A stretch of DNA of 33,583 nt from a virus (lineage: Duplodnaviria > Heunggongvirae > Uroviricota > Caudoviricetes). Shown here one piece after another: positions 1-33,583 of the stretch. The stretch is from IMG/VR virus record IMGVR_UViG_2684622669_000021, positions 1 to 33,583 of that record; one strand, 5' to 3'. The position numbers and the translations under genes are program-made. The notes under the pieces are model-generated. The model saw only the letters and a list, made by a program, of their open reading frames with translations, was not told the origin of the DNA and did no database searches. How positions within the stretch are numbered: position 1 is the stretch's first letter; every line of letters begins with the position of its first letter.

Positions 1-432
1 CAGTTTTTCTCCGTTATCACAGCGGAACTCGAACCCGTCAGAGCACCATCGCTGATTGCTTTCTTTCACGGCCACTCTGCCTGTATGTGCCCGTTTCGAT
101 GGCGGTACAGCAGGTTTTCGCTCAAGCAACAGCGCATTCTGGCGCATGATCCGGTAAACACGTTTGGCATTGATCGCAGGCATACCATCAAGTTCTGCCT
201 GTCTGCGAAGCAGCGCCCATACCCGACGATAACCATACGTGGGCAGCTCCCCGATAACATGGTGTATACGGAGAAGCACATCCGTATCATCAGTGTGACG
301 ACTGCGGCGGCCATCCATCCAGTCATCGGTTCGTCTGAGAATGACGTGCAACTGCGCACGCGACACCCGGAGACAACGGCTGACTAAGCTTACTCCCCAT
401 CCCCGGGCAATAAGGGCGCGTGCGCTATCCAC
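1..432 (-). CDS. insD: IS2 transposase OrfB (InsD, DDE catalytic subunit), truncated by window edge
   Basis: An open minus-strand frame to position 1 translates ...[99 protein letters not shown]..., matching IS2 InsD. It is absent from the ORF track because it has no in-window stop. Confidence 0.85.
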
Positions 433-755
433 TTTTTTGCCCGTCCATATTCAACGGCTTCTTTGAGGAGTTCATTTTCCATCGTTTTCTTGCCGAGCAG
501 GCGCTGGAGTTCTTTAATCTGCTTCATTGCGGCAGCAAGTTCAGAGGCAGGAACAACCTGTTCTCCGGCGGCCACAGCAGTAAGACTTCCTTCCTGGTAT
601 TGCTTACGCCAGAGAAATAACTGGCTGGCTGCTACACCATGTTGCCGGGCAACGAGGGAGACCGTCATCCCCGGTTCAAAGCTCTGCTGAACAATTGCGA
701 TCTTTTCCTGTGTGGTACGCCGTCTGCGTTTCTCCGGCCCTAAGACATCAATCAT
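390..755 (-). CDS. insC: IS2 transposase OrfA (InsC), HTH DNA-binding subunit
   Basis: Translation [56 protein letters not shown]... recognised as IS2 InsC. The track ORF 390..800 carries a 15-aa extension; the ATG at 753-755 is the likely start. Confidence 0.85.
432..438 (-). other. A6G slippery heptamer, candidate -1 programmed frameshift site joining InsC and InsD
   Basis: Minus-strand AAAAAAG (plus-strand CTTTTTT at 432-438) lies in the orfA/orfB overlap. This is the IS3-family frameshift motif. Confidence 0.6.
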
Positions 756-896
756 CTGTTCTCCAATGACTAGTCTAAAAACTAGTATTAAGACTATCAC
801 TTAAATAAGTGATACTGGTTGTCTGGAGATTCAGGGGGCCAGTCTAAACCCACCAAAAATTATCACACTCAAAATAATTAAAAACACAACACTTCC

Positions 897-3371
897 TTAT
901 TGCGGAGTGACATCCTGAGGTCGCCACCAGTATGTCTGGTTAAACTCTTTCTTCGAACGTTGCTCCATTTTACGCAAATAACCTGGTGAAAAATACTCCT
1001 GCATCTGGTTAAAGATCATGTGATCGAGAGCCGCCTTTAAGTACCAGAGATTCGCACCTGGCATCAGACCTTTCCCCAGCTTGACCAGATCACCACCAGT
1101 CTGCTCATTCTTCCCTTCCACAGCATTTAACGGTATGCCCTGAGCAATCTTCACTACGTCATCAACCAGACCAGCTACCGGGCCAAGCATCGACGCCAGC
1201 GCGCCGCTTCCGTACCTAGTGTGATCTGACAATAAAAAGTCACCGTAAAGGCCAAGACCACCACCTTTCAGTAGAGCACCAAGCCAAAATTTAGCAGCAT
1301 CTTCTCCTGTCATCTCACGAGGATTACGACCAGACGCAAGGTCGTTAAGTTGCTGCGACAAAGCGCCAAGAATGGTCGTACTGGCAATAAACGTCGCAAT
1401 ATATGCCGCACGCCCACCAGCAGACGGCATACCCATAGCGCGTGACCAGTGACGCATAACCACCGAGATAGGGAACGATTTAAACAGGAAAACACTTCTC
1501 GTTAATTCACCTTTCCATGTTCCACGCTGAATACCAGAACCGGTTATCAGTTGCTCACGTGCTCCCGGTGTAATAACAGCCATATCAACTTCTTCAGTTA
1601 CGGCACCGAGCAGTTTACGCATTGCCTCAAATTTCACGCGTTCAGGCTCACCAAGATGTTTAACTGCTGAATCAGGGATACGCATAATGCTTTCCGGTGT
1701 CAGCATCGTATTATTACCGTTCCCCCAGTCCTCCTGTTGCGCCAGCTTCCATACTCTCCAGTCTGTGTCAGTAATTCCTTTGCTTTTCAGGATACGAAAA
1801 TCAGAGTCATCGAGGCTACGAAGGTCTGGTGTCCGTGACACTACTTCTCCCAGGCTTCCCATCATGGTTACGCCATAGGCGCGCTTGTGTGCATCTGACC
1901 ATGCTGTAAGCCCACTGGCACGCATTACCGCCGTTGCCGCCCAGCGAGACACTGACGGCCCCATATTATCCATCGCCCAGCGGTTAACGCTGCCAAGTAG
2001 AGATTCCATCGCCAGACCAGCGCGGCGCGCCCGCGCAAGTTCTGTACGGTTCGTTGGGTCCATAGCTTCAAGCTGGTTGCGGAATAACTGGTTCATTGGA
2101 AGGTTGGTAACCTTCGCAGACAGATACATGGTTCCAAGATCAGAGAACGATGACAGCAACGCGGATCCGAGTCTGCTGGCAACCAGCCAGTTGCGGATAT
2201 TGTCAGACCATCGCGCGATGTGCGGATTTGCTACAGGCTGTGTCTTTCCGGAAATAAAGTTGTACAGATTCTCTGTGTTGTTCGCCAGCCGCTCGACTTT
2301 ACCGGTTTTACTCGGGTTAGCTGTTGCCGTTTCTGCCTTCACCTGATCAAGAAGAGAGCGGAAAACATGATCTGGGTTTGGGCCATATGTTTCCACCAGT
2401 GCAATATCTTTACTGATACCTTCCAGGTGACCGACCATGATTTCCCATAGAGAGCGATCGCCATAAAGTTGCTGATATTGCAGATAGGAATCTGCATCTT
2501 TGAAATGTATCTGTCGTGATGCATTACCACGGTTAGCACGTGCGCCGGAAATTCGCATTCCGGTATCAGTAAGCTTATTCAGCCCACCAGTAGCGATCGT
2601 GTTATAAGCCTCTCCAAGAAATGCAGACAACTCGGCATCGTTCATCAGTTGTCCATCGGCTCGGATATAATATTTGCGATCCAGCTTACCTATAACATCG
2701 CTAACCCACTTATCCTTTGATACCGCCCCAACCTTTTCCATAGAATGATGTTGAGGGATCCCCCAGTTTTCGAGATAGCCAATGTCCCCGCCAGCATCAT
2801 TAAACCGGCGGCGCAGTAGCTCTGTCACTTCTCTCCACGCCTTAGCACCTTTTCTTGCTTTAGCATTGCCAGTATTTTGCCCTCGCATTTCATATACCAG
2901 GTCACGCACGCCAGCTTCATCTTCAAACAGGCCAAAAAAGCGAGGATCAACTGCTTCAAATGCCTCTTGCAATTGACTCAATGCATAATCACGAGTGGCT
3001 TTTGTTCTGGACTCAACAGAGAGGAAATTCGATTTACCGTCTGCATTAAAAGCAATAGTACGGTTAAGAGCGCCAAGTTTCCCATCAGCCCCTTGATAGC
3101 TATTGATAAATTTATCCAATCTCTGACGTGCGGCTATAGTGAGGGCCACACGACGTTTCTTTAATGCCGCTTCTCGCTGTAATTCTTCAGATGCCAATTG
3201 TGCTGCACGATATAGCCGCTCTGATTCGGAAAGTTGTCTCCACGACATCGGGTCATCACGAGCAATGGAGCGCATATTTCGATAAATGCGGTCTTCAATG
3301 TTCTGTATTTCTCGCGCCGTTAACGCGCGCTGCGCCGCCTGCTGGACCGCTTGTATACATTCCTGTCTCAT
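897..3371 (-). CDS. Large virion protein, putative internal/DNA-ejection protein (824 aa); last gene of the virion operon in this window
   Basis: 824-aa ORF whose start lies 5 nt downstream of the preceding gene's stop. Position after the other large virion proteins matches the gp15/gp16-type internal proteins of short-tailed phages. No tail tube, sheath or chaperone genes are nearby, so a tape-measure role is unlikely. Confidence 0.45.
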   Translation of the reverse strand: MRQECIQAVQQAAQRALTAREIQNIEDRIYRNMRSIARDDPMSWRQLSESERLYRAAQLASEELQREAALKKRRVALTIAARQRLDKFINSYQGADGKLGALNRTIAFNADGKSNFLSVESRTKATRDYALSQLQEAFEAVDPRFFGLFEDEAGVRDLVYEMRGQNTGNAKARKGAKAWREVTELLRRRFNDAGGDIGYLENWGIPQHHSMEKVGAVSKDKWVSDVIGKLDRKYYIRADGQLMNDAELSAFLGEAYNTIATGGLNKLTDTGMRISGARANRGNASRQIHFKDADSYLQYQQLYGDRSLWEIMVGHLEGISKDIALVETYGPNPDHVFRSLLDQVKAETATANPSKTGKVERLANNTENLYNFISGKTQPVANPHIARWSDNIRNWLVASRLGSALLSSFSDLGTMYLSAKVTNLPMNQLFRNQLEAMDPTNRTELARARRAGLAMESLLGSVNRWAMDNMGPSVSRWAATAVMRASGLTAWSDAHKRAYGVTMMGSLGEVVSRTPDLRSLDDSDFRILKSKGITDTDWRVWKLAQQEDWGNGNNTMLTPESIMRIPDSAVKHLGEPERVKFEAMRKLLGAVTEEVDMAVITPGAREQLITGSGIQRGTWKGELTRSVFLFKSFPISVVMRHWSRAMGMPSAGGRAAYIATFIASTTILGALSQQLNDLASGRNPREMTGEDAAKFWLGALLKGGGLGLYGDFLLSDHTRYGSGALASMLGPVAGLVDDVVKIAQGIPLNAVEGKNEQTGGDLVKLGKGLMPGANLWYLKAALDHMIFNQMQEYFSPGYLRKMEQRSKKEFNQTYWWRPQDVTPQ

Positions 3372-3376
3372 TTAAT

Positions 3377-5179
3377 TTAACCTCTCAAGAAACACGCCAC
3401 AGCGACATCAAACAGGCTGGAATCCTGTATTGCCTGCTCACTTTCCCTGTTCGCTTCATCCAGTACTTCACGCGCACTGCGCGATTGTGGATTACCATCA
3501 TCATCCAGCATGGTGATTATCATGTCAGGTGATTCAAGCAGCGAGTCTTCAGCTATGCGCAGATCAATATCTCCTGCCTGATCTGACATCATTTTTTGTT
3601 CTGTCTGTTGCAATATCTTACCGGGCTCAAAAGGAGCTACTTCGTCTGGCGTCCTGACCTCTGCTGTTTTATAGAATGAAACAGCCTGAGCATTAAGTTC
3701 ACTTTCTGCCTGCTGTCGCCGTGCCAGTTCTGCTCGAGCTTCAAAAAACTGACCGCCAGGCTCATGCGGTGCCAACGCGTTACGGGAAAATTCCAGGCGT
3801 TCTTGTGCCTGCCGGATTCGTTGGTCAATATCGCGAAGTCTGGCCTGTTTATCTGATCGAGCACGAGATAAAGCCTTACCGCTACCGGTTGGCTCTTCTG
3901 CAAGAATTTGTGCGCGCTGTTCAGTGAGATTTTCAATAATTCGTTGGCTATTAGCGATTTCAGACTGGTAAACCTGTCTATCGCCACGCGGCAAAAGCTG
4001 CGCGGCCTGTTCTTCAAGCAACAGATTTTCTATAGCGCGCGCCGTTACTTCATCATCTACAGATGACAGAGCCTCATTAACTGCCTGAGACAGCAGACTC
4101 TTGCGCCCAGGGATTTCACTGAAAGATGCAGACTCAACAATGCTGGCAACGTCTACAGGTCTCCCCTGGCTAACATCAGACATGGCTTTTCGCAGAGCCT
4201 GAATGTGCGAATTACGCGAAAGCACGTTGATCGGCACGCCGGGAGCAATATCAATTTCAGCATGATGAGCGGCATTCGCCGCCAGTGCAGCATCGATATC
4301 AACTGGTGAAAAATTTGGTGCGCTTGTAGACTCGCCGCGAGAGTTAATAAATCTGCCGACACCACCAAACGCCACCCCAAGAACAGCATCAATAGCAATT
4401 GCCTGTCGATCCAACACATCATACTGGTTAGCCATTTCGCTATAGCCACCATCACGAAGCGTTTTTGCAGTAAGCCCACGCTGTGCCATACCGAACGCAA
4501 TATTTGTACCTGCGGCATAGGCAATATCTGGCGTTGCACGTACTGCTGTTGCTGCGGCGCGTCGCACTGAACTTTCACCCGTCCGCGCAAGCTGAGCCGC
4601 CACACCTTCCGCCAGCGCACCACCAGCACGTAACCCGAGGCTCATAGGGATCAGTGTTCCGGCACCAGCAGTAATACCCTGCACTAATCCCGCTTCCTGC
4701 GCCGTCCTGAAATCAACACCCTGTGCTGTCAGCCGTTCAAACTCAGAAAAACCCTGTAGAGAAGTTACCGCCGCAGCACCTCCGACCGGACCACCGAGCG
4801 TTGTACCGACAACAGCCTGCCCGCCCATATCGAACAACCCATAAAGGACCTGCCCGGCGGTTCCGGTTGTCGCGGCATCAGGCGTCAGCCGCTTAACCTG
4901 CTGCTCTGCTAGTTTTCTCTGCTCAGCAATGTATGAAACTGAAGTGTCATTGAGCGAGGTGTTTTCGTTAACAAACTGAGCAATCGGGGATACGATTTTA
5001 TCCATCCCTGCCCAGAGCAACTGATCTGGCTTTGCCACCAGCCCGGAGTACAAACCAGACAATGCCGCTCCTACAGCATTGTCGAAAAAACCAACATCGC
5101 TGTTAAAGCCAGCTGGATTTGATGCTGCTTCGTCAAGCTGCTGATTCTGGTTTACTGGATTAAGGCCAAAGTAACTCAT
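3377..5179 (-). CDS. Putative internal virion/ejection protein (600 aa), Gly/Ala-rich N-terminal half with a coiled-coil C-terminal half
   Basis: ATGA start/stop overlap with the upstream gene. Gly/Ala-rich stretches (GTTLGGPVGGAAAVTSLQG..., GITAGAGTLIPMSLGLRAGGALAEGVAAQ) followed by a charged helical region. Confidence 0.45.
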   Translation of the reverse strand: MSYFGLNPVNQNQQLDEAASNPAGFNSDVGFFDNAVGAALSGLYSGLVAKPDQLLWAGMDKIVSPIAQFVNENTSLNDTSVSYIAEQRKLAEQQVKRLTPDAATTGTAGQVLYGLFDMGGQAVVGTTLGGPVGGAAAVTSLQGFSEFERLTAQGVDFRTAQEAGLVQGITAGAGTLIPMSLGLRAGGALAEGVAAQLARTGESSVRRAAATAVRATPDIAYAAGTNIAFGMAQRGLTAKTLRDGGYSEMANQYDVLDRQAIAIDAVLGVAFGGVGRFINSRGESTSAPNFSPVDIDAALAANAAHHAEIDIAPGVPINVLSRNSHIQALRKAMSDVSQGRPVDVASIVESASFSEIPGRKSLLSQAVNEALSSVDDEVTARAIENLLLEEQAAQLLPRGDRQVYQSEIANSQRIIENLTEQRAQILAEEPTGSGKALSRARSDKQARLRDIDQRIRQAQERLEFSRNALAPHEPGGQFFEARAELARRQQAESELNAQAVSFYKTAEVRTPDEVAPFEPGKILQQTEQKMMSDQAGDIDLRIAEDSLLESPDMIITMLDDDGNPQSRSAREVLDEANRESEQAIQDSSLFDVAVACFLRG

Positions 5180-7689
5180 TGCGGAATATCTCCGGAGAAT
5201 CTCTGACGCTTCTGTGTCAGATCAAGAACAACGGGAGAACCATCATCTTTTAGCAGATAACCAGTACCAAGTTTCACCAGGTACTGACTATCGCCGTAAC
5301 TTTGCAAACCATACTGACCAGGCGGTGTTTTTATCCCTGTGCCAACAACTTGTTCATTCCAAGCCTGATTAACCTGCTTATCGAATTGCTCTGCAGACAT
5401 TCCCCACGGCAAAAGAACATTCCCCATTCCGTTATAGTCATGCACGCCACCTGTAGCTACGTTAACAGCCTGTTTCCAGATATCATTGTCAATTTCGCCT
5501 GATACCACGCCTTTTTTCGCCATCACACCAGCGTAATAGTCCTTTGCGATCTCGTATGCCATTGATGCCCCCTGAGCATCACCAGCAAATGCATCCTTCA
5601 CCATGTCAGAAAACTCAAGGCGAAGATCAGCATCTTTAGGCATCGGAATACCTTTCGCGTCATCAGTACCTTTACGAGCCGCCGCGCCAGCAAGAATTGT
5701 CTGCGCAGCGGTTTCAGGAGACACGGAAACATCCGGATTAAACCAGTTTTTTTCTGCCAAAATACCACCTGGCTTATCCATCAGTATCCCGGCAACGGCA
5801 GCAGATGGAGCGTTGGCACTGATCTGCTGTAGTGCTGACATATACACCTGCCCACCACCAGTGCTCTGCCTGATGGTATCGAGATATGCTGCCTGTTGGG
5901 AAACGGGCGCATCACGAAAGAAAACACCGATCTGATTGGCCTCGTCTTTGGAAAAGAACGTCAGTGGAGTGCCATATGACTTAGCAAGGTCACTGACCTG
6001 AGCAGCACGCAAGGCAACGCTCTGTCCAAAGTTATCCTTATTGCTCATGTCGATAGGCTTTGCCTGTCCGGCGGCAAGAGAGAACTGTACAGGATCAGCC
6101 TGTCGCTGCTTTATCACCTGACTTGCAGCCGACACAACGTTGTCATAAAGAGCGGCTCGTGCCGCATAACCCTCCCCTGTCTCACCAGTATCCGGGCGTA
6201 ATTTCTCAACATATGCTGTAATGCTGCTTGTCGGCATGTTGCGGAAAGAGCCTATATACTGTCCGGCGATTTGCGTATTTCTGAACTCGGTATATCGCAG
6301 GTTTCCTTCTCTGACTCCATAAGCTGCAATAAAATCAGCCTCACCAGGTGGGTTAGGAAATTCAACGCCACGCATATACGCAGCTGTCGCATCGCGAACC
6401 TGGCTGTCAATCATCGTTTTATATTCAGCCTGCTGCTGCCGACGCAGTTGATCCGCCTGTCGCATAAAACTTGCCTGCGCCTCAGGAGATGCCGCATCGA
6501 ATGCTGCATTACCGGTATAGCGTTTGGTGTTGGTTGGAATTGTTGATAAACCAAGTGCTGCACTGACACCAGCAGTTAACTGCTGATCACTGTATGGCTG
6601 GCTACCGTTCTCATGATGGATAATGGCTGCACAAAGCGCCTTCAGGGTATCAGGATTAGATGCATCGAGAGGCTCATCAGCAGAAACGCCAAGTTGTTCG
6701 CACACTGCTTTGATATACGACATAGTGTCATTTTTATCAGTAGGCGGTGCCCAGCGATTAATTATCTCGCTGACTGTATCAATACCCTGCCGCTGATACG
6801 ACATCAGGTTCCGCCCTAATGCACGAATCCCGTGTTCAGGTGTTTCGAATTTAGCAAATCGACCATCATCACCGGTCTGGCCTACCCACGGATTAGTTTT
6901 GCTGTATTCGAGATTTCCTGGGTTATTGTTGCGTATGCCACGGGCACGATCGGAAGAGTCACTATCTGCTACAGCACGGCGAGCTCCAGCAGCAGTATCA
7001 CTTAACTCGCCATTACTTTGGATGAATGCGGTCGCATTGTTTGCCGACCACTGGGACAATGCGGCATCAGCAACCTTCTCTTTAAACTCTATTTTCTTGG
7101 CCTGGATTTGCTCGTCGCTCCAGCCATGCGCAATGCCGTAATCCTCAATTTGCTGGAAAGTTTGCTTATTAGCCAATACGTATGCGGCGTTGTCGCCATA
7201 CAATGCTGCGGCATTTTTACCATTGTTCAGCAGCGTCGCCTGAAACTGACCTTCTTCGTAGGCATTAATTTGCCCTATCTCGTGCCGCCCGGCCTGCGTA
7301 GTGAACTGAATGCGCTGCTGCTGCGCCTGCTGCATGAAAGCATTACGAGCCTGTTCATCCGGCAGCGACACAGCCAGTTGTTCGACCTGAGCATCAAACT
7401 GCTGCGTATACTCCTGACCTTTTCCAATAGCATTTTTCCCTTTCAGGTTAAGCAATCCTGTTTCAGGATTATTCAGCAGATCACTGCTTATCTGACTGAG
7501 GTTAAGAGATGCCTCCTGAGCCAGAGCGATATTGGCACGCTGTTTTGCCTGACCAAAAACATCAATTGCCTCTGTCCCTGCCCGAACAAAAGCATCACCA
7601 ATACCTGGCTGAGAAAACGTCTGCAAGCCTGCTGACTGAACTCCACGGCTCTGAACCTGACGGCCGGATACTGTTGGTACGACTGGCAT
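5176..7689 (-). CDS. Putative internal virion protein (837 aa) with a conserved central domain that may be cell-wall degrading
   Basis: Start reassigned to the ATG at 7687-7689 (MPVVPTVSGRQ...), which overlaps the upstream stop as TAATG and follows a GGAGGA RBS. Central segment GIRNNNPGNLEYSKTNPWVGQTGDDGRFAKFETPEHGIRALGRNLMSYQRQG looks enzyme-like; a muralytic role is inferred, not shown. Confidence 0.45.
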   Translation of the reverse strand: MPVVPTVSGRQVQSRGVQSAGLQTFSQPGIGDAFVRAGTEAIDVFGQAKQRANIALAQEASLNLSQISSDLLNNPETGLLNLKGKNAIGKGQEYTQQFDAQVEQLAVSLPDEQARNAFMQQAQQQRIQFTTQAGRHEIGQINAYEEGQFQATLLNNGKNAAALYGDNAAYVLANKQTFQQIEDYGIAHGWSDEQIQAKKIEFKEKVADAALSQWSANNATAFIQSNGELSDTAAGARRAVADSDSSDRARGIRNNNPGNLEYSKTNPWVGQTGDDGRFAKFETPEHGIRALGRNLMSYQRQGIDTVSEIINRWAPPTDKNDTMSYIKAVCEQLGVSADEPLDASNPDTLKALCAAIIHHENGSQPYSDQQLTAGVSAALGLSTIPTNTKRYTGNAAFDAASPEAQASFMRQADQLRRQQQAEYKTMIDSQVRDATAAYMRGVEFPNPPGEADFIAAYGVREGNLRYTEFRNTQIAGQYIGSFRNMPTSSITAYVEKLRPDTGETGEGYAARAALYDNVVSAASQVIKQRQADPVQFSLAAGQAKPIDMSNKDNFGQSVALRAAQVSDLAKSYGTPLTFFSKDEANQIGVFFRDAPVSQQAAYLDTIRQSTGGGQVYMSALQQISANAPSAAVAGILMDKPGGILAEKNWFNPDVSVSPETAAQTILAGAAARKGTDDAKGIPMPKDADLRLEFSDMVKDAFAGDAQGASMAYEIAKDYYAGVMAKKGVVSGEIDNDIWKQAVNVATGGVHDYNGMGNVLLPWGMSAEQFDKQVNQAWNEQVVGTGIKTPPGQYGLQSYGDSQYLVKLGTGYLLKDDGSPVVLDLTQKRQRFSGDIPQ

Positions 7690-8234
7690 TATAATCCTCC
7701 GGGTAATCTGGTTCCTGCTGCTGCCCCGATTGGCGCAGGGGTGCTTTGAGTAAACGGACTCCACGTCCCACCAAACATCTGGTACGCACCGTATGCCTTC
7801 AGAGGCGCAGTGAGCAATGTTGTTGCTGCTCCCACATTCCCCTGTTTACGGGCTGAACTGGCTTCTGCTTTATAGTTGGTAGCCTGAACCTGATAACCGT
7901 AAGCCTCGCGTTGCGCGTTATTCACCGTCGTCAGCGCATCAAGAGCGCCAAACTGAGCAGTGTCACCAAATATATCCAGCGCGTTACCGGTAGATAAATC
8001 AGCGCCGGTAGCCCCCATTGTCGCCGCTTGTGTGCCAAGCCGCTGCCGGGTCTCTCTGCGCCGTTGCTCAGCTTCAGCGTTACCTCTGTTTATTGCATCA
8101 TTTGCCTGAGCAGTGGCTATATCTGCGTTCGCTTCTGCAACCTTCGAGGCATACTTTCCCTGTTGGTACTGGGTGTATGCCTGAATGCCACTCATGGCAA
8201 GCATTGCGCCACCAGCAATAACCGGATCACACAT
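7689..8234 (-). CDS. Putative internal virion protein (181 aa), gp14-like by position
   Basis: TAATG overlap with the upstream gene. Size and position between the tail-tubular-like genes and the large internal proteins. Confidence 0.4.
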   Translation of the reverse strand: MCDPVIAGGAMLAMSGIQAYTQYQQGKYASKVAEANADIATAQANDAINRGNAEAEQRRRETRQRLGTQAATMGATGADLSTGNALDIFGDTAQFGALDALTTVNNAQREAYGYQVQATNYKAEASSARKQGNVGAATTLLTAPLKAYGAYQMFGGTWSPFTQSTPAPIGAAAGTRLPGGL

Positions 8235-8698
8235 TATTTTCTCTCCATGTGAAATCTGTGGAAATTAAGACCAAGAGCACCATAAGGCGCGGCTTCTTCA
8301 AGCCTGAATCCAAGCCAGTGCAGCCATGCTTTGGCAACATGGTTTCGCTCGTCGACGTAGTTTTCCAGGCGCGGATAAACTGCCAGCATCTGCTGCAATA
8401 CAGGGCGGCAGTGGCGCAGAAATGTCTTCTGATATTTTTCAATACGGCTGGTCCCGACCAGCCAGGGCGTACCATTGCCACCGATCATTGACGCCGGAGA
8501 TACGCCAAACATGGTTACCAGTTCTCCGTTCGCGAACCCTGACCAGGCCATAGTCGCAGTGCGCAGACCAACACGCAGCGCATCTTCGGTAGTCATCAGC
8601 GATACCGCATACAGTTCGTCAATATCAGCCTGACGAACATCCGGCAAAATCATCTGAAGATGCTCTTCGGTAGCGGGAATAATTTGAACATCGATCAT
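8234..8698 (-). CDS. Virion-associated protein (154 aa), gp13-like by position
   Basis: TGATG overlap with the upstream gene. Compact 154-aa ORF within the coupled operon. Confidence 0.35.
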   Translation of the reverse strand: MIDVQIIPATEEHLQMILPDVRQADIDELYAVSLMTTEDALRVGLRTATMAWSGFANGELVTMFGVSPASMIGGNGTPWLVGTSRIEKYQKTFLRHCRPVLQQMLAVYPRLENYVDERNHVAKAWLHWLGFRLEEAAPYGALGLNFHRFHMERK

Positions 8699-11169
8699 CA
8701 GAATCCCCCAACAGTAAAGCGAGGAATAACGGCAAGAACAGACAGCGGCAACGGGTCAAGCTGACGGATTTTTACACGTCCGTTTTTTCCCCAGTTACTG
8801 TCAAGTTTCACTTCTACTTTTCCGGTAGCGTCATCAACAGGATCATCGTAGAACTCGAATTCACGCTGTGGATATTCGTACCATTTACCGCCGGGCGTAG
8901 TCGCCCAGATGCCGCGACTGGCATTCACAACCAGAGTAACGGACAGGATCACCTGTTTTTTGTCCAGCAGCGTTTCCTGTCCGTTAATGTTGATATCCAG
9001 TGTTTCGAATTCAGCAGTTATTGGCAGGCCGATGTGCACTACAGCCCCCGGAGATTCCAGCGTGACTGCACCTCCGGAAACCACTTTCTGTGGTTCCACG
9101 TTCGCATCAGAGAGAATGTTTACGGTCTGGCCTTCAAGATGAGACAGGCCTCCAAATGTCCGGCGCGCCATCTGCCAGTTCGTGGTGGCCACATTCCTGA
9201 GGGATGGCGGGACGTTCCTGTTAGCACGAACCACTACAGCGGTATTGCTGGTTACAGAAATAATGTCGCAACGTAATTCTTTTGACACTTCATCGCCAGT
9301 ATCAGGAACAGTTCCGGTATAAGGGAACTGTAGTTGCGCACCGACATCACTACTGGTGAAGTACGCACCACCAGAAACACTGATTGTATATTCCGCGCGG
9401 TAATCCCATTCGCCAGAACCACCAGTGATTGTCATCGTTCTGTCAGACATATTTCTTCCATCATAGCTAAGGCCAGAATCAACAAAGAAAGCGTCTTCAT
9501 CGCAGGTAAATAAACGGCTGGACAGTCTCTCGATGTATCTCACTGTTTGCCCGTTAACGGTTCGGTTAACGACGAAATACACCGCATCTTCATTGCCTTC
9601 GCTGATACTGCATGTGCTTTCATATTTTCCGGTACTGGATTGTGGTGCCCATGCAAAAACCTGCTGATCACGCAAATAGGTCATCACCAGTAATTTACCG
9701 TCATCACGAATGCAGAAGGCGCTGGAGTAAGGGACAATAGAGAAGCACCAGTCAACAATGCTGTGCTTCTGAAAAAGATGATTGGCAAGGATAGTAAGGT
9801 CGTTCCCCTGATATCCGTCAACATCGAATGAGTAGGCCAGATCACGTACAACACTGCCTTTCTCCTGGACGAACAGAGCAATATTCGCCACAGCAATTGG
9901 TGGGACGTTGCTTGAGCCATTTGATCCCTGAGAGCTGAATGCAAATGATGATGGGGTTAACACTTTGTTCTGGTCGCCGGTGATGACGTACTCACCTCCG
10001 GAAGTCAGCGCCACCAGCGAACCAACATCAATCAGGTGGCGGATCTCATTAACCTGACGCCCGGCATAGGTGTAGATAATTCTGTCGTCATCCTGCGTAG
10101 GATTGCTTTTGCCAAAATCCTTATAATCCCCGGTACGGCTGGCCCAGATAGTCTGAGGGAACGCAGTCGATGCGGCGAAGTAAAGACGTTGTTGATAATA
10201 AACAACAGTGCCAGGATAACCATTAACACTGTTCCAGGCATATTTAGCCCATTTATAGCTGGCATTATCCTCGCCAACGACCTGCGAAGGGATATAGGAA
10301 ATCACCTCGGCAGTTGCAGTAGTGCCGTTTACAGCAGTGATACGGGCAATGCCAAACCCACTGTGCAGATACTCCCACTCAATGCCAGTATCATCATCAC
10401 CGGATCCGCCCCAGCCATCCCATGATGTGCCTTCTGTATGCGAAGGGCGCAAAGTGCCTGTTTTGCCTGCTGTAACGGCGCGATAGTAGTTACTGTCTGC
10501 ACGGCGAATATCGCCAATCGATGTACTCTTACTGGTTTCCCATACCGGCACTGAATCCACTGCAGGCTGTTCCAGATAGAACAATTTGCCTACCTGCTCC
10601 GCGCCAAAAATAGAGGCGCTTGCCGTTAACGTAATTGTCCCGGTGCTGGCGCTGGCATAAACCGTCACTGACTCGTCAATATTGATATCTTCAAATGGCC
10701 CGTTCTTCGTTATCACATCAACCAGTTGCCAGTTGTCATGCGCATAGCGGCGCAACTCCTTCGGCGGGTATGCCGGGTGAACCAGCGTAAGCACGTCTGC
10801 GCTTTGCGTGAATTTAATTCGGAACAGATCGGCTTCAGTATATGGCGTGGCAATTTCATAAATAACATTGCTGCTGTTCAGCACCAACGCACCATCTTTG
10901 ATAACGCGCATGTACTGGTGTCCGAACTCCAGAGCATAGGTCTGAACCGTCGAGAACTGGAACGGGATCAGACGGCATTTCCGATTTGGGTATTTGGCGG
11001 CACCGACAAAACGCGTACCAGGTCGATTCTCAACGCCGCCATACTGCCGCACGATAAAATTATCGCACTTGCGCAATGCCACCTGGTACTTCGCCATGTC
11101 GATACGTCCGTACAACGACGGTCCAATCTCACCACCAGCAAAGCTGGGCTGGATCCAACTGATAGCCAT
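8698..11169 (-). CDS. Tail tubular protein B-like (nozzle/hub) protein, 823 aa
   Basis: 823 aa, immediately downstream of the 201-aa adaptor-like gene. Size and order match T7 gp11/gp12. N-terminus MAISWIQPSFAGGEIGPSLYGR loosely resembles the gp12 N-terminus. Confidence 0.5.
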   Translation of the reverse strand: MAISWIQPSFAGGEIGPSLYGRIDMAKYQVALRKCDNFIVRQYGGVENRPGTRFVGAAKYPNRKCRLIPFQFSTVQTYALEFGHQYMRVIKDGALVLNSSNVIYEIATPYTEADLFRIKFTQSADVLTLVHPAYPPKELRRYAHDNWQLVDVITKNGPFEDINIDESVTVYASASTGTITLTASASIFGAEQVGKLFYLEQPAVDSVPVWETSKSTSIGDIRRADSNYYRAVTAGKTGTLRPSHTEGTSWDGWGGSGDDDTGIEWEYLHSGFGIARITAVNGTTATAEVISYIPSQVVGEDNASYKWAKYAWNSVNGYPGTVVYYQQRLYFAASTAFPQTIWASRTGDYKDFGKSNPTQDDDRIIYTYAGRQVNEIRHLIDVGSLVALTSGGEYVITGDQNKVLTPSSFAFSSQGSNGSSNVPPIAVANIALFVQEKGSVVRDLAYSFDVDGYQGNDLTILANHLFQKHSIVDWCFSIVPYSSAFCIRDDGKLLVMTYLRDQQVFAWAPQSSTGKYESTCSISEGNEDAVYFVVNRTVNGQTVRYIERLSSRLFTCDEDAFFVDSGLSYDGRNMSDRTMTITGGSGEWDYRAEYTISVSGGAYFTSSDVGAQLQFPYTGTVPDTGDEVSKELRCDIISVTSNTAVVVRANRNVPPSLRNVATTNWQMARRTFGGLSHLEGQTVNILSDANVEPQKVVSGGAVTLESPGAVVHIGLPITAEFETLDININGQETLLDKKQVILSVTLVVNASRGIWATTPGGKWYEYPQREFEFYDDPVDDATGKVEVKLDSNWGKNGRVKIRQLDPLPLSVLAVIPRFTVGGF

Positions 11170-11774
11170 CAGGACAACCTCGCAATGGTAAACTCATCAA
11201 CCGGTGGCTGTGGTTCCTGTGATTCATTCTGGCTATGCGAGCCAGCACTAAGAATCACGCGATTGTACATATTGAGGGCAAACGTACCGAGGTCTGCATT
11301 CCCAGTCAGCGCCATGTTAATAGCTGCCGCAAGACGCCAGGCCAGCGCCTCCATAAAAATGGCATCAAACATGTTCACATCTGTAACGCGAGAGACATAC
11401 TTGAGCCATGCCTGCGGCTGGTCTGTGTAGATCAATTTTCCTGTTCCGTTGGTGTCTGCACCAACTTCGTACTGAACGCGCATTGCTGCTGTTGGATTAC
11501 GTACACCAGGAAGCATAATTTCAGTAATGCGCAGACAATCGGACGGGTACTGGTACGCATATTCCCAGTCAGGCGGTGGATTGCTCGTATCTGCAAGCTC
11601 CACGCGTTTGGTAGCAAAGTTCCAGTCAAAATCAGAAAGAACAGCATCACGGCAGGCCTCAAAGTGCAGCGAACATTCCCCCGCTTCCTTGCTGGCTTCC
11701 GTCAGGCTGTTAATGCTGCGGCTGTTGCCAATATTGGACAGCGCACGATTGCAGATCTCTACTACAGAGGCCAT
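11169..11774 (-). CDS. Tail tubular protein A-like (adaptor/gatekeeper) protein, 201 aa
   Basis: 201 aa. The N-terminal pattern ...ICNRALSNIGNSRSINSLTEASKEAGEC...DFDWNF resembles the T7 gp11 N-terminus (...VNDILASIGEPPVSTLEGD...RGWTF). Start overlaps the upstream stop. Confidence 0.45.
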   Translation of the reverse strand: MASVVEICNRALSNIGNSRSINSLTEASKEAGECSLHFEACRDAVLSDFDWNFATKRVELADTSNPPPDWEYAYQYPSDCLRITEIMLPGVRNPTAAMRVQYEVGADTNGTGKLIYTDQPQAWLKYVSRVTDVNMFDAIFMEALAWRLAAAINMALTGNADLGTFALNMYNRVILSAGSHSQNESQEPQPPVDEFTIARLS

Positions 11775-12103
11775 TACTCCCCCCCATTGCCGTACAGAGT
11801 TTCAGCCGCTGATTTTTCTACATCCCCGGAAACAGGAGCGATCGCCATATCAGTGATCTGCAGATCGGCGCTGCGATTAACACCATCGTCAGTTTCTCTG
11901 GCAGACAGGCCTCGAATAACAGCCTTTGCAGTTATCATCACTTCTGTTCCGACGCCCTGAGGTTGCGCCTTCAGCTTATTCAATGTGTCGTTATTCAGCG
12001 TGATGCACAGCCCCCACGGGTATTCATCGCGAGTTCTGGTTTCTCCGCTCTCATCCTGGTAGCTGTCAGTGCCGGTTTTGAGGTTTACGAGTTCCATATA
12101 CAC
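11774..12103 (-). CDS. Small head/neck protein (109 aa), function unknown
   Basis: AGGAG RBS 6 nt upstream of the ATG at 12103. Lies between the capsid and tail-tubular genes. Confidence 0.5.
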   Translation of the reverse strand: MYMELVNLKTGTDSYQDESGETRTRDEYPWGLCITLNNDTLNKLKAQPQGVGTEVMITAKAVIRGLSARETDDGVNRSADLQITDMAIAPVSGDVEKSAAETLYGNGGE

Positions 12104-12147
12104 TCCTGCAATAAAGGGGCCGAAGCCCCTTGTCTGATTCGCGAGGC

Positions 12148-12483
12148 TTACACGCCCAGTTCTTTACGCTTATCTGCGATCTTCTCGCGGAGCGTTTCTG
12201 CTTTGGCGTTATGGTGTGGCTTCTCGTTAAAGAGCAATTCGTACTCTTCACGGAGCTTATCCAGTTCACCATCATCTGACGCATCGTTGATGATTTTGGT
12301 GCTGGTTGCTGCCATTGACACCTTTCCTGCAACTTTTGCTTTTGCCTGTCTGGCTGCATCGTTAACAGGTTCCAGTGCGCTACCAGGCTCACCTTCGTAT
12401 TCGATTTCTGCTCCCTCCGGCCACAGTGTGTTATGGATATGAGAGAGGCGCAGAACGCGGTATCTTGGTTTCTCACCAGACAT
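12148..12483 (-). CDS. Small charged head-associated protein (111 aa), function unknown
   Basis: Start placed at the ATG at 12481-12483, preceded by AAGGTGA. Lys/Glu-rich helical protein. The overlapping track ORF 12066..12476 in another frame is treated as spurious. Confidence 0.5.
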   Translation of the reverse strand: MSGEKPRYRVLRLSHIHNTLWPEGAEIEYEGEPGSALEPVNDAARQAKAKVAGKVSMAATSTKIINDASDDGELDKLREEYELLFNEKPHHNAKAETLREKIADKRKELGV

Positions 12484-12493
12484 CGATATCACC

Positions 12494-12931
12494 TTAACCA
12501 GTTATTTTTGAGCGGATCGGGTACGGTGTATTGGCATCAACATCCAGACTGATACCCGCAGTGAATTTGCCGGCCGTTAGTGGGCCAGTTGCGACGGAGT
12601 AGTTAACACGCAAATATCGCTGAACACCGGCAGGCACCTTTGCAGAGACAACTCGTTTACCTGCTGTCAGAGTGGCCTTTGCCAGTGCGCCACTATCATA
12701 AATAGTGGTCCAAGAGCTGTTATTCTCACTCGTCTGCAACTGGATGTTTACAGTTGCCTCACCACTTGCCGTGGCGGCTTCGTTAACCAGCGCCCAAAAC
12801 TCAAGCGGGTAACCCACGCCGATATCGCGACGGTTTCCATCAATTGGGCCGAGATCGATTACGTCAGTAGAAGCCGCGGTATCAGTTACCGCCTGTGCTT
12901 CGGAGAACATCAACAGTTTGTCGGTGATCAT
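12494..12931 (-). CDS. Putative capsid decoration/accessory protein (145 aa)
   Basis: GGAGAAAG RBS. Ser/Thr/Ala/Gly-rich composition typical of beta-rich capsid accessory proteins. Immediately downstream of the major capsid gene. Confidence 0.45.
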   Translation of the reverse strand: MITDKLLMFSEAQAVTDTAASTDVIDLGPIDGNRRDIGVGYPLEFWALVNEAATASGEATVNIQLQTSENNSSWTTIYDSGALAKATLTAGKRVVSAKVPAGVQRYLRVNYSVATGPLTAGKFTAGISLDVDANTPYPIRSKITG

Positions 12932-12982
12932 CTTCTTTCTCCATTAGTGGGTCTGTTACGACCCACAGGTTAATAACAGGCG

Positions 12983-13969
12983 TTACACCACGCGGGCTTC
13001 TGTTTCCAGAAGCGCATCAGTTTCACGGATTGGTACACCACGGAATGAAGTCCACCACTCGCCTTCAGTCTCTTTTACGCTGATAGCCAGAGATGTTTTC
13101 TCCAGAGACTGCAGATCAAGAGCCTGGCCTACAGTGCGGTTCATGTAGAACACCGGGCGGCCCATGCCACGGTTTGGAATGCGATGCAGTGCTTTAACCA
13201 TCAACTTCGCAATATTTGCGGCAGAGGAAGGTTCTGAAAGATTGCTGACATCGATGTTTGCAATGCGAACAACATAACGCCAGTCACGCAGAACAAGTCC
13301 GTTGTCCCATTTGTAATGGGTGCGATAGCCTTCGTACTTGCCGCCATTAGCATCTTCCAGTGTCACCTGGCCTTTATCTTCCATCTGAATGCCAGCCTTC
13401 TGCCCTTTCGGGAAGATGCCATGCACGGTGTTTTCTCCCCACACTACTAACCAGATTGAGGTGTTATCTGTACCCGTGCCACCAGCATCAATGATGTTCT
13501 GAGCATTACCCGCAGACAGGCTGGAATAGCGGGAGGACAGTCCCATAAACTGCTGAGGGTTAACGCTGGAATCACCATAAAACAGCGTCTGCGCCATCTG
13601 CTGATTCATCGCTTCAATAAATGCGCGGTCTTCAGACAGGCGGAATTCGGCGGTATTACCGTTCAGATCAGCCAGTGACTTATCGACTTCAGCATAGGTT
13701 TCCAGCATGCCAACGGAGTCGGTGACCTGCACTGTGGTTGATTTGCTTGGCTGTACGCCATAGTTCAGCAAACGCCAGGTAGCTGAAGGTAAACCAGAAC
13801 GAATGGTGGTTCGGTGTCCGGTAGGAAGGTTCCCTTCGACAAAAGGCATATCCTGAAGGATCGGGTTAGTTTGACCGAGAAGCTCGATAATCTTATCGAC
13901 TTTCCCGTTTTGATCGACGCGCTTACCCCAGTCAGCCAGCGTTAGCGCAGTTAAGCCTTTAACAGCCAT
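12983..13969 (-). CDS. Major capsid protein (328 aa)
   Basis: Position right after portal and scaffold. Size typical of HK97-fold capsid proteins. Strong RBS (AGAGAGGAAATAACA-ATG). Confidence 0.7.
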   Translation of the reverse strand: MAVKGLTALTLADWGKRVDQNGKVDKIIELLGQTNPILQDMPFVEGNLPTGHRTTIRSGLPSATWRLLNYGVQPSKSTTVQVTDSVGMLETYAEVDKSLADLNGNTAEFRLSEDRAFIEAMNQQMAQTLFYGDSSVNPQQFMGLSSRYSSLSAGNAQNIIDAGGTGTDNTSIWLVVWGENTVHGIFPKGQKAGIQMEDKGQVTLEDANGGKYEGYRTHYKWDNGLVLRDWRYVVRIANIDVSNLSEPSSAANIAKLMVKALHRIPNRGMGRPVFYMNRTVGQALDLQSLEKTSLAISVKETEGEWWTSFRGVPIRETDALLETEARVV

Positions 13970-13983
13970 TGTTATTTCCTCTC

Positions 13984-14679
13984 TTATTTGCCATAGAGCA
14001 CTTCGGCCGCACTACGCTGGCCTTCATTACCACCGGTGACCATGCCATCTTCAGACATCGCCTTTCCGATTTTCACGAACGTTTTGACCAGATCAGGGTG
14101 ATTACCCAGTCCGGTTGTGTTCAGATATTCTTTGAGTTCAGGTGTCCCGAACTGGTCAAGCGCACGCTGTGCGGCGCTAAGGTTAGAAATCAACTTGTCG
14201 CCACCGATTTCTTTGTCAGCTTTTACATCAGCAGCCCACTGCTCGGTCGTTTTCTGCCAGGCTTCTGCCTGACGCTGCTGCACACCTACCAGAATCTTCG
14301 GATAAGCATCAACCAGCTTTTGCGCTTGCTCGTTGGTCAGGTTAAGTTCTCGCGCTACCGGCTCGAATTCCTTCAACGCATCTGTATCCAGCTCTACGCC
14401 TTCGGCAGCATGAAATTGGTACTTCTCCGGCGCACCATCTGGTTTATCGCCGTCCTTTTTTTCATCCTGCTTATCGTTTTCAAGCTTTTTGTCATCAGCA
14501 GGTTTATCGCCATCAGCAACAGGTTGTGGCTTATCACCTTCCTGTTGTGATGGATCACCAACTGGAGCAGGGTTATCACCTGCAGGCGCTGACGGTTCTG
14601 ACGCAGCCGGAGCTGCTCCACCATCGACTGGTTGCTCATTGCAAAGACGGCGATACAGCAAACGCTCAAATAAATTCAT
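13984..14679 (-). CDS. Scaffolding protein (231 aa)
   Basis: Lies between portal and capsid. Acidic Pro/Asp/Lys-rich low-complexity N-terminus (PAASEPSAPAGDNPAPVGD...DGDKPADDKKLENDKQDEKKDGDKPDG) followed by a helical domain. Start reassigned to the ATG at 14677-14679 after an AGGAG RBS. Confidence 0.65.
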   Translation of the reverse strand: MNLFERLLYRRLCNEQPVDGGAAPAASEPSAPAGDNPAPVGDPSQQEGDKPQPVADGDKPADDKKLENDKQDEKKDGDKPDGAPEKYQFHAAEGVELDTDALKEFEPVARELNLTNEQAQKLVDAYPKILVGVQQRQAEAWQKTTEQWAADVKADKEIGGDKLISNLSAAQRALDQFGTPELKEYLNTTGLGNHPDLVKTFVKIGKAMSEDGMVTGGNEGQRSAAEVLYGK

Positions 14680-14681
14680 GA

Positions 14682-14978
14682 TCACTCCTGTTCACTGGCC
14701 TCTTTGGCCATCTTCAAATACTGTTCAGGGCAATGCGCCATAACGCGCTGAAACAGTTCCAGCGCCAGATTGCGTTGCCCCTCATTAAATGCCATTGCCA
14801 TAGCGTCCATCGGTGAGATAGCGGAAAACACACGGCCTTTCTCCAGCACCGACCAGACAACGCGACGCCCCTGTTCACTGCTCATGACAAAGCGAATGTC
14901 ATCAATTTCACGCTGTGCCATGTCACGTTGCTTACGGGCGTTTTCTTCTTTCAGTTGATCGTCTTCGTAATCTGTCAT
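14682..14978 (-). CDS. Small head-assembly-associated protein (98 aa), function unknown
   Basis: ATGA overlap with the portal stop. Acidic N-terminus. Confidence 0.5.
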   Translation of the reverse strand: MTDYEDDQLKEENARKQRDMAQREIDDIRFVMSSEQGRRVVWSVLEKGRVFSAISPMDAMAMAFNEGQRNLALELFQRVMAHCPEQYLKMAKEASEQE

Positions 14979-16654
14979 TGTGATTGCCCACCCTGACCAC
15001 TAACTGCATTCACCATAGCTGACAAAACACTCGGATCCGAAGTTTTAGCTTCGCTTAGCGTCTTGGCACCCTGTGCCGCCGCCATCCCCATCGCCATCAT
15101 TTGTTGCTGCTGTTGCTGCTGTGCCCGTTGCTGGCGAGCCTGCTCAACCTGTTCCTGCGGAACAATGACGGTTGGAGACACTCCGGACATATCAGCGAAT
15201 GCATCGATCGCCTGATCAACGTTGAGTTTGTCGAGAGCTTCTGGTTTCGCTTGCGCAAGTTGACCAATGAAGTTAACCGTGGACGCCAGACTGGACAGGC
15301 CGATAGACTTCTGCGCCTGAGCCATGACGGAAATGTATTCGACCTTCAGGGGCATGCCTTCCATCGCGTCAGGCGGTGGCGGAAGCATGTTTTTACGCAC
15401 CATCATCGAGAAAGCGCGGTCAATGAGAGGATTAAGACATTCATCGTTCAGACGCTCCAGAACCGGCCCCAACATCAGAAGTTTTTCTTCTTTCATTTCG
15501 ATCACCGCTTCAACAGGCATCGAGCGGGTATTGATGTTCTGTAACATCATGAACAGATCGACAAAGTAGGCGCTGTTAATGATTTGACGAGTGTCCTGAA
15601 TGTCTGCCACCAAATCTGCTGTACTGGGGTTAACCAGATAAGCAGGCCTGAAACCATCCTGACCAGTAATCTGATCGATATACGTGATGTCGCCAGGAAG
15701 AAGGGAGGCACGCTGATTCTTGAGGGAAGTCGGAGCAACCATCGGCGGATTGGTGGCTTTATCAATCAACTGCGACTTGCGCTTCTGGAGAAGCTGCAAT
15801 GCCTTAACAGGTCCAAGCGCCAGCATGCCCGGGCATGATGATCCATAAACATCTTCGCCGTTAACTTCCCAGCGCGGAGCCATAATTGGAAACTCATCGA
15901 ATCCGGATTCACGTAACAACTTGTCGTTGTCGCCGCCAACCTCGTAATAAACCGATTTGAATGGCTTGTTCTTGCTATCCAGCTTCGATGTATCGCGGTC
16001 AATGTTCGGGTAAACCGAATGCATAACTTCAATCCACTTCTCGTAGGTGCCGCTTTCCCACATGCTTTTTACGGATTCGCTAACGTTATTTAGCCCGAAC
16101 TCCTGAACAAGCTGACGAACAGTCATAGAGAACTTGCGAAAACAGGTGTCCACACTGCCACGAGGTGAGTTAGCCAGGTAGTAACTGCCTATCGGGAATG
16201 GCATTGTGCGAATGATGTCCTCGTCATCCTCCAGCACCGCCATTGCACCAGTGCTGTATGTACCGAGGCTTCCGTATAACTGCGGCAGCGACTGGTAGAG
16301 ATTCGACTTATTGAACATATCGTTCATGCGGTTCTGCACCGCCTCAAGCCACAACTTAACAGGTCCATAATCCATCATTTCAGGATCTGGCGTAGCCAGG
16401 CGAAACCACGGACGCGCGGGGCTTGTGATGCCTGACATCATGCCGCTGGCGAGAGTGCGCGCCGCCATAGTCCCGGTCGAATCAATAATGCGTGTATTGC
16501 GCCGATCGTTACGGTTGACCTCAGAAGTCAGAAAGCGGGAACCACGCGGGTTGATGTAATCACTCAACTCGCGCCAGTGCGGCTCGAACGACTGACGCTC
16601 GCTTTCAAGTTGTGCGAACTGTTTGTTCAATCGCTCTTTAGTTGTTTCCGCCAT
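14975..16654 (-). CDS. Portal (head-to-tail connector) protein, 559 aa
   Basis: First large gene of the head module. C-terminal Gln/Ala/Met-rich tail (...QRAQQQQQQQMMAMGMAAAQGAKTL...) resembles the T7 gp8 connector C-terminus. AGGAGT RBS. Confidence 0.8.
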   Translation of the reverse strand: MAETTKERLNKQFAQLESERQSFEPHWRELSDYINPRGSRFLTSEVNRNDRRNTRIIDSTGTMAARTLASGMMSGITSPARPWFRLATPDPEMMDYGPVKLWLEAVQNRMNDMFNKSNLYQSLPQLYGSLGTYSTGAMAVLEDDEDIIRTMPFPIGSYYLANSPRGSVDTCFRKFSMTVRQLVQEFGLNNVSESVKSMWESGTYEKWIEVMHSVYPNIDRDTSKLDSKNKPFKSVYYEVGGDNDKLLRESGFDEFPIMAPRWEVNGEDVYGSSCPGMLALGPVKALQLLQKRKSQLIDKATNPPMVAPTSLKNQRASLLPGDITYIDQITGQDGFRPAYLVNPSTADLVADIQDTRQIINSAYFVDLFMMLQNINTRSMPVEAVIEMKEEKLLMLGPVLERLNDECLNPLIDRAFSMMVRKNMLPPPPDAMEGMPLKVEYISVMAQAQKSIGLSSLASTVNFIGQLAQAKPEALDKLNVDQAIDAFADMSGVSPTVIVPQEQVEQARQQRAQQQQQQQMMAMGMAAAQGAKTLSEAKTSDPSVLSAMVNAVSGQGGQSQ

Positions 16655-16668
16655 TTCAATGACTCCTG

Positions 16669-16875
16669 TTACTGACCAAGCAGCGTTTTACCGCTGGTAT
16701 TAGCGGTTGATGTGTCGCCCTGAGAACCGGTAAGCAGCGTAGAACTACGACCAGCAGCAGCGCGACGGCGACGTGTTTCTTCGTCGCGGGCATCAACAAC
16801 GGCGGCATCCTGCTCCTGTGGTGCTGCCTGAACTTCTGGTGTTGCAGGCACTGATGGTGAGCTACCCATGCACAT
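16669..16875 (-). CDS. Small low-complexity protein (68 aa) upstream of portal
   Basis: GGAG RBS before the ATG at 16875. Ala/Pro/Gln/Arg-rich composition gives weak coding support. Confidence 0.35.
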   Translation of the reverse strand: MCMGSSPSVPATPEVQAAPQEQDAAVVDARDEETRRRRAAAGRSSTLLTGSQGDTSTANTSGKTLLGQ

Positions 16876-17301
16876 ATCAATGACTCCGTACGCAATTAAA
16901 TTATTACCAATTTAACCATATATGATTTATTTATCGTAGACAGTTGACATTTAACGCACGAATTATTACCTTTCAGGTAACTAAAGAGTTCATTCCGGTT
17001 ACTAACCTGACTGGCTTGTCGTTAAATTGAACAGGTGGAGTGAGCTTTTATTTTGAGCAGTACGGCGTATGGCACATGCGCCGATAGCGGTCTGGATACG
17101 TTTAAGGGGCACCCTCCCTTGCTCGGGCAAACGAACCAGGTAGCCGGAATGTGCAAGTCGAGCGGTTTTATTCCGCGCACAGGGTTCACCATCCCGGCGA
17201 TTCGGTGTGACACCTCGGAAGAGACGAGGGTACAACGATGAGAGCATTTATGGAGCCGCGATAAAGTGTGGTGCCTTAACAGGCTAAGTGCTCTCAGCGT
17301 T

Positions 17302-17378
17302 GTGGCATTAGCTCAGTTGGACAGAGCAACCGCCTTCTAAGCGGTTGGTCGCAGGTTCGAATCCTGCATGCCGCGCCA
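17302..17378 (+). tRNA. tRNA-Arg, anticodon UCU (reads AGA), with encoded CCA
   Basis: Manual cloverleaf: acceptor GTGGCAT/ATGCCGC (one G-U pair); D-stem GCTC/GAGC; anticodon stem ACCGC/GCGGT with loop CTTCTAA (U33, anticodon TCT, A37); variable loop TGGTC; T-arm GCAGG-TTCGAAT-CCTGC; discriminator G; CCA. Related to but distinct from chromosomal argU. Confidence 0.9.
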
Positions 17379-17421
17379 GAATCACGCCTAAGGACCGTGA
17401 TGCCAGAAGTTCCAGGGGCTT

Positions 17422-17464
17422 GGCGGTGATGGTTTCCCTTGAAGGACTATCACCGCCCTTTTTA
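17422..17464 (+). terminator. Intrinsic terminator downstream of the tRNA
   Basis: Stem GGCGGTGAT...ATCACCGCC (9 bp) followed by CTTTTT. Confidence 0.7.
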
Positions 17465-17541
17465 CAGCAGGACGCCATTGCGATGACTTCATGCTGTAAA
17501 CCAGTACAGCCACGGAAGGCATAACTCATAGCTTCCAGTTC

Positions 17542-17566
17542 GCCCGGTTCGCCGGGCATTTTTTTA
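17542..17566 (+). terminator. Second intrinsic terminator
   Basis: Hairpin CCCGG-TTCG-CCGGG followed by CATTTTTTT. Confidence 0.7.
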
Positions 17567-17635
17567 CTTGAATTTTACCCTCAACAAACCAACATAGAAC
17601 TTGGCATTTGCCATAACTTTCACAAGGAGTCAGCC

Positions 17636-17935
17636 ATGAATGGTTGGAATAGAAAAAAGACTCAATATTTAGCTGAGTGCATCCACGAACACGAAAAAGC
17701 CGACGGAGTAACCTACGATCCTAACGGTATGGTTAGCTACTGGAACACAAAATATAACCTCGTTCCTGCTGAACAGTTGCCAGCATTACAAAATCAGGTA
17801 TCTCTCGAATTAGAAGCTCTACGCGGTGCTGAGACTAACCATGTAACAATTAGCAACATTGGTGCCGCTAAGTTTGGATTCGACTCTGTAATAGGGAATC
17901 ATCTACCTAACTTCGATCCGGAGCCAGTTAAGTAA
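17636..17935 (+). CDS. Orphan moron protein (99 aa), unknown function, opposite strand to the late operon
   Basis: Strong RBS (AAGGAGTCAGCC-ATG). More AT-rich than the flanks. Ends 11 nt from the convergent terL stop. No family recognised from MNGWNRKKTQYLAECIHEHEKADGVTYDPNGMVSYWNTKYN... Confidence 0.6.
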   Translation: MNGWNRKKTQYLAECIHEHEKADGVTYDPNGMVSYWNTKYNLVPAEQLPALQNQVSLELEALRGAETNHVTISNIGAAKFGFDSVIGNHLPNFDPEPVK

Positions 17936-17946
17936 TTTGCTGACCA

Positions 17947-19422
17947 TTATGCATAAGGGTCATAATCCGTTATGGCCCTTCCCTGCTGGCTTTGCTGTCC
18001 TGGTATATTTATGCGTTTCGAGACCGGGAAAGCAAACGTCAGCAGTAGCGCATCGCCTTTACCAGGAGAACGCCCAAGACGCTCTTTGATATCTTCCTTC
18101 GGTTCGATAACGATTTTACCGTCCACACGAACTTTGTACTCTGCCGCCGACAGGTCGTCTGCAGTTTCCTGGTCATCCAGCATGCCGCCCAGCCTCAGCC
18201 ATGTCTTACATGAGTTGAACATCTCCCCACGCTTGTTAAGCATCTGCGGGTCAGTGGACGCACCGCTGAACGGAACAAGTTGCCATGTACGTCCCCAGCC
18301 ATCACCGATTGACTTCAAACCGGTTCCGTAACCGAAGTCGATGAACACCGCGTCAGCCTGGTACTGGTCTTCAAAGTCAGCGATACGCTTCGCCATAATC
18401 AGATCGTCGGTGGTCTTGTTGCCGGTCCACAGCACCTTACTGTGCAGCCCCTGCCGCAGGTATATCACCGCGTCATCAACACCGGAGTATGCAGGGTCAA
18501 CGCCGATTATCACCGGAGCATGTGCCACCTGCGCAGCAGTTACCACCCGTTTCATTGCCTCGTCAGTAAGACCGGTAGGGATAAACTGCAATTCAGATGC
18601 ATCAGGGAATATACCGCGCACACGGATTTTAACGAAGTCGCTGTCTTCCCCGTAGTCATCAACCCATTTCTGCAACTGCTGTTTGTTGGTGCCTTCCACC
18701 GTCCGGCTGTCAATCTGCGCAGTTTTCCAGCGGTGTTTATATTTGCGGAAACATTCGCGGAAACGTCCGGTATTACGCGTCGGGTTTCCGAACGCCACCC
18801 AGATAATCTCAGTGTCTTCGTCCGTTAGCGCACCCTCGGCAACTTCCCACACCAGATCCGCAATGTTCGACGCTTCATCGAATACCACGATGATGCGTTT
18901 GCGCTCGTTGTGTAGTCCGGCGAATGCCTCAGTGTTGTGCTCAGACCAGGGGATTGCGTCAGCTCGCCACCGCTTGTCGTGCCCAGGATCATTGCTGTAC
19001 ATCGCGGTAGCGGTACAGGTAAACCAGTCTTTCGTGATAGCAAGGTTCGACCACTTGATAATTTCCGGCCAGGTCTTCGTTCGTAGCTGGTTGTCGGTGT
19101 TGGCGGTCACCACGACCTTACAATCCTCGCAAGTGGACATGCCCCAGTTGATGAGCATTGAGATGAATGCGGATTTACCAATACCGTGACCAGAAGCACG
19201 TGCCAGCATAAGCGGCTGATAACGCGTCTCTGGATTCTGCAGGTGATCACGTATCTCTCGGAACGCATCGGCCTGCCACTGACGTGGACCGGTAGCATGT
19301 GCCAGTTCAGTCCCCTCTTCCCCCCAAGGGAACGCATAGAGGGCATAGCCAAGCGGATCGTGAGTGAACCCTGCAATATCTTCGATTAACTGCTCTTCAG
19401 GAGATAACGCTGCATCTGTCAC
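17947..19422 (-). CDS. Terminase large subunit (491 aa)
   Basis: Walker A-like ARASGHGIGKS, Walker B-like IIVVFDEAS, and a C-terminal nuclease-type acidic segment (IGVDPAYSG...). ATGA overlap with terS. Confidence 0.85.
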   Translation of the reverse strand: MTDAALSPEEQLIEDIAGFTHDPLGYALYAFPWGEEGTELAHATGPRQWQADAFREIRDHLQNPETRYQPLMLARASGHGIGKSAFISMLINWGMSTCEDCKVVVTANTDNQLRTKTWPEIIKWSNLAITKDWFTCTATAMYSNDPGHDKRWRADAIPWSEHNTEAFAGLHNERKRIIVVFDEASNIADLVWEVAEGALTDEDTEIIWVAFGNPTRNTGRFRECFRKYKHRWKTAQIDSRTVEGTNKQQLQKWVDDYGEDSDFVKIRVRGIFPDASELQFIPTGLTDEAMKRVVTAAQVAHAPVIIGVDPAYSGVDDAVIYLRQGLHSKVLWTGNKTTDDLIMAKRIADFEDQYQADAVFIDFGYGTGLKSIGDGWGRTWQLVPFSGASTDPQMLNKRGEMFNSCKTWLRLGGMLDDQETADDLSAAEYKVRVDGKIVIEPKEDIKERLGRSPGKGDALLLTFAFPVSKRINIPGQQSQQGRAITDYDPYA

Positions 19423-20015
19423 TGATTACCATCCTGACGTTCTTTGAGTCGCTTCCTAGCTGCCGCTATGCGATCAGCAATTGTCACATTCACATTAACA
19501 TCCAAGCGTTCTTTGAATGCGTTGACGTCGACGTGCTTACCAATCAGTTCTAGGTTCTTCACCTTGTCAGGCCATTTAATTTTTTTGAGGATTGTCTCTA
19601 TCGAGTCCTCGTTCATGTTCATGATGGTCGATGACAGATCAAAGCCGCTAAGCGTAGTGCGCCATATTTTCGGCCACTCGCGGATTGGCTTAAGGCTCCC
19701 ATCGTCGTTGAGGATATCAATCACGTCCATCTGGTCGATCTCCACCAGGCGCATGAGAACGTAATCAGCACTGACGCGCATTCGTTTGTTGCGCTCCTCC
19801 ATCAACTCGGCAATCCGTTTTTGAATGCGTTCATCGCGCATCATGACACTGGCTTTAACTGCCGCTGTATTTGGGGAGAATCCTGCGTTAATCGCAGCCT
19901 GAGTCTGGTTTTCAGGCGTTTTGATGTATGACTGGCAATAAGCCTCCTGCATTGCTGTGAGCGGCTTAAATTGCGTTGATTTGCGTTTATAGGTTTTAGG
20001 TTCAGCAGGCATCAT
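19419..20015 (-). CDS. Terminase small subunit (198 aa)
   Basis: N-terminal signature ...LTAMQEAYCQSYIKTPENQTQAAINAGFSPNTAAVKASVMMRDERIQKRIAEL matches the terminase small-subunit family pattern. Start reassigned to an internal ATG; the track ORF carries a 26-aa extension. Confidence 0.8.
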   Translation of the reverse strand: MMPAEPKTYKRKSTQFKPLTAMQEAYCQSYIKTPENQTQAAINAGFSPNTAAVKASVMMRDERIQKRIAELMEERNKRMRVSADYVLMRLVEIDQMDVIDILNDDGSLKPIREWPKIWRTTLSGFDLSSTIMNMNEDSIETILKKIKWPDKVKNLELIGKHVDVNAFKERLDVNVNVTIADRIAAARKRLKERQDGNQ

Positions 20016-20133
20016 AACCACCCTGGTAATTGTTACCGTTGTGGTAATAGTAACATGCAAAATAAAGCCGCCATAGTTGGCGACAGTATTCAAAACCCAT
20101 CAAATTCATCATGCATAATCTACTCGTGACATG

Positions 20134-20475
20134 TCACACTATTAATTTCGTTTCATGCCAGCCTTTAGTCACCCAGCATTGCGAGTCACCATTACACGGG
20201 CATGAATTAACTGGAACTCTCTCGCCGCACTTACCGCAACATTTTCTGCTGATCGATTTTATACGCCCGCGCACGCGTGCATCATCCTGGCGAATCAGTA
20301 AAGCTATATACTCACCAAATTCGTAAGGCGCACGCCCGGGGCGACGCGTGGCACAGTTACGCTCCAGCATTTCAATTTCCTGAGCATCAAGCACAATTTC
20401 CAGCTTACGCACACCAGATGCAGCTTGTCTGGCTCTCTGAGCGGCTTTGCGCTCTGCTGCTGATTTAGCCATCAA
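20134..20475 (-). CDS. Hypothetical protein (113 aa) with a C-terminal Cys-rich, Zn-ribbon-like motif
   Basis: C-terminal RKCCGKCGERVPVNSCPCNGDSQC and a basic helical N-terminus. Last gene before terS. Confidence 0.5.
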   Translation of the reverse strand: MMAKSAAERKAAQRARQAASGVRKLEIVLDAQEIEMLERNCATRRPGRAPYEFGEYIALLIRQDDARVRGRIKSISRKCCGKCGERVPVNSCPCNGDSQCWVTKGWHETKLIV

Positions 20476-20746
20476 TATTCACCTTTATCGCGTACACCTT
20501 TACCGGTTTATCGCCGAAGTGCGGATGTGTGATTGTCTTGATTTCATATCCGTCATACGGAACATCAATTCTGCGGCTGGAATCGTCGCGCTTCGGATAT
20601 CCCTTTGTGATAATCAGTCGGTCATATTCGCGGAACATAATTCGCTTATTCCAGTAGTCATTACACAGGCGATACTCTTCCGTTTTCTCTCCGCGAATCA
20701 TGGCATCGAAGTATTCACCTTTAACGGCAAGTTGCAGGTTAGCCAC
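20465..20746 (-). CDS. Small ASCH/PUA-like (DUF3850-type) domain protein (93 aa)
   Basis: MANLQLAVKGEYFDAMIRGEKTEEYR... resembles the small phage ASCH-like family. Recalled, not searched. Confidence 0.45.
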   Translation of the reverse strand: MANLQLAVKGEYFDAMIRGEKTEEYRLCNDYWNKRIMFREYDRLIITKGYPKRDDSSRRIDVPYDGYEIKTITHPHFGDKPVKVYAIKVNIDG

Positions 20747-21650
20747 GGTTAACCTCCTGTGGCGGTTCTGGTAGCGGCATCCAGTGGGTTACCTCTTTGA
20801 GATACAGGTCTTCGCCATCACCGTCATCCCAAGTGGGCTTGCCATCATTAAACCAGTCGCCATATACGCCGACCTGAGTGTTGGGGATGTTTGGTGGGTA
20901 GTTGTTTTTAAAGTCAGCTGCTAACACATAGCATTGTCGCTCTCCCATTTCAGGCATTCGCTCACTACAGCTTATCCAACTATCCGGAGTTACCGGAGAG
21001 TTGCCAGCCACTCTACGCAAAACAGCCTTAACCGCCTCAATACGGTCATCATCGTAACTTTCCGCCGTATCTATGCGGTCGAGCATGATGATGGCGTTAT
21101 CAATATCAGGATTGCCAGTCCACTCATTACTGCGATTGGATTCGGCAGCCTGGTTACCAGATGCGGGTTGATTGTCGGCCTTACCCAGTCTGTCGTCGCT
21201 GCATGAATGCCCTTCCAGCCAGGCCAATGCTTGTCGCATGAAATACGCAATATGTTTGCCGTGGTAATCGTCTTCATCGATGTGAAAAGCGATACTGCGG
21301 ATGTATTCAATTGCGTTTTCGATGGCCTCTAACGCTATCGGCGCTGGCGGAGTGGTATATAATTTTCGACATTTGTATATCCAACCGGCATGGTCAGGCG
21401 TGTCTGTAAAGCGCAAATCGTCTTCGTAGCACTCACGACTACGTTCTTTCCATTCCGTCCACGGAACACCGCTATTCCAGGTGGGGCGAGTGCAGGACTG
21501 ATACAGAACAGGCTCTGCTTCCAGCGATGCCAGCACAATTCGTGCCAGTTCTTCCGCTTCTTCTGCTGGCAGTACAACGTTGCTACCAGGTCCGTATGTT
21601 TCGCGCCACTGCTTGATTGTCAGCAGTCGCTCTTTGGTAATAGTGGTCAT
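20739..21650 (-). CDS. DUF551-domain phage protein (303 aa)
   Basis: C-terminal ...WISCSERMPEMGERQCYVLAAD...GDWFNDGKPTWDDGDGEDLYLKEVTHWMPLPEPP is the DUF551-type signature common in lambdoid prophages. ATGA overlap with the upstream gene. Confidence 0.6.
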   Translation of the reverse strand: MTTITKERLLTIKQWRETYGPGSNVVLPAEEAEELARIVLASLEAEPVLYQSCTRPTWNSGVPWTEWKERSRECYEDDLRFTDTPDHAGWIYKCRKLYTTPPAPIALEAIENAIEYIRSIAFHIDEDDYHGKHIAYFMRQALAWLEGHSCSDDRLGKADNQPASGNQAAESNRSNEWTGNPDIDNAIIMLDRIDTAESYDDDRIEAVKAVLRRVAGNSPVTPDSWISCSERMPEMGERQCYVLAADFKNNYPPNIPNTQVGVYGDWFNDGKPTWDDGDGEDLYLKEVTHWMPLPEPPQEVNRG

Positions 21651-21856
21651 GTGTTAATCCTCAAAACTTTATGCCCGGGCGCAAAAGCACGCGTTTTGTC
21701 TTTGCTTATTCGCCAGCCATCCTTGCGCGCCTCTTTTGCACAGCCAGCCCATGACGTACCGATATATTCACCGAAGTCTGGCGTTTGATATTTACCATTT
21801 GTACACTGGCGACAATCACAGTAGAGATGCATGGTGTAACTTGCGGCAATAGCCAT
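21647..21856 (-). CDS. Small Cys-containing protein (69 aa), unknown function
   Basis: ATG at 21854-21856 preceded by AAGGAGAG. Sequence MAIAASYTMHLYCDCRQCTNGKYQTPDFGEYIGTSWAGCAKEARKDG... The track ORF 21647..22018 extends into the upstream gene. Confidence 0.5.
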   Translation of the reverse strand: MAIAASYTMHLYCDCRQCTNGKYQTPDFGEYIGTSWAGCAKEARKDGWRISKDKTRAFAPGHKVLRINT

Positions 21857-21857
21857 A

Positions 21858-22628
21858 TCACTCTCCTTTGATGCGAATACCAGCAGCGCGCTCGGCTTCA
21901 CTTTGTTCCCAAAACCACTTGTGAAGCGCCATAAGCTTTTCGTCAATCGGTGCATATTTGCGATTAAAGTAGGCCTGAGCATCTTTCTCAGATTCGTCCG
22001 GTAATTCGCCAGGGCCAAACAGTGTGTTATAAATCCATGCTAGTCCGCTCTTAGCGTCGCCAGTTGCCTGCCATTCGATAATGGCAGCCTGCATGACCAG
22101 AATGTTTTTCCCGATTAATAGGTCCAGTTCTTTGTACCGGTTGCGGATGTATGCATTCTCGCTTTGTAATTTTGCGTTGCGCTTTTCTGAGGCTTCAAGT
22201 AACGCCTGCTTATCGCGTAGCGCTTCTTCCAGTTCAGCAACATGGCATTCACTATCAATAAGGTTGTTCTCTGCTGCTTCAAGCTCAACACGCAGCTTCC
22301 CAACCGTAAGCGCAATCTCCTCGTTCTCCTGATCGCGGCGTTTTATGTATTGCTGGTTTCTTTCCCGTTCATCCAGTAGTGCCAGCACGGTAGCCGGGTT
22401 AGCCTCTGCTATGAATTCAGCGTTTGCATAAGCCTGAGCATCTGTTTCAACCAGGCAGTTAACATGACATTCTGCAATCACGCCACCGGGTTCTCCTTTC
22501 CATTTTTGACAAACAAAAACTCCTGTTATATTCCCATGCTGATTGACCGATGTATGCCCTACGATGTAGCTCCCTTTCGTTGCCTTTTCTGCCGCTTCAC
22601 GCAGTGCCTGATAGTTAATTTTGCTCAC
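21858..22628 (-). CDS. ead/Ea22-like family protein, paralogue 1 (256 aa)
   Basis: GTG start after AAGGAGGCAACCA. N-terminus [18 protein letters not shown]...; central coiled coil. GTGA overlap with the upstream paralogue. Confidence 0.7.
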   Translation of the reverse strand: MSKINYQALREAAEKATKGSYIVGHTSVNQHGNITGVFVCQKWKGEPGGVIAECHVNCLVETDAQAYANAEFIAEANPATVLALLDERERNQQYIKRRDQENEEIALTVGKLRVELEAAENNLIDSECHVAELEEALRDKQALLEASEKRNAKLQSENAYIRNRYKELDLLIGKNILVMQAAIIEWQATGDAKSGLAWIYNTLFGPGELPDESEKDAQAYFNRKYAPIDEKLMALHKWFWEQSEAERAAGIRIKGE

Positions 22629-22653
22629 TGGTTGCCTCCTTTGCGAAGCTGTT
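22621..22653. repeat. Junction repeat (copy 1) shared by the Ea22-like paralogues: RBS + GTG start + stop of the upstream gene
   Basis: TTGCTCACTGGTTGCCTCCTTTGCGAAGCTGTT is identical at 22621-22653 and 23205-23237. Confidence 0.8.
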
Positions 22654-23212
22654 CAGCAATACTTACGCATATCTCTGCGCCTCTAATCAGCCCCGGAACG
22701 TTCTTGTTTGGCCCAACTTCACCATCAACAAAATCAATCATCGCGTTACGAGCCATATCCACCCCCTGCGCACGTACTTCAGCCAGGAGAGCGTCGGTAG
22801 CTGGGGTTTCCGTGAAGTTGTCCTCCCAACCGTAGTACTCCTGACGACAGAAGTTATTAAATTCCTTCTCCGACTGTTTAAGCGCCGCATTCTCCACTGC
22901 CAGCGCCGCGCACTTGGCCTCAAGAGCTGCAACCACTTCCTGATGGTCTTTGTACTTAACGTATGAGCCGGAGATGTCATCACCTTCGGTGTTTAGCCAT
23001 GCGTCATTGCAATTCACTGCGTAGGTTCTGATGCTGATGCTCTCCCGCCCCTGACAGACGCCAGGCCAGTCAATAAAGTATCCGCAATGCCTACCCTCAG
23101 ACGTGCGCGCAGGATAAATGCCGTTATGACCCGGCAAAATATATGCTACCCATTCATCTTGCGTTGCCTGTTCCGCCGCCTCGCGCAGTTCTTGATAGTC
23201 AATCTTGCTCAC
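22625..23212 (-). CDS. ead/Ea22-like family protein, paralogue 2 (195 aa)
   Basis: GTG start at 23210-23212 after AAGGAGG. N-terminus SKIDYQELREAAEQ...; C-terminus ...ETPATDALLAEVRAQ...AEQLRKGGNQ shared with paralogues 3 and 4. Confidence 0.7.
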   Translation of the reverse strand: MSKIDYQELREAAEQATQDEWVAYILPGHNGIYPARTSEGRHCGYFIDWPGVCQGRESISIRTYAVNCNDAWLNTEGDDISGSYVKYKDHQEVVAALEAKCAALAVENAALKQSEKEFNNFCRQEYYGWEDNFTETPATDALLAEVRAQGVDMARNAMIDFVDGEVGPNKNVPGLIRGAEICVSIAEQLRKGGNQ

Positions 23213-23237
23213 TGGTTGCCTCCTTTGCGAAGCTGTT
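23205..23237. repeat. Junction repeat (copy 2)
   Basis: Identical 33-mer to 22621-22653. Confidence 0.8.
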
Positions 23238-23892
23238 CCGCACAATGCAGCAGGGCGTCCGTCGCTTCTTTCACCGTAACGATGTCGCCATCGTCCAGCC
23301 CGACAACCGTCGCGTCCTTAACGAACACCGAGCAAAGGTCATTAAACGCCTGCGCCCGCACTTCAGCCAGGAAAGCGTCGGTGGCTGGCGTTTCCCGTGA
23401 ACGGTAAGACCAAACAATGTCGTCTGTTTCACTGGGTTCTTCATGAGAGCAATTTGGGCAGACAGCAGTACAACCAGCATGATCTTCTATGAGCATCTTC
23501 AGCCACGAGTTCTCCTCCGCCAGCGTCACGCGACTGGCCTCCAGTTCTGCTACGCGCTGTTTTGCAGCATCCAGTTCAATCGACAATTTTTCCAACTGCT
23601 CTTTATGCTTTTTATATTCCTGATATGCGTGCCAAGACTGACCTTTGCGCACACTATCAGTGATATCAGTAATCTGTTCTGGTGTTAGCGTGGTCAGTGG
23701 CTGTGATGGGAAAATAAGCACTTTCCCGGAATCCCAATCAAAACCAGCGTGAATTGACTGAACCTCAACTGAAGGTGTTGAACCAATGCTGCCAGGCGAA
23801 TGAACAACGATTGTTACATCCATATCGCGACGATGGCTGTGGTTGTTGGACAAAATACGATTCACCAACTCAGAAAATTTGGAAAATTTCAT
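23209..23892 (-). CDS. ead/Ea22-like C-terminal module fused to a distinct N-terminal domain (227 aa)
   Basis: ATG start. N-terminus MKFSKFSELVNRILSNNHSHRRDMDVTIVVHSPGSIG... is unrelated to the SKINYQ N-termini. C-terminus ...[15 protein letters not shown]...AEQLRKGGNQ is shared with the other paralogues. Confidence 0.65.
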   Translation of the reverse strand: MKFSKFSELVNRILSNNHSHRRDMDVTIVVHSPGSIGSTPSVEVQSIHAGFDWDSGKVLIFPSQPLTTLTPEQITDITDSVRKGQSWHAYQEYKKHKEQLEKLSIELDAAKQRVAELEASRVTLAEENSWLKMLIEDHAGCTAVCPNCSHEEPSETDDIVWSYRSRETPATDAFLAEVRAQAFNDLCSVFVKDATVVGLDDGDIVTVKEATDALLHCAEQLRKGGNQ

Positions 23893-24179
23893 GCTGATTC
23901 CCCTTTCTCTGCTCTCTCCTGTCGGAACATCACTATCATCAGGTCGCCTTTTGTCGCTATCCTCGCTGTTGTGCCTGGTTCAATGCTGCCAAGTTCAAAT
24001 GCGTCATAGAACGCTTCTAATGCCTTCTGGCGTAGTTCCTGTTTGCGCCGTTTTTTCCACTGTTTCAGGAAAATGGAACCCAGCCATCGCCATGTACGGG
24101 ACATGATGTAAAGCCAACCGAGAAGTGCCAGACCGGTATTTAGGGCCGTATCGAGCGTTATCGTGGTGTCGATATTCAC
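23889..24179 (-). CDS. Small predicted single-pass membrane protein (96 aa) inside the Ea22-like array
   Basis: GTG start after AAGGAAGCAGCCA, overlapping the upstream stop. Hydrophobic segment ALNTGLALLGWLYIMSRTWRWLGSIF followed by a basic stretch KQWKKRRKQELRQK. Confidence 0.55.
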   Translation of the reverse strand: MNIDTTITLDTALNTGLALLGWLYIMSRTWRWLGSIFLKQWKKRRKQELRQKALEAFYDAFELGSIEPGTTARIATKGDLMIVMFRQERAEKGESA

Positions 24180-24877
24180 TGGCTGCTTCCTTTGCGAATC
24201 TGTTCCGCCCATTCTTCAAGGGATTTCTCCGCATATTCACCAGACAGGCCATCAATCGGATGCGCTTCATTAGCCAACTCTTCTTTCGCTGACAAAATCA
24301 TGCGTGTAACGTCGAAAACTTCACGCAAAGACTTATTGATAAATCCGTGATTGAACGCAGCAGCAAGACGGCTGGCGGTATAGTTAATCCCCTCGTTGCG
24401 TGCTTCCGCACGAATTTCAGCCAGAAAAGCATCGGTAGCTGGAGTTTCGCTGTGGTGTAGGGCATCGTTGATAATCATTGCAGCAACACCAGCCTGCCCT
24501 GCATCCGTGACCGACACATGATCAAGAGTTACAGCCATTGCGTGTTTCAGCCCGGCGTTCTCTGCCACCAGAGCCGCGAGCTTAGTCTCAAGCGGTGCTA
24601 TTCGGCACATAGCATCAATATTTGTGTCCTCCAGGCGCTTAATTTCACCAAGTAGCTCCAGTGCAACCTTTGGGTTGAATGCGGCAATATAACGAGCGTT
24701 GTTCTCTGCGTTTTTCAGTCCATCAAAGCCGGTCCATTTGATAACATCTTCACATCGTTTATCACCGGGCGTATGCACAGCATACGTACCTGTACCCGTC
24801 GAAATAAACGCGACCCATTCGCCCTGTGTTGCCTGTTTTGCTATCTCACGTAGTGCCTGATAGTTAATTTTGCTCAC
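24176..24877 (-). CDS. ead/Ea22-like family protein, paralogue 4 (233 aa)
   Basis: GTG start at 24875-24877 after AGGAGGCAACCA. N-terminus [23 protein letters not shown]...; conserved ...[15 protein letters not shown]... segment. Confidence 0.7.
24177..24204. repeat. Junction repeat (copy 3, diverged)
   Basis: CACTGGCTGCTTCCTTTGCGAATCTGTT, a diverged copy of the same junction. Confidence 0.6.
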
Positions 24878-25616
24878 TGGTTGCCTCCTGGCAAAGCTGG
24901 GCGACAATATCGCGATATTTATTCAGCTCCCGCAGCGCGACACAGACTCGCTCCCATTTCCGGATATCACTTTTCGCCCGACGCAGTTCGCGGTTTGCCT
25001 GTCGCAGCGATGGCAGAACCAGATTATCCACTCGATTCTCAAGCGGCTGCACAATGTCTGCCACAGTTTCTGTTTTAATATCTTCCTGTGTTGCAGCTTC
25101 CTGTCCCGGTAACGCAACACCTGCTGGTTGAGGAAAGGCCTTACCATCACTTTCCGTTACCAGCGCGGCTTTCGGCTCTGCTGGTAAATTATCGCCCGGC
25201 ATGCAGTAACGAAATTTACCGTTCTGATTAACGCGTGCCAGCCGCCCCGTTGCGGTTACCACCGCCAGCGTGGAAGCAACCTTGCGAGTACTGACACCGA
25301 ACTTACCCGCCAGTTCCTCACACGTTTTAGCCCCATCCTGACCGATAAACTCAATCATCATGTCTGCGGTAACTTTTTGTTCGACCTCCCCGGTCAGCAT
25401 ATCCTGTGCTTCAGATTTTACTGGCCGCTCTTCGGTTACCCGGGATTCACCTTCGCCAGCCAGAGACCAGGTGTGACCAGTTTTATCAACAACGCCATTT
25501 CTTTTGAGTTCCCACAGCTCGTTGACAGCCTCTTCACGACTGATATCAAGTCGCGCAGCCAGTTCTACCGACGTGGCTTTTCCCATTGCTTTCAGTGCGT
25601 CAAATACAGTTTCCAT
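24864..25616 (-). CDS. Winged-helix DNA-binding protein (250 aa) with two HTH-like modules
   Basis: ATG at 25614-25616 after GGGAGGAAA. Two HTH-like segments: [28 protein letters not shown] and [31 protein letters not shown]. Recalled as a common prophage family of unknown function. Confidence 0.55.
24871..24900. repeat. Junction repeat (copy 4, diverged)
   Basis: TGCTCACTGGTTGCCTCCTGGCAAAGCTGG, a diverged copy of the same junction. Confidence 0.6.
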
Positions 25617-25638
25617 TAAAATTTCCTCCCGGTAAAAA

Positions 25639-26385
25639 TCACTTCGCAATTCCTGGCTGGACGACATTCGGACGCCAGCTCTCCCAGTTAAAATTCACCC
25701 ATCGCCCGCCGTTCATGGTCATGCGATCCATAATCCGCTCGCCGAGCAATGTTTTCATGGCCTCATAGTTCAGGTTTGTCAGCATCCCCACGCTGCGCAT
25801 CGACGCTGTCCGGCGATCAACAATCTGGTGCAGCACCACCTGCTCGTTTTTTGTCTCGCGCTGAATGCCAATTTCATCAAGAACCAGCAGATCCACTTGG
25901 CACAGTTCCCGCAAAAATTTTTCGCCTGATTGCCCGTCGTCATAGCTGGCGTGTAGAGCACTCATGACATCAGCCACGGTAACCACAATCACTGTCTGGC
26001 CATCTTTCAGCAGGCGATTCCCGATAGCCGCCGCCAGATGGTTTTTTCCGGTACCAGGTTTTCCGCTGAACGCAAAATTTGTACACCCGGTCATCAGTTC
26101 ATCAGCGATAGATTTCGCCTGGTTCAACGCGTATCGCTGACCGTCGTTCTGCACCTGGTAATTCGCAAACGAGCATTTGCGGTGCAATGGCTGGATGCCA
26201 GAGCGATTCAGAATTTTTTCCACCCGCAACTGACGATTCTGACGGTTGATCTCCTCACAACGTTTCTGGCCTTCGGAAAGTTGCCACTCGCGCCACTCCG
26301 CTACCGTTTTGAATGGGGCGGTTACATGTGGCGGGGCCAGTCTGCGGATACGTTCAAGAATGCCTCCTGCCGCAATATTTTTCAT
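25639..26385 (-). CDS. DnaC-like replicative helicase loader (AAA+ ATPase), 248 aa
   Basis: Walker [16 protein letters not shown] and Walker [10 protein letters not shown]. Lies right after the replisome-organiser gene. Confidence 0.85.
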
Positions 26386-26391
26386 GGTCAG

Positions 26392-27357
26392 TTACCCCCT
26401 GAAGCCCGGCGGAATTTCGGTATCCGGTTCAGAAATGTGATTCACACAACGCTGTACAGGCGAACGCCCCAGACGAATAACCAGCTCATCCCATTTTTCG
26501 CGAAGCTTTGACGGGCTCATGACGTTTTTTACCCAGAAGGGATCCCGCTGCACCCGACCAAACATTTCGCAAATTTGTCTGTGAGTTCTGCCATCCAGCA
26601 TCCGCATTGTGCGCACATCATTGGCCCATGCAGCCCAGTTGGGTTCTTTCGGTCGCATGATTTCGCCATCATCGCTGGCAGCCTGCTCGTAAAGACTCAC
26701 GATTCGTCCCCAGATCCACTGCGCACACGCTAAATCTTCCTGGCTACCCCACTGGCGTTTTTTCGCACTGAACACAACCGCGTCAGGGTGTCGGGTTAAA
26801 AAATCCTGTTCAGCCGTCTGCATGTCCGGTTGCGAAGCTTCCGGACGAGAAGTGTTTTTATTCTCTGTAGTGATCTCTGTTGTATTCTCTGTAAGATCAT
26901 CAGGCCATTTTGACCCGATGACATTGTGTCGTTTTGAACCAATGGAGCGTGTCATTTTGGCCTCTTCCATCGTGTCATTTTGACCTGATGGAGCGGCGCA
27001 TTTTGACCTGATGGATTCGCTCACTTTGCCACCATCTAAAAGCTCGCTCTCGTAATTAATCGTGTAAAAATTAGTCATGTCACGCTTTGATTTGTTGAGC
27101 TTTTCGCAACGCAAAAGCCCCAGCGCTTTCAGACTTGCAAATGCGCGTTTTAACGTTGACTCTGACCAGAACGGGAACTGTTCCAGCCATTGTTCTGTTG
27201 TGTTATAAATCCAGCGAACACCATCACATTCCATGCCGGAACCGGTATCTCTCAACCAGTAATGCAGCTGCTGTAACACAATGGCTTCGTTCAGACCTAT
27301 TTTCATCGCCAGCTGAGTGTTAATAACCAGTGGGCGTTCAGCAAAAAGAAGACTCAT
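26392..27357 (-). CDS. Replication initiation/replisome organiser protein (O-like), about 321 aa
   Basis: Position upstream of the DnaC-like gene. N-terminal HTH-like region. Start uncertain: ATG at 27355-27357 or TTG at 27411. Confidence 0.6.
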   Translation of the reverse strand: MSLLFAERPLVINTQLAMKIGLNEAIVLQQLHYWLRDTGSGMECDGVRWIYNTTEQWLEQFPFWSESTLKRAFASLKALGLLRCEKLNKSKRDMTNFYTINYESELLDGGKVSESIRSKCAAPSGQNDTMEEAKMTRSIGSKRHNVIGSKWPDDLTENTTEITTENKNTSRPEASQPDMQTAEQDFLTRHPDAVVFSAKKRQWGSQEDLACAQWIWGRIVSLYEQAASDDGEIMRPKEPNWAAWANDVRTMRMLDGRTHRQICEMFGRVQRDPFWVKNVMSPSKLREKWDELVIRLGRSPVQRCVNHISEPDTEIPPGFRG

Positions 27358-27859
27358 AATTCCATCCGGCTTTTTGTTGATATTGCTGACGATACGCACG
27401 CTTGAAAGCAATGGCTTTTTCTATAAGCTCGTCAGTCTCACGTTCCACAACAGCTGGATCCGCAAAAAGCAGCCCGGACTCCACCACATCGCCATATTCT
27501 TTGTTTAACCCGGCGATCATGTACGTAATGCTTTTTCCGTCAGTAATTTCACAATACAACCTGAAATCGCTGATCCGGATAGCCTCCATAATTGCCGGAA
27601 TCAGCGCCGTGAATTTTTCACGCTTATCCCTGGTGTCGATAGCTTTCCAGCGTTCGAATATCTTCACCCTGTTAACGCCCAGCGCCCGTTGATCAACCGC
27701 GCCATCATCAAACGTGACGCGATGAACATCGATGTTCGGGCGTTCTTTCAGAGCCCAGAATGCTTCCGTGATTAATATCGTCGCCTGCTCCTGCGTCATT
27801 CCTGGTCGGCATACCCAGGCATCCAGAGCCTCGCGAGCCTGCTCAGGAGTGAATATCAT
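27338..27859 (-). CDS. Hypothetical early protein at the cII/YdaT position (173 aa)
   Basis: Lies between the Cro-like gene and the replication genes. Assignment is by position only. Confidence 0.45.
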   Translation of the reverse strand: MIFTPEQAREALDAWVCRPGMTQEQATILITEAFWALKERPNIDVHRVTFDDGAVDQRALGVNRVKIFERWKAIDTRDKREKFTALIPAIMEAIRISDFRLYCEITDGKSITYMIAGLNKEYGDVVESGLLFADPAVVERETDELIEKAIAFKRAYRQQYQQKAGWNYESSFC

Positions 27860-28118
27860 TGTTCACCGCCAGTGATTCATTCGACATACACTTATTTTCA
27901 CAAGGTAGTCCATCTGTTGGGTTGGGATAAATGTCAGGGCGAAGTTCGTGGGGAGTAATTTCCCAATTCAGTAATGCACAGAGTGACGACACGCGTTCAG
28001 CAGGAACCTTGCCTTTAATGAACCACTTGCCTACGGCCTGGGAGCTAATGCCAAAGTGTTTGCCAATGTCAGTTTTCGACATTTTTTTAGAGATCTTATC
28101 GTGAATTTGATTACTCAT
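27843..28118 (-). CDS. Cro/YdaS-like HTH transcriptional regulator (91 aa)
   Basis: HTH segment SKTDIGKHFGISSQAVGKWFIKGKVPAERV. Divergent from the repressor gene. Start at the ATG at 28116-28118 after GGTGGAAAG; the track ORF extends to a GTG at 28145. Confidence 0.6.
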   Translation of the reverse strand: MSNQIHDKISKKMSKTDIGKHFGISSQAVGKWFIKGKVPAERVSSLCALLNWEITPHELRPDIYPNPTDGLPCENKCMSNESLAVNNDIHS

Positions 28119-28157
28119 ACTTTCCACCAGTACTATTAATTTCACCTACGCTACCAT

Positions 28158-28195
28158 CAAAAACTATAAGTTTCAACACAAAACCTATAGTTTTG
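28158..28195. promoter_or_regulatory. Operator-like pair of near-palindromic 14-15-bp sites between the divergent repressor and Cro-like genes
   Basis: AAAACTATAAGTTT (28160-28173) and AAACCTATAGTTTT (28181-28194) are inverted copies of one motif with a CTATAG centre. Confidence 0.55.
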
Positions 28196-28224
28196 CTGAT
28201 TGGTGAAACCTTTGGTTGTATACT
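28194..28224 (+). promoter_or_regulatory. Candidate maintenance promoter for the repressor, likely giving a leaderless mRNA
   Basis: TATACT (28219-28224) lies 6 nt upstream of the repressor ATG at 28231 with no SD. Possible -35 TTGCTG at 28194-28199. Confidence 0.35.
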
Positions 28225-28230
28225 TAAAAA

Positions 28231-28641
28231 ATGAGTAAAATAAACCATCCAATATTTGCTGAGAGAGTTCGGCAAGCAATGAGCGAACATGGCTGGTCGT
28301 TAGCCGGTCTGGCTAAAAAGGTTATGCTGTCCCATACCGCTGTGCGTAAGTGGGCAACAGGAGAAACCATTGCCAGCGGAGAAAGATTAAAAAGACTTGC
28401 CGCGGTAACAGGAAAACCAGAACATTGGTTTTTTATGCCGCTAAATGAACATTCAAAGGAAGAAGATGCACCACCACTAATCCAGCTTGACGACAAAGAA
28501 AAGGCGCTATTGTCCCTTTTTAATCAGTTGCCAGAAACGGAAAAGCTGAGACTAATCATGCACACAAAAAGCATTCTTCATGAAATGGATCTTCTAAAAA
28601 ACGATGTATACGACATAATCAATGATATTCAAAAACAATAA
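28231..28641 (+). CDS. Prophage repressor, XRE-family HTH, RacR/CI-like (136 aa)
   Basis: N-terminal HTH FAERVRQAMSEHGWSLAGLAKKVMLSHTAVRKWATGETIASGERLKRLAAVTG. Divergent from the Cro-like gene and followed by its own terminator. Confidence 0.7.
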   Translation: MSKINHPIFAERVRQAMSEHGWSLAGLAKKVMLSHTAVRKWATGETIASGERLKRLAAVTGKPEHWFFMPLNEHSKEEDAPPLIQLDDKEKALLSLFNQLPETEKLRLIMHTKSILHEMDLLKNDVYDIINDIQKQ

Positions 28642-28653
28642 GTTACATGAAAA

Positions 28654-28678
28654 AAGCGCCTCCCTGGCGCTTTTTTTA
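28654..28678. terminator. Intrinsic terminator after the repressor gene, possibly bidirectional
   Basis: AAAAAAGCGCC-TCCCT-GGCGCTTTTTTT: 6-bp GC stem flanked by an A-run and a T-run. Confidence 0.7.
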
Positions 28679-28712
28679 TCCTCACAAATAAAACTTTATG
28701 TTCCATTGCCTA

Positions 28713-28741
28713 TTGACCAATAAAACCAATAGTTTTACCAT
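28713..28741 (+). promoter_or_regulatory. Candidate early-left promoter with an embedded operator copy
   Basis: TTGACC (28713-28718), a 17-nt spacer containing AAAACCAATAGTTTT (28722-28736), then TACCAT. The operator copy is one mismatch from the 28181-28194 site. Confidence 0.4.
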
Positions 28742-28819
28742 TCATTCCATCAACAACGAACCGCATCGTTGTCAGGCTAAAGTTCCGCTACCCCGGCGTT
28801 AAGGGGAAATGAGGTCAGC

Positions 28820-28975
28820 ATGGATACTATCGATCTTGGCAACAACGAATCTCTGGTGTACGGCGTGTTTCCAAACCAGGACGGCACCTTCACCGCAATG
28901 ACGTATACCAAAAGCAAAACGTTTAAAACCGAAAATGGTGCCCGTCGCTGGCTGGAAAGAAACTCAGGTGAGTGA
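28820..28975 (+). CDS. Small early protein (51 aa), YdaF-like
   Basis: ORF below the track cutoff, read directly: MDTIDLGNNESLVYGVFPNQDGTFTAMTYTKSKTFKTENGARRWLERNSGE, with a GAGG RBS. Family assignment is from memory. Confidence 0.5.
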   Translation: MDTIDLGNNESLVYGVFPNQDGTFTAMTYTKSKTFKTENGARRWLERNSGE

Positions 28976-28976
28976 T

Positions 28977-29105
28977 ATGGATTTTGACACAATCATGGAA
29001 AAGGCTTACGAAGAATACTTCGAAGGCCTTGCCGAAGGCGAAGAAGCTCACAGCTTCAACGAATTTAAACAGGCGCTTTCCAGTTCGGCAAAATCTAACG
29101 GCTGA
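28977..29105 (+). CDS. Small acidic early protein (42 aa), YdaG-like
   Basis: MDFDTIMEKAYEEYFEGLAEGEEAHSFNEFKQALSSSAKSNG. The ATG lies 1 nt after the upstream stop. Confidence 0.45.
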   Translation: MDFDTIMEKAYEEYFEGLAEGEEAHSFNEFKQALSSSAKSNG

Positions 29106-29134
29106 TAAGCGAAACAGCACCGCGAGGAATCAGT

Positions 29135-29353
29135 ATGCAGAAACGAGAACCCGTCATCATCGCGCCAGACTATACCGATGATGAACTTTATGAGTGGATG
29201 CGCCAGAAAATTAATGCAGCGCAGGATCTGAAATGGGCCAATGAAGCCAGGGCTAAGCAGGCTGAAAATCTGTCCGCTCTGGAGCAGGATATCACCAGGC
29301 TGGAAAAAGCAGCGGCATTAAGCATTGCCAGAATGATTACATACCCGCGTTAA
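29135..29353 (+). CDS. Small early protein (72 aa), unknown function
   Basis: GAGGA RBS. Helical charged protein MQKREPVIIAPDYTDDELYEWMRQKINAAQDLKWANEARAKQ... Confidence 0.5.
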   Translation: MQKREPVIIAPDYTDDELYEWMRQKINAAQDLKWANEARAKQAENLSALEQDITRLEKAAALSIARMITYPR

Positions 29354-29375
29354 TAGCTAACCAACGAGGCTAATA

Positions 29376-29705
29376 ATGGAATTTAAAGATTTACCAATGC
29401 AATTCCAGGAAATGGCAGCGAATATAGTTCGTTCCCAACTGGCGACTCTTGACCTGAGTACCGTAGAAAAAGAAACCATCGATACTATATCCGGTAACGT
29501 GCGTCGTGCCTTTATCGGTCTGTACGAAGAGAAGCAGCTCTCTGATAACCAGGATTTACATGAAAAATACTTCCTGGATCTAATGGACATCATTAATAAG
29601 GGGTTTGGCTTGTTAATGGAAAAGAAAGGGATTCGGATAGAACCCCTTGAAAATTGCTTCGTAACAAGAAGCATCAATTCTTTTGATTCAAAACAAGAGA
29701 ATTAA
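29376..29705 (+). CDS. Hypothetical protein (109 aa), AT-rich gene
   Basis: GAGG RBS 6 nt before the ATG. Its 3' end overlaps the 3' end of the convergent minus-strand gene by about 32 nt. Confidence 0.55.
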   Translation: MEFKDLPMQFQEMAANIVRSQLATLDLSTVEKETIDTISGNVRRAFIGLYEEKQLSDNQDLHEKYFLDLMDIINKGFGLLMEKKGIRIEPLENCFVTRSINSFDSKQEN

Positions 29706-29949
29706 TTACAGATTTAACATGCTCTTTCTCATGATTGAAGCTCTCAGGGTTGAAAGTGCCCGGCTGAAGCGAGTCGATATAATCAACGAGATTCTTTCGT
29801 ACCGTTTCATCTTTATTCATGGCAGATGCAAGGTATGAAATTGCTAACAATGTTATATCACTACGCGCCGCAGCATGCTGTAGTGTTTTATCAAAATCAT
29901 TAATTTTCCGTATAAGAGAGTTAAGAGTTTCATTGACATCAAACCCCAT
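29674..29949 (-). CDS. Hypothetical protein (91 aa) on the opposite strand within the early-left operon
   Basis: Start at the ATG at 29947-29949 (MGFDVNETLNSLIRKINDFDK...) after a strong AGGAGG-ATGAA RBS. AT-rich. The track ORF 29674..30027 carries a 26-aa extension. Confidence 0.55.
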   Translation of the reverse strand: MGFDVNETLNSLIRKINDFDKTLQHAAARSDITLLAISYLASAMNKDETVRKNLVDYIDSLQPGTFNPESFNHEKEHVKSVINSLVLNQKN

Positions 29950-30062
29950 TTCATCCTCCTGAGGGTTAGTAATTAAGGAGTTCTCCACGGGTGAGGTGGA
30001 GTGCGTGCGCCGGACACGGGTGAGCATCCGGCACTGACAATACCAACGTCAACGGCGAAGAC

Positions 30063-32165
30063 ATGACTGAGATTGAGGAGAATATGCTCCTGCCGGTTTC
30101 AGGTCAGATTCTGCCTGTTCGATGGCTGGCACAGCACGGCAGCGAAAAACCGATCACACACGTTTCGCGGGGCGAACTACGCGCATTACATAACGCACAG
30201 GATGAAAAACTTCCCGCCGTTACCGCGCTGGCCATCTCAAATAAAGCAGCGCAACTCGAACCGCTGGAAATTCGCGATCTCCACAAACTGGTTCGTGACA
30301 CTGACAAAGTTTTCCCTAATCCTGGTAATTCAGACCTGGGACTGATGACTGCTTTTTTCGAAGCCTACCTGGGCGCTGACTACACCGATCGCGGTCTGCT
30401 GACAAAAGAGTGGATGAAAGGAAATCGTGTTTCACGCATCACCCGCACGGCTTCCGGTGCTAATGCCGGTGGAGGGAACAAAACCGATCGCAATCCGAAT
30501 TTAGTACACACCTTCGATACGCTGGATGTGGAGATTGCAGCGGCCACACTTCCGATGGATTTTAATATTTATGAAATTCCGGGCAGCGTTTATCGTCGCG
30601 CAAAAGAAGTCGTCCGGAAGAAAGAAAGTCCGTTCAAAGAATGGTCCGCGGCACTTCGCGCAATCCCGGGTATCCTGGATTATTCCCGCGCCGCTATTTT
30701 TGCACTTATCCGGAGCGCACACCCTGAGTTTTATCATTACCCGGGACGTCTTCAGGGGTATATCAACGCCTATTTAACAGAGACTGATCACGAGAACCCT
30801 TCCGAGGAAACTCTCGCTGCTGCACGACATACACCGGAAAAAGATATCCTGGAAGAAGTTAACCGCGAACTGGCTGCTGAACGCGAAACAGAAGAAGAAA
30901 AAAATAATGAGGAAAAATCACAACCGTCTGACGCAATGGCAGATGAACAGGCAACGGCTGAAACAATGGAACCGGATACAACTGAACATCGCCAGGACAC
31001 GCAATCGCTGGATGCTCAGGCACAGATAGATCCAGTTAATCAGGTAAAAGTTACCGCTGACGAAGTAAACAAAATTATGCAAGCAGCCAATATCAGCCAG
31101 CCTGACGCCGATAAGTTGCTTGCGGCCTCTCGCGGTGAATTTGTTGCAGGGATTAGCGACCCGAATGATCCGAAATGGGTGAAGGGGATTGAAACCCGCG
31201 ATTCTGTGAACCAGAACCAACAAGAATCGGAACAGAACGACCAGAAAGCGGAACAAAACAGCCCAAATGCGTTACAAAACGAGCCAGAAACGAAACAGCC
31301 TGAACCAGTGGCGCAACAGGAAGTGGAAAAAGTTTGCAATGCCTGCGGTCAGTCTGGCGGGGATAACTGCCCTGACTGTGGTGCGGTGATGGGCAACGCA
31401 ACATACCAGGAAACATTCGATGACGAGAATCAGGTTGAAGTTCAGGAAAATGATCCGGAGGAAATGGAAGGCGCTGAACATCCACAAAAGGAGAATGCTG
31501 GCAGCGCTCAGGACCACGCCAGCGATAATGAAACTGGCGAGACGGCAGATCCCTTAATTGCAGTGAACGGTCATCACATTATCACATCCACCAGCAGAGT
31601 GTGGTACCACCTGATGATCGACCTTGAAACAATGGGAACCAACACCAATGCGCCCATCGTGGTTATTGGTGCGGTTTTCTTCGACCCACAAACAGGGGAA
31701 ATCGGGCCAGTATTTTATATCGTTATCAGTCTGACTGACGCAATGAATACAGGGGCTGTTCCTGACGGTGGAACCATCGAATGGTGGCTGAAGCAGTCCA
31801 GTGAAGCCAGAGCTGCCATTTTAACAGACCAGGTAAAACTGAAGGATGCCCTTTCGCGGTTTCGGGAGTTCATCAACGAATACTCAGATGAAAAATTAGT
31901 TCAGGTATGGGGTAATGGTGCAACTTTCGATAACGCAATTTTGCGCACCTCATACGAACACCTGGACATCCCCTGCCCGTGGCGCTACTACAACGATCGC
32001 GATGTACGCACAATCGTTGAGCTGGGGAAAGCCATAGACTTCGATGCCAGAACGGCTATTCCATTCGAAGGTGAGCGCCATAATGCACTTGATGACGCCC
32101 GTTACCAGGCAAAATACGTTTCAGCTATCTGGCAAAAACTGATCCCGAGTCAGGCTGATTCTTAA
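30063..32165 (+). CDS. RecE-like protein: RecE N-terminal/linker region fused to a C-terminal DEDDh 3'-5' exonuclease domain (700 aa)
   Basis: N-terminus [36 protein letters not shown]..., the acidic Gln/Glu-rich linker and the Zn-ribbon [20 protein letters not shown] are recognised from RecE (exodeoxyribonuclease VIII). The C-terminal 200 aa carry DnaQ-like motifs: Exo I MIDLET, Exo [14 protein letters not shown], Exo [16 protein letters not shown]. Confidence 0.7.
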
Positions 32166-32226
32166 TGTTCAACTGTCGCCGGTTGTCGTTGATATTCTGC
32201 AACTGGCGCGTTCCGGAGTGATAGCC

Positions 32227-32496
32227 ATGAGCGAACAGTACCTGATAACGCTCGACGAGTGGAAACCAAAACGGTTCAGTCTCCCAATAACAAACACTAC
32301 CCTGGTGAAATACGGAAAACTAGGATACATCGTTCCAAGACCACAAAAAATTCGTGGGCGTTGGCTGATAGATCGCCGAGCAGTATTTGTTGGGCCTGGT
32401 GAAACGGGAATTGCGCCGGAAATTCATACTGGCGATGATGATGCACTGAAGGAGATTTTAACTCATGTCACCGAGGCCACGAAAAAACAGCACTGA
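32227..32496 (+). CDS. xis: Excisionase (Xis-like), 89 aa
   Basis: Immediately upstream of and overlapping int. Basic winged-helix-like sequence YLITLDEWKPKRFSLPITNTTLVKYGKLGYIVPRPQKIRGRWLIDRRAVF. Start at the ATG at 32227 after GGAG. Confidence 0.6.
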   Translation: MSEQYLITLDEWKPKRFSLPITNTTLVKYGKLGYIVPRPQKIRGRWLIDRRAVFVGPGETGIAPEIHTGDDDALKEILTHVTEATKKQH

Positions 32497-33583
32497 CGTA
32501 GCCGGTCTTTACGAAAAGTTTGATCGCAGAACTGGCAGAGTTTACTACCAGTATAAAAATCCTGTGACTGGAAAATTTCACGGACTCGGAACAGACAAAG
32601 GTAAGGCAGAAAAAATCGCTTCCACAGCCAATCAGCGAATAGCTGCAGCAGAAGCTGAATATTTCATGCGCAAAATTGATGAAAGTCCGTCAGCAACAAA
32701 ACGTCGGGGTATCAGATTAAAGGCATGGGTTGATCGATATCTGAAAATACAGGACACGCGACTGAAAAATGGAGATATTGCAGCTACAACTCACAAAGAA
32801 AAAGCCCGAATGGCTGCATACCTGGTTTCCCGTCTGGGAAACCACCCATTGAAAGAACTGGAAGTAAGAGACTTTGCATTAATACTGGATGAGTGGCTGG
32901 ATAAAGACATGGTCAGCACAGCGAGAGTAAATCGCGGATTATGGGTTGATATTTATAAAGAAGCACAGCATGCAGGGGAAGTCCCTCCCGGATGGAATCC
33001 TCCGGAGGCTACCCGTAAACCGATCCCTAAAGTAACCAGAGCCAGGCTCACTCTGGAAGACTGGCAAAAAATTTACAACGCAACGCCTGAAAAACACTTT
33101 ATCCGTAACGCAATGCTTCTTGCGATTGTTACTGGTCAGCGCCGTGATGACATTTGCCACATGCGTTTTTCAGATGTGTGGAACGAACACTTGCATATCA
33201 CCCAGGGAAAAACCGGAATGCGTCTGGCGTTACCGCTTACACTACGCTGTGATGCTATTGGGATAACGTTAAAAGAAGTTATTGATGGGTGCCGAGACAG
33301 AATATTAAGTCCATATCTAATCCATAGTCGGCACCAGAAACAACCGAAGCCGATGAGTAAAGACAACCTGAGCGACTACTTTGCCAAAGCACGGGATCTG
33401 GCTGGGATAATTCCACCAGCAGGAAAAACTCCGCCAACATTTCATGAACAACGCTCTCTATCAGAACGGCTGTACCGTGCACAGGGTATCGATACAAAAA
33501 CATTACTAGGACATAAAGTCCAGGCAACCACCGATCGCTATAACGATACTCGAGGTCAGGAATGGGTTAAGTTGGTTATTTGA
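32465..33583 (+). CDS. int: Lambda-family tyrosine integrase (372 aa); stop codon is the last triplet of the window
   Basis: N-terminal ...YYQYKNPVTGKFHGLGTDKGKA... and C-terminal ...TFHEQRSLSERLYRAQGIDTKTLLGHKVQATTDRYNDTRGQEWVKL parallel lambda Int (...YYCYRDPRTGKEFGLGRDRR... and ...FHELRSLSARLYEKQ...LLGHKSDTMASQYRDDRGREWDKI). The catalytic-region R, H-x-x-R and Y are present. Confidence 0.9.
   Translation: MSPRPRKNSTDVAGLYEKFDRRTGRVYYQYKNPVTGKFHGLGTDKGKAEKIASTANQRIAAAEAEYFMRKIDESPSATKRRGIRLKAWVDRYLKIQDTRLKNGDIAATTHKEKARMAAYLVSRLGNHPLKELEVRDFALILDEWLDKDMVSTARVNRGLWVDIYKEAQHAGEVPPGWNPPEATRKPIPKVTRARLTLEDWQKIYNATPEKHFIRNAMLLAIVTGQRRDDICHMRFSDVWNEHLHITQGKTGMRLALPLTLRCDAIGITLKEVIDGCRDRILSPYLIHSRHQKQPKPMSKDNLSDYFAKARDLAGIIPPAGKTPPTFHEQRSLSERLYRAQGIDTKTLLGHKVQATTDRYNDTRGQEWVKLVI

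What the first reader, a model, noticed from the sequence alone, without database searches (positions are those of the whole stretch)
1..897. IS2 inserted 50 bp downstream of the last visible virion gene
The IS2 terminus at 846 lies 50 bp past the stop at 897 of the 824-aa virion protein gene. The tail-fibre or tailspike and lysis genes, which should follow on the minus strand, are not in the window. The insertion may separate distal late genes from their promoter and could make the prophage defective. Because the element is cut by the window edge, neither the target-site duplication nor a possible deletion can be assessed.
Basis: seen in the sequence. Interest (0 to 1): 0.4.

Follow-up and report, generated by a model that had tools for sequence, protein, structure and literature searches.

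The report
IS2 disrupts small prophage membrane gene
An ordinary copy of the insertion sequence IS2 has landed in a small, conserved but usually unannotated membrane-protein gene at the end of the virion-gene operon of a phiV10-like E. coli prophage. It looks cut off only because the draft-genome contig ends inside the IS.

Summary
Window 1-846 is the left 846 bp of IS2 (99% identical to annotated 1331-bp copies). It lies on the minus strand with its IRL terminus exactly at 846. The stop codon of the 824-aa virion gene (phiV10 p20 homologue) is at 897-899, 50 nt away.

Three corrections:
- Window position 1 is the physical end of draft contig BBWB01000018.1 (GCA_001515025.1). IS2 broke the assembly, so the other IS end is on another contig.
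- The site is not intergenic. IS2 sits in codon 14 of a 57-aa, two-transmembrane gene that starts 9 nt after the 824-aa stop. The gene is syntenic in E. coli, Klebsiella, Salmonella and Enterobacter prophages (dN/dS 0.10-0.26). Its region is uninterrupted in all 205 complete E. coli genomes that carry it.
- In IS-free relatives the operon ends about 0.5 kb further on, at a conserved terminator. Opposite-strand genes follow, including the BRO-N anti-repressor. The tailspike and lysis cassettes each carry their own copy of the promoter-like module found before the portal operon.

Polarity on tailspike or lysis genes is therefore unlikely. The probable effect is loss of one accessory gene, perhaps two. 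This is ordinary and low in interest.

The parts
1..846 (-). Left 846 bp of IS2 (IS3 family). The element continues beyond the contig end; 485 bp, including IRR, are not in the sequence.
   Evidence: 99% ungapped identity to two 1331-bp annotated IS2 copies, ending exactly at 846. Window position 1 is contig position 1.
806..846 (-). IS2 left inverted repeat (IRL), with its TA-3' terminus at 846.
   Evidence: The reverse complement equals the published IRL TAGACTGGCCCCCTGAATCTCCAGACAACCAATATCACTTA with one mismatch (PMC3219604).
390..755 (-). IS2 orfA (121 aa, HTH_Tnp_1), intact.
   Evidence: Translation. Called gene with PF01527.
1..438 (-). N-terminal part of IS2 orfB, reached by -1 frameshift at the A6G window (432-438). 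The frame is open to the contig end.
   Evidence: Three-frame translation and A6G position. A6G slippery window as described in PMC3219604.
847..851 (.). AACCC, the presumed target site and one copy of the expected 5-bp duplication. The second copy would lie beyond the contig end.
   Evidence: IS-free relative L001 reads ...AATAAC|AACCC|ACCAAAA across the site. IS2 copies in L002 and L003 have 5-bp duplications CGTAC and GTCAG. The duplication at this site is inferred, not seen.
847..887 (-). 5' remnant (GTG start plus 13 codons) of a 57-aa two-transmembrane protein gene, disrupted by IS2. It now reads MFLIILSVIIFGG-FRLAP-stop.
   Evidence: An intact 57-aa ORF lies at the same place in L001 and in phage phiv142-3. 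Twelve homologue clusters of 56-58 aa exist in five genera. The gene is syntenic, 9-10 nt after the 824-aa gene, in Klebsiella, Salmonella and Enterobacter. dN/dS is 0.10-0.26, with a conserved Shine-Dalgarno TAAGGAG.
897..3371 (-). 824-aa virion structural protein gene (phiV10 p20 homologue), intact.
   Evidence: PHROG 684, 1283 bits.
16914..16980 (-). Promoter-like module upstream of the portal/head/tail operon that ends at the IS2 site. It comprises the TTACCTGAAAGGTAA palindrome (16966-16980), CATATATGGTT (16914-16924) and a -10-like TAATAA.
   Evidence: The same module lies upstream of the tailspike and lysis cassettes in phiV10 and L001.

Best explanation
**What it is.** This is a recent, simple transposition of IS2 into a phiV10-like (Uetakevirus) prophage. 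IS2 has the same orientation as the late genes.

**Where it landed.** It entered codon 14 of a 57-aa, two-transmembrane accessory gene. That gene is translated from a Shine-Dalgarno sequence overlapping the stop codon of the 824-aa internal-virion protein gene. It is the first gene of a variable small-membrane-protein cassette (57 aa plus 98 aa in this lineage) that closes the head/tail/ejection-protein operon.

**Shown.**
- The identity and exact end of IS2.
- That the target is a real gene under purifying selection.
- That the sequence stops because the draft contig ends inside the multicopy IS.
- That all visible structural genes are full length.

**Inferred.**
- The insertion destroys the 57-aa protein.
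- It is probably polar on the 98-aa gene just downstream.
- It does not cut the tailspike or lysis genes off from a promoter. In IS-free relatives these lie behind a conserved terminator and an opposite-strand anti-repressor block, and each has its own copy of the family's late-type promoter module.
- The prophage is therefore more likely still able to make particles than not.
For: **IS2.** 99% identity to annotated IS2 copies; the terminus is exact, orfA is intact, the A6G window is present and orfB is open.

**Junction.** It is base-precise against IS-free relatives.

**Contig end.** The 824-aa protein is found on one contig, BBWB01000018.1, with only 896 bases beyond the gene. Window 1-900 equals L006 13371-12472 at 100%.

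**The 57-aa gene is real.**
- The ORF is present in L001 and in phage phiv142-3.
- There are 12 homologue clusters of 56-58 aa at 75-96% identity, with 31 invariant positions.
- Position is the same in Klebsiella, Salmonella and Enterobacter prophages.
- dN/dS is 0.10-0.26, and the Shine-Dalgarno sequence is conserved with ATG, GTG or TTG starts.
- It has two hydrophobic segments.
- The gene region is uninterrupted in all 208 records (205 of 5426 complete E. coli genomes) that carry it.

**Accessory nature.** phiV10 has an unrelated 46-aa two-TM gene (p21) in the slot. L003 has a 62-aa ORF plus a lipoprotein-like ORF.

**Operon end.** The terminator AGGCCGCTTTCGCGGCCT plus a T-run follows the 98-aa gene. 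It is conserved in phiV10, ZX5 and TL-2011b and is annotated as a terminator in phiV10.

**Separate units.**
- The 195-nt region upstream of the tailspike is conserved across genera.
- CATATRTGGTT, 7 nt, then a -10-like hexamer lies upstream of the portal, tailspike and lysis genes. There are 8 sites in phiV10 against 1.5 expected and 5 in L001 against 0.76 expected.
- That element persists upstream of the lysis cassette in five relatives whose surrounding sequence is otherwise unrelated.
- TTACC-N5-GGTAA occurs at 14 sites in phiV10 against 0.56 expected. All 12 outside the start of the terminase-small gene are intergenic.

**Visible genes.** ORF lengths in the window match phiV10 p01-p20.
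Against: - The left IS2 end, the target duplication and everything beyond are not in the sequence, and I could not retrieve them. A simple insertion is the default assumption, not an observation.
- No transcription data exist for this phage family in the papers I could read. The promoter module is a motif inference.
- If late transcription is antiterminated and runs from the portal promoter through to the lysis genes, an IS2 in the path could matter.
- The window's prophage has a different immunity, replication and integrase region from phiV10. Regulation inferred from phiV10 may not transfer fully.
- The function of the 57-aa and 98-aa proteins is unknown: no Pfam hit for either, no PHROG hit for the 57-aa protein, and PHROG 3075 'unknown function' for the 98-aa protein.
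Confidence: 0.75

Rival explanations
1. IS2 is polar on the distal late genes (tailspike, holins, endolysin, spanin), cutting them off from the late promoter and making the prophage defective.
For: - IS2 lies on the late strand between the structural genes and the place where the tailspike and lysis genes sit in relatives.
- IS2 has long been known to exert polar effects (my own knowledge of the classical gal and lambda literature, not tested here).
- phiV10 has several predicted terminators inside its rightward transcription units. That would fit an antitermination mechanism with long read-through transcripts.
Against: - A conserved strong intrinsic terminator already ends the operon about 0.5 kb downstream of the site in IS-free relatives.
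- An opposite-strand block with the experimentally studied BRO-N anti-repressor lies in between.
- The tailspike and lysis cassettes each have their own copy of the module found upstream of the portal operon, conserved where flanking sequence is not.
- If transcription were antiterminated, it would also tend to read through IS2 (inference).
- No intrinsic terminator-like site is found inside IS2.
Confidence: 0.1
2. IS2 marks the edge of a rearrangement. An IS2-mediated adjacent deletion, or recombination between two IS2 copies, has removed or displaced the distal ~8 kb (accessory genes, anti-repressor, tailspike, lysis genes, attL). The prophage is then a truncated remnant.
For: - The left flank is unseen because the contig ends in IS2.
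- No distal genes are present in the window.
- E. coli genomes carry many IS2 copies: 22,188 places in 4802 genomes.
- Relatives with damaging IS2 insertions exist. L002 has IS2 inside the 824-aa gene.
Against: - Contigs ending inside a multicopy IS are the normal outcome of short-read assembly and say nothing about rearrangement.
- The visible junction is base-precise.
- All visible phage genes are full length.
- The two other IS2 insertions in this prophage family are simple insertions with 5-bp duplications.
Confidence: 0.12
3. Assembly artefact. The IS2 sequence was wrongly joined to the prophage contig and there is no insertion at this site.
For: - The IS2 part lies at the very end of a draft contig.
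- Three of its eight or nine differences from other IS2 copies fall within the last 24 bases.
- No other genome has this junction.
Against: - The join falls exactly at the terminal nucleotide of IRL. A true transposition gives that; a chance misjoin would almost never do so.
- The phage sequence stops in the middle of a gene that is continuous in 205 other genomes.
Confidence: 0.03

Closest known systems
IS2 of Escherichia coli (IS3 family, IS2 group)
   Same: 99% nucleotide identity over the 846 visible bases. The IRL has the TA-3' end, orfA and orfB are present, and the A6G -1 frameshift window is in place.
   Different: Nothing of substance differs: eight or nine point differences from two other copies. 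Only 846 of 1331 bp are in the sequence.
Escherichia phage phiV10 / Salmonella phage epsilon15 (genus Uetakevirus), and the phage records phiv142-3 and HEMP4
   Same: The late region has the same gene order and is 96.5-99% identical in nucleotides. All structural genes are the same length. The related phage ZX5 integrates at the 3' end of guaA and is inducible with mitomycin C (PMC9782041).
   Different: The window's prophage has a different repressor, replication and integrase region from phiV10. It carries the 57-aa/98-aa cassette, as phiv142-3 and HEMP4 do, rather than phiV10 p21. That cassette is interrupted by IS2 here.
IS2 insertions in related prophages: NZ_CP169309 (L002) and NZ_CP070111 (L003)
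   Same: Full-length IS2 in the same orientation as the late genes, within about 2 kb of the same place, each with a 5-bp target duplication.
   Different: The sites differ. L002's is inside the 824-aa virion gene, which certainly inactivates that gene. L003's is in a small opposite-strand gene just past the terminator. Neither shares the window's junction.
Small membrane-protein accessory (moron-like) cassettes at operon ends of temperate phages, such as phiV10 p21
   Same: Same slot directly after the last ejection/internal-virion protein gene. Same size class, with two predicted transmembrane helices, followed by the same terminator.
   Different: There is no detectable sequence similarity between p21 (PHROG 7892) and the 57-aa protein, which matches no PHROG or Pfam family. 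No function is known for either.

Membership tests
IS2 (IS3 family) | Nucleotide identity to IS2 at isoform level (>=95%) | tested here: met
   99.05% and 98.94% over 846 ungapped bases against two copies annotated 'IS3-like element IS2 family transposase'.
IS2 (IS3 family) | Left inverted repeat TAGACTGGCC..., ending in TA-3' | tested here: met
   The reverse complement of 806-846 matches the published IRL with one mismatch.
IS2 (IS3 family) | Two overlapping frames, orfA and orfB, joined by -1 frameshift at an A6G window | tested here: met
   orfA (121 aa) is intact, A6G lies at 432-438, and orfB is open to the contig end. PF01527 is recorded on orfA.
IS2 (IS3 family) | Full length 1331 bp with a right inverted repeat | not testable with these tools
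   The contig ends at IS2 position 846. Copies in L002 and L003 are 1331 bp.
IS2 (IS3 family) | 5-bp target-site duplication | not testable with these tools
   Only one side is visible (AACCC at 847-851). L002 and L003 have 5-bp duplications. Scans for the predicted left junction found nothing in viral contigs, and the right junction is absent from genome contigs.
IS2 (IS3 family) | Complete DDE catalytic domain in OrfB | not tested
   Only about 145 N-terminal residues of OrfB lie in the window.
Uetakevirus (phiV10/epsilon15-like) prophage | Late-gene order and sequence from terminase through portal, capsid, tail and internal virion proteins | tested here: met
   98.7% nucleotide identity to phiV10 over 7.1 kb. 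tblastn gives 98-100% for p01, p02, p04, p06, p07 and p52-p55. ORF lengths match.
Uetakevirus (phiV10/epsilon15-like) prophage | Tailspike plus lysis cassette distal to the internal virion protein genes | not testable with these tools
   These genes are absent from the window. They would lie beyond the contig end.
Protein-coding gene status of the 57-aa ORF | Conserved length, position and ribosome-binding site, with purifying selection | tested here: met
   dN/dS 0.10-0.26, and the gene lies 9-10 nt after the 824-aa gene in four genera.

The most novel reading that the evidence does not exclude
The strain is a natural knock-out of an uncharacterised but conserved 57-aa two-TM protein, and probably of its 98-aa partner. 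These genes sit directly behind the ejection-protein genes of Uetakevirus prophages in about 4% of complete E. coli genomes and in Klebsiella, Salmonella and Enterobacter.

If this variable cassette is a superinfection-exclusion or lysogenic-conversion module, the insertion changes the lysogen's phage susceptibility rather than the prophage's viability.

Three independent IS2 insertions in the same orientation within about 2.7 kb of this operon end (window, L002, L003) might then reflect a regional hot spot or selection. I have no test of either idea.
Probability: 0.12. Interest if true: 0.35.

Novelty: already known. Interest (0 to 1): 0.12.

Why it matters
It matters little in itself. IS insertions in prophages are common, and this one probably removes only accessory genes.

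There are two practical lessons:
- A feature 'cut by the window edge' can be a contig end caused by the IS itself. Absence of downstream genes then says nothing about the prophage.
- The apparent 195-nt spacer after the 824-aa gene hides a real, conserved small gene. The annotation shows only the two flanking genes in the complete E. coli genomes sampled, so 'intergenic' insertions there are in fact gene disruptions.

Tried and rejected
**Searches for the junction**
- Exact-match scan for the right junction: none in genome contigs or viral contigs.
- The predicted left junction (AATAACAACCC + TGGATTTGCCCC): none in viral contigs.
- I did not scan metagenome contigs, because an isolate draft assembly is unlikely to be there.
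- No complete RefSeq E. coli genome has the junction.

**Finding the sister contig**
- I considered a look-up through the 98-aa protein. I dropped it because look-ups return at most 10 places with the best-flanked first, and this protein occurs in hundreds of genomes.

**Source strain**
- A paper search for BBWB01 found nothing.

**Function of the small proteins**
- The 57-aa protein has no Pfam or PHROG hit. The 98-aa protein has only PHROG 3075 'unknown function'.

**Motif search**
- AGGTAATAGAAT, as a shared late motif, has no match in the window. The informative element turned out to be CATATRTGGTT.

**Hybrid promoter from the outward -35 in IS2 IRR**
- This assumes the flank GGGTTGTTATT... 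The hexamers at spacer 16-18 (GGGTTG, GGTTGT, GTTGTT) do not resemble a -10 (-35 as described in PMC3219604). A reporter study found no promoter activity in the IS2 right end alone (PMC12095673). I rejected the idea as unlikely.

**Scan of IS2 itself**
- No sigma-70-like promoter or intrinsic terminator was found.
Full report
**1. The observation**

Window 1-846 is IS2. It aligns without gaps to two full-length copies annotated 'IS3-like element IS2 family transposase', in NZ_CP169309 (L002) and NZ_CP070111 (L003). Identity is 99.05% and 98.94%, and both alignments stop exactly at 846. Both reference copies are 1331 bp, with ends TGGATTTGCC... and ...GGCCAGTCTA and 5-bp target duplications CGTAC and GTCAG.

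The element lies on the minus strand.
- The reverse complement of 806-846 is the published IS2 left inverted repeat with one mismatch (IRL oligonucleotide in PMC3219604).
- orfA (121 aa, 390-755) is intact.
- The A6G frameshift window lies at 432-438.
- The orfB frame is open from there to base 1.

The 824-aa ORF is 897-3371 on the minus strand, with its TAA at 897-899.

**2. What the surrounding element is**

The region right of 846 is a phiV10/epsilon15-like (Uetakevirus) prophage. Over 7.1 kb it is 98.7% identical to phiV10, and 96.5-99% identical to phiv142-3, ZX5, PAS61 and HEMP4.

The 824-aa protein is the phiV10 p20 homologue and matches PHROG 684, 'virion structural protein'. ORFs from terminase to this gene have the same lengths as phiV10 p01-p20. 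A tyrosine integrase ends the window at 33583.

The early region is mosaic. p52-p55 and the late genes are shared with phiV10. The repressor, cro-like, replication and integrase genes are not.

**3. Why the element is 'cut'**

The exact 824-aa protein is on record on a single contig, BBWB01000018.1 of draft assembly GCA_001515025.1 (114,481 bp). Only 896 bases lie beyond the gene. Window 1-900 equals the end of that contig at 100%.

The window edge is therefore the contig end: the assembly broke inside a multicopy IS. E. coli genomes carry IS2 at 22,188 places in 4802 of 5426 complete genomes. The missing tailspike and lysis genes are confirmed absent from the window by tblastn. That absence says nothing about whether the strain has them.

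I could not reach the sister contig. The right junction is in neither genome contigs nor viral contigs, the predicted left junction is not in viral contigs, and no complete E. coli genome has the junction.

**4. The insertion site is inside a gene**

IS-free relatives match from base 847 onward at 100%. NZ_AP022222 (L001) is one; its 824-aa gene region is 99.7% identical to the window's. Across the site L001 reads ...AATAAC AACCC ACCAAAA....

There, a 57-aa ORF (MFLIILSVIIFGGLLFIDRYKYFLNPQTQAICWFIFVVQGIVLVASLIEGRPLIFTG) starts with GTG 9 nt after the 824-aa stop. It runs across the site. A 98-aa membrane-protein gene follows 12 nt later. The annotation of L001 does not list the 57-aa ORF, and neither does the record of phage phiv142-3, which also has it.

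The evidence that it is a real gene:
- The protein database holds 12 clusters of 56-58 aa at 75-96% identity. They come from E. coli, Citrobacter, Klebsiella, Salmonella and Enterobacter, with 31 invariant positions.
- In Klebsiella oxytoca, Salmonella and Enterobacter hormaechei prophages the gene sits in the same place, 9-10 nt after an 824-aa gene.
- Pairwise dN/dS is 0.10-0.26 with dS up to 0.97.
- The Shine-Dalgarno sequence TAAGGAG, overlapping the upstream stop codon, is conserved while the start codon varies among ATG, GTG and TTG.
- It has two hydrophobic segments, residues 1-19 and 29-50.

The gene region is present and uninterrupted in all 208 matching records, from 205 of 5426 complete E. 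coli genomes. In the 40 records listed, the annotation shows only its flanking genes.

In the window only the start codon and 13 codons remain (847-887). The reading frame runs into IRL and stops after five more codons: MFLIILSVIIFGG-FRLAP.

The cassette is accessory. phiV10 has an unrelated 46-aa two-TM gene (p21) in this slot. L003 has a 62-aa ORF plus a lipoprotein-like ORF. ZX5, PAS61 and phiV10 share only the terminator with the L001-type cassette.

**5. Would the insertion cut off the tailspike and lysis genes?**

In L001, phiV10, phiv142-3, L002 and L003 the order after the 824-aa gene is as follows:
- the small membrane-gene cassette;
- a hairpin terminator;
- a block on the opposite strand (small genes, BRO-N protein, an 85-aa gene);
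- back on the late strand, the tailspike;
- in some relatives an opposite-strand acyltransferase;
- the two holin-like genes, the endolysin and Rz.

The terminator (AGGCCGCTTTCGCGGCCT, 7 pairs of which 6 are G-C, followed by TGTTTTT) lies right after the 98-aa gene. It is conserved across the family and annotated in phiV10. The BRO-N protein of the related phage ZX5 was studied experimentally as an anti-repressor, and ZX5 is inducible with mitomycin C (PMC9782041).

The 195-nt region between the 85-aa gene and the tailspike is conserved from E. coli to Salmonella, Klebsiella and Enterobacter. It contains a compound module:
- a TTACC-N5-GGTAAT palindrome;
- about 30 nt later, CATATRTGGTT;
- 7 nt later, a -10-like hexamer.

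The same module precedes the portal operon (window 16914-16980; phiV10 3252-3330) and the lysis cassette (phiV10 24692-24760; L001 2343-2353). Upstream of the lysis cassette, the CATAT(A/G)TGGTT element and the -10-like hexamer persist in five relatives whose surrounding sequence is otherwise unrelated.

The counts are above chance:
- CATATRTGGTT: 8 sites in phiV10 against 1.5 expected, and 5 in L001 against 0.76 expected.
- TTACC-N5-GGTAA with at most one mismatch: 14 in phiV10 against 0.56 expected. All 12 outside the start of the terminase-small gene are intergenic.

I read this as three separately promoted late units: portal to accessory cassette, tailspike, and lysis. This is an inference from motifs. 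I found no transcript mapping for the family.

On this reading IS2 sits at the 3' end of the first unit. It can affect only the 57-aa gene (destroyed) and the 98-aa gene (probably polar).

IS2 itself shows no intrinsic terminator or sigma-70-like promoter in the simple scan. A hybrid promoter from the outward -35 in IRR (PMC3219604) is unlikely, because the expected flank offers no -10 at the right spacing. The IS2 right end alone had no promoter activity in a reporter study (PMC12095673).

**6. Verdict**

The best explanation (0.75) is a recent, strain-specific, simple IS2 insertion that knocks out an accessory small membrane-protein gene of an otherwise intact-looking prophage, with the contig ending in the IS.

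The rivals:
- Polarity on distal late genes, 0.10.
- IS-mediated deletion or rearrangement beyond the contig end, 0.12.
- Misassembly, 0.03.

The kind of event is already known, and interest is low (0.12). The most novel reading still open is that the disrupted cassette is a superinfection-exclusion or conversion module and that IS2 hits this operon end recurrently. I give that about 0.12.

Noticed in passing
window 16914-16980 (minus strand); phiV10 L012 3252-3330, 20877-20950, 24692-24765; L001 5127-5181 and 2343-2353: A compound promoter-like module recurs upstream of the portal operon, the tailspike gene and the lysis cassette of phiV10-like phages. It consists of the TTACC-N5-GGTAAT palindrome, then about 30 nt, then CATATRTGGTT (part of the palindrome CCATATATGG), then 7 nt, then a -10-like hexamer with no -35. 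The layout, an inverted repeat in place of a -35, recalls activator-dependent late promoters such as those of P1 (from memory). I found no description of it in the papers read.
   Followed up: partly
phiV10 L012: 87, 105, 3252, 20497, 20877, 24692, 26870, 31953, 32015, 32727, 32775, 33112, 35070, 35132; window 16966, 20015, 20033: TTACC-N5-GGTAA occurs 14 times in phiV10 against 0.56 expected. Except for two sites at the start of the terminase-small gene, all are intergenic. Four sites flank the repressor gene p40, like a dispersed operator set. The window's prophage has a different repressor region with no such sites, yet keeps the three sites in its late region. Whether the binder is the repressor or the shared regulator p55 is open.
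   Followed up: partly
L001 5221-5236; phiV10 L012 20822-20837: A LexA-box-like palindrome (CTGTATAAATATACAG in L001) lies directly upstream of the 85-aa gene that heads the opposite-strand block containing the BRO-N anti-repressor. It is conserved in Salmonella and Enterobacter relatives. This suggests SOS-controlled anti-repressor induction, as in phage 186 and the Gifsy phages (from memory).
   Followed up: no
L002 10017-11347; L003 7516-8846: There are two further independent full-length IS2 insertions in related prophages, both in the same orientation as the one in the window. L002's is inside the 824-aa gene (duplication CGTAC). L003's is in a small opposite-strand gene just past the terminator (duplication GTCAG). 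Three hits within about 2.7 kb could be chance or regional preference.
   Followed up: partly
L001 7868-8041 (minus strand), plus 205 complete E. coli genomes: The 57-aa gene is not annotated in any of the RefSeq records sampled, nor in the phiv142-3 GenBank record, although homologues are called in other assemblies. This is a systematic small-gene annotation gap.
   Followed up: yes
Slot after the 824-aa gene: phiV10 L004 6854-6994; L001 7559-8041; L003 8967-9583: At least three unrelated small membrane or lipoprotein cassettes occupy the same slot between the last internal-virion protein gene and a conserved bidirectional terminator. That looks like a hot spot for accessory-gene exchange.
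   Followed up: partly
window 30063-32165 (+): A 700-aa protein combines an Exonuc_VIII (RecE-like) segment with a C-terminal Rv2179c-like 3'-5' exoribonuclease domain. It differs from the RecE/RecT fusion p37 of phiV10.
   Followed up: no
window 5, 7, 24 and 804-805: Three of the differences from other IS2 copies lie within 24 bases of the contig end and may be assembly end errors. At 804-805 the centre of the small hairpin next to IRL reads TTATTTAA instead of TTAAATAA, a change that keeps the palindrome.
   Followed up: no

What the first reader, a model, noticed from the sequence alone, without database searches (positions are those of the whole stretch)
16876..17946. Opposite-strand insertion inside the late operon: tRNA-Arg(UCU), two terminators and an orphan 99-aa gene
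A roughly 1.07-kb segment splits the terminase genes from the portal gene and is encoded on the opposite strand. It holds a cloverleaf-perfect tRNA-Arg(UCU) at 17302-17378, two intrinsic terminators (17422-17464, 17542-17566) and an AT-richer 99-aa ORF (17636-17935) with a strong RBS. The ORF ends 11 nt from the convergent terL stop, so its transcript would run antisense into terL. Phage tRNAs for rare AGA codons are known, but a tRNA plus an orphan gene between terL and portal is unusual. The protein matches nothing I recognise and could be an accessory, defence or anti-defence function.
Basis: partly seen in the sequence, partly recalled or inferred. Interest (0 to 1): 0.65.

Follow-up and report, generated by a model that had tools for sequence, protein, structure and literature searches.

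The report
Early phage RNA operon with embedded tRNA
The tRNA and small orphan gene between the terminase and portal genes are a normal feature of this phage genus, but the "empty" DNA just upstream of the tRNA encodes a large, strongly conserved folded RNA, absent from the RNA-family catalogue (Rfam 15), that sits at the start of early operons in three unrelated groups of E. coli phages.

Summary
The interpretation as an unusual insertion is only partly right.

- **The window** is an epsilon15/phiV10-like (Uetakevirus) prophage. The plus-strand island between terL and portal is a genus-wide backbone feature.
- **The swapped part** is only 17567-17945, which carries ORF99. It is a cassette in a hypervariable cargo slot bounded exactly by terminator T2 and the terL stop. 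Relatives hold Gp49/Sf6-gp66-family, Tad2-like (anti-Thoeris), DUF551 or other genes there.
- **What was missed**: 16980-17464 is one structured transcript. It starts at a promoter overlapped by the repressor operator. It contains a 172-nt pseudoknotted core RNA (17060-17231) with strong covariation and no Rfam 15 match.
- **Distribution of the core**: about 34% of complete E. coli genomes, always unannotated. It lies at the early-left (PL) leader of lambdoid phages, at least one type of which lacks the N antiterminator, upstream of ban in P1, and here.
- **The tRNA-Arg(UCU)** occupies an arm that is only tRNA-like in other members. "Terminator 1" is the family's own conserved terminator.
- **ORF99** is a real, rare, purifying-selected protein of unknown fold.

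The function of the RNA is inferred, not shown. My best guess is a cis-acting leader that controls read-through into promoter-less cargo.

The parts
16944..16972 (+). Sigma-70-type promoter of the RNA unit: -35 TTGACA (16944-16949), 17-nt spacer, -10 TACCTT (16967-16972). Predicted start is near 16979.
   Evidence: Read. TTGAC[A/C]-N17-TACCTT/TACCCT is the best promoter match in 34 of 37 distinct epsilon15-like upstream regions. Predicted only; not mapped experimentally.
16965..16981 (.). 17-bp operator palindrome ATTACCTTTCAGGTAAC overlapping the -10 element.
   Evidence: It aligns column for column with ATTACCTTTTAGGTAAT of epsilon15. The epsilon15 record annotates that site as a 'repressor' binding site (L012 3322-3338).
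16986..17047 (+). Module M0: a long hairpin carrying the recurrent GUCGUUAAAU motif (17018-17027). It is an optional 5' module of the RNA.
   Evidence: Helix in the minimum-energy fold of 16985-17301 (z = -3.58 on +, -1.29 on -). The same module type recurs in other loci. The epsilon15 record labels its counterpart 'RNaseIII' on the other strand.
17060..17231 (+). Core RNA. Hairpin P1 (17063-17083). Variable arm P2. Invariant 19-mer GGUAGCCGGAAUGUGCAAG (17139-17157). Pseudoknot: stem 17182-17184 with 17192-17194, and loop 17187-17190 with 17204-17207. Hairpin P5 (17213-17229, loop GAAGAGA).
   Evidence: Covariance model R1: 140.5 bits, E about 1e-42, single copy in the window. Covariation. No Rfam match.
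17233..17301 (+). P6 (module M1): long stem CAACGAUGAGAGCA / UGCUCUCAGCGUUG closing a variable insert. It ends at the 5' end of the tRNA.
   Evidence: The closing stem is kept by compensatory changes while the whole module varies in length from 48 to 209 nt, in 47 distinct sequences.
17302..17378 (+). tRNA-Arg(UCU) with encoded CCA. It occupies the arm that is closed by GUUGUGG...CCACAAC and is only tRNA-like in other family members.
   Evidence: 32 of 44 epsilon15-like loci have the tRNA and 12 do not. The window copy has G71 (a U2.G71 wobble pair); most copies have A71.
17381..17401 (+). Hairpin H (AUCACG...CGUGAU), directly 3' of the tRNA or tRNA-like arm.
   Evidence: It recurs after the arm in epsilon15-like and lambdoid loci.
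17420..17464 (+). T1, the RNA family's own intrinsic terminator: UUGGCGG...CCGCC followed by a U-run.
   Evidence: present in 48 of 60 lambdoid and 31 of 38 epsilon15-like loci, with covarying inner stems. Absent in P1-like loci.
17465..17541 (+). Conserved spacer between T1 and T2, specific to epsilon15-like phages. Role unknown.
   Evidence: Conserved in epsilon15, SPN9TCW and the Klebsiella phage.
17542..17565 (+). T2: strong GC hairpin with a UUCG loop followed by seven U.
   Evidence: In 24 of 30 epsilon15-like loci with T2, the cargo start codon lies 5-16 nt after the U-run. In 20 of them a shared AAGGUGA ribosome-binding site lies between.
17567..17945 (.). Hypervariable cargo cassette. 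It carries ORF99 and 69 nt of its own 5' region, including the TTGGCATTTGCCAT palindrome at 17601-17614.
   Evidence: Homology to phiV10-type relatives stops at 17566 and resumes at 17946. Alternative cargoes are documented.
17636..17935 (+). ORF99, 99 aa; ribosome-binding site AAGGAG at 17624-17629. A rare, conserved, small helical protein of unknown function.
17947..19422 (-). Large terminase gene (right flank, convergent with ORF99).
16669..16875 (-). gp3-like 68-aa gene (phrog_831), followed by the portal gene (14975-16654). This is the left flank, divergent from the RNA promoter.

Best explanation
The island is the conserved, repressor-controlled early 'RNA operon' of Uetakeviruses. It is not an insertion.

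**Transcript layout (shown by sequence and comparison)**
- A promoter (TTGACA-N17-TACCTT) overlapped by the phage repressor operator drives a highly structured transcript of about 490-590 nt.
- In order it contains module M0, a 172-nt pseudoknotted core RNA, the long hairpin P6, tRNA-Arg(UCU), hairpin H, the family terminator T1, and then T2.
- The core belongs to a family absent from Rfam 15.
- The same core sits right after the operator-controlled early-left (PL) promoter of lambdoid phages of the mEp460 type. A published close relative of that type lacks the N antiterminator.
- It also sits between tRNA-Ile and ban in the C1-controlled ban operon of P1.
- The tRNA fills an arm that is merely tRNA-like in other members.
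- ORF99 is one allele of a hypervariable cargo slot bounded by T2 and the terL stop.

**Mechanism (inferred)**
1. On infection or induction the operator is freed and the unit is transcribed early.
2. tRNA processing (RNase P at G17302, trimming to the encoded CCA) releases tRNA-Arg. It serves the phage's AGA codons (6.9 per 1000). The same cleavage gives the core+P6 RNA a defined 3' end.
3. In most relatives the cargo's ribosome-binding site abuts T2 with no room for a promoter. Cargo can then only be expressed by read-through of T1 and T2.
4. I propose that the core RNA acts in cis on the transcribing polymerase, like HK022 put but unrelated to it. This would set how much transcription passes T1/T2 into the early accessory, probably anti-defence, cargo.
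For: **Genus-wide island**
- Supported.
- Exact cassette borders at 17566 and 17946.

**RNA structure**
- Seed alignment: 95.5% of cells paired, 12 of 25 pairs with compensatory changes, 0 of 500 shuffles as good, slid controls 27-48% paired.
- Model-based alignment of 75 distinct sequences gives the same picture.
- 71 G.U cells against 3 A.C cells fixes the plus strand as the RNA strand.
- Core lengths fall in all three classes mod 3, which argues against coding.
- The 19-mer is intact in 21 of 22 species hits that were retrieved with a different search key.

**Not a known family**
- No Rfam match in the window or in 18 diverse loci.
- RefSeq annotates nothing under it in the 40 sampled records, although 1843 of 5426 complete E. 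coli genomes carry it.
- No paper in the library contains its signature sequences.

**Early-operon position**
- Context census.
- Promoters 4-136 nt upstream.
- Lambdoid promoters are overlapped by operators shared with the cro-cI region.
- The P1 record shows the C1-controlled ban operon.
- The epsilon15 record shows the repressor site.
- N is absent in the mEp460-type phage LLS, whose authors guessed a put-like RNA (PMC12315714).

**Read-through dependence**
- The cargo start lies 5-16 nt after T2 in 24 of 30 loci, and 20 of them share the AAGGUGA ribosome-binding site.
- In the annotated examples examined, cargo is on the RNA strand.
- T1 is conserved together with the core in two phage families.

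**tRNA role and slot contents**
- AGA makes up 72 of 653 Arg codons, concentrated in tail and early genes. My recollection of about 2 per 1000 in E. coli is background knowledge, not a tool result.
- The slot holds a Tad2-like gene in a Klebsiella phage (PF11195, E=4e-26).
Against: - No expression, end-mapping or termination data exist. The promoter, the processing steps and the read-through control are all inferred.
- In this window the ORF99 cassette brings 69 nt of its own upstream sequence, homologous to that of a lambdoid copy that must be self-transcribed. ORF99 may therefore not depend on read-through.
- In epsilon15-like phages, read-through would run antisense into terL.
- In P1 the core lies about 2.4 kb from the promoter and has no T1.
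- There is usually one copy per phage, with no partner in an early-right operon.
- epsilon15 itself carries a truncated core (44 bits), and one distant relative lacks it (L009). The core is therefore dispensable.
- The modular, tRNA-like architecture fits a stable trans-acting RNA equally well.
- N was not searched for in the carrier phages here. Its absence rests on one published relative.
Confidence: 0.55

Rival explanations
1. The core is a stable, trans-acting non-coding RNA released by tRNA-type processing and ended by T1. It might be a decoy or sponge for a host protein, a nuclease or a tRNA-directed defence. In this view the cargo genes downstream are expressed only by leak or from their own promoters, and the RNA does not regulate them.
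For: - The architecture is complex: a pseudoknot, a 19-nt near-invariant single-stranded stretch, and tRNA-like arms that in several loci have an encoded CCA end.
- It has its own conserved terminator.
- In P1 the core stands alone, directly after a tRNA.
- It is placed early, next to an anti-defence slot.
- Known large prophage RNAs such as GOLLD and ROOL also sit beside or around tRNAs (my background knowledge).
Against: - The core is strictly co-oriented with downstream genes that lack promoters.
- It always sits at the 5' end of an operon rather than as a free-standing gene.
- No partner protein is conserved next to it.
Confidence: 0.3
2. One reading: the whole 1.07-kb segment is a recent opposite-strand insertion (a tRNA plus an orphan moron). 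ORF99 is an independently transcribed accessory, defence or anti-defence gene.
For: - ORF99 is AT-richer than its flanks.
- It is rare: 5 clusters among 5.8 billion sequences, and 10 representatives in the exhaustive search.
- It is mobile between phage types. One copy lies in a lambdoid nin region, again on the opposite strand to its neighbours.
- It carries its own 69-nt upstream region.
Against: - Everything from 16876 to 17566 is backbone shared by the genus at 80-99% identity.
- Only 17567-17945 is swapped.
- The terminators precede ORF99 rather than following it.
- The scan finds no sigma-70-like promoter between T2 and ORF99.
Confidence: 0.12
3. The structured region is only a tRNA precursor leader and processing scaffold with no function of its own.
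For: It directly abuts tRNA-Arg here and tRNA-Ile in P1.
Against: - 67 lambdoid loci and 12 epsilon15-like loci carry the core with no tRNA.
- Sequence and structure are conserved across three phage families, with compensatory changes.
Confidence: 0.05
4. The core is a riboswitch aptamer that senses a metabolite or signal and controls T1.
For: A pseudoknotted fold with near-invariant unpaired nucleotides lies upstream of an intrinsic terminator.
Against: - T1 lies about 190 nt or more beyond the end of the core. The two are separated by variable modules and even a whole tRNA.
- Downstream genes share no common function.
- The alternative H/T1 pairing I looked for is not conserved (read).
Confidence: 0.05
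5. The hairpins are RNase III processing sites in the minus-strand late mRNA, as annotated in the epsilon15 record.
For: - The epsilon15 GenBank record marks the M0 counterpart as 'RNaseIII, mRNA processing'.
- Late transcription from terL probably crosses the island, because T1 and T2 have no U-run on the minus strand.
Against: - Strand asymmetry: 71 G.U cells against 3 A.C cells.
- The minus-strand fold is not better than shuffles, z = -1.29.
- The element also occurs in contexts with no late operon on the other strand.
Confidence: 0.03

Closest known systems
HK022 put RNA (putL/putR), a cis-acting processive antiterminator
   Same: - It lies just downstream of a repressor-controlled early promoter of a temperate enterobacterial phage that lacks N.
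- It is followed by terminators that must be passed to express downstream genes.
- It needs no adjacent protein partner.
   Different: - put is about 70 nt with two stems (PMC9378689). This core is about 150-180 nt with a pseudoknot and extra modules.
- The covariance model finds nothing in the HK022 genome.
- There is one copy per phage, not two.
- No functional data exist.
GOLLD and ROOL large 'ornate' RNAs of prophages
   Same: - Large multi-domain structured RNAs of unknown function, encoded in phages or prophages.
- They are typically beside tRNA genes, and for GOLLD sometimes around one (my background knowledge).
   Different: - No Rfam match to either family.
- The hosts here are Enterobacterales, not Lactobacillales, rumen or lake bacteria.
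- This RNA is smaller.
- It has a defined position at the 5' end of early operons.
Phage-encoded tRNA-Arg(UCU) for rare AGA codons
   Same: - A bona fide tRNA with anticodon UCU, A20 and C35.
- The phage uses AGA at 6.9 per 1000 codons.
   Different: Here the tRNA is embedded as one arm of a larger structured transcript, and it is replaced by a tRNA-like arm in relatives.
Moron / hypervariable accessory slots such as anti-defence gene hotspots
   Same: Unrelated small genes alternate at one position between conserved flanks. One allele is a Tad2-like anti-Thoeris gene.
   Different: - A classic moron has its own promoter and terminator.
- Here most alleles have no promoter and start directly after a terminator with a shared ribosome-binding site.
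P1/P7 C4 and P4 CI RNAs, cut out of early transcripts by RNase P
   Same: An early, repressor-linked phage transcript in which tRNA-like features would define RNA ends (my background knowledge).
   Different: Rfam C4 and isrK models do not match this element. They match elsewhere in two of the lambdoid loci.

Membership tests
tRNA (Rfam RF00005), isoacceptor Arg-UCU | Cloverleaf scoring above the family's gathering threshold | tested here: met
   69.4 bits against 29, E=2.5e-13. ARAGORN also calls it.
tRNA (Rfam RF00005), isoacceptor Arg-UCU | Anticodon UCU, with the Arg identity elements A20 and C35 and a 3' CCA | tested here: met
   ARAGORN reports anticodon tct. A20, C35 and the encoded CCA (17376-17378) are read. 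The identity rules are established knowledge.
tRNA (Rfam RF00005), isoacceptor Arg-UCU | Processed and aminoacylated in the cell | not testable with these tools
   Needs northern blots, acid-urea gels or tRNA-seq.
Any Rfam 15 family (for 16980-17300 and 17380-17566) | A covariance-model match | tested here: not met
   - Nothing but the tRNA at gathering score.
- Nothing credible at E<=5 in 16600-18000.
- Nothing at the element in 18 diverse loci.
HK022 put antiterminator RNA | Sequence or structure homology to putL/putR | tested here: not met
   Model R1 with filters off finds only noise (8.7 bits or less) in the HK022 genome. put is about 70 nt with two stems.
HK022 put antiterminator RNA | Position just downstream of a repressor-controlled early promoter and upstream of terminators and genes on the same strand | tested here: met
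HK022 put antiterminator RNA | Makes RNA polymerase terminator-resistant in cis | not testable with these tools
   Needs in vitro or in vivo termination assays.
Riboswitch | An aptamer directly coupled to an overlapping expression platform | tested here: not met
   T1 is separated from the core by P6 plus a tRNA or tRNA-like arm. The 19-mer-to-T1 distance is 246-918 nt across loci.
Riboswitch | Consistent functional class of the controlled genes | tested here: not met
   Downstream genes are ban (P1), yfdQ-type early genes (lambdoid) or diverse small cargo (epsilon15-like).
Moron / hypervariable accessory slot (for 17567-17945) | Unrelated genes alternate at the same position between conserved flanks | tested here: met
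   Borders at 17566 and 17946. At least 8 unrelated cargo types in 35 loci.
Moron / hypervariable accessory slot (for 17567-17945) | Own promoter and terminator | tested here: inconclusive
   - No promoter-like site between T2 and ORF99, and no terminator after ORF99 because only 11 nt separate it from terL.
- However, 69 nt of cassette-borne upstream sequence is shared with an independently placed homologue.
Tad2 (Thoeris anti-defence 2, PF11195), for ORF99 | A Pfam domain match | tested here: not met
   ORF99 has no Pfam hit at E<=1. The Tad2-like protein is a different allele of the slot.
Gp49 / Sf6 gp66 family (PF13876), for ORF99 | A Pfam domain match | tested here: not met
   The relatives' cargo matches at about 1e-34, but ORF99 does not match.
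Known anti-phage defence proteins (PADLOC), for ORF99 | A profile match | tested here: not met
   Only a chance-level hit, E=0.046.

The most novel reading that the evidence does not exclude
The core RNA is a new class of cis-acting antiterminator, or polymerase-modifying leader, unrelated to put. It would replace the N/nut system in a large group of N-less lambdoid phages (including Stx2-converting phages). It would also govern the P1 ban operon and the early accessory slot of epsilon15-like phages. Its tRNA or tRNA-like arm would serve as the built-in processing site.
Probability: 0.3. Interest if true: 0.9.

Novelty: new variant of a known kind. Interest (0 to 1): 0.74.

Why it matters
As first described, the finding is ordinary for this phage genus. 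The re-examination shows something else.

- About a third of complete E. coli genomes carry a strongly conserved, pseudoknotted RNA that neither Rfam 15 nor RefSeq annotation recognises. Carriers include P1-type plasmid prophages and Stx2-converting phages.
- This RNA always sits at the start of repressor-controlled early transcripts.
- That makes an open question directly testable: how do N-less lambdoid phages get past their early terminators? The authors of a 2025 Genome Research paper on such a phage could only guess at a put-like RNA.
- It also shows how a tRNA gene can be carried as an exchangeable arm of a larger RNA.
- It defines an immediate-early cargo slot, with a Tad2-like gene in some phages and ORF99 here, that is worth mining for anti-defence genes.

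Tried and rejected
- **Rfam.** Gathering and permissive thresholds on the window, plus gathering on 18 related loci, returned only tRNAs, C4, isrK and int-alpA elsewhere.
- **Homology to HK022 put.** None found.
- **Coding potential of 17000-17300.** Rejected. Core lengths fall in all classes mod 3, and the overlapping ORF calls in some records are not conserved.
- **DNA-level palindrome or minus-strand RNase III site.** Rejected by the G.U asymmetry (71 against 3) and the minus-strand z-score of -1.29.
- **boxA-like reading of UGCUCUY in the P6 3' strand.** Rejected, because the segment is base-paired and covaries away from the boxA consensus.
- **Attenuator model in which hairpin H competes with T1.** The similarity seen in the window is not kept in other variants.
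- **Riboswitch.** The distance to T1 and the variety of downstream genes speak against it.
- **ORF99 function.**
  - Pfam, PHROGs and PADLOC gave nothing.
  - tblastn against phage records found nothing.
  - Two AlphaFold models (pLDDT about 71) predict three main helices, a short low-confidence fourth helix and a low-confidence tail.
  - Foldseek against PDB and BFVD found nothing at E<=0.001.
- **Own promoter for ORF99.** No convincing -35/-10 pair by the scan or by eye.
- **PADLOC hits of the 260-280-aa cargo proteins.** These are weak coiled-coil matches and were disregarded.
- **Literature.** Ten searches, including signature sequences, found no description of the RNA. The P1 genome paper could not be read.
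Full report
**1.

The late genes of the window run on the minus strand:

| Gene | Coordinates |
|---|---|
| terS | 19419-20093 |
| terL | 17947-19422 |
| 68-aa gp3-like gene | 16669-16875 |
| portal | 14975-16654 |

- tRNA-Arg(TCT) is at 17302-17378. ARAGORN finds it. Rfam tRNA scores 69.4 bits against a threshold of 29, E=2.5e-13.
- Two terminator-like hairpins with T-runs have stems at 17422-17457 and 17542-17557.
- A 99-aa ORF is at 17636-17935, preceded by AAGGAG. Its GC is 0.43-0.45 against about 0.52 in the flanks.
- The ORF ends 11 nt before the terL stop.
- The terminator count alone is at chance level (3 found against 2.9 expected). Conservation makes them real, as described below.

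**2. What the window is, and what is variable**

The region matches phiV10, TL-2011b, the O157 typing phages and more than 500 E. coli chromosomes at about 98%. These are Uetakeviruses, that is, epsilon15-like phages.

In all of them the layout is the same: terS-terL on one strand, then tRNA-Arg plus one small gene on the other strand, then gp3-portal.

- Homology to these relatives runs from the portal side to 17566, the base after the T-run of T2. It resumes at 17946, one base before the terL stop.
- Only 17567-17945 is therefore exchangeable.
- In 35 epsilon15-like loci this slot varies by more than 1 kb in length and holds unrelated genes:
  - most often the Gp49/Sf6-gp66 family (PF13876);
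  - a 115-aa phrog_3163 protein;
  - a Tad2-like Thoeris anti-defence protein (PF11195, E=4e-26) in a Klebsiella phage;
  - a DUF551 protein;
  - membrane/coiled-coil proteins of 200-280 aa;
  - others.
- Among 5426 complete E. coli genomes, the whole 16600-18000 stretch including ORF99 is matched in only one, strain HB37.

**3. ORF99**

- It is rare. There are five clusters among 5.8 billion sequences and ten 50%-identity representatives in an exhaustive profile search.
- It is nevertheless a real gene.
  - Homologues down to about 32% identity keep R6, A13, W36, N37, V43, R63 and G87.
  - Substitutions are overwhelmingly synonymous. pN is 0.124 against pS 0.953 for the lambdoid copy. dN is 0.354 against dS 2.28 for a distant epsilon15-like copy.
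- One homologue occupies the same terL/portal slot in a distant relative (L009).
- Another sits in the nin region of a lambdoid phage, between a serine recombinase and a PAPS reductase. It is again on the opposite strand to its neighbours.
- AlphaFold gives three confident helices and a low-confidence C-terminal third, with pLDDT about 71.
- Pfam, PHROGs, PADLOC, phage tblastn, PDB and BFVD return nothing meaningful.
- Its function is unknown. The only lead is that it shares a slot with an anti-defence gene.

**4. The part that was missed**

The 420 nt between gp3 and the tRNA are GC-rich. They fold better than shuffles on the plus strand only, with z = -3.58 against -1.29.

A sensitive blastn search with this stretch hit unrelated temperate phages at 77-83% identity, beyond the Uetakeviruses. 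Almost every hit had no annotation. The hits were:

- lambdoid phages (cdtI, mEp460, 2H10, Stx2c- and Stx2a-converting phages, mEp390);
- P1, P7, D6, SJ46 and RCS47;
- a Klebsiella lytic phage;
- a phage listed for Stenotrophomonas.

Further points on distribution:

- A 19-mer shared by all of them (GGTAGCCGGAATGTGCAAG) occurs in more than 120 IMG/VR contigs.
- A 201-nt core query finds the element in 1843 of 5426 complete E. coli genomes. It occurs up to four times per genome, with 554 places on plasmids, and 'none' annotated in every sampled row.
- A scan of one genome per species, using a different part of the element as the key, gave model-confirmed hits in Enterobacterales: Kosakonia, Phytobacter, Citrobacter, Klebsiella, Kluyvera, Enterobacter, Pseudescherichia, Superficieibacter, Escherichia spp. 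and Ca. Erwinia dacicola. The one exception is a 1.75-kb contig binned as Bacillota.
- Of those 22 hits, 21 keep the 19-mer intact.

**5. It is a structured RNA on the plus strand**

A 30-sequence seed alignment (A4) supports the following helices:

- hairpin P1;
- a variable arm P2 closed by covarying pairs (CYGG/CCRG, CCAC/GUGG);
- an H-type pseudoknot, in which a 4-bp stem's loop UCACC pairs with the downstream GGUG; the variant UAACC goes with GGUU;
- hairpin P5 with loop GAAGAGA.

The numbers are as follows.

| Measure | Result |
|---|---|
| Cells paired, seed alignment | 95.5% |
| Pairs with compensatory changes, seed | 12 of 25 |
| Shuffles reaching the observed score | 0 of 500 |
| Cells paired in slid-register controls | 27-48% |
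| Cells paired, 75 distinct model-aligned sequences | 95.2% |
| Pairs with compensatory changes, model-aligned | 12 of 21 |
| Compensatory cells, model-aligned | 194 |
| G.U cells against A.C cells in the helices | 71 against 3 |

- The G.U excess means the RNA is the plus strand.
- Core lengths fall in every class mod 3, so the region is not coding.
- The model (R1) places the window copy at 17060-17231 with 140.5 bits. It is the only copy in the window.
- Rfam 15 has no match in the window, even at E<=5. It has none at the element in 18 diverse loci.
- No paper in the searchable library contains its signature sequences.

**6. It is modular, and the tRNA is one of its arms**

After P5 comes a long hairpin, P6 (17233-17301).

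- Its closing stem CAACGAUGAGAGCA/UGCUCUCAGCGUUG is kept by compensatory changes.
- The whole module varies in length from 48 to 209 nt.

P6 is followed by an arm closed by GUUGUGG...CCACAAC.

- In 32 of 44 epsilon15-like loci, the arm is the complete tRNA-Arg with encoded CCA.
- In the other 12, and in lambdoid phages, it is a tRNA-like structure. It has an acceptor-like stem and a D-arm-like GCGC-AGGCUGAU-GCGC. One case has a CUUUUAA anticodon-like loop. Several cases carry N-CCA at the 3' side.

Next come a small hairpin H (17381-17401) and then T1 (17420-17464).

- T1 is conserved as UUGGCGG...CCGCC plus a U-run, with covarying inner stems.
- It occurs in 48 of 60 lambdoid and 31 of 38 epsilon15-like loci.
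- The first 'terminator' of the finding is therefore the family's own 3' end.

Other points on modularity:

- A further module of the P6 type (M0, 16986-17047, with a GUCGUUAAAU motif) precedes the core in the window and in many relatives. It is absent in SPN1S-type phages.
- epsilon15 itself is a deletion derivative. It lacks the 3' half of the core, P6, the arm and the left half of T1.
- The distant relative L009 has a P6-type module and an arm but no core.
- P1 has the core alone.

**7. Where it sits**

Context of 135 loci:

| Context | Approximate number of loci |
|---|---|
| Directly downstream of a cI-type repressor gene, same strand | 67 |
| epsilon15-type terL/portal gap | 44 |
| P1-like, with tRNA-Ile(CAT) immediately upstream and ban downstream | 11-17 |

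- *Lambdoid phages.* The core is preceded within 4-52 nt in many loci by a strong promoter, for example TTGACA-16-CATAAT. That promoter is overlapped by operator repeats shared with the cro-cI region. This is the early-left promoter PL, and the RNA occupies the place of nutL-N in lambda or putL in HK022.
- *N-less relatives.* A 2025 paper on phage LLS notes that no N homologue exists and guesses at a put-like RNA (PMC12315714). The LLS repressor and early-left genes are of the mEp460 type.
- *epsilon15-like phages.* TTGACA-N17-TACCTT (16944-16972 here) is conserved. Its -10 element is covered by the 17-bp palindrome that the epsilon15 record annotates as a repressor site.
- *P1.* The core lies in the C1-controlled ban operon.

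In all three phage groups the RNA therefore belongs to a repressor-controlled early transcript.

**8. Link to the cargo**

- In 24 of 30 epsilon15-like loci with T2, the cargo start codon lies 5-16 nt after the U-run of T2.
- In 20 of them a ribosome-binding site (AAGGUGA) shared among unrelated cargo genes lies between.
- There is no room for a promoter, and in the annotated examples cargo is on the RNA strand.
- These genes can therefore only be expressed by reading through T1 and T2 from the RNA's promoter.
- The same logic holds for the early-left genes of the lambdoid carriers, which lie beyond T1.

This anatomy is the main reason I favour a cis-acting, read-through-controlling role for the core. 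It would work like put, although the model finds nothing in HK022 and put is a 70-nt two-stem RNA.

The window itself is an exception in one respect.

- The ORF99 cassette brings 69 nt of its own upstream sequence.
- That sequence, including a TTGGCATTTGCCAT palindrome, is homologous to the sequence upstream of the lambdoid copy.
- ORF99 may therefore have its own weak promoter.
- The scan finds none.

**9. The tRNA**

- AGA accounts for 72 of 653 Arg codons in the window's ORFs, or 6.9 per 1000 codons.
- It is absent from the capsid, portal and terminase genes. It is concentrated in tail, injection and early genes.
- E. coli uses AGA about three times less often; this is from my memory of codon tables.
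- The classic codon-supply role is thus plausible. Early, repressor-controlled expression would fit it.

**10. Weighing the explanations**

What is shown:
- the island is backbone;
- the cassette borders are exact;
- the RNA family exists, with covariation, a defined strand and a wide distribution;
- the tRNA is embedded in an arm of the RNA;
- T1 belongs to the family;
- the RNA sits in early-operon positions;
- most cargo genes have no promoter of their own.

What is inferred:
- the transcription start;
- RNase P processing;
- any effect of the core on termination.

A stable trans-acting RNA is the main rival. It is favoured by the ornate modular build and by the stand-alone core in P1. The other rivals fail on specific tests, listed under Rival explanations: a mere tRNA leader, a riboswitch, a minus-strand RNase III site, and a recent insertion of the whole segment.

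**11. Verdict**

The finding as written describes an ordinary, genus-typical arrangement: a phage tRNA plus an accessory slot with a rare orphan allele. Its coordinates also contain an unannotated, widespread structured RNA family placed at the head of early operons. That RNA is what deserves follow-up.

Noticed in passing
L001 (E. coli HB37) 3461-3629, compared with window 17060-17231: HB37 is the only complete genome that also carries ORF99. Its core RNA is a mosaic: the 5' half is phiV10-like and the 3' half is identical to the mEp460 (lambdoid) type, including the compensated UAACC/GGUUUGA pseudoknot variant. This implies recombination inside the RNA between phage families.
   Followed up: partly
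L037 3998-4155 and 4805-4960 (same strand): One viral contig carries two tandem copies of the core about 650 nt apart. The second copy has two changes in the otherwise near-invariant 19-mer (GGAAGCTGGAATGTGCAAG).
   Followed up: no
L012 (epsilon15) 3545-3628: epsilon15 itself is a deletion derivative. It lacks the 3' half of the core, P6, the tRNA arm and the left arm of T1. The core and its terminator were thus lost together in one event.
   Followed up: partly
L011 (Enterobacter phage Tyrion) 4181-4245 (+): An Rfam int-alpA RNA (44 bits against a gathering score of 35.8) lies in Tyrion's enlarged cargo slot, downstream of the structured RNA.
   Followed up: no
L015 206-394 and L016 276-464 (-): C4 antisense RNA and isrK matches lie side by side upstream of an antirepressor gene in mEp460 and in an Stx2c phage. 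This is a P1/P7-type immI module in the early-right region of the same phages that carry the new RNA at PL.
   Followed up: no
window 17601-17614; L005 5969-5982: The palindrome TTGGCATTTGCCAT lies about 20 nt upstream of the ORF99 start, both here and in the lambdoid copy. It may be a regulator binding site or part of a promoter that travels with the cassette.
   Followed up: partly
L005-L008 (lambdoid contigs) 3508-7303: The 76%-identical ORF99 homologue sits alone on the opposite strand, between a large serine recombinase and a PAPS-reductase-like gene in the nin region. About 960 nt of AT-rich non-coding DNA lies upstream of it.
   Followed up: no
window 897-12476 against 12494-20021: AGA and AGG codons are absent or nearly absent from the capsid, portal and terminase genes. 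They are frequent in tail/injection genes and in several early genes, giving an uneven demand for the phage tRNA-Arg.
   Followed up: partly
window 17371 (tRNA position 71): The window's tRNA-Arg has G71 (a U2.G71 wobble pair). Most related copies have A71 (U2-A71).
   Followed up: no
L165 (1.75-kb contig of a 'Bacillota' MAG); L019 (Stenotrophomonas phage BUCT709): Full-scoring copies of the enterobacterial RNA occur in a contig binned as Bacillota and in a phage listed for Stenotrophomonas. Mis-binning or a mis-assigned host is likely.
   Followed up: no
window 16880-16940: This stretch is AT-rich and highly conserved (ATTAAATTATTACCAATTTAACCATATATGATTTATTT), with a second TTACC half-site. 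The epsilon15 record places an IHF site nearby. It may hold the divergent promoter for gp3-portal.
   Followed up: no

Follow-up and report, generated by a model that had tools for sequence, protein, structure and literature searches.

What is the small open reading frame (ORF) that lies between a tRNA gene and the large terminase gene of a phiV10/epsilon15-like (Uetakevirus) prophage, and what might its 99-residue product do? We examined it in the window, by which we mean the whole 33,583-nucleotide stretch of IMG/VR virus record IMGVR_UViG_2684622669_000021. The minus strand of the window carries a cro-like gene (YdaS type), the replication genes, the small terminase gene terS (19419-20093), the large terminase gene terL, a 68-aa gene, the portal gene (14975-16654), and the structural genes; the plus strand carries a cI-like HTH_3 repressor gene (28231-28641), an exonuclease gene, and the integrase gene, together with two features set within the late region, a tRNA-Arg(TCT) gene and the ORF itself. 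The features on which the argument turns are as follows.

17302-17378, plus strand: tRNA-Arg, anticodon TCT (UCU as RNA), the conserved left neighbor of the slot (ARAGORN; Rfam tRNA, 69 bits)
17422-17457, plus strand: terminator-like hairpin 1, a 14-bp stem followed by CTTTTT, 3' of the tRNA (scan; RNA fold -22.8 kcal/mol, z -3.1)
17542-17565, plus strand: terminator-like hairpin 2, GCCCGG-TTCG-CCGGGC followed by T7 (scan; fold -12.7 kcal/mol, z -3.3)
17567-17945, plus strand: variable cassette (moron), 379 bp (pairwise blastn against phiV10 and TL-2011b)
17602-17613, no strand: palindrome TGGCATTTGCCA, 12 bp, just 5' of the ribosome-binding site (alignment with lambdoid copies)
17609-17617, plus strand: weak promoter candidate, extended -10-like TGcCATAAC with a poor -35 (hexamer scan)
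17624-17629, plus strand: Shine-Dalgarno sequence AAGGAG, 6 nt 5' of the ATG (sequence inspection)
17636-17935, plus strand: coding sequence, 99 aa, ATG start (ORF list and translation)
17947-19422, minus strand: large terminase gene terL, the conserved right neighbor, converging on the ORF (ORF list and homologous-locus annotation)
17955-17980, plus strand: hairpin AAGGGTCATAA-TCCG-TTATGGCCCTT, within the last terL codons and 20 nt past the ORF stop (fold -18.6 kcal/mol, z -1.7)

A sequence-only reading of the window had placed the ORF at these coordinates and on this strand, with its own ribosome-binding site and with neither a helix-turn-helix (HTH) motif nor a transmembrane segment, and all of this was borne out; the translation of 17636-17935 matched the protein that it quoted exactly. 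The product is soluble and mildly acidic (GRAVY -0.56, pI 5.4, net charge -4), and a search of it for a hydrophobic stretch, transmembrane segment, signal peptide, or lipobox found none.

Homologues share about 56-78% identity with the protein and are conserved over its full length across four unrelated phage backbones. Comparison with two copies of 76-78% identity, L011 and L005, gave a non-synonymous difference of 0.12 per site, while synonymous difference, at ~0.9 per site, is saturated; dN/dS was 0.16 against a 58% copy (L004) and 0.23 between the two lambdoid copies L011 and L005. We conclude that the ORF is a genuine gene under purifying selection, and we are confident that it is a real accessory gene of the cassette. 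A chance or decaying ORF within an intergenic spacer, with no function at all, would fit the rarity of the sequence, which occurs in 1 of 5,426 complete E. coli genomes (that of HB37) and gave no blastn or tblastn match among 50,697 phage records, as well as the absence of any known domain from the protein. However, strong purifying selection with saturated synonymous sites effectively refutes this explanation, and the full-length conservation in unrelated phages, the good ribosome-binding site, and a confidently modeled helical core (pLDDT ~90 for residues 11-60) all argue against it; we regard it as exceedingly improbable.

The protein has no counterpart in the family collections that we searched. 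Pfam gave no match at E ≤ 10 for the protein itself, and scattered chance matches only across 25 relatives; PHROGs gave one chance match (E = 0.28), NCBIfam none for the family, and PADLOC a single chance match (E = 0.046) in 1 of 12 family members, with no significant defense-system hidden Markov model. A sequence-profile search of the PDB had a best E value of 0.098, and a Foldseek comparison of the predicted structure with BFVD had a best E value of 0.16, so that the remote-homology check proposed in the sequence-only reading pointed to no known family or fold. The same reading had called the protein an orphan with no recognizable family; this holds for Pfam, PHROGs, NCBIfam, PADLOC, and the PDB, but the protein does belong to a small family of its own, which comprises ~25 clusters when grouped at 90% identity. 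Among 5.8 billion proteins searched there were four relatives only: P0002 (78% identity), P0003 (76%), P0004 (58%), and a fragment. The family drew 10 matches when 1.84 billion representative proteins were scanned exhaustively with HMMER, and a profile search gave 23 clusters. Named members come from E. coli, Klebsiella, and Raoultella, none with a Pfam domain. Two copies are present in IMG/VR, one identical and the other from the Klebsiella clade, and the GTDB species representatives contain no copy. The identical protein was found in 172 blocks of public assemblies, and among the matches listed 10 of 10 places were the same slot in mosaic prophages. All family members sit in temperate phages, always in accessory positions. 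The protein represents a new, very small family that fills a known niche, the phage accessory or moron cassette. A search of the literature for the accession and for the tRNA-Arg/terL slot found nothing specific.

Three assignments were considered and rejected. An HTH transcription factor or Aca-type regulator was set aside for lack of a recognizable HTH and of a basic DNA-binding surface; a membrane superinfection-exclusion protein of the SieA/SieB/Imm/Cor type, because the protein has no hydrophobic stretch and a GRAVY of -0.56; and a known anti-phage defense protein, because PADLOC-DB returned only the chance match noted above.

The sequence-only reading had described the position of the ORF as hotspot-like, and comparison with related prophages showed a genuine variable hotspot, in which the flanks are conserved and the contents are swapped or absent. 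In pairwise blastn, phiV10 and TL-2011b both match the left flank at ~98% identity as far as 17566, and the right flank, from 17946, is 98% identical to TL-2011b and 87% identical to phiV10; the 379 bp in between are unrelated in content to either phage. Hairpin 2 is the last element held in common with the two phages before the cassette, flank homology ending at 17565/17566, and on the other side the stop codons of the ORF and the convergent terL are 11 nt apart. The cassette has a GC content of ~43%, compared with 52-55% in terL and portal and 0.497 across the window. The tRNA-Arg gene is kept in phiV10, in TL-2011b, and in ~518 E. coli genomes. The survey of prophage neighborhoods that had been suggested bore out the same picture: 518 of the 5,426 complete E. 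coli genomes match the slot query, mostly on both flanks, and the 99-aa gene is found in one of them. Since it is absent from >99% of otherwise similar Uetakevirus prophages, the gene is dispensable.

We sampled 57 evenly spaced two-flank matches; the slot has at least 8 allele classes. A "Gp49 family protein" occupies the slot in at least 24 of the 57 sampled prophages. Same-strand genes fill it in phiV10 (PhiV10p03, 123 aa) and TL-2011b (115 aa), further alleles are single plus-strand genes of 272, 233, 201, 139, and 61 aa, and an empty allele also exists. PhiV10p03 matched the Pfam family PF13876 (Phage_gp49_66) with E = 6.3e-35 and 120 bits (cut-off, 27) and the Acb4 chain PDB 9e4w_A with E = 0.011. 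PF13876 is the Acb4 family, tetrameric sponges that sequester 3'3'-cGAMP and so disable CBASS (10.1101/2024.12.30.630793), and it is likewise treated as Acb4 in a second report (10.1101/2025.07.12.664507). The commonest allele of the slot therefore belongs to a family with a proven counter-defense founder. The remaining slot alleles, including the 115-aa gene of TL-2011b, gave no informative Pfam, PADLOC, or PDB match, only coiled-coil noise.

We considered whether the 99-aa protein is itself a diverged Acb4 and rejected this: hhalign gave a probability of 0.1% against PhiV10p03, the sole aligned stretch (GFDSVIGN against NFDAEIGR) being insignificant, PF13876 matched none of the 25 relatives at E ≤ 10, and the PDB profile search gave no match to Acb4 (9E4W).

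Several other observations concern the slot and its surroundings. The window and the HB37 prophage (L003) match only over 8229-20790, at 96-97% identity, a segment running from the structural genes through the terminase region; positions 1-8228 and 20791-33583, which hold the early, immunity, and integration regions, differ, so the window is not the HB37 prophage. The confinement of the match to this segment indicates that the 99-aa gene moves together with the structural module among mosaic prophages. In a further assembly (L033, GCA_902708365.2), positions 1035-4300 hold an expanded form of the slot with tRNA-Thr, tRNA-Ser, a 78-aa gene and a 275-aa Band_7/SPFH gene, tRNA-Met, tRNA-Arg, and the identical 99-aa gene, and the slot is thus able to grow into a multigene cargo island. 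An 83-aa ORF at 17308-17559 on the minus strand is antisense to tRNA-Arg and to both terminator hairpins; its equivalents are annotated as hypothetical in phiV10 (PhiV10p04) and TL-2011b (F365_gp24) and omitted from the RefSeq annotation of HB37, and it is probably a spurious call. The non-coding stretch 17062-17223, 5' of tRNA-Arg, shares ~81% identity with an unannotated region that P1 and P7 carry close to their tRNA genes, and the tRNA-Thr beside a Klebsiella homologue (L012, 7751-7826) is ~88-90% identical to the tRNA-Thr of P1 and P7; from these alignments, tRNA modules appear to be common to P1-like, Uetakevirus, and lambdoid phages.

Outside this slot, the family occurs in several settings. 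A more distant epsilon15-like phage (L004) carries its copy in the same terL/portal slot, where 4 nt of the gene are shared with terL and the gene is preceded by a terminator and by a consensus TATAAT 35 nt upstream. In the nin region of lambdoid prophages (L005-10) the gene is flanked by a PAPS-reductase-like gene and a serine recombinase gene and runs antisense to these neighbors. Copies in the lambdoid Q-to-lysis region are co-oriented with the late genes and show three layouts: Q, a 63-aa gene, an N6/N4 methylase, tRNA-Thr, the family member, an NMT1_3 gene, and holin (Klebsiella and Raoultella); Q, the family member, and holin; and Q, the family member, Mom, further genes, and holin. In a P2-like phage the gene converges on the portal gene. 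Some of these lambdoid prophages (L013-15 and L021) have, in addition, an Acb2/Tad1-hairpin gene that separates the lysis genes from the terminase genes. A terminator-like hairpin stands upstream of the gene in the window, in the epsilon15-like copy, and in the lambdoid Q-region copies, and most copies outside the two Uetakevirus slots have one downstream as well, with clear intrinsic terminators after the gene in L005, L012, L021, and L023. We sought allelic partners for the lambdoid-context copies among sequenced phages and found none usable.

Two of these lambdoid settings hold details of their own. In L021 (5776-5875 and 6354-6385), a promoter-like TTGAAT...TAAATA lies directly 3' of Q with a strong terminator ~45 nt further on, and a second strong terminator lies 3' of the family member; in prophages of this type Q-dependent late transcription may begin with the gene, placed between two terminators, the upstream elements being a candidate pR'/tR'. 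In L011 (1717-1756), and also in L005 (6356-6400), a hairpin directly after the stop codon of the homologue resembles the 3' end of terL in the window; the minus strand of L011 reads ...YGPFA-stop there, and terL in the window ends ...YDPYA-stop. Judged by this resemblance, the hairpin may be what remains of the end of a terL gene that came along as the cassette moved out of a Uetakevirus-type slot and into a lambdoid nin region.

The company that the gene keeps in these genomes raises the possibility of an accessory factor for phage development or host takeover with no role in immunity, such as one that modulates transcription, proteolysis, or tRNA metabolism in the host, or one that assists or regulates neighboring DNA-modification genes. 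The gene recurs beside tRNA genes (tRNA-Arg in the window, tRNA-Thr in the Klebsiella prophage L012) and beside DNA-modification genes (the N6/N4 methylase, Mom, and the PAPS-reductase-like gene), and it is the first gene 3' of Q in several prophages. However, its neighbors differ in each context and it occurs without them in the window, L004, and L021; its absence from nearly all similar Uetakevirus prophages makes it dispensable; and the protein lacks an HTH, a zinc finger, and any enzymatic motif, while its net negative charge argues against binding to DNA or other nucleic acid. We consider such a developmental role improbable.

The expression signals around the ORF in the window are sparse. 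Hairpins 1 and 2 both lie between the tRNA and the ORF and should insulate it from tRNA transcription, and the 66 nt between hairpin 2 and the ribosome-binding site hold only the weak extended -10-like element; a sigma-70 scan of 17558-17635 gave no consensus match. The palindrome TGGCATTTGCCA is kept, in the form TGGCA(T/A)(T/A)TGCCA, in the three closest copies of the cassette (the window, L011, and L005), which belong to unrelated phages, and it is absent from distant family members. It shows no notable RNA structure on folding. The exact sequence occurs once in the window, and with one mismatch allowed there were 5 matches against 1.9 expected. The palindrome could be an operator or part of a promoter; an operator that recurs through the prophage was rejected, since the window has no second exact copy. 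The hairpin at 17955-17980 may act as a weak terminator for the cassette, although it lacks a U-tract; in the lambdoid copies, too, the gene is followed by a similar hairpin.

The ORF shares its strand with the cI-like repressor and the integrase, whereas the genes of the cro-like, replication, terminase, and structural functions are on the other strand. Both the tRNA and the Acb4-type slot alleles have the same orientation as the ORF. It had earlier been described as standing in a lysogen-expressed orientation. The strand does agree with that of the repressor, but expression in the lysogen had been read from orientation alone and we found no convincing promoter. Because two hairpins lie upstream, the promoter element is weak, lambdoid copies lie in a late operon, and an Acb4-type gene has the same orientation, lysogenic expression is not established; the Acb4-type gene must act in lytic growth, so orientation alone does not fix the timing of expression.

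If the gene were nevertheless transcribed in the lysogen from a constitutive promoter of its own, its product could be a prophage exclusion or defense factor that, like soluble exclusion factors made of a single protein, blocks a rival phage by binding one of its proteins, to the benefit of host and prophage rather than of an infecting phage. This is the main rival to a counter-defense role in our ranking, and we hold it to be unlikely. It would suit the position of the ORF on the repressor strand and antisense to the late operon, where transcription of the late genes would run against it, a moron-like layout with a terminator-like element on either side, and the Band_7/SPFH gene in the expanded slot of L033. 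One family member, moreover, adjoins the portal gene of a P2-like phage, a position that we take to be a hotspot for anti-phage genes and to be better known for defense than for anti-defense genes. Several findings speak the other way: the commonest allele of the slot is a counter-defense and not a defense family, PADLOC gave no match, most lambdoid copies are co-oriented with the Q-dependent late operon and head it, and the window has no clear promoter. Small exclusion proteins are usually membrane proteins, unlike the soluble 99-aa protein.

We modeled the protein with AlphaFold2 from a 25-sequence alignment (mean pLDDT, 77). Helices were predicted at residues 3-23, 29-40, and 45-67 with pLDDT values of ~88-92; a fourth helix, at residues 74-86, is less certain, and the C-terminal tail is conserved yet loosely predicted. 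The protein is thus predicted to be a three-helix bundle, of about residues 3-67, with a poorly ordered C-terminal segment, and a model built from 4 sequences agreed on the three-helix core. W36, N37, V43, R63, and G87 are invariant in the family, and the nearly invariant residues include R6, A13, Y40, L48, P49, L51, Q54, L57, E58, A61, and D83; in a separate alignment of 12 diverse family sequences K21 was also nearly invariant. We looked for an enzyme-like motif, a metal site, a zinc finger, and an HTH in the protein and found none. Members of the Klebsiella clade carry a low-complexity Pro/Lys/Ala/Gly linker near the C terminus, followed by a conserved "...AIEA" end. Many Klebsiella and Raoultella members (L012-L018, P0011, and P0015-P0023) are annotated with 32-68 extra N-terminal residues that align with nothing; these extensions are likely start-codon miscalls, as a conserved internal "MN" marks the point from which every member can be aligned.

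The reading that we favor, tentatively, is that of a mobile single-gene moron whose product is a soluble protein that works by binding, most probably in counter-defense. The ORF is the one gene carried by a horizontally mobile cassette, and the slot that this cassette occupies is a dedicated variable one. Because its product is a small, soluble, helical protein without a catalytic or metal-binding motif, it would most likely act by stoichiometric binding, neutralizing a host immune pathway by binding a defense protein or, alternatively, forming an oligomer that sequesters a signaling molecule, like Acb4. The binding surface would be formed by the family-conserved R6, K21, W36, N37, Y40, E58, R63, and D83.

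Counter-defense as such we put forward with some reserve. It is favored because the gene is allelic with Acb4; because a single small soluble domain is typical of inhibitors and sponges rather than of defense systems; because its neighbors in other phages are immune-evasion cargo (tRNAs, Mom, methylase, and Acb2/Tad1); and because the lambdoid copies lie in the lytic late operon. Variable accessory genes flanked by conserved phage genes are described as mostly antagonizing host defenses or other viruses (bioRxiv 10.1101/2023.04.06.535777). The other slot alleles are also without informative matches, which makes location weak evidence for a counter-defense role. The P2 portal-side copy counts against the role, as does the lack of a convincing promoter in the window. 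Sponge pockets are positively charged and the protein is acidic overall, which speaks against the sponge form of the proposal. Expression after Q is late for most counter-defense functions, and the lambdoid copies appear to be expressed at that stage.

In its fullest form the proposal is more doubtful: the protein might found a new immune-evasion family confined to temperate phages of Enterobacteriaceae, unrelated in sequence or fold to solved anti-defense proteins, interchangeable with Acb4 in a dedicated counter-defense slot beside phage tRNA genes, and inactivating a host pathway such as CBASS, Thoeris, or a sensor of late proteins. The sequence-only reading had remarked that small proteins in such spots are often inhibitors of host or rival-phage functions. 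With PF13876/Acb4 as the commonest occupant of the slot that suggestion is better grounded than it was, and on sequence evidence the 99-aa protein stands as a candidate inhibitor only.

Should a counter-defense role prove true, the family would be a new and easily testable class of inhibitor, and the Uetakevirus tRNA-Arg/terL slot would be a mine for more; the slot occurs in about one-tenth of complete E. coli genomes, and among its at least 8 allele classes only Acb4 is understood. Should it prove false, the gene is one more phage accessory gene among very many. Orphan accessory genes are common, and this one is a sensible candidate for an anti-defense screen.

Comparison with known systems places the gene as follows. 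The moron concept reportedly goes back to Juhala and Hendrix. The cassette resembles morons, as these are described in PMC3594210, in being a single extra gene between conserved phage operon genes, present or absent among close relatives (518 slots, the gene in 1, and an empty allele), with deviant GC content (0.43 against 0.52-0.55 in the flanking genes) and spread across unrelated phage backbones. Morons are also flanked by terminators; the copy in the window has terminator-like hairpins on its upstream side and the hairpin without a U-tract on its downstream side. The definition of a moron includes a promoter of its own; the copy in the window has only the weak extended -10-like element, whereas L004 has the consensus TATAAT.

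The anti-CRISPR loci of Mu-like Pseudomonas phages hold small acidic orphans with their own expression signals, located among head-morphogenesis genes and with highly variable alleles. The 99-aa ORF is likewise small, acidic orphan cargo whose allele varies between related prophages; unlike those loci, it has no aca-type HTH gene adjacent, and the protein gave no match to solved Acr structures.

Sequestin (PF21825) is a small, all-alpha anti-Thoeris sponge of 60-80 aa (bioRxiv 10.1101/2025.07.12.664507), which illustrates that a tiny helical protein can work as an oligomeric sponge. The 99-aa protein is similar in that it is short, alpha-helical, and stand-alone and occurs in phages and prophages; its family is longer (99-120 aa), shows no fusions to Tad2 or Acb4, and gave no match to PF21825 at E ≤ 10 in 25 members.

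Acb4 differs in fold, with a three-stranded beta core and a tetramer where the 99-aa protein is predicted to be all-helical, and the 99-aa protein does not match the hallmarks of that family, namely a core of the beta-sandwich type, assembly into tetramers, and a nucleotide pocket with positive charge. In setting, however, the two are alike: sister prophages carry the Acb4/PF13876 gene (phiV10p03, "Gp49 family protein") in the identical slot, on the same strand, and with the same spacing, and both proteins are of similar size (~100-120 aa) and are stand-alone soluble proteins, those of the Acb4 type being found in temperate and virulent phages.

What the first reader, a model, noticed from the sequence alone, without database searches (positions are those of the whole stretch)
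19419..25616. No Q-type antiterminator or lysis cassette between the replication and packaging modules
In lambdoid prophages the interval between the replication genes and terminase normally holds nin genes, Q and the holin/endolysin/spanin cassette. Here it holds only a wHTH protein, the Ea22-like array, a DUF551 protein, an ASCH-like protein and a Cys-rich 113-aa protein before terS; nothing looks like an endolysin or antiterminator. Late control and lysis must be encoded elsewhere, probably beyond the IS2 at the left edge, or be missing. The Cys-rich protein (20134-20475) directly upstream of terS is a candidate late regulator by position only.
Basis: partly seen in the sequence, partly recalled or inferred. 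Interest (0 to 1): 0.45.

Follow-up and report, generated by a model that had tools for sequence, protein, structure and literature searches.

The report
Ordinary gene order of epsilon15-type prophage
The missing antiterminator and lysis genes are not an anomaly: the packaging-to-tail half of this prophage is of the epsilon15/phiV10 type, which keeps its lysis genes at the far end after the tailspike, and here it is joined to a lambda-like early half.

Summary
None of the 11 ORFs in 19419-25667 matches a Q antiterminator, endolysin, holin or spanin in Pfam, PHROGs or NCBIfam. The phiV10 lysis proteins find nothing anywhere in the window.

The absence is ordinary. Window 894-20770 is 95.5-98% identical to phage phiV10 (genus Uetakevirus). 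In phiV10, epsilon15, O157 typing phage 9 and three E. coli prophages the order is replication, Ea22/DUF551 genes, ASCH, gp55, terS, terL, heads and tails, tailspike, then holins, GH19 endolysin and spanins. None has a Q gene.

Window 21508-33583 is 97.7-99.9% identical to a lambdoid prophage. There the DUF551 gene is followed by RusA, Q, holin, lysozyme and a lambda-type terminase. The crossover lies inside the DUF551 gene.

The window starts at the end of a draft contig, inside IS2. The expected lysis cassette therefore cannot be read.

The Cys-rich protein is a predicted ribbon-helix-helix DNA binder with four conserved cysteines. Relatives head the nin regions of Q-bearing phages, so it is not a Q substitute. 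It always carries the palindrome GTGACATGTCAC at its 3' end.

Late control in this genus appears to be uncharacterised. Shared sequence motifs head the late units.

The parts
1..846 (-). Partial IS2, with its terminal inverted repeat ending at 846. Position 1 is the end of the draft contig.
   Evidence: 99% identical to IS2 copies annotated in E. coli genomes. The look-up of encoding contigs places window position 1 at the end of BBWB01000018.1. In the closest intact relative, position 847 lies in intergenic DNA 50 bp after the stop of the 824-aa gene.
897..3371 (-). 824-aa virion protein, homologue of phiV10 gp20. It is the last late gene visible before IS2.
   Evidence: 99.3% amino-acid identity to phiV10 gp20. 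In relatives it is followed by small genes, Bro-N, tailspike, holins, GH19 endolysin and spanin.
894..20770 (-). Uetakevirus (phiV10-type) late arm: gp55, terS, terL, portal, capsid and tail/ejection proteins. One small swapped segment lies at 17567-17945.
   Evidence: blastn identity to phiV10 of 98.2% (894-17566), 95.5% (17946-20133) and 97.5% (20134-20770).
16913..16981 (-). Head of the portal/structural unit: palindrome GTTACC-N5-GGTAAT (16965-16981) and motif CATATATGGTT (16914-16924) upstream of the gp06 homologue (16669-16875).
   Evidence: The same composite heads the structural, tail-fibre and lysis units of phiV10, epsilon15 and three prophages.
17947..19422 (-). Large terminase subunit.
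   Evidence: Collinear with phiV10 gp02 at 95.5% nucleotide identity.
19419..20015 (-). Small terminase subunit. The likely start is ATG 20015 or 20012; the ORF is open back to TTG 20093.
   Evidence: PHROG 51 at E 3e-58, matching residues 28-219 of the long ORF. 98.7% identical to phiV10 gp01.
20014..20048 (-). Two tandem 17-bp palindromes of the type ATTACC-N5-GGTAAT, abutting the terS start codon.
   Evidence: The equivalent sites are annotated as repressor-binding in epsilon15 RefSeq. They are nearly invariant between the E. coli and Salmonella phages.
20058..20084 (-). Hairpin plus T-run resembling an intrinsic terminator, between the Cys-rich gene and terS.
   Evidence: Found by the pattern scan. 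The RNA fold is -13.7 kcal/mol with z = -2.4. It is conserved in phiV10, epsilon15 and 65FD, and annotated as a terminator in both reference phages.
20126..20137 (.). Perfect palindrome GTGACATGTCAC overlapping the stop codon of the Cys-rich gene.
   Evidence: It is exact at the gene's 3' end in 76 of 80 related loci, and also in ZF40 and Chlobot. One search shows the gene-palindrome association across IMG/VR.
20134..20472 (-). 112-aa Cys-rich protein (phiV10 gp55, epsilon15 gp49, PHROG 536). Predicted ribbon-helix-helix DNA binder with conserved C40, C79, C82 and C99.
20465..20746 (-). 93-aa ASCH-like protein.
   Evidence: 100% identical to phiV10 gp54, which is annotated as ASCH domain-containing. 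PHROG 625 at E 7e-51. Pfam ASCH is only a weak match at E 0.06.
20739..21650 (-). DUF551 protein of 303 aa. The join between the phiV10-like and lambdoid-like DNA lies at about 20770-21508.
   Evidence: Pfam DUF551 at E 3.5e-20. blastn boundaries are. The ORF is intact.
21647..25667 (-). Accessory early-right genes: 69-aa PHROG 926 protein, three Ead/Ea22 proteins, one Ea22-related protein, DUF4752 and the DUF1627/wHTH protein.
25639..28641 (.). Lambdoid replication and immunity region: DnaC-like, O-like, CII-like/YdaT, Cro-like/YdaS and a 136-aa HTH repressor. Operator-like repeats AAACCTATAGTTTT lie at 28160-28194 and 28723-28736.
32218..33583 (+). Excisionase and a lambda-type integrase at the right edge.

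Best explanation
The interval is the distal, accessory part of the early-right operon of a mosaic temperate phage. Its late arm runs from the ASCH gene through gp55, terS, terL, portal, capsid and ejection proteins. That arm is of the phiV10/epsilon15 type (podovirus genus Uetakevirus). Its early arm is lambdoid: int, xis, exonuclease, repressor, cro-like, cII-like, O-like, DnaC-like, DUF1627 and the Ea22 array. The two are joined inside the shared DUF551 gene.

In Uetakeviruses no nin, Q or lysis block lies between replication and terS. The lysis cassette is the last rightward unit, after the tailspike. It consists of two holin-like membrane proteins, a GH19 endolysin and Rz/Rz1-type spanins. 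In this element the cassette should lie beyond the IS2 at the left edge, which is also where the draft contig stops. These points are shown.

The following is inferred. Late expression in this genus does not use one Q-modified transcript. It appears to use several units (structural, tail fibre, lysis). Each is headed by the same composite: an ATTACC-N5-GGTAAT palindrome, annotated as the prophage-repressor operator, then CATATGTGGTT, then a -10-like TAATA/TATAAT. terS-terL lacks that promoter-like motif. It sits directly behind a terminator-like hairpin and two palindromes, so it is probably reached by read-through from the early-right transcript.

The Cys-rich protein is a ribbon-helix-helix regulator. 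It probably binds the GTGACATGTCAC palindrome at its own 3' end. In complete relatives the same palindrome recurs beside the terminators that close the terS-terL and structural units.
Against: The lysis cassette of this particular element was not seen, because the contig ends in IS2. It could be deleted or rearranged. No exact copy of the ASCH-DUF551-Ea22 join exists in 5,426 complete E. coli genomes. The join could therefore be a rare recombinant or an assembly artefact across a repeat shared by two prophages. The promoter and operator roles of the motifs are inferred from position and from database annotation only. The generic sigma-70 and terminator scans were not above shuffled expectation. 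The cognate Uetakevirus repressor, PerC-like and AlpA-like genes are absent from the window. The mosaic may therefore not regulate its late arm normally.
Confidence: 0.85

Rival explanations
1. The Cys-rich protein is the late regulator, a functional analogue of Q. It would bind the GTGACATGTCAC palindrome, which overlaps a weak promoter-like sequence. It would then let RNA polymerase read through the terminator just downstream and into terS and the later units.
For: It is the last early-right gene and lies directly before terS in 79 of 79 related loci with room to tell. It stays on the late-arm side of the mosaic join. It is a predicted DNA binder. Its palindrome contains GTGACA, followed after 17-18 nt by a 4/6 -10-like hexamer in the window, phiV10, epsilon15, 65FD and Chlobot, and then by a terminator-like hairpin. 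The layout of site, promoter, terminator and late genes resembles the lambda late promoter region. Further copies of the palindrome lie beside the terminators after terL and after the structural operon.
Against: There is no sequence or fold similarity to any Q family. RHH proteins are mostly repressors or DNA-processing accessory factors (background knowledge). Homologues of 58-97% identity with the same palindrome sit before NinB in lambdoid phages that have their own Q, as in ZF40 gp22 with Q-like gp25. Others sit before xis/int or in P2-like phages. The -10-like element is absent at the other palindrome copies and in ZF40. The 79 loci are all at least 95% identical, so their synteny is not independent evidence.
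Confidence: 0.12
2. The element is a decayed prophage that once had Q and lysis genes in this interval and lost them by deletion, perhaps mediated by IS2.
For: An IS2 is present at the left edge. The early arm comes from a lineage whose other members carry Q and lysis genes downstream of DUF551.
Against: All ORFs across the join and in the late arm are intact and 95-99% identical to plaque-forming phages. The arrangement ASCH, gp55, terS is the native Uetakevirus order in every complete genome examined. IS2 lies 19 kb away from the interval.
Confidence: 0.04
3. The lambdoid/Uetakevirus join is an assembly artefact. The strain would carry two separate prophages that share an Ea22/DUF551 repeat, and the draft assembler joined the wrong arms.
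For: The source is a draft contig that ends in a repeat. The ASCH-DUF551-Ea22 block is shared at about 95% identity by lambdoid, P1-like and Uetakevirus genomes. The exact join is found in no complete E. coli genome. A false join would also explain why the late arm's operators have no cognate repressor in the window.
Against: The DUF551 ORF is uninterrupted. Mosaic joins at exactly such shared genes are the usual mode of phage recombination (background knowledge). Nothing in the sequence itself signals a misjoin.
Confidence: 0.15

Closest known systems
Escherichia phage phiV10 and Salmonella phage epsilon15 (genus Uetakevirus)
   Same: The late arm is 95.5-98% identical to phiV10 in nucleotide sequence. 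The order Ea22/DUF551 genes, ASCH, gp55, terminator, terS, terL, tRNA-Arg region, portal through gp20 is the same. The palindromes before terS and before the structural operon are the same. There is no Q. In the reference phages the lysis cassette lies after the tailspike.
   Different: The whole early arm is replaced. The window has no homologue of the two-HTH repressor, gp41/gp42, the DnaT/P replication genes, the PerC-like, AlpA-like or RecE/T genes, or the P4-type integrase. A different small gene lies between terL and the tRNA (17567-17945). The tailspike and lysis end is not visible.
[not shown]
   Same: The segment from int, xis and exonuclease through repressor, YdaS, YdaT, O-like, DnaC-like, DUF1627 and the Ea22 array to DUF551 is 97.7-99.9% identical.
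   Different: Downstream of DUF551, that prophage continues with a toxin-antitoxin pair, DUF968, RusA, the Q antiterminator, a methyltransferase, holin, lysozyme, Rz and a lambda-type terminase. The window continues with ASCH, gp55 and a phiV10-type terminase.
Lambda Q and its late promoter with a nearby terminator (from general knowledge of lambda)
   Same: A DNA site overlaps a promoter-like sequence, followed within about 50 nt by a terminator and then the packaging genes.
   Different: The adjacent protein has no Q-family signature and has a predicted RHH fold. Its relatives coexist with genuine Q genes. The later late units carry their own shared upstream motifs rather than depending visibly on one promoter.
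Ribbon-helix-helix regulators (Arc/Mnt of P22, CopG, MetJ, NikR, ParD/MazE antitoxins, TraM)
   Different: It has an extra C-terminal region. The four conserved cysteines (C40, C79, C82, C99) tie the C-terminus to helix 1. It matches no Pfam family. The palindrome lies at the 3' end of the gene rather than in its promoter.
Repressors that bind many sites across a phage genome (stoperators of mycobacteriophage L5; recalled from memory, not checked here)
   Same: There are 15-18 copies of one operator-like palindrome in phiV10 and epsilon15. They are placed at the heads of early, middle and late units rather than only at the immunity region.
   Different: The sites here are symmetric and lie mostly upstream of first genes. 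Binding by the repressor is only an annotation in the epsilon15 record. In the window the cognate repressor gene is absent.

Membership tests
Uetakevirus (phiV10/epsilon15-type) genome | Collinear packaging, head and ejection-protein arm: terS, terL, portal, protease, capsid, Bbp16-like protein, gp10 staple, tubular tail proteins and three large internal proteins. | tested here: met
   95.5-98.2% nucleotide identity to phiV10 over 894-20133. Gene-by-gene correspondence is shown.
Uetakevirus (phiV10/epsilon15-type) genome | No nin, Q or lysis block before terS. The gp55/gp49 gene and a terminator lie directly upstream of terS. | tested here: met
Uetakevirus (phiV10/epsilon15-type) genome | Lysis cassette (holin-like x2, GH19 endolysin, Rz/Rz1) after the tailspike at the end of the late region. 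| not testable with these tools
   The window starts at the end of contig BBWB01000018.1, inside IS2. An exact-junction search of genome contigs found nothing. All six intact relatives examined have the cassette at that position.
Uetakevirus (phiV10/epsilon15-type) genome | Cognate two-HTH repressor with ATTACC-N5-GGTAAT sites in the immunity region, and a P4-type integrase. | tested here: not met
   No tblastn hit for phiV10 gp40, gp41, gp42 or gp31. The palindrome occurs only in the late arm. The early arm is lambdoid. The element is therefore a hybrid, not a full member.
Lambdoid late-control and lysis module (nin genes, Q, holin, endolysin, spanin) | A Q-family antiterminator gene between replication and the late genes. 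| tested here: not met
   No Q family in Pfam, PHROGs or NCBIfam for any interval ORF.
Lambdoid late-control and lysis module (nin genes, Q, holin, endolysin, spanin) | Holin, endolysin and spanin genes downstream of Q and upstream of the terminase. | tested here: not met
   Pfam finds no muralytic domain in the large late-arm proteins either.
Q-type antiterminators (as a label for the Cys-rich protein) | Sequence or fold relationship to a known Q family. | tested here: not met
   No HMM hit. No significant PDB sequence hit. The predicted fold is RHH.
Q-type antiterminators (as a label for the Cys-rich protein) | A binding site within a late promoter, followed by a terminator that is read through only when the protein is present. 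| tested here: inconclusive
   The palindrome, a weak promoter-like sequence and a hairpin are present before terS. The promoter-like part is not conserved at other copies of the palindrome. No functional data exist.
Ribbon-helix-helix DNA-binding proteins (as a label for the Cys-rich protein) | A strand-helix-helix core that superposes on solved RHH proteins. | tested here: met
   [not shown]

The most novel reading that the evidence does not exclude
Uetakevirus-type phages may control late genes without Q, through DNA elements at operon boundaries. The RHH-zinc protein encoded just before terS would act at its GTGACATGTCAC palindrome beside intrinsic terminators. Copies lie at the ends of the early-right, terS-terL and structural units, where the protein would set read-through. 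The structural, tail-fibre and lysis units would use a shared, non-canonical promoter element (CATATGTGGTT plus a -10) under a many-site repressor. If the mosaic in this window is real and inducible, it shows that the late arm can run under a foreign lambdoid immunity and early region. That would point to factors carried within the late arm itself, such as the RHH-zinc protein.
Probability: 0.12. Interest if true: 0.55.

Novelty: already known. Interest (0 to 1): 0.17.

Why it matters
For the finding as written, it matters little. It removes a false alarm: a gene order that looks defective against a lambda template is the standard order of a well-described phage genus. It also shows that the window is a lambdoid/Uetakevirus mosaic cut off by a contig end. 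The by-products may be more useful. How epsilon15/phiV10-type phages switch on their late genes appears not to have been worked out; I found nothing on it in the literature that could be searched. The shared motifs at the heads of the late units, and the conserved cassette of regulator, palindrome and terminator, give concrete and testable handles on that question.

Tried and rejected
- The first AlphaFold run of the Cys-rich protein used 31 close homologues and gave pLDDT 53, which was unusable.
- A profile search with alignment A2 again listed only homologues of 70% identity or more. A third search seeded with distant members was needed to build a useful alignment.
- Sequence searches of the PDB gave nothing significant. 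The best matches were TraR at E 0.5 and CpcG at E 0.2.
- Foldseek against the PDB and BFVD was uninformative.
- Scanning the members of alignment A4 against Pfam gave no family.
- The generic promoter and terminator scan of 16500-29000 was not above shuffled expectation. Only conserved, aligned elements were used.
- The exact IS2/phage junction was not found in genome contigs. No complete E. coli genome holds the junction or the ASCH-DUF551-Ea22 join.
- The papers on the SPC32H repressor (PNAS 2016) are not held. The identity of ATTACC-N5-GGTAAT as the repressor operator therefore rests on the epsilon15 RefSeq annotation.
- The ZX5 and epsilon15 papers that could be read say nothing on late regulators.
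- An early reading that IS2 interrupts a gp21-like small membrane gene was dropped. In the closest intact relative that position is intergenic.
- CATATGTGGTT as an IHF site and GTGACATGTCAC as a CRP or LexA site were considered by eye and rejected on spacing.


Full report
**What is in the interval**

All real genes between the replication genes and terS lie on the minus strand.
- a DUF1627/winged-helix protein (24864-25667);
- three Ead/Ea22 proteins (24176-24907, 22625-23245, 21858-22628);
- an Ea22-related 227-aa protein (23209-23892);
- DUF4752 (23889-24212);
- a 69-aa PHROG 926 protein (21647-21856);
- DUF551 (20739-21650);
- an ASCH-like protein (20465-20746);
- the Cys-rich protein (20134-20472);
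- terS.

None hits a Q antiterminator, endolysin, holin or spanin family in Pfam, PHROGs or NCBIfam. No plausible small membrane protein is hidden in the interval. Rfam finds only a tRNA-Arg, so there is no known RNA antitermination element either.

**What the element is**

A similarity search of 17900-28500 against phage genomes returned phiV10, epsilon15, O157 typing phages 9 and 10, ZX5 and other members of the genus Uetakevirus for the terminase side. It returned Stx and other lambdoid phages for the rest.

Pairwise blastn shows that window 894-20770 is 95.5-98.2% identical to phiV10. One small segment (17567-17945) is swapped.

The switch between the two kinds of DNA falls inside the DUF551 gene (about 20770-21508), which remains an intact 303-codon ORF. 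The window is therefore a mosaic of a lambdoid early arm and a Uetakevirus late arm.

None of the following phiV10 proteins has a homologue in the window: repressor gp40, gp41, gp42, the replication proteins, the PerC-like and AlpA-like proteins, integrase, tail fibre, Oac, holin, endolysin and Rz/Rz1.

**Why Q and lysis genes are not there**

In phiV10, epsilon15, typing phage 9 and three E. coli prophages inserted beside yfgI the order is always the same:
- replication genes;
- a variable set of Eae, Ea22 and DUF551 genes;
- often an ASCH gene;
- gp55/gp49;
- terS, terL, then the head and ejection-protein genes up to the 824-aa protein;
- small genes, a Bro-N gene and a small antisense gene;
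- tailspike, and sometimes an O-antigen modification gene;
- two holin-like membrane proteins, a GH19 endolysin and Rz/Rz1-type spanins;
- the attachment site.

No Q gene is annotated in any of them. The nin-Q-lysis block that the lambdoid early arm normally leads into was replaced by the crossover.

**The left edge**

Positions 1-846 are IS2, and its end is at 846. A look-up of the 824-aa protein found its source: draft contig BBWB01000018.1 of assembly GCA_001515025.1. Window position 1 is the end of that contig.

The assembly broke in the repeat, so the sequence to the left is not available here. An exact search for the IS2/phage junction in the reference genome collection found nothing.

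The closest intact relative over this stretch is E. coli WP8-S17-ESBL-12. There position 847 is intergenic, 50 bp after the stop of the 824-aa gene. Further left lie a 98-aa gene, DUF4760, Bro-N, a small antisense gene, the tailspike, the two holin-like genes, the GH19 endolysin and the DUF2514 spanin.

It remains unverified for this strain.

**The Cys-rich protein**

It is 98% identical to phiV10 gp55 and 78% identical to epsilon15 gp49. It belongs to PHROG 536, labelled transcriptional regulator, and matches no Pfam family.

Across homologues down to about 32% identity, the conserved residues include C40, C79, C82 and C99. That pattern suggests one zinc site tying the C-terminus to the first helix.

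In 79 of 79 informative IMG/VR loci it lies directly before terS. Those loci are all at least 95% identical, so this is weak evidence.

More distant relatives sit elsewhere:
- ZF40 gp22 is followed by NinB, an HNH gene and a Q-like protein.
- phiKO2 gp45 is in a phage with its own Q-like gp38.
- A P2-like Yersinia phage has its copy after the replication gene.
- Chlobot has its copy in the early-left operon before xis and int.
- Eight IMG/VR loci place it before a terminator and NinB, and others before an excisionase.

The family is therefore a mobile early-operon gene that coexists with Q. Position beside terS is not a family trait.

**A conserved site that travels with the gene**

The perfect palindrome GTGACATGTCAC overlaps the stop codon of the gene in the window (20126-20137).
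- It is exact at the same place in 76 of 80 related loci. Three more loci carry a single mismatch there, and the fourth ends at the contig edge before the site.
- It also occurs there in epsilon15, 65FD, Kp4865-1, ZF40 and Chlobot.
- A scan of IMG/VR for the 14-bp form returned 120 loci. Of these, 32 also encode a homologue of the protein at 33-98% identity. About 19 have the palindrome right at the gene's 3' end; those homologues are 58-96% identical.
- In epsilon15, phiV10 and the WP8 prophage, further exact copies lie next to the terminators that end terS-terL and the structural operon. Chance expectation is about 0.005 exact copies per genome.

The palindrome is very probably the protein's binding site. 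What binding does at operon ends is unknown. It could act as a roadblock or insulator, or control read-through.

**Late control**

The epsilon15 RefSeq record annotates ATTACC-N5-GGTAAT as a repressor-binding site at seven places. With up to two mismatches there are 18 copies in epsilon15 and 15 in phiV10, against about 1.2 expected. They lie at both sides of the repressor gene, after each early-right terminator, and before terS (a tandem pair), the structural operon, the tail fibre gene, the lysis cassette and int.

A second motif, CATATGTGGTT, sits about 25-45 nt downstream of that palindrome in four units: structural, tail fibre, lysis and the post-replication early-right unit. After a further 5 nt comes GGTAATAAT, GGTAATAGAAT or TGTATAAT in the three late units. 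In the post-replication unit a second copy of the palindrome follows instead. This is seen in phiV10 and epsilon15 and, for most units, in three prophages. The pattern suggests separately promoted late units with a shared, non-canonical promoter element.

terS lacks this motif. It is preceded by the protein's palindrome, a conserved terminator-like hairpin (-13.7 kcal/mol, z = -2.4) and two tandem palindromes that abut the start codon. terS-terL is therefore probably the tail of the early-right transcript.

In the window only the late-arm copies survive: 20014-20048 before terS, and 16965-16981 with 16914-16924 before the gp06 homologue. The window's own operator-like repeats, AAACCTATAGTTTT, are confined to its immunity region.

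The late arm's operators therefore have no cognate repressor in the window. Either the mosaic relies on its lambdoid repressor shutting off the early-right promoter, or a second prophage supplies the repressor, or the join is an assembly artefact, or the element is not properly regulated. These alternatives cannot be separated in silico.

**Verdict**

The finding is a correct observation with an ordinary explanation. The gene order is that of a known phage genus, joined to a lambdoid early arm by the usual kind of mosaic recombination. The element is truncated in the data by a contig end. Interest in the finding itself is low. The motifs noted in passing are modestly interesting leads on how this genus controls late transcription, which the literature available to me does not describe.

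Noticed in passing
[not shown]
   Followed up: yes
window 20126-20137; also L093 2142, 19517 and 39612; L001 2262 and 19493; L095 10551 and 30750; L086 3785; L092 2789: The perfect palindrome GTGACATGTCAC sits at the 3' end of the RHH-zinc gene in Uetakeviruses, ZF40, Chlobot and many IMG/VR contigs, often followed by an intrinsic terminator. Extra copies flank the terminators after terL and after the structural operon in complete Uetakeviruses. It is a likely operator of the protein. Its function at operon boundaries is unknown.
   Followed up: partly
window 20014-20048 and 16965-16981; L001 and L093 genome-wide: The palindrome ATTACC-N5-GGTAAT is annotated as repressor-binding in epsilon15. 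It occurs 15-18 times in phiV10 and epsilon15 at the heads of nearly all transcription units. In the window only three late-arm copies remain, and the cognate repressor gene is absent, so they are orphan operators.
   Followed up: partly
window 16914-16924; L001 3308, 20921, 24739 and 35116; L093 2988, 19940, 24751 and 35953: The motif CATATGTGGTT is followed after 5 nt by a -10-like TAATA/TATAAT. It lies 35-75 nt upstream of the first gene of the structural, tail-fibre and lysis units, and of one early-right unit where no -10-like sequence follows it. It is absent upstream of terS. It is a candidate shared late-promoter element with no canonical -35.
   Followed up: partly
window 19419-20093: The 224-codon terS ORF, also annotated at that length in phiV10, is probably over-extended. 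The PHROG match starts at residue 28, and the epsilon15 terS start aligns with ATG 20012-20015. The upstream 26 codons cover the conserved hairpin and palindromes.
   Followed up: partly
window 17567-17945 (ORF 17636-17935, + strand): Between terL and the tRNA, the phiV10 gp03 gene is replaced by an unrelated 99-aa antisense ORF with no Pfam or PHROG match. Related prophages carry other genes at this spot, so it looks like a swap site for accessory genes. The window lacks the GTGACATGTCAC copy that 51 of 76 relatives have here.
   Followed up: partly
window 17302-17378 (+) and 17308-17559 (-): A tRNA-Arg (anticodon TCT) lies between terL and the portal operon, as in relatives. The 83-aa ORF homologous to phiV10 gp04 overlaps it on the opposite strand, so that ORF may not be a real gene.
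   Followed up: no
window 1-846: The window begins at the end of draft contig BBWB01000018.1 (assembly GCA_001515025.1), inside IS2. The IS2 marks an assembly break. It may or may not mark a structural disruption of the prophage.
   Followed up: yes
window 28231-28641: The prophage repressor is only 136 aa. It has an HTH_3 domain and no peptidase S24 domain, so it is probably not self-cleaving in the SOS response. Induction may need an antirepressor.
   Followed up: no
[not shown]
   Followed up: no

Follow-up and report, generated by a model that had tools for sequence, protein, structure and literature searches.

Ea22, the Ead_Ea22 family (PF13935) protein of lambda and of the Stx phages 933W and Phi24B (vb_24B_6c), favors lysogeny in lambda and Phi24B and comprises an N-terminal domain, a coiled coil, and a variable C-terminal domain (PMC10834534, PMC7093339). 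Its gene is present in single copy and normally lies between exo and xis. A related group includes P22 EaE, HK97 gp37, HK75_28, and HK446 gp27 (Oad2). Oad2 binds and inhibits the OLD defense nuclease, whereas an HK75 homologue, 54% identical, does not inhibit OLD; the same preprint records EaE–Ead/Ea22 fusions (bioRxiv 10.64898/2026.07.10.737580). Lambdoid phages also carry boundary (linker) sequences (Susskind & Botstein 1978; Clark et al. 2001, for HK620; summarized in PMC3029335): short conserved sequences at module borders with otherwise unrelated flanks, through which natural variants are related by exchange inside the boundary.

The window, the whole 33,583-nt stretch analyzed, is a lambdoid-type Escherichia coli prophage in which a tandem array of Ead-like genes lies on the minus strand, as do all array features given below, downstream of the replication genes. 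The operon runs in the order cro/cII-like YdaS/YdaT, O-like, DnaC-like, DUF1627, array, DUF551, terminase. Unlike Ea22 genes, those of the array thus occupy the rightward operon and occur in several copies; the exo-like gene of this prophage adjoins xis with nothing between. The array has no prominent internal promoters or terminators. An earlier note on this DNA had described four tandem module-sharing genes, and all four are confirmed as intact and on the minus strand. The pattern is real, yet it is a common and already annotated feature of lambda-like phages. We consider it probable that the array is the accessory-gene segment of a rightward early operon, built from exchangeable Ead/Ea22/EaE cassettes joined and swapped at a standard joint.

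Genes of the array and their relatives

The upstream anchor is the DUF1627 gene (24864–25616; PF07789, E 4e-85), for which the RefSeq annotation of L001 supports the start at 25616. Next comes Ead1 (24176–24877; 233 aa, GTG start; PF13935, E 8.7e-26; phrog_368 over its full length), in which a complete Ead N-terminal domain is followed by a coiled coil and an ETPATD module; its homologues fill 5,837 clusters at 90% identity. The DUF4752 gene (23889–24179; 96 aa, GTG start; PF15944, E 2.4e-41) bears no relation to the Ead family and is inserted via the same junction type. The membrane label given to its product earlier comes down to one weakly hydrophobic segment (residues 7–25, mean Kyte-Doolittle 1.2). 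The member with a different N-terminal domain, p227 (23209–23892; 227 aa), starts with an ATG that overlaps the DUF4752 stop as ATGA. It matches phrog_6026 over residues 1–113 and phrog_368 over residues 17–227, has no match in a Pfam scan, and continues after its distinct N-terminal domain with a coiled coil, an ETPATD module, and the end …AEQLRKGGNQ*. Ead2 (22625–23212; 195 aa, GTG start; PF13935, E 1.3e-17) and Ead3 (21858–22628; 256 aa, GTG start; PF13935, E 3e-38) follow, Ead3 lacking the ETPATD module and ending in …GIRIKGE*. The downstream neighbor, p69 (21647–21856; phrog_926), is reached via a KGE-type joint and accompanies Ead3-type genes in other phages (array strings; L125, L131, and L132). 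Ead1 and Ead2 begin at their GTG codons (24877 and 23212), which replace the starts of the TTG-extended open reading frames (24907 and 23245).

The motifs first read from the translations are present as described: SKI(N/D)YQ(A/E)LRE in Ead1, Ead2, and Ead3; ETPATDA(F/L)LAE(V/I)RA in Ead1, p227, and Ead2; and a terminal LRKGGNQ* in p227 and Ead2, which Ead1 varies as IRKGSSQ*. At the DNA level the ETPATD module is a 47-nt repeat (Ead2 22765–22811, p227 23349–23395, Ead1 24403–24449) that is 81–89% identical between copies. The central regions, previously called unrelated, are indeed unalignable in DNA, but the proteins have a common coiled-coil stretch, LEAKxAAL..ENAxLK.

Compared with the known families, Ead1, Ead2, and Ead3 score above the Pfam threshold for Ead_Ea22, and the window proteins follow the Ea22 domain plan. 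Three of the four, however, carry an EaE-type C-terminal half in place of the lambda- or 933W-type Ea22 domain. Ead1, Ead2, and p227 have this half in common with P22 EaE, HK97 gp37, and HK446 gp27, and with these and HK75_28 they share the coiled-coil motif LEAKCAALAAENAxLK, a 15-residue motif, and, together with the same joint, the …QLRKGGNQ* end. In BLASTP against Oad2, Ead2 is 36% identical over 124 aa, Ead1 34% over 127 aa, and p227 43% over 61 aa, with transitive support for homology through HK75_28-like proteins; the center of Ead2 is nearly identical to that of HK75_28. The window proteins differ from this group in the segments between motifs and in having Ead-type or p227-type N-termini instead of the EaE N-terminus (MKQMSLIEMDGF…). 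HK620 hkaH/hkaG also belong to the families of this array. On the probable reading given above, four cassettes encode modular Ead/Ea22/EaE-family proteins and a fifth DUF4752; in each modular protein a variable N-terminal domain and a coiled coil precede a C-terminal half of EaE type (the 15-residue motif through QLRKGGNQ) or a C-terminal domain of 933W-Ea22 type.

Motifs in common at both termini and a tandem arrangement in a single orientation would also be expected if the four genes had arisen by local duplication of one ancestral ead gene and then diverged where they stand. We judge this very improbable, given the unalignable central DNA and the much closer relatives that each gene has elsewhere. 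Ead3 is 96.4% identical in nucleotides and 97% in protein to ORF-47c, the ea22 homologue of Stx2 phage I (species Traversvirus tv933W), and by sequence is an orthologue of the 933W-type Stx2 phage ea22 gene; ORF-47c sits in another operon, in the exo–xis region, and the homology stops at the start codon. An identical Ead2 protein occurs in a different prophage (L131), its body matches a 139-aa stand-alone gene as well as HK75_28, and in a CPS-53-like context the DUF4752–p227 block also follows an Eae gene. The genes earlier termed paralogues were brought together as imported cassettes and did not arise by duplication in place.

A dual-coding joint between successive genes

The 17-mer AAGGAGGCAACCAGTGA occurs exactly at 22625–22641 and 23209–23225, with one mismatch at 24874–24890, and with two at 24176–24192. 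These four matches compare with 0.11 expected, and 0 of 100 shuffles reached four, which bears out the conservation of the junction at the DNA level. The two exact copies lie within identical 34-mers, one nucleotide longer than first reported: 22621–22654 (J1, Ead2 to Ead3) and 23205–23238 (J2, p227 to Ead2). Each encodes AEQLRKGGNQ* and has a 6-nt spacer between the Shine-Dalgarno (SD) sequence AAGGAGG and a GTGA stop/start overlap. The two-mismatch copy joins Ead1 to DUF4752, also with a GTGA overlap, as variant AAGGAAGCAGCCAGTGA; the one-mismatch copy joins DUF1627 to Ead1. At this last joint the block is present but the stop overlap that had been claimed is not: The upstream TAA lies 11 nt further on, and the last 14 nt of DUF1627 overlap Ead1 and read the block in another frame, ending QEATSEQN*. 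Nor does every junction repeat the block, as had been proposed. Two of the six joints differ, DUF4752 to p227 having GGGGAATCAGCATGA and Ead3 to p69 AAAGGAGAGTGAtATG (21854–21869), which encodes the …KGE* end of Ea22 proteins; Ea22 phages have AGAGAGGTTCGAAGTGA at the upstream joint where the window has AAGGAGGCAACCAGTGA. The joint thus represents one junction class among several and is not universal.

Coding and initiation signals coincide at the joint. AAA GGA GGC AAC CAG TGA reads K G G N Q stop, and the conserved protein ends RKGGNQ and KGE are the translated SD of the next gene. Dydecka et al. 2020 (PMC7093339) noted the K/R-G-E end of Ea22 proteins and stated its meaning as unknown. In the fetched loci, AAAGGAGAGTGA, which encodes the KGE end, has 84 copies, and the ten commonest following 8-mers (71 of 84) are all nATG; lambda Ea22 itself combines a GTGA start overlap with a …GIRIKGE* end, as does Ead3. 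The last codons of an upstream gene would thus supply the ribosome-binding site of the next, whose GTG overlaps the TGA stop. The perfect AAGGAGG, 6-nt spacer, and GTGA stop/start overlap match those of known translationally coupled genes and fit tight, probably coupled, translation of successive genes, a reading taken here from sequence only; the 14-nt, other-frame overlap of DUF1627 with Ead1 departs from that pattern.

These features raise the alternative that the joint is kept only as a good inherited translation-initiation region, with recombination incidental and no more frequent than elsewhere. The perfect SD and spacer, the several other junction classes, and RNA folding without special structure (z about 0) are consistent with it, as are the GTGA/ATGA overlaps that accompany almost every Ead-type start irrespective of the block upstream. 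Because a perfect SD with stop/start overlap would be selected for expression anyway, some of the conservation can be explained without recombination. Conservation nevertheless extends far past the SD (about −30 to +45 nt in 121 non-redundant sites) and takes in the first ~17–25 codons where an Ead-type gene follows. Stretches of 34–40 nt are 100% identical between genes with unalignable bodies, this block also stands ahead of unrelated genes, with three reading frames used across contexts, and two independent sister-prophage indels terminate exactly in the repeat (below). We therefore regard initiation alone as unlikely to account for the joint. The ETPATD codon differences lie largely at synonymous sites, and the last eight codons plus the joint are identical between p227 and Ead2; together with the three-frame reading, these point to constraint on the DNA rather than on the protein.

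The joint is also widespread. Across IMG/VR and reference loci (159 sites) the genes that follow it come from at least 12 unrelated families, and the arrays occupy pR, pL, and pre-terminase positions; the IMG/VR sample was chosen by the 17-mer itself, and after removal of one selected site per locus the joint stands at only 10 of 30 further Ead-type starts. Among complete E. coli genomes, 782 of 5,426 contain a 55-mer around it, which is also present in 142 phage records (HK97, HK75, HK544, mEpX1, Stx phages, P22-like SE10, and P1 among them) and in 183 plasmids.

Exchange between prophages and fusion proteins

Comparison with sister prophages places recombination at the joint. A 96-nt direct repeat, comprising the junction and the first ~25 Ead codons, has copies at 22545–22640, 23129–23224, and 24794–24889. 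Relative to SLK172 (L002), whose joint is chimeric, the window differs by a 584-bp indel that is exactly Ead2, with flanks overlapping in an 80-nt shared stretch (first and second copies). Relative to L131, a second prophage of strain Z1323CEC0004 (DUF1627–Ead2–Ead3), it differs by a 1,665-bp indel that holds Ead1–DUF4752–p227 and is bounded by a 106-nt shared stretch (second and third copies). Both indels thus end inside the shared junction and N-terminal block of 80–106 nt, and their lengths equal the spacings of the repeat family, so that recombination at the joint, proposed earlier as the driver of shuffling, is shown by comparison. The indels are not polarized between insertion and deletion, and the crossovers could lie in the N-terminal homology up to ~100 nt and not in the 17-nt core.

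Together, the comparisons show that the joint, along with the conserved gene ends next to it, acts as portable homology for cassette gain, loss, and swap, with exchange taking place between prophages, between pL (exo–xis) and pR operons, and between phage types. Like the lambdoid linkers, the joint is a short conserved sequence between otherwise unrelated flanks, with natural variants related by exchange inside it. It differs from them in being dual coding (C-terminal peptide, SD, and start codon) and in lying inside an accessory-gene array; with as many as four copies per operon, it drives gain and loss within a molecule as well. Exchange might be catalyzed by phage Rad52-type or RecET/Red recombinases, for which relaxed homologous recombination provides precedent (PMC2327257, PMC3945230), or by host RecA.

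A cassette-like array with a standard joint, together with EaE-like proteins that in some phages are fused to HNH homing nucleases (bioRxiv 10.64898/2026.07.10.737580), could instead suggest a dedicated mobility system, with the repeats as sites of integron-like recombination or homing-endonuclease targeting. We hold this to be highly improbable: The array and its immediate neighbors include neither an integron integrase nor an HNH gene, the sole integrase is a lambda-type prophage Int (32465–33583), the joint has no attC-like fold, and the crossovers fall inside extended homology, as homologous recombination predicts.

The proteins themselves are chimeras. Ead2 is a fusion of a truncated Ead N-terminal stub (~52 aa), a linker, and a stand-alone EaE-like gene, on the evidence of P0269 and P0361. 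A search of 1.84 billion cluster representatives returned proteins matching separate stretches of it (residues 4–60, 62–120, 96–197, and 128–197), and a stand-alone 139-aa protein equals residues 58–195. The relative P0361 retains the start Met of the stand-alone gene in frame, suggesting that the linker appears to derive from a ribosome-binding site. P0435 is a DUF1627–Ead read-through, and HK97 and HK446 retain the joint and a truncated Ead stub after gp37 and gp27. Among 155 family members, N-terminal type, ETPATD motif, and C-terminal end occur in 16 combinations, upholding the domain shuffling first proposed for these genes. Imprecise events generate stubs and in-frame fusions and, through them, new domain combinations.

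Selection and possible functions

By analogy with Ea22 and Oad2, the array proteins may be early-expressed oligomeric modulators of host or defense functions with fast-changing specificity. Anti-OLD activity is highly specific, and the window proteins are likened to Oad2 by sequence; since even the HK75 homologue is inactive, that activity is not transferable to proteins 34–43% identical over part of their length. A PADLOC scan gave no credible defense or anti-defense assignment, PDB sequence searches with Ead1 and Ead3 returned no related solved chain, and confidence was low in both AlphaFold models (mean pLDDT 52 and 50).

The truncated N-terminal domain of Ead2, the stubs in HK97 and HK446, and the non-essential nature of lambda ea22 could be taken to mean that the array is decaying, functionless prophage debris of pseudogenes and fusion remnants. 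We give this almost no credence, given the known family phenotypes (Ea22 and Oad2, above) and an ETPATD motif retained despite synonymous change. The array genes are intact and under purifying selection: Every open reading frame is free of frameshifts and internal stops, dN/dS against orthologues is 0.11–0.41 (Ead1 0.20–0.39), and identical proteins occur on hundreds of contigs (p227 on 289), which together argue that the genes are functional.

Gene content and operon context

In this E. coli prophage, the minus-strand operon runs from YdaS/YdaT-type cro/cII analogues through O-like, DnaC-like, and DUF1627 genes into the array, and from there to a DUF551 gene, directly onward to the small terminase subunit, and then to a T7-type portal. 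Genes for a cI-like repressor and an exonuclease lie on the opposite strand, with xis and int. This gene order places the array in the rightward early (pR-type) operon. Within 14975–21650 on the minus strand, DUF551 and two small ORFs precede the small terminase gene (19419–20093) and the portal (PF12236; 14975–16654), with no Q antiterminator or lysis genes between; the order array–p93–p113–TerS recurs in several IMG/VR contigs.

Transcription reaches the array after the Pfam-assigned DUF1627 gene (24864–25616, minus), whose product gives weak winged-helix/HTH matches (HTH_11, PafC, a MarR-type PHROG, and a Ren-like exclusion PHROG) and may, judging from these matches, be a DNA-binding regulator. 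Five minus-strand genes follow: Ead1 (24176–24877; GTG start, 233 aa), a DUF4752 gene assigned by Pfam (23889–24179; GTG, 96 aa), p227 (23209–23892; ATG, 227 aa), Ead2 (22625–23212; GTG, 195 aa), and Ead3 (21858–22628; GTG, 256 aa). Next on the same strand are p69, a 69-aa gene, and DUF551. The GTGs are the true starts, and the TTG-extended reading frames are not upheld. Promoter and terminator counts within the array were at chance level, so that no internal transcription units are proposed, and an Rfam search of the array returned nothing.

Ead1, Ead2, and Ead3 score 91.6, 65.2, and 131.9 bits against PF13935 (Ead/Ea22-like), all above its curated gathering threshold of 27 bits. The p227 protein has no match in a Pfam search and shares with other family members only the coiled coil and C-terminal half, yet some sources name it Ead/Ea22-like. 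PHROGs unites Ead1, Ead2, and p227 residues 17–227 in a single family of unassigned function (phrog_368), and an NCBIfam search with the five array proteins gave no matches. The RefSeq label "ead/Ea22-like family protein (x3)" was already present for these genes; the family, its modular plan, and phage mosaicism are likewise established. Pseudogene decay, a possibility raised in the earlier note, is rejected: The array genes contain no internal stops, dN/dS against orthologs is 0.11–0.41, and proteins identical to array members occur on hundreds of contigs.

Only Ead3 is an ortholog of the Stx-phage ea22 gene. It is 96.4% identical in nucleotides and 97% in amino acids to ORF-47c, the ea22 homolog of Stx2 phage I (Traversvirus tv933W). 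Location differs: ea22 lies between exo and xis in the pL operon, whereas in the window the array belongs to a pR-type operon, where it comes after the O-like, DnaC-like, and DUF1627 genes. The exo-like gene of the window (30063–32165, plus) is followed directly by xis and int, and the exo–xis interval holds no Ead gene. Its 700-aa product joins an exonuclease VIII fragment (RecE; PF06630, residues 8–68) to an Rv2179c-like 3'–5' exoribonuclease domain (PF16473, residues 516–690), an exonuclease architecture unusual for a pL operon.

A dual-coding joint between cassettes

Array genes meet at a short repeated block, the joint, in which the end of one protein and the translation start of the next share nucleotides. 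On the coding strand it reads GAA CAG CTT CGC AAA GGA GGC AAC CAG TGA (E-Q-L-R-K-G-G-N-Q-stop) and also holds a perfect Shine–Dalgarno (SD) sequence, AAGGAGG, with a spacer of 6 nt separating it from a GTG start overlapping the TGA. AAGGAGG plus 6 nt plus GTGA is found at the Ead2–Ead3, p227–Ead2, and Ead1–DUF4752 joints, with ATGA in its place at DUF4752–p227; an SD inside the upstream ORF together with a stop/start overlap is the sequence arrangement expected of a translationally coupled pair. Since the joint codons contain the SD, the LRKGGNQ protein end arises from translation of the ribosome-binding site that serves the next gene. A 17-mer from the joint, AAGGAGGCAACCAGTGA, occurs four times at ≤2 mismatches (0.11 expected), and repeat finding recovered a 96-nt family (at 22545, 23129, and 24794) spanning the joint and first Ead codons, and a 47-nt family spanning the ETPATD motif.

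These results sharpen the earlier description of the junctions. The identical repeat it reported as a 33-mer is real but 34 nt long (22621–22654 = 23205–23238). The block it placed at each junction occurs at four of six, being absent from DUF4752–p227 and Ead3–p69, and at DUF1627–Ead1 the upstream gene passes through it in another frame to a stop 11 nt farther on.

A second junction class, AAA GGA GAG TGA t ATG at Ead3–p69, encodes K-G-E-stop. Its 12-mer has 84 copies in the fetched loci, and the ten most frequent 8-mers after it, which account for 71 of these copies, all supply nATG. Every Ea22 protein was noted to carry a K/R-G-E terminus, the significance of which was called unknown (Dydecka et al. 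2020, PMC7093339); from the sequence, the embedded SD of the next gene offers a simple explanation. The locus thus accounts for the K/R-G-E and RKGGNQ ends alike as translated ribosome-binding sites, not protein motifs. Lambda ea22 (stop at ~29847 of its record) ends in the SD-containing GGCATTCGCATCAAAGGAGAGTGA with no gene starting after it, the next annotated gene, ea8.5, lying ~190 nt downstream; the lambda KGE terminus looks like the remnant of a cassette that once followed and was lost.

The constraint on the joint acts on DNA. The last eight codons of p227 and Ead2 and the joint itself are identical, whereas the differences between ETPATD codons are largely synonymous; depending on context, the block is translated in three frames, one giving RRQPVSK in read-through fusions; and RNA folds at all six junctions are no more stable than shuffles (z about 0), for which reason an RNA-structure explanation was dropped. 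One database protein, P0435, is a DUF1627–Ead read-through fusion spanning the joint.

Beyond the window, we found a 55-mer that spans the joint in 782 of 5,426 complete E. coli genomes (at up to six places per genome), in 142 phage records—HK97, HK75, HK544, mEpX1, Stx phages, P22-like Salmonella phages, and P1 among them—and in 183 mostly non-mobilizable plasmids, ~60–150 kb among the matches listed, which are probably phage-plasmids. The exact 17-mer occurs in at least 120 IMG/VR contigs. Across 159 joint sites, the downstream gene is mostly of Ead type but belongs to at least 12 unrelated families as well; upstream ends derive from several families, and conservation extends from about −30 to +45 nt before falling to background. 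The joint is a short conserved sequence between unrelated flanking modules, as expected of a boundary or linker. Loci in this sample were chosen by the 17-mer itself; once one selected site per locus is discounted, the joint stands at 10 of 30 further Ead-type starts and other blocks at 20, and an xTGA stop/start overlap closes each of the 12 distinct upstream blocks listed in the same count.

Two further records carry related regions. A Shigella flexneri plasmid (NZ_CP058787.1; 563–5126 of the fetched locus) has an Ead array with the same joint and DUF4752 and DUF551 genes. PP818812.1 (10048–12325), from phage vB_Apl-pPE4 recorded from Actinobacillus pleuropneumoniae, is 91.6% identical in nucleotides to the window's replication-to-Ead region, a likeness that reflects either a doubtful host assignment or recent transfer between bacterial families.

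Cassette gain and loss

Comparison of array composition across related prophages, as the earlier note had proposed, revealed high variability, with cassettes gained and lost at the joint. Among 123 loci, from the sample chosen by the 17-mer, we recorded 101 label strings, at positions after replication genes, in exo–xis contexts (…Bet-orf61-TraR-E-E-E and …E-DUF551-Xis-Int), and just before terminase. Other prophages carry a methyltransferase or DUF7167 cassette at the same joints, and in one, in a YfdR context, an Eae gene is followed by the DUF4752–p227–Ead–p69 block.

Two exchanges at a single repeated joint connect three prophage alleles. The closest genome, Z1323CEC0006, shares the window's array. 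In SLK172 and several other strains, precisely Ead2 is missing: The alignment blocks flanking this 584-bp indel have 80 nt in common, within the junction/N-terminal repeat, and SLK172 has a chimeric joint. A second prophage of Z1323CEC0004 reads DUF1627–Ead2–Ead3, with an Ead2 protein identical to that of the window, and differs by a 1,665-bp indel comprising Ead1–DUF4752–p227 and bounded by a 106-nt common stretch. Both indel lengths equal spacings of the 96-nt repeat family, so that these natural variants are related by exchange inside the joint sequence. The window array could have arisen by unequal exchange between the two simpler arrays; the direction is not readable from the alleles. In-place tandem duplication was considered as the origin of the array and rejected. 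An integron-like, site-specific cassette system is also rejected, as no dedicated recombinase adjoins the array and junction folds (z about 0) give no sign of structured attC-like sites.

The array proteins are chimeric. At the DNA level the window paralogs share only four patches: one at the joint and N-terminal codons, a weak one in the coiled coil, one at ETPATD, and one at the C-terminal end. The N- and C-terminal motifs listed earlier are confirmed in the window proteins, and in 155 distinct family members, N-terminal type, ETPATD motif, and C-terminal end are combined in 16 ways. Homology between Ead3 and ORF-47c ends at the start codon, upstream of which Stx2 phage I has AGAGAGGTTCGAAGTGA, as in lambda. 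Ead2 is a fusion in which a truncated Ead N-terminal domain forms the first ~52 residues and residues 58–195 equal a stand-alone 139-aa protein, the start Met of which is retained in frame in a relative (GRESINMSIRTY). In HK97 and HK446 the joint persists with a truncated Ead stub behind it; the stub is a deletion scar. In HK97 it is an unannotated remnant after gp37 (~2524–2630 of the fetched locus), a joint plus a 34-codon truncated Ead-type ORF; the likewise unannotated HK446 remnant, just downstream of gp27 at 3509 of its locus, is shorter, with TAA after …LTE.

Short conserved boundary sequences in lambdoid phages are an established idea (PMC3029335), as is relaxed homologous recombination by phage recombinases (PMC2327257, PMC3945230). 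General understanding of lambdoid phages is unchanged by this locus. It contributes a well-resolved natural instance in which cassettes come and go at a dual-coding joint, and it illustrates cleanly the old "linker sequence" view of mosaicism. Recoded versions of the joint could show what share of cassette flow is owed to short boundary homology.

Relation to Oad2 and candidate functions

Ea22 is described as a tetramer in which a coiled coil links a short N-terminal domain to a variable C-terminal domain, and it favors lysogeny in lambda and Phi24B (PMC10834534, PMC7093339); Ea22 is non-essential. In a July 2026 preprint, HK446 gp27 is identified as Oad2, an inhibitor that binds the P2 OLD defense nuclease; the preprint describes a relationship to P22 EaE and occasional fusion with Ead/Ea22 proteins (bioRxiv 10.64898/2026.07.10.737580). 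HK446 gp27 shares with Ead1, Ead2, and p227 a coiled-coil stretch, the ETPATD motif, the …QLRKGGNQ end, and the joint. BLASTP aligns Oad2 with Ead2 (36% over 124 aa, E = 3e-11), Ead1 (34% over 127 aa, E = 6e-10), and p227 (43% over 61 aa, E = 1e-8), E-values that refer to a directed pairwise comparison in a small search space. The link is backed transitively through HK75-like proteins: Ead2 matches one of these, P0350, at E = 3.8e-22 in a search of the whole library. A profile of the EaE-type C-terminal half matched at least 7,894 clusters. This half (coiled coil, ETPATD motif, …QLRKGGNQ) is present in Ead1, Ead2, and p227, whereas the EaE-type N terminus (MKQMSLIEMDGFLKGKCIPRDLKV) is absent from all four window Ead-family proteins.

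These comparisons place three unstudied E. coli prophage proteins—Ead1, Ead2, and p227—in the Oad2/EaE family, to which P22 EaE, HK97 gp37, and HK446 gp27 belong, and this membership makes them reasonable candidates for counter-defense screens. Binding to OLD and its inhibition are on record only for HK446 gp27. The HK75 homolog of Oad2 does not inhibit OLD (bioRxiv 10.64898/2026.07.10.737580), which points to narrow specificity, so anti-OLD activity is not transferable to the window proteins. We put at about even the broader view that they are early-expressed oligomeric modulators of host or defense functions with rapidly changing specificities. More speculatively, and in our judgment rather unlikely, the array may be a battery of counter-defense or host-takeover proteins built on one oligomerizing coiled-coil scaffold, each paralog bearing a different target-binding module, as Oad2 does for OLD, and the joint serving as a plug-and-play adaptor. 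Such a joint would let temperate phages move modules between pL and pR operons and pass them among lambdoid phages, P22-like phages, and phage-plasmids, and imprecise exchange would continually create new domain fusions. Coexpressed paralogs with a common coiled coil might also form hetero-oligomers of combined specificities.

AlphaFold2 models of Ead1 (25 sequences) and Ead2 (33 sequences) are of low confidence overall (mean pLDDT 52 and 50) and predict long helices at Ead1 residues 69–120 and Ead2 residues 83–132, the latter with pLDDT ~80 around residues 100–125. PDB sequence searches with Ead3 and Ead1 returned only coiled-coil or repeat noise, and literature on DUF4752 and "Ea22-like" yielded nothing useful.

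A PADLOC scan matched no complete defense system's components. Ead3 residues 145–243, the 933W-type Ea22 C-terminal domain, match PADLOC model PDLC02890 "DpdH" (E = 1.6e-36) over 99 of 127 model positions, with no other Dpd component; this match and weak coiled-coil matches to LmuB were rejected as evidence of a defense system. DpdH is described as a large BrxC-like protein, and PDLC02890 is short (127 positions): The model may have been misbuilt from a prophage gene, or Ead3-type domains may truly lie near Dpd islands.

A tRNA-Arg gene (anticodon UCU; 17302–17378, plus) lies on the strand opposite that of the phage structural genes. Together with a 99-aa ORF (17636–17935) it forms a small plus-strand islet between the portal and large-terminase genes. 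Phage tRNAs are reported to be able to counter tRNA-cleaving defenses (bioRxiv 10.64898/2026.07.10.737580), and by analogy this tRNA-Arg is a lead, and only a lead, to such a function.

What the first reader, a model, noticed from the sequence alone, without database searches (positions are those of the whole stretch)
23889..24179. Small membrane protein inserted within the Ea22-like array
A 96-aa protein with one predicted transmembrane helix (ALNTGLALLGWLYIMSRTWRWLGSIF) and a basic juxtamembrane stretch uses the same junction as the Ea22-like genes, with a GTG start overlapping the upstream stop. No endolysin is adjacent, so a holin role is unlikely. It could be a superinfection-exclusion or abortive-infection-type protein.
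Basis: inference. Interest (0 to 1): 0.4.

Follow-up and report, generated by a model that had tools for sequence, protein, structure and literature searches.

The report
Small phage membrane protein, DUF4752 family
This is a real, conserved 96-residue gene of the catalogued but uncharacterised DUF4752 family, a small protein probably anchored in the inner membrane, which temperate phages of enteric bacteria carry as a free-standing cassette in their early operons; it is ordinary for such phages, and nothing here shows what it does.

Summary
Window 23889-24179 (minus strand) is a genuine 96-codon gene. Its GTG start overlaps the stop of the upstream Ea22-like gene (GTGA), and its stop overlaps the ATG of the next gene (ATGA). 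It is a full-length member of Pfam DUF4752 (E 3e-41) and PHROG 667, and RefSeq already annotates it as "DUF4752 family protein". It is the homologue of ST64T/L orf90, VT2-Sakai orf78 and BTP1 gp45. It evolves under purifying selection (dN/dS about 0.1-0.35).

The family is small (55 clusters at 50% identity) and, apart from three short contigs read as contamination, was found only in Enterobacterales, in temperate phages, prophages and P1-like phage-plasmids.

The family-wide architecture is an acidic N-tail, a hydrophobic helix, a Trp/Lys/Arg-rich stretch (net +5 to +10) and a conserved 35-residue helix plus beta-hairpin. This fits a single-pass protein with the N-terminus outside and the C-terminus inside.

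The gene is an autonomous mosaic module. Recombination breakpoints sit at its start codon and at about codon 89, and its neighbours vary, so it does not depend on Ea22. It has no promoter, no terminator and no unusual GC content, and it always sits inside early operons. That argues against a role as a superinfection-exclusion gene expressed in lysogens. It matches no defence, holin or solved-structure family. Function is unknown and no publication was found.

The parts
23889..24179 (-). DUF4752-family coding sequence: 96 codons plus stop, with a GTG start
   Evidence: ORF and sequence. Pfam PF15944 E 3.3e-41, PHROG 667 E 1.7e-42. The identical protein is called and annotated on 17 public contigs. 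dN/dS 0.09-0.35.
24176..24199 (-). Upstream junction: the 3' end of the Ea22-like gene (…IRKGSSQ*) carrying a Shine-Dalgarno-like GGAAG, a 6-nt spacer, and the GTG start overlapping the TGA stop (GTGA)
   Evidence: The motif is repeated at 22625-22648 and 23209-23232, with 0 expected by chance. The same GTGAATATCGAC start follows at least four unrelated upstream genes in other loci.
24066..24149 (-). Codons 11-38: hydrophobic, aromatic-rich helix (TALNTGLALLGWLYIMSRTWRWLGSIFL), the predicted membrane span. The family core is residues 12-27, followed by a K-S-G-x-W interface motif.
   Evidence: Wimley-White octanol 19-mer +9.5 kcal/mol, the highest in the window; 36 of 37 family members are above 0. 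Kyte-Doolittle 19-mer only 1.23. G16, G21, [WY]22 and I25 are conserved. AF2 predicts a helix over residues 3-60 with pLDDT 86-89 in this stretch.
24024..24065 (-). Codons 39-52: basic stretch next to the membrane span (KQWKKRRKQELRQK)
   Evidence: Residues 28-52 have net charge +5 to +10 in all 37 aligned members, while the N-tail is at or below 0 in 36 of 37. By the positive-inside rule this places the C-terminus in the cytoplasm (inference).
23916..24023 (-). Codons 53-88: conserved C-terminal mini-domain, a helix (ALEAFYDAFEL), an EPG loop and a beta-hairpin (ARIATKGDLMIVMFRQE)
   Evidence: Conservation equals that of the membrane core (mean entropy 1.77 against 1.73). Nearly invariant residues are A53, F57, A60, F61, L63, G69, T76, I82 and R86. 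AF2 predicts strands at 71-77 and 80-86 at low confidence, pLDDT 56-69.
23889..23915 (-). Codons 89-96 plus stop (RAEKGESA*): a variable tail that belongs to the downstream module. It carries that gene's ribosome-binding site and the ATGA stop/start overlap.
   Evidence: The tail type co-varies with the downstream gene: …AEKGESA goes with MKFSKFSELVNRIL…, and …EKTK goes with a 74-aa protein. In E. coli genomes, matches to the downstream gene alone begin at nt 270-286 of the query, and matches to DUF4752 alone end at nt 265.
24176..24877 (-). Upstream neighbour: Ea22-like protein (233 aa from a GTG inside the same junction motif). Context, not part of the unit.
   Evidence: Pfam Ead_Ea22 E 9.5e-26. 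Called as 233 aa on the identical contig.
23209..23892 (-). Downstream neighbour: 227-aa protein with a PHROG 6026 N-domain fused to an Ea22-like coiled coil and C-terminus. Context; it is linked to the 96-aa allele by the shared junction.
   Evidence: PHROG 6026 and 368 hits. It follows every intact 96-aa DUF4752 allele with readable downstream sequence among the fetched loci. It also occurs without DUF4752.

Best explanation
SHOWN: The feature is an authentic protein-coding gene of the DUF4752 family (PF15944, PHROG 667). It is the counterpart of ST64T/L orf90, VT2-Sakai orf78 and BTP1 gp45. It lies in the early-right operon of an epsilon15/phiV10-like prophage, downstream of the replication genes. 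Its GTG start sits in a GTGA overlap behind a Shine-Dalgarno-like GGAAG, and its stop sits in an ATGA overlap with the next gene. No promoter-like or terminator-like site of its own was found. It is an autonomous mosaic cassette. The core of codons 1-88 is found behind at least four unrelated upstream genes and in front of several different downstream genes, in lambdoid, P22-like, epsilon15-like and P1-like elements.

INFERRED, fairly confident (about 0.7): The protein is a single-pass inner-membrane protein with about 10 acidic residues outside, one helix across the membrane (roughly residues 11-30), a Trp/Lys/Arg-rich helix lying at the cytoplasmic face, and a small acidic helix plus beta-hairpin domain in the cytoplasm. 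With no signal peptide and a very short N-tail, it would insert in the manner of Pf3 coat protein.

INFERRED, weak (about 0.35): It is made with the delayed-early genes during lytic growth. It acts as a membrane-tethered adaptor or inhibitor. The conserved G-x4-G-[WY] face of the membrane helix would mediate self-association or docking on a host membrane protein. The conserved cytoplasmic mini-domain would hold or block a cytoplasmic host or phage partner at the membrane.
For: Identity:
- Pfam and PHROG full-length matches.
- RefSeq annotation of near-identical genes.
- The identical protein on 17 contigs.
- Purifying selection.

Operon setting:
- Overlapping starts and stops.
- Promoter-like sites at or below the shuffle expectation, and none placed upstream of the gene.
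- The same in the ATG-start lineage, whose 250-nt upstream 'gap' is a small wHTH ORF that overlaps the start.
- In phage L the gene lies between ninA and ninB, after an annotated terminator.
- In P22-like and Stx phages it lies in the leftward early operon.
- GC content is not deviant.

Autonomy:
- Variable neighbours and breakpoints at nt 1 and about nt 265.

Topology:
- The strongest octanol-scale peak in the window, and above 0 in 36 of 37 members.
- N-tail net charge at or below 0 in 36 of 37, and residues 28-52 net +5 to +10 in 37 of 37.
- AF2 predicts a continuous helix over residues 3-60.
- Recurrent weak hits to the membrane-anchor region HemY_N in 11 of 37 members.

Partner binding:
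- The membrane core and the C-domain are equally conserved and are the two most conserved parts.
Against: - The Kyte-Doolittle score of this allele (1.23) is below the usual 1.6 threshold, and two arginines sit in the segment. No dedicated topology predictor could be run.
- The C-terminal domain is modelled at low confidence, pLDDT 56-69.
- No partner is identified. No structural analogue was found in the PDB or BFVD.
- There are no expression data. The absence of consensus sigma-70 matches does not prove that the gene is silent in lysogens.
- The adaptor role is an argument from architecture and context only.
Confidence: 0.5

Rival explanations
1. Superinfection exclusion or abortive infection. 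The membrane protein would block DNA entry of incoming phages, or would kill or arrest the infected cell. This is analogous to P22 SieA, lambda SieB and T4 Imm.
For: It is a small inner-membrane protein encoded by temperate phages and dispensable in the sense that many related phages lack it. It is restricted to elements of Enterobacterales, which is compatible with a host-specific membrane target. T4 Imm shows that exclusion proteins can be early lytic genes (my own knowledge).
Against: - No PADLOC hit.
- No Pfam membership in SieB or Imm families; SieB reached E 0.25 in 1 of 37 members.
- No own promoter or terminator, no moron-like GC content, and always embedded in early operons that a repressor normally silences.
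- The conserved soluble domain is predicted to be cytoplasmic rather than periplasmic, where incoming DNA and tail proteins arrive (inference).
Confidence: 0.2
2. A membrane-active small toxin or pore former (holin-, pinholin- or type-I-toxin-like). The helix would oligomerise through its small and polar residues and depolarise the membrane, tuning lysis timing or host shut-off.
For: Small-residue and aromatic positions in the helix are conserved (G16, G21, [WY]22; N14 in close relatives), and a conserved charged or polar position (K/R at 28, R/Q/E at 31) lies next to the hydrophobic core. Its size is typical of such proteins.
Against: - It is not in a lysis cassette, and no endolysin or spanin is nearby.
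- There are no holin-family hits.
- A pore former would not need the equally conserved 35-residue cytoplasmic domain.
- Expressing a depolarising protein early, together with the replication genes, would harm phage yield (inference).
Confidence: 0.1
3. An obligate partner of the neighbouring Ea22-like proteins. It would form a two-component unit in which the membrane protein anchors or regulates the coiled-coil Ea22-like protein encoded next to it.
For: It is directly flanked by Ea22-like genes here and in many loci. In the fetched loci the 96-aa allele is always followed by the PHROG-6026/Ea22-like fusion gene. It is translationally coupled on both sides.
Against: - That linkage is explained by the position of the recombination junctions. 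The tail codons 89-96 belong to the downstream module.
- The 91-aa allele is followed by an unrelated 74-aa protein.
- Other lineages have DUF4406, wHTH, TraR-like zinc-finger or anonymous neighbours and no Ea22 gene adjacent.
- The downstream gene also occurs without DUF4752.
Confidence: 0.1
4. Not a membrane protein at all. It would be a soluble helical oligomer whose hydrophobic, aromatic N-terminal helix is buried in a bundle.
For: The Kyte-Doolittle maximum is 1.23 for this allele, and as low as 0.65 for one family member. R29 and R32 lie inside the segment. AF2 shows one long helix without a break.
Against: - The octanol-scale peak is the highest in the window and is positive in 36 of 37 members. 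Several members reach Kyte-Doolittle 2.0-2.5.
- There is strict charge asymmetry across the segment in all members.
- Trp and Tyr cluster at both ends of the core, as at membrane interfaces.
Confidence: 0.1

Closest known systems
Pfam DUF4752 (PF15944) / PHROG 667: ST64T and phage L orf90, VT2-Sakai orf78, BTP1 gp45 (STMMW_03601), and the DUF4752 proteins of P1-like phages D6 and Ro157c2YLVW
   Same: It matches the HMM at full length, 83 of 84 profile positions at 139.6 bits. Length, architecture and early-operon setting are the same. Identity is 95% to the Ro157c2YLVW protein, 79% to D6, 56% to Sakai orf78 and 48% to BTP1 and ST64T.
   Different: Nothing essential differs. This allele has R29/R32 in the second half of the hydrophobic segment, where most relatives have S-A-G-K/R. 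It also carries the …AEKGESA tail dictated by its downstream neighbour. The family has no assigned function and no publication was found.
Superinfection-exclusion membrane proteins (P22 SieA, lambda/P22 SieB, T4 Imm); comparison from my own knowledge
   Same: They are small phage-encoded inner-membrane proteins that are dispensable for growth.
   Different: There is no sequence or profile relationship. SieA and SieB are expressed from the prophage, whereas this gene has no detectable promoter and lies in repressed early operons. Its conserved soluble part is predicted to be cytoplasmic.
Bacillus phage phi29 p16.7 (early membrane protein that tethers replicating phage DNA); analogy from my own knowledge, not tested
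   Same: Both are early-expressed, non-essential and small, with an N-terminal membrane helix, then a helical linker, then a small C-terminal domain. DUF4752 often lies just downstream of replication genes.
   Different: There is no homology. DUF4752 also occurs far from replication genes, in the leftward operon and in P1-like plasmids. Its C-domain is acidic (mean net charge -2.7), which does not suggest DNA binding.
AbrB/MazE/SpoVT swapped-hairpin domain (second half: helix plus hairpin)
   Same: The residue pattern 'h-x-x-h-x-x-G-x-x-x-h-x-h-x-x-G-x-h-h-h' lines up in register with AbrB residues 27-45.
   Different: There is no Pfam hit. Only half of that domain would be present.

Membership tests
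DUF4752 (Pfam PF15944) | Full-length match to the family HMM above the gathering score | tested here: met
   139.6 bits against a cutoff of 27, E 3.3e-41, profile positions 1-83 of 84. All 37 aligned relatives match.
DUF4752 (Pfam PF15944) | Single-domain protein of about 85-100 residues from Enterobacterales or their phages | tested here: met
   It is 96 aa, and homologues are 85-102 aa. Named taxa are Escherichia, Salmonella, Shigella, Citrobacter, Klebsiella, Hafnia, Erwinia, Morganella, Serratia and Plesiomonas.
PHROG 667 | Match to the PHROG profile | tested here: met
   E 1.7e-42, profile positions 1-93 of 94, category 'unknown function'.
Single-pass (N-out/C-in) inner-membrane protein | One hydrophobic segment long and hydrophobic enough to span the bilayer | tested here: inconclusive
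   The octanol-scale 19-mer is +9.5 kcal/mol, the highest in the window, and is positive in 36 of 37 members. The Kyte-Doolittle 19-mer is 1.23, below 1.6, for this allele; the family range is 0.65-2.47. No DeepTMHMM or TOPCONS was available.
Single-pass (N-out/C-in) inner-membrane protein | Charge asymmetry across the segment (positive-inside rule) | tested here: met
   N-tail net charge is at or below 0 in 36 of 37 members, and residues 28-52 are net +5 to +10 in 37 of 37.
Single-pass (N-out/C-in) inner-membrane protein | Experimental membrane localisation and topology | not testable with these tools
   This needs fractionation and PhoA/GFP fusions.
Superinfection-exclusion / abortive-infection proteins (SieA, SieB, Imm; PADLOC systems) | Sequence membership in a known exclusion or defence family | tested here: not met
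   There were no PADLOC hits. At E up to 10, Pfam gave only SieB at E 0.25 in 1 of 37 members.
Superinfection-exclusion / abortive-infection proteins (SieA, SieB, Imm; PADLOC systems) | Expression from the repressed prophage (own promoter, moron-like unit) | tested here: not met
   No promoter-like or terminator-like site flanks the gene. It overlaps both neighbours. GC is 45-50%, like its surroundings. Consensus scans cannot prove the absence of transcription.
Superinfection-exclusion / abortive-infection proteins (SieA, SieB, Imm; PADLOC systems) | Protection phenotype against phage challenge | not testable with these tools
   This needs an expression strain and a phage panel.
Holin / lysis cassette protein | Located next to endolysin and spanin genes, with a match to a holin family | tested here: not met
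   The neighbours are replication, Ea22-like, DUF551 and terminase genes. There were no holin Pfam hits.
Ead/Ea22-like family (PF13935) | Match to the Ead_Ea22 HMM, or a shared coiled coil and C-terminal domain | tested here: not met
   Only DUF4752 matches this protein. The flanking genes match Ead_Ea22 or PHROG 368.

The most novel reading that the evidence does not exclude
DUF4752 proteins would be a previously unrecognised class of phage early effectors that work from the cytoplasmic face of the inner membrane. One possibility is that they tether a replication or recombination factor, or a host regulator, to the membrane. Another is that they block DNA entry of competing phages from the inside during lytic growth. 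The conserved G-x4-G-[WY] helix would dock onto a specific enterobacterial membrane protein.
Probability: 0.25. Interest if true: 0.5.

Novelty: already known. Interest (0 to 1): 0.2.

Why it matters
As a sequence feature it is not new. The exact protein is already deposited and named as a DUF4752 family protein. The near-identical allele is present in 279 of 5426 complete E. coli genomes, mostly on P1-like phage-plasmids.

Its residual value is as a well-defined orphan. It is a compact, autonomous early gene under purifying selection. It is shared by Stx phages, P22-like Salmonella phages (including BTP1 of epidemic ST313), epsilon15-like phages and P1-like plasmids, and it has no known function.

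This analysis adds three things that narrow the experiments worth doing. It gives a family-wide topology model. It shows that the gene is independent of its Ea22-like neighbours. It shows that the gene lacks the hallmarks of a gene expressed in lysogens.

Tried and rejected
1. The 107-aa reading from ATG 24212 was rejected. The extra 11 codons are the upstream gene's conserved 3' end in another frame and are not conserved where the upstream gene differs.
2. A profile search of all PDB sequences gave only noise, E at least 0.3.
3. Foldseek of the AF2 model against the PDB and BFVD gave no match with E at or below 0.001. The one plausible hit, an unnamed 86-aa viral protein with TM 0.55-0.61, is probably a distant family member. 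The afdb50 library was unavailable.
4. A second AF2 run with a more diverse alignment did not improve the C-terminal domain.
5. An AbrB/MazE half-domain resemblance was tested with hhalign and was not significant.
6. NCBIfam and PADLOC gave no hits.
7. Literature searches for DUF4752, PF15944, STMMW_03601 and ST64T orf90 returned no papers. Papers on the exo-xis region do not mention a membrane ORF.
8. The moron hypothesis (own promoter and terminator, deviant GC) was not supported.
9. Obligate pairing with Ea22-like genes was rejected on neighbour diversity and breakpoint mapping.
10. The scan of genome contigs added little. Only six loci were found. Three are tiny contigs labelled Trinickia, Xanthomonas and an Actinomycetes MAG, which look like enterobacterial contamination.
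11. The diverse alignment A2 was too divergent for the search for related loci.
Full report
1. WHAT IS THERE

On the minus strand an ORF runs from a GTG at 24179 to a TGA at 23891-23889, which is 96 codons. The ORF lister extends it to an ATG at 24212 (107 aa). That extension is the 3' end of the upstream Ea22-like gene read in another frame.

Homologues are 85-102 aa. About 90 of the roughly 100 related loci examined start at the same GTGAATATCGAC (V/M-N-I-D-T-T), whatever lies upstream. The GTG overlaps the upstream TGA (GTGA) and is preceded by GGAAG plus a 6-nt spacer. The stop overlaps the ATG of the next gene (ATGA).

The 24-nt junction CTTCGCAAAGGAGGCAACCAGTGA recurs at 22625-22648 and 23209-23232 (exact) and at 24176-24199 (3 mismatches), against zero matches in 100 shuffles.

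2. IS IT A GENE?

An ORF of this size is no evidence here, since 53 ORFs of at least 40 aa overlap the 6 kb around it. The evidence is as follows:
- A full-length match to Pfam DUF4752 (PF15944; 139.6 bits, cutoff 27, E 3.3e-41) and to PHROG 667 (E 1.7e-42).
- 172 clusters of homologues at 90% identity.
- 55 representatives at 50% identity among 1.84 billion proteins.
- dN/dS of 0.09-0.35 against every relative diverged enough to be informative.

The exact protein is encoded on 17 public contigs. Window 19001-28000 is 100% identical to E. coli assembly GCA_001515025.1, contig BBWB01000018.1. RefSeq already names near-identical genes 'DUF4752 family protein'.

3. CONTEXT IN THE WINDOW

The window is a prophage. 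Its late genes resemble the phiV10/epsilon15-like coliphages (O157 typing phages 9 and 10, TL-2011b, phiv142-3), and its early region is lambdoid in layout.

The layout, from one end to the other, is:
- integrase (32465-33583) and a large exonuclease (30063-32165), on the plus strand;
- a cI-like HTH repressor (28231-28641), on the plus strand;
- then, all on the minus strand and mostly overlapping: YdaS-like, YdaT-like, a 339-aa replication protein, a DnaC-like loader, a DUF1627 protein, Ea22-like (233 aa), DUF4752, a 227-aa protein (PHROG 6026 N-domain plus Ea22-like C-terminus), Ea22-like (206 aa), Ea22-like (256 aa), a 69-aa protein, DUF551, two small genes, and terminase small and large subunits.

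No lysis gene is near. Within 19000-30000, promoter-like sites number 10 against 13.2 expected, and none precedes the gene. Terminator-like sites are at background level. GC is 45-50%, like the flanks. The gene therefore reads as one cistron of the early-right operon, translationally coupled on both sides.

4. DISTRIBUTION AND MOSAICISM

The near-identical allele occurs in 279 of 5426 complete E. coli genomes, at 209 places on plasmids (P1-like phage-plasmids of 87-110 kb) and 95 on chromosomes.

At protein level the family is in 103 phage records. These include P1-like D6 and Ro157c2YLVW, Stx1/Stx2 phages including VT2-Sakai (orf78, between the TraR-like orf73 homologue and an Ea22 fragment), P22-like ST64T/L/BTP1 ('orf90', between ninA and ninB), epsilon15-like SPN1S, and Klebsiella, Hafnia and Erwinia phages. 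Distant members with a taxon name come from Salmonella, Morganella, Serratia, Plesiomonas and E. coli. Apart from three tiny contigs that look like contamination, the family is restricted to Enterobacterales and to temperate elements.

Neighbour analysis of about 100 loci shows the following:
- At least four unrelated upstream genes: Ea22-like tails of several types; an 83-98-aa protein ending …KAEKQEPPQ; a 156-aa protein ending …FYQGNFQEVA; and a small wHTH protein. DUF4406 occurs upstream in other lineages.
- Several downstream genes: the MKFSKFSELVNRIL… fusion protein; a 74-aa protein, MTEQTMTNRELVDAAIELAGDFYSM…; and others.

One and the same 85-aa Salmonella protein sits in four different settings:
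- twice after lambda-type O/P replication genes (followed by an Ea22-like gene in one of these);
- once in the P22-type leftward operon after cIII/Arf/Erf/Abc2;
- once in an Ea22 array.

Breakpoint mapping in E. coli genomes places the module edges at the start codon and at about nt 265 (codon 89). Matches to the downstream gene alone begin at nt 270-286, and matches to DUF4752 alone end at nt 265. The variable tail (…AEKGESA, …EKTK, …ATSE) co-varies with the downstream gene because it carries that gene's ribosome-binding site.

The DUF4752 core is thus an autonomous cassette. It shuttles between early operons through short conserved junctions. Its presence 'inside the Ea22 array' reflects shared junction sequences, not dependence on Ea22.

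5. THE PROTEIN

Family-wide, the features are:
- a short N-tail, net charge at or below 0 in 36 of 37 members;
- a 16-residue hydrophobic core (12-27, A-L-N-T-G-L-A-L-L-G-W-L-Y-I-M-F) with G16, G21, [WY]22, [YF]24 and I25 conserved;
- a K/R-S/A-G-x-W motif (28-32);
- six more hydrophobic residues;
- K-Q-W-x-K-R-R-K-Q-x-R-R-Q-K; residues 28-52 carry net +5 to +10 in all 37 members;
- a conserved 35-residue segment (A53, F57, D59, A60, F61, L63, I66, E67, P68, G69, T76, K77, G78, I82, R86, E88), net acidic with mean charge -2.7.

AF2, with either alignment, gives one helix over residues 3-60 (pLDDT 86-89 over 11-40) and a hairpin at 71-77 and 80-86 at low confidence (pLDDT 56-69). The low confidence may mean that the small domain folds only in an oligomer or on a partner (inference).

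Hydrophobicity depends on the scale. The Kyte-Doolittle 19-mer is 1.23 for this allele (family range 0.65-2.47), because of R29/R32 and many Trp, Tyr, Gly and Thr residues. The Wimley-White octanol 19-mer is +9.5 kcal/mol, the highest of all ORFs in the window, and is positive in 36 of 37 members (scale values are from memory).

Together with the strict charge asymmetry, the most economical reading is a single-pass protein with the N-terminus outside and the C-terminus in the cytoplasm. I put this at about 0.7, because no dedicated predictor or experiment was available. The membrane core is as conserved as the C-domain (mean column entropy 1.73 against 1.77). This suggests the helix is an interaction surface and not just an anchor.

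6. WHAT IT IS NOT

- It has no NCBIfam name.
- It has no PADLOC hit.
- At E up to 10, Pfam gives only compositional echoes: HemY_N in 11 of 37 members and SieB at E 0.25 in one.
- It has no relative of solved structure by sequence profile or by fold, and none in BFVD.
- A pattern resemblance of the C-terminal helix plus hairpin to the second half of AbrB/MazE domains is not significant.
- No paper in the library mentions the family or its locus tags. The literature on the exo-xis region treats the flanking orf73 and ea22 but not this ORF.

7. MECHANISM

Shown: it is a conserved coding gene, an early-operon cistron coupled to its neighbours, and an autonomous module.

Inferred with fair confidence: it is a single-pass inner-membrane protein with a cytoplasmic C-terminus.

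Inferred weakly (about 0.35): it is made with the delayed-early genes during lytic growth and acts as a membrane-tethered adaptor or inhibitor. Docking or self-association would go through the G-x4-G-[WY] helix, and the mini-domain would hold a cytoplasmic partner at the membrane.

In phage L the gene lies behind an annotated terminator in the nin region. By established lambda/P22 biology, that makes expression dependent on antitermination, that is, lytic.

Rivals:
- Exclusion or abortive infection (0.2). Nothing positive supports it, and the operon setting speaks against expression in lysogens.
- A pore or toxin (0.1). The location is wrong, and such a protein would not need the conserved cytoplasmic domain.
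- An obligate Ea22 partner (0.1). Neighbour diversity contradicts it.
- A soluble helical oligomer (0.1).

8. VERDICT

The feature is an already catalogued family member (DUF4752) of unknown function, ordinary for temperate enterobacterial phages. Interest is low (0.2).

The most novel reading not excluded is a new class of membrane-tethered early effectors, or exclusion from the cytoplasmic side. I give it a probability of about 0.25 and an interest of 0.5 if true.

Noticed in passing
window 21858-22628 (-): The 256-aa Ea22-like protein has a C-terminal domain (residues 145-243) that matches the PADLOC profile named 'DpdH' at E 1.6e-36 (profile positions 13-111 of 127). This domain is also PHROG 18739/250. 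A phage early protein sharing a domain with a component of the Dpd DNA-modification defence system could be of interest as mimicry or anti-defence.
   Followed up: no
window 22625-22648, 23209-23232, 24176-24199 (-); weaker copy near 24864-24890: A conserved 24-nt gene-border cassette encodes the Ea22-type C-terminus (…EQLRKGGNQ*) and also contains an AGGAGG ribosome-binding site and the GTG start of the next gene (GTGA). It is shared by unrelated downstream genes and coincides with mosaic breakpoints in other phages. It is most likely a recombination linker that shuffles early accessory genes.
   Followed up: partly
window 23209-23892 (-): The 227-aa gene has no Pfam hit but is a chimera. A PHROG 6026 N-domain (residues 1-113) is fused to an Ea22-like coiled coil and C-terminal domain (PHROG 368). 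Recurrent breakpoints at about 23510-23566 in other genomes show that the N-domain is exchanged as a unit. The array therefore looks like a set of Ea22-type scaffolds with swappable heads.
   Followed up: partly
window 17302-17378 (+): A tRNA-Arg (anticodon TCT) lies on the strand opposite to all flanking phage genes, in the 1.3-kb gap between the 559-aa gene (14975-16654) and the large terminase (17947-19422). The same tRNA is annotated in O157 typing phages 9 and 10.
   Followed up: no
window 390-800 (-) and 66-359 (-): An IS3-type transposase OrfA (HTH_Tnp_1, E 2.4e-19) lies at the left edge, next to the tail genes. The adjacent 97-aa ORF has the second-highest hydrophobic peak of the window and no Pfam hit.
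   Followed up: no
window 30063-32165 (+): A 700-aa protein combines a fragment of exodeoxyribonuclease VIII (residues 8-68) with a C-terminal Rv2179c-like 3'-5' exoribonuclease domain (E 2.1e-69).
   Followed up: no
window 24864-25667 (-): A DUF1627 protein with winged-helix-like segments lies directly after the DnaC-like loader. It has weak similarity to Ren-like exclusion protein PHROG 142 (E 2.2e-06) and to Csa3/CARF-type PADLOC profiles (E 1e-05).
   Followed up: no
window 21647-22018 (-): The mechanical 123-aa ORF overlaps the end of the 256-aa gene by 160 nt. Public gene calls and PHROG 926 indicate that the real gene is the 69-aa product starting at the ATG one base after the upstream stop (about 21856).
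   Followed up: partly
L019, L023, L024 (genome contigs): DUF4752 sequences 53-93% identical at protein level sit on contigs of 384-3228 bp labelled Trinickia soli, an Actinomycetes MAG and Xanthomonas pisi. These are almost certainly enterobacterial or phage contamination in those assemblies.
   Followed up: no

Follow-up and report, generated by a model that had tools for sequence, protein, structure and literature searches.

A probable lysis/lysogeny switch with YdaS- and YdaT-family regulators in a temperate Escherichia coli prophage

The window analysed here (the whole stretch of DNA, 33,583 nt) contains an early region in which a repressor gene is separated by a 112-bp spacer from a divergently transcribed Cro-like gene, followed by a gene for a 173-aa protein and two replication genes. 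The coding features are as follows.

28231-28641, plus strand: XRE repressor gene (136 aa, from the ORF list), putative immunity repressor and CI equivalent; XRE helix-turn-helix at the N terminus, C-terminal region of the DicA type
27843-28118, minus strand: Cro-like gene, putative YdaS-family regulator (91 aa counted from the ATG at 28118; Pfam, BLAST, PDB and PHROG matches)
27338-27859, minus strand: YdaT-family gene, putative functional analogue of CII (173 aa; Pfam, PHROG, hhalign, AlphaFold2 and Foldseek)
26392-27357, minus strand: O-like replication initiator (PHROG 391, E = 4.2e-96)
25639-26385, minus strand: DnaC-like helicase loader, YdaV orthologue (97% identical to Rac YdaV; NCBIfam PRK12377, 506 bits)

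In a record that is 99.9% identical, RefSeq starts the Cro-like gene at the ATG corresponding to 28118, and the start of the O-like initiator is likewise the RefSeq start in a near-identical record. The Cro-like stop codon (27845-27843) lies inside the start of the 173-aa gene, and the overlap of the two genes is real since that stop falls 17 nt within the downstream reading frame. The operon runs on past 27338: the first 20 nt of the O-like initiator are shared with the 173-aa gene, and the DnaC-like loader comes next. All three switch proteins have Pfam matches above the curated cut-offs (3/3), and ORF coordinates and Pfam matches thus agree with the original prediction of an XRE repressor divergent from a Cro-like gene that overlaps the start of a 173-aa gene. 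The further proposal that this mirrors racR/ydaS/ydaT of Rac stands as to the layout, which is of the Rac/Qin immunity type and includes members of the YdaS and YdaT families, but not as to the repressor, which is not RacR-like.

The repressor scores 39.3 bits with Pfam HTH_3 (cut-off 23) and has no recognisable S24 self-cleavage domain in its 136 residues; its C-terminal region carries the motif LLSLFNQLPETE, common to eight repressor types that adjoin this YdaT subfamily. It is 30% identical to K-12 DicA (E = 2e-11) and scores 47.6 bits with the NCBIfam DicA model (PRK09706), under the 101-bit cut-off; by these comparisons it is a DicA-like relative rather than a DicA orthologue. Membership of the RacR family was rejected, as BLASTP against RacR gives E = 9.5 and no meaningful alignment.

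The Cro-like protein scores 39.3 bits with Pfam YdaS_toxin (PF15943; cut-off 30), and its gene is the first one divergent from the repressor, as is used to define the YdaS family. The predicted relationship to Rac YdaS holds, at 35% identity across 51 aa. Among PDB sequences it best matches 3bd1 (E = 4.9e-6), an entry deposited under the name 'Cro protein', and it falls in PHROG 35. Homology to DicC was considered and rejected (E = 0.077).

The 173-aa protein matches Pfam YdaT_toxin (PF06254) at 26.5 bits (cut-off 21) and PHROG 163, 'CII-like transcriptional activator', at E = 4.6e-40; in phage records the same gene is labelled cII or 'CII-like transcriptional activator'. The expected kinship with Rac YdaT was recovered by hhalign, in which the subfamily of the 173-aa protein aligns with Rac-type YdaT at 98.7% and E = 3.9e-16 (residues 1-113 against 1-97), and identity to Rac YdaT is ~24% over the DNA-binding domain. 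The Pfam scan of this protein returned YdaT_toxin only and no lambda CII family, and the relation of YdaT to lambda CII has been described as functional and positional (PMC9986795). The position of the gene, between the cro-type gene and the replication genes and with an inverted-repeat box at its start, is of this kind.

An AlphaFold2 model built from a merged alignment of 43 sequences has a mean pLDDT of 87.3 (an earlier run on a shallow alignment of 11 close homologues, with a mean pLDDT of 52, was discarded). Foldseek with this model places 8bt1 and 3c4r on top, each at a probability of 1.00, and these two YdaT structures are the only significant PDB matches; the TM-score on the 8bt1 target is 0.66. 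The fold match is not fully independent because the AlphaFold alignment included classical YdaT sequences, and in a PDB search by sequence only the YdaT matches are just marginal, at E ~0.04 (0.046 for 8bt1). The N-terminal helix-turn-helix domain is modelled with helices at residues 5-16, 23-36 and 57-73, a long loop of 20 residues joining helices 2 and 3. Helices are also predicted at 99-107, 111-130 and 135-164, and this C-terminal region (residues 114-173 in the hhalign alignment) fails to align with the tetramerisation helix 6 of classical YdaT, in which a single long C-terminal helix makes the tetramer needed for DNA binding. R70 and W71 are invariant in the 43 sequences, and N63, I67, R70, W71, L86 and P88 are unchanged across both YdaT subfamilies. 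R70 aligns with Rac R57, and a Rac YdaT H56A R57A double mutant loses DNA binding (PMC11879457); the binding specificity of the 173-aa protein is a guess since the residue preceding R70 is E rather than H. Sequence and model comparison together place the protein in the YdaT family, in a subfamily separate from classical YdaT.

The non-coding features of the switch, none of them strand-specific unless a strand is given, are the following.

27849-27866: candidate YdaT box (coding strand GTGAAC-AATGAT-ATTCAC)
28148-28176, minus strand: predicted P_R-type promoter of the Cro-like operon (TTGAAA, 17 nt, TAGCGT; read from the sequence)
28160-28173 and 28181-28194: two predicted repressor/Cro operators, near-palindromes of AAAACTATAGTTTT, 21 bp from centre to centre
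28196-28224, plus strand: predicted P_RM-type promoter of the repressor (-10 TATACT at 28219-28224, weak -35)
28615-28632: a further, incomplete copy of the box core, in inverted orientation, an exact match to the 12-mer CAATGATATTCA in the last codons of the repressor gene
28647-28679: GC-rich hairpin (inverted repeat I4, 14-nt arms, 93% complementary, flanked by A and T runs)
28713-28741, plus strand: predicted P_L-type promoter (TTGACC, 17 nt, TACCAT; promoter scan)

With up to two mismatches allowed, the AAAACTATAGTTTT pattern occurs three times in the 33.6-kb window where 0.07 matches are expected. The copy at 28160-28173 overlaps the spacer and -35 of the P_R-type promoter, that at 28181-28194 abuts the weak -35 of the P_RM-type promoter, and the third (28723-28736) lies within the spacer of the P_L-type promoter, and we infer that these sites act as operators for the repressor and Cro. 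This predicted operator sequence would be peculiar to what is a rare immunity type. A strict consensus promoter scan caught the P_L-type site only, and the P_R- and P_RM-type promoters were assigned by eye; in the interval from the box to the repressor gene, the same scan gave no P_RE-type (reverse) promoter resembling the consensus. TATACT stands 6 nt ahead of the repressor ATG and no Shine-Dalgarno sequence precedes this codon, so the mRNA would be leaderless, as are those of cI and paaR2 (PMC8630535). The hairpin directly after the repressor stop codon is probably a bidirectional terminator, and from its arrangement the P_L-type promoter would drive the ydfA/ydfB/ydfC-like genes, exonuclease, xis and int. 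A search for a LexA box, as a possible control site of an antirepressor, found two CTGT-N8-ACAG matches in the window, neither close to the switch; one precedes an orphan ORF that matches no family.

The ATG of the 173-aa gene sits in the 6-nt spacer of the candidate YdaT box. YdaT boxes have been footprinted in Rac (ATGATTCATGAAAATCAA; PMC11879457) and CP-933P (TTGATT-N6-AATCAA; PMC9986795), and the candidate agrees with both in register and in its TGA-N10-TCA core, with half-sites (GTGAAC/GTGAAT) unlike the footprinted TTGATT. The core is kept in 344/344 YdaT-family loci examined, which represent 27 distinct 18-mers in unrelated upstream DNA; a scan with the Rac-type alignment yielded no locus below 94% identity to Rac YdaT, and three single-protein scans were added for diversity. 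In two box variants (63 loci) loss of a codon moves the ATG by 3 nt and, as we read them, leaves the half-site spacing unchanged. A start-codon box conserved family-wide offers a simple binding-site prediction for any YdaT-family gene.

Taken together, we think it likely that the region is an ordinary lysis/lysogeny switch of a temperate E. coli prophage, built on the same plan as those of Qin, Rac and CP-933P. The lysogen would make the DicA-like repressor, probably from a leaderless transcript, and the repressor would bind the AAAACTATAGTTTT-type operators such that the leftward P_R-type and rightward P_L-type promoters are off. The P_R-type promoter presumably drives a single operon in which the Cro-like, YdaT-like, O-like and DnaC-like genes are coupled in translation. 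On infection, or when the lysogen is derepressed, the YdaS-family protein would serve as Cro and the YdaT-family 173-aa protein, probably oligomeric, as a CII analogue, which may bind the inverted repeat at its own start codon and promote transcription back towards the repressor gene, favouring the establishment of lysogeny. Such a switch has little significance beyond annotation, in that the RefSeq name "toxin YdaT family protein" on the 173-aa gene is better read as "CII-like establishment regulator", and K-12 ydfX as a truncated copy of the 173-aa subfamily.

The immunity region is 98.2-99.9% identical across five complete E. coli genomes, and the identical pairing of repressor and Cro is rare (5/5,426 complete E. 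coli genomes). The ydaT-like gene is itself found with three Cro types and at least eight DicA-like repressor types, and moves as a module between phages and prophages of the lambdoid and phiV10-like kinds; such varied partners are expected if lambdoid modules are exchangeable.

A bolder version of this switch is that the 173-aa protein, like Rac YdaT, inhibits growth when de-repressed, that the repressor is undeletable and the pair guards the immunity region, and that the protein links the box at its start codon to the incomplete copy late in the repressor gene, looping out the whole switch. A DicA-like repressor would then be undeletable even without lytic genes, and the immunity region protected from partial deletion. 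The 12-mer CAATGATATTCA matches twice in the window against 0.19 expected, and the copy at 28615-28632 was considered as a looping site; it has one half-site only, and near-copies in other locus types are at inconsistent positions. Searches of the window for dicB, kil and DicF, as another cause of repressor essentiality, found none of them. We regard this combination as unlikely.

The original prediction further suggested that, if the 173-aa protein is toxic, the locus is also an addiction module that stabilises the prophage. In such a module the 173-aa protein, alone or together with the Cro-like protein, would be a growth-arresting toxin silenced by the repressor, such that loss of the repressor or prophage kills the cell. 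The Pfam names YdaS_toxin and YdaT_toxin point this way, as do reports that K-12 RacR is essential and that its silencing de-represses the toxic ydaS and ydaT (PMC5700377, PMC5700373), and that expression of Rac YdaT reduces viable counts roughly 10^4-fold with no need for other Rac genes (PMC11879457). Over-produced lambda CII is likewise toxic according to work cited in PMC5917428. In the switch reading, growth inhibition by the 173-aa protein on forced expression would come, as for lambda CII and Rac YdaT, from its being a transcription factor and not from a dedicated toxin function. The proposed role runs against the homologue literature and is unsupported, because YdaS and YdaT are published as Cro and CII analogues (PMC5917428, PMC8630535, PMC9986795; the first argues from genetic context), with toxicity for Rac YdaT and none for CP-933P YdaT. 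For the latter prophage the authors concluded that YdaS and YdaT are no toxin-antitoxin pair (PMC8630535), and an older test of the pair gave no toxin-antitoxin evidence, as cited in PMC5917428. A repressed lysogen would hold no 'toxin' protein, and prophage loss would take both genes with it, which leaves post-segregational killing without a mechanism. Derepression of Rac leads to excision, and the cured cells recover (PMC11879457), the reverse of stabilisation, and cryptic prophages often carry a shortened version of the 173-aa gene, such as ydfX in K-12 Qin. Effects of Rac YdaT linked to rcsA are not to be assumed here, given only ~24% identity in the DNA-binding domain. Both candidate toxin/antitoxin proteins are helix-turn-helix transcription factors; Pfam, NCBIfam and PADLOC gave them no match to a toxin fold or antitoxin family, and PADLOC nothing beyond generic helix-turn-helix similarity. 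We therefore consider an addiction module very unlikely, and the "toxin" label on the two switch genes is historical.

It is no more plausible that the YdaT-like protein is a domesticated prophage regulator serving host chromosomal genes, even though Qin DicC is reported to bind many host loci (PMC11430063). The ydaT-like gene belongs to the phage early operon and is coupled in translation to the Cro-like gene and the replication genes, it travels as a phage and prophage module, and its best conserved cis feature lies at its own start codon. Least likely of all is a decaying remnant whose genes are present but have no joint function: a transposase fragment at the left end of the window, a Q-type antiterminator and lysis cassette not seen in the window, and the numerous truncated relatives of the 173-aa gene would fit, but the five early genes are all complete and coupled through overlaps, the predicted operators and candidate box are intact, as are integrase and excisionase, and the immunity region is near-identical in the five genomes.

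The lysis/lysogeny switch proposed here shares the order of lambda cI-cro-cII-O-P, with a repressor between P_L and P_R followed by Cro, an activator and replication genes, and in lambda the establishment activator also binds a site at the start of its own gene, as with the candidate box here (PMC9986795, PMC5917428). It differs in that the Pfam scan found no lambda-type CI, Cro or CII family, the repressor has no self-cleavage domain, and the box is an inverted repeat rather than the direct repeat recognised by CII. The cro- and cII-like genes overlap, and thus, unlike in lambda, there is no room for a tR1-type terminator. The paaR2/ydaS/ydaT region of the E. coli O157:H7 prophage CP-933P matches in box geometry (TTGATT-N6-AATCAA; PMC9986795) and has a demonstrated leaderless repressor (PMC8630535) where one is predicted here, although the repressor here is not followed by a toxin-antitoxin pair. 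Rac has the same gene order (racR-ydaS-ydaT-ydaU-ydaV), an inverted repeat over the ydaT start codon (PMC11879457) and a YdaT whose recognition helix carries the conserved R-W pair. However, RacR is unrelated to the repressor here, the loop that joins helices 2 and 3 is longer in the 173-aa protein, as is the C-terminal region, which also differs, and YdaU is unlike the O-like protein save for the shared C-terminal tail, IPPGFRG.

By sequence, the nearest K-12 counterpart is dicA-dicC-ydfX of Qin and not Rac. The differences from Qin are that its Cro is DicC-type and the one here YdaS-type, that its spacer has TGTTAG...CTAACA-type repeats in place of the AAAACTATAGTTTT operators in the same site layout, that dicB and DicF have no counterpart found in the window, and that ydfX is cut to 96 aa whereas the 173-aa gene is full length. 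In both, the cro-position gene overlaps the next by 17 nt, the repressor carries a C-terminal LLxLFNxLPExE motif, and beyond the repressor a promoter with an operator precedes ydfA (DUF1391), ydfB and ydfC-like genes; YdfX and the 173-aa protein (residues 1-93) share 90% identity.

The window is a phiV10/epsilon15-like podovirus prophage with a lambdoid-type early region, and its immunity switch contains the three genes of the original prediction: a repressor gene is divergent from a Cro-like gene, with a 112 bp spacer between their starts, and the stop codon of the Cro-like gene lies 17 nt within the gene for a 173-aa protein. The operon extends past 27338-28641 into two replication genes.

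28231-28641, + strand: repressor ORF, 136 aa
27843-28118, − strand: Cro-like ORF, 91 aa, counted from the ATG at 28118 (the RefSeq start in a 99.9% identical record)
27338-27859, − strand: YdaT-like ORF, 173 aa
26392-27357: O-like replication initiator, overlapping the 173-aa gene by 20 nt
25639-26385: DnaC-like loader, next after the O-like initiator

The first 25 kb of the window is 97.7% identical over 82% to E. coli O157 typing phages 9 and 10, and the integrase and excisionase at the right end are intact. The stretch from the replication genes to the small terminase showed neither a Q-type antiterminator nor a lysis cassette. At the left end, similarity to phiV10-like phages stops at about position 894, at a transposase fragment (a 136-aa ORF at 390-800, − strand, with transposase-family matches), and the prophage may be interrupted or truncated here. 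Between a gene called as a head-tail adaptor/connector (14975-16654) and that for the large terminase there is a tRNA-Arg gene (anticodon TCT; 17302-17378), whose orientation is opposite to that of the structural genes. A LexA-box-like CTGT-N8-ACAG (17494-17509) precedes an orphan ORF of 99 aa (17636-17935) by ~130 nt. The ORF has a strong ribosome-binding site, AAGGAG, and matches no Pfam or PHROG family; it could be SOS-controlled, which would be relevant to induction of a repressor without a self-cleavage domain, or the box could be there by chance. A 700-aa protein (30063-32165) joins an N-terminal ExoVIII-like piece to a C-terminal Rv2179c-like 3'-5' exoribonuclease domain, a domain make-up different from that of Rac RecE.

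All three switch proteins pass the curated Pfam thresholds, the repressor matching HTH_3 (39.3 bits), the 91-aa protein YdaS_toxin (39.3 bits, cut-off 30), and the 173-aa protein YdaT_toxin (26.5 bits, cut-off 21); in PHROGs the last is a "CII-like transcriptional activator" (E = 4.6e-40). The locus had been likened to racR/ydaS/ydaT of the Rac prophage, and the YdaS and YdaT family assignments stand, but direct comparison of the repressor with RacR of K-12 revealed no similarity and rules it out as a RacR homologue. The Cro-like protein is 35% identical to Rac YdaS of K-12 over 51 aa and the helicase loader 97% identical to Rac YdaV, whereas pairwise similarity between the 173-aa protein and Rac YdaT is confined to a 29-residue block. 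Because this link is thin, YdaT membership was examined further. Profile-profile comparison of 26 subfamily sequences with 18 Rac-type YdaT proteins (98.7% probability, E = 3.9e-16) aligns residues 1-113 of the 173-aa protein with 1-97 of Rac YdaT, and N63, I67, R70, W71, L86, and P88 are invariant in both groups. In the pairwise and profile alignments alike R70-W71 corresponds to Rac R57-W58, and a Rac YdaT H56A R57A double mutant has lost DNA binding (PMC11879457). From the merged alignment AlphaFold2 gave a confident model (mean pLDDT 87.3), which matches nothing in the PDB significantly except the two YdaT structures, 8bt1 and 3c4r (each probability 1.00). Helices 2 and 3 of the model are joined by the long loop that the 8bt1 paper describes as a family hallmark (PMC9986795). 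The C-terminal third, predicted to form three helices, could not be aligned with the one helix through which classical YdaT tetramerises.

Positions −7 to +11 of the 173-aa gene form an 18 bp inverted repeat, GTGAAC-AATGAT-ATTCAC on the coding strand, whose spacer contains the ATG. The Rac YdaT footprint, ATGATTCATGAAAATCAA, has the same position and likewise includes the ATG in the spacer (PMC11879457); that of YdaT from prophage CP-933P is TTGATT-N6-AATCAA (PMC9986795). The 18-mer was taken from each of 344 loci whose YdaT-family products fall into six sequence types; all 344 had a TGA-N10-TCA core, in 27 distinct variants, and the DNA upstream was unrelated between locus groups. Two variants (63 loci) have lost the second codon; on our reading of the survey the ATG has moved by 3 nt and the half-site spacing is kept, a sign that the DNA site, and not the N-terminal peptide, is what selection maintains. 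These comparisons support 27849-27866 as a candidate binding site of the 173-aa protein itself. In loci L084 and L086 a direct near-copy of the box, CAATGATATTTAC, lies ~324 nt upstream of the ydaT-like start, at the start of a third Cro-type ORF whose product likewise begins MIFT; the copy resembles a duplicated junction or a second candidate binding site.

The whole window has three occurrences of the near-palindrome AAAACTATAGTTTT (0.07 expected). The divergent spacer holds two of them, 21 bp apart, and the third, downstream of the repressor gene, lies within the spacer of a promoter-like TTGACC-17-TACCAT; as predicted operators they have the O_R/O_L layout of lambdoid phages. One operator would overlap a putative P_R-type promoter, TTGAAA-17-TAGCGT. 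A second putative promoter has its −10 element, TATACT, just 6 nt ahead of the repressor ATG, which is not preceded by a ribosome-binding site, so that a leaderless repressor mRNA is predicted; lambda cI and CP-933P paaR2 are precedents (PMC8630535).

It had also been proposed that, if the 173-aa protein is toxic, the locus works as an addiction module; this addiction reading is not supported. The Pfam toxin names derive from a computational toxin-antitoxin prediction later found to be without experimental support (PMC5917428). YdaS and YdaT of CP-933P are Cro and CII analogues, and this YdaT is non-toxic and increases transcription from a P_RE-like promoter (PMC8630535, PMC9986795). Rac YdaT binds its own box, switches on racR from a reverse promoter, and is strongly toxic once induced (PMC11879457). 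Toxicity in the family is thus member-specific, a by-product of a transcription factor, and would not stabilise the prophage. As a silenced gene leaves no toxin after loss of the whole element, we infer that classical addiction has no mechanism here.

The switch is modular. Among the first 92 related loci the ydaT-like gene is paired with Cro proteins of three types and with DicA-like repressors of at least eight, and every one of these repressors has the same C-terminal motif. In eight otherwise divergent examples of 130-162 aa (from L007, L012, L013, L020, L022, L031, L084, and the window) the motif is approximately LLxLFxxLPExE, followed by a charged helix. The ydaT-like gene is present in 2,684 of 5,426 complete E. 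coli genomes, and the exact repressor and Cro combination of the window in five. Genes 92-93% identical to the ydaT-like gene of the window occur in MAGs labelled Collinsella, Bacillota, and Veillonella (L007, L008, L009), and a protein labelled Rhodococcus (P0061) is 92% identical to its product; these labels probably reflect binning errors or contamination. The locus is a new immunity type in a known, already annotated kind of phage switch; what this analysis adds is limited to the predicted operators and the start-codon box shared across the family.

The closest K-12 counterpart is Qin rather than Rac: the family assignment originally proposed holds for two of the three genes, and Qin is the better analogue. 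No dicB or DicF was found in the window, and its Cro-like protein, unlike that of Qin, is not DicC-like. YdfX has already been reported as the Qin YdaT homologue (PMC11879457); in K-12 (L004, 4347-4637) it comprises the N-terminal DNA-binding part of the subfamily, cut before the C-terminal helices, and similarly truncated clusters are numerous in the protein database, including 96-aa clusters of 132-199 members. Residues 1-93 of the 173-aa protein are 90% identical to this 96-aa product, and the overlap of dicC with ydfX, 17 nt, equals that of the Cro-like and 173-aa genes. Qin DicA is 30% identical to the repressor (E = 2e-11), both have the C-terminal motif LLxLFNxLPExE, ydfA-, ydfB-, and ydfC-like genes follow the repressor as in Qin, and the operator layout is the same with a different sequence.
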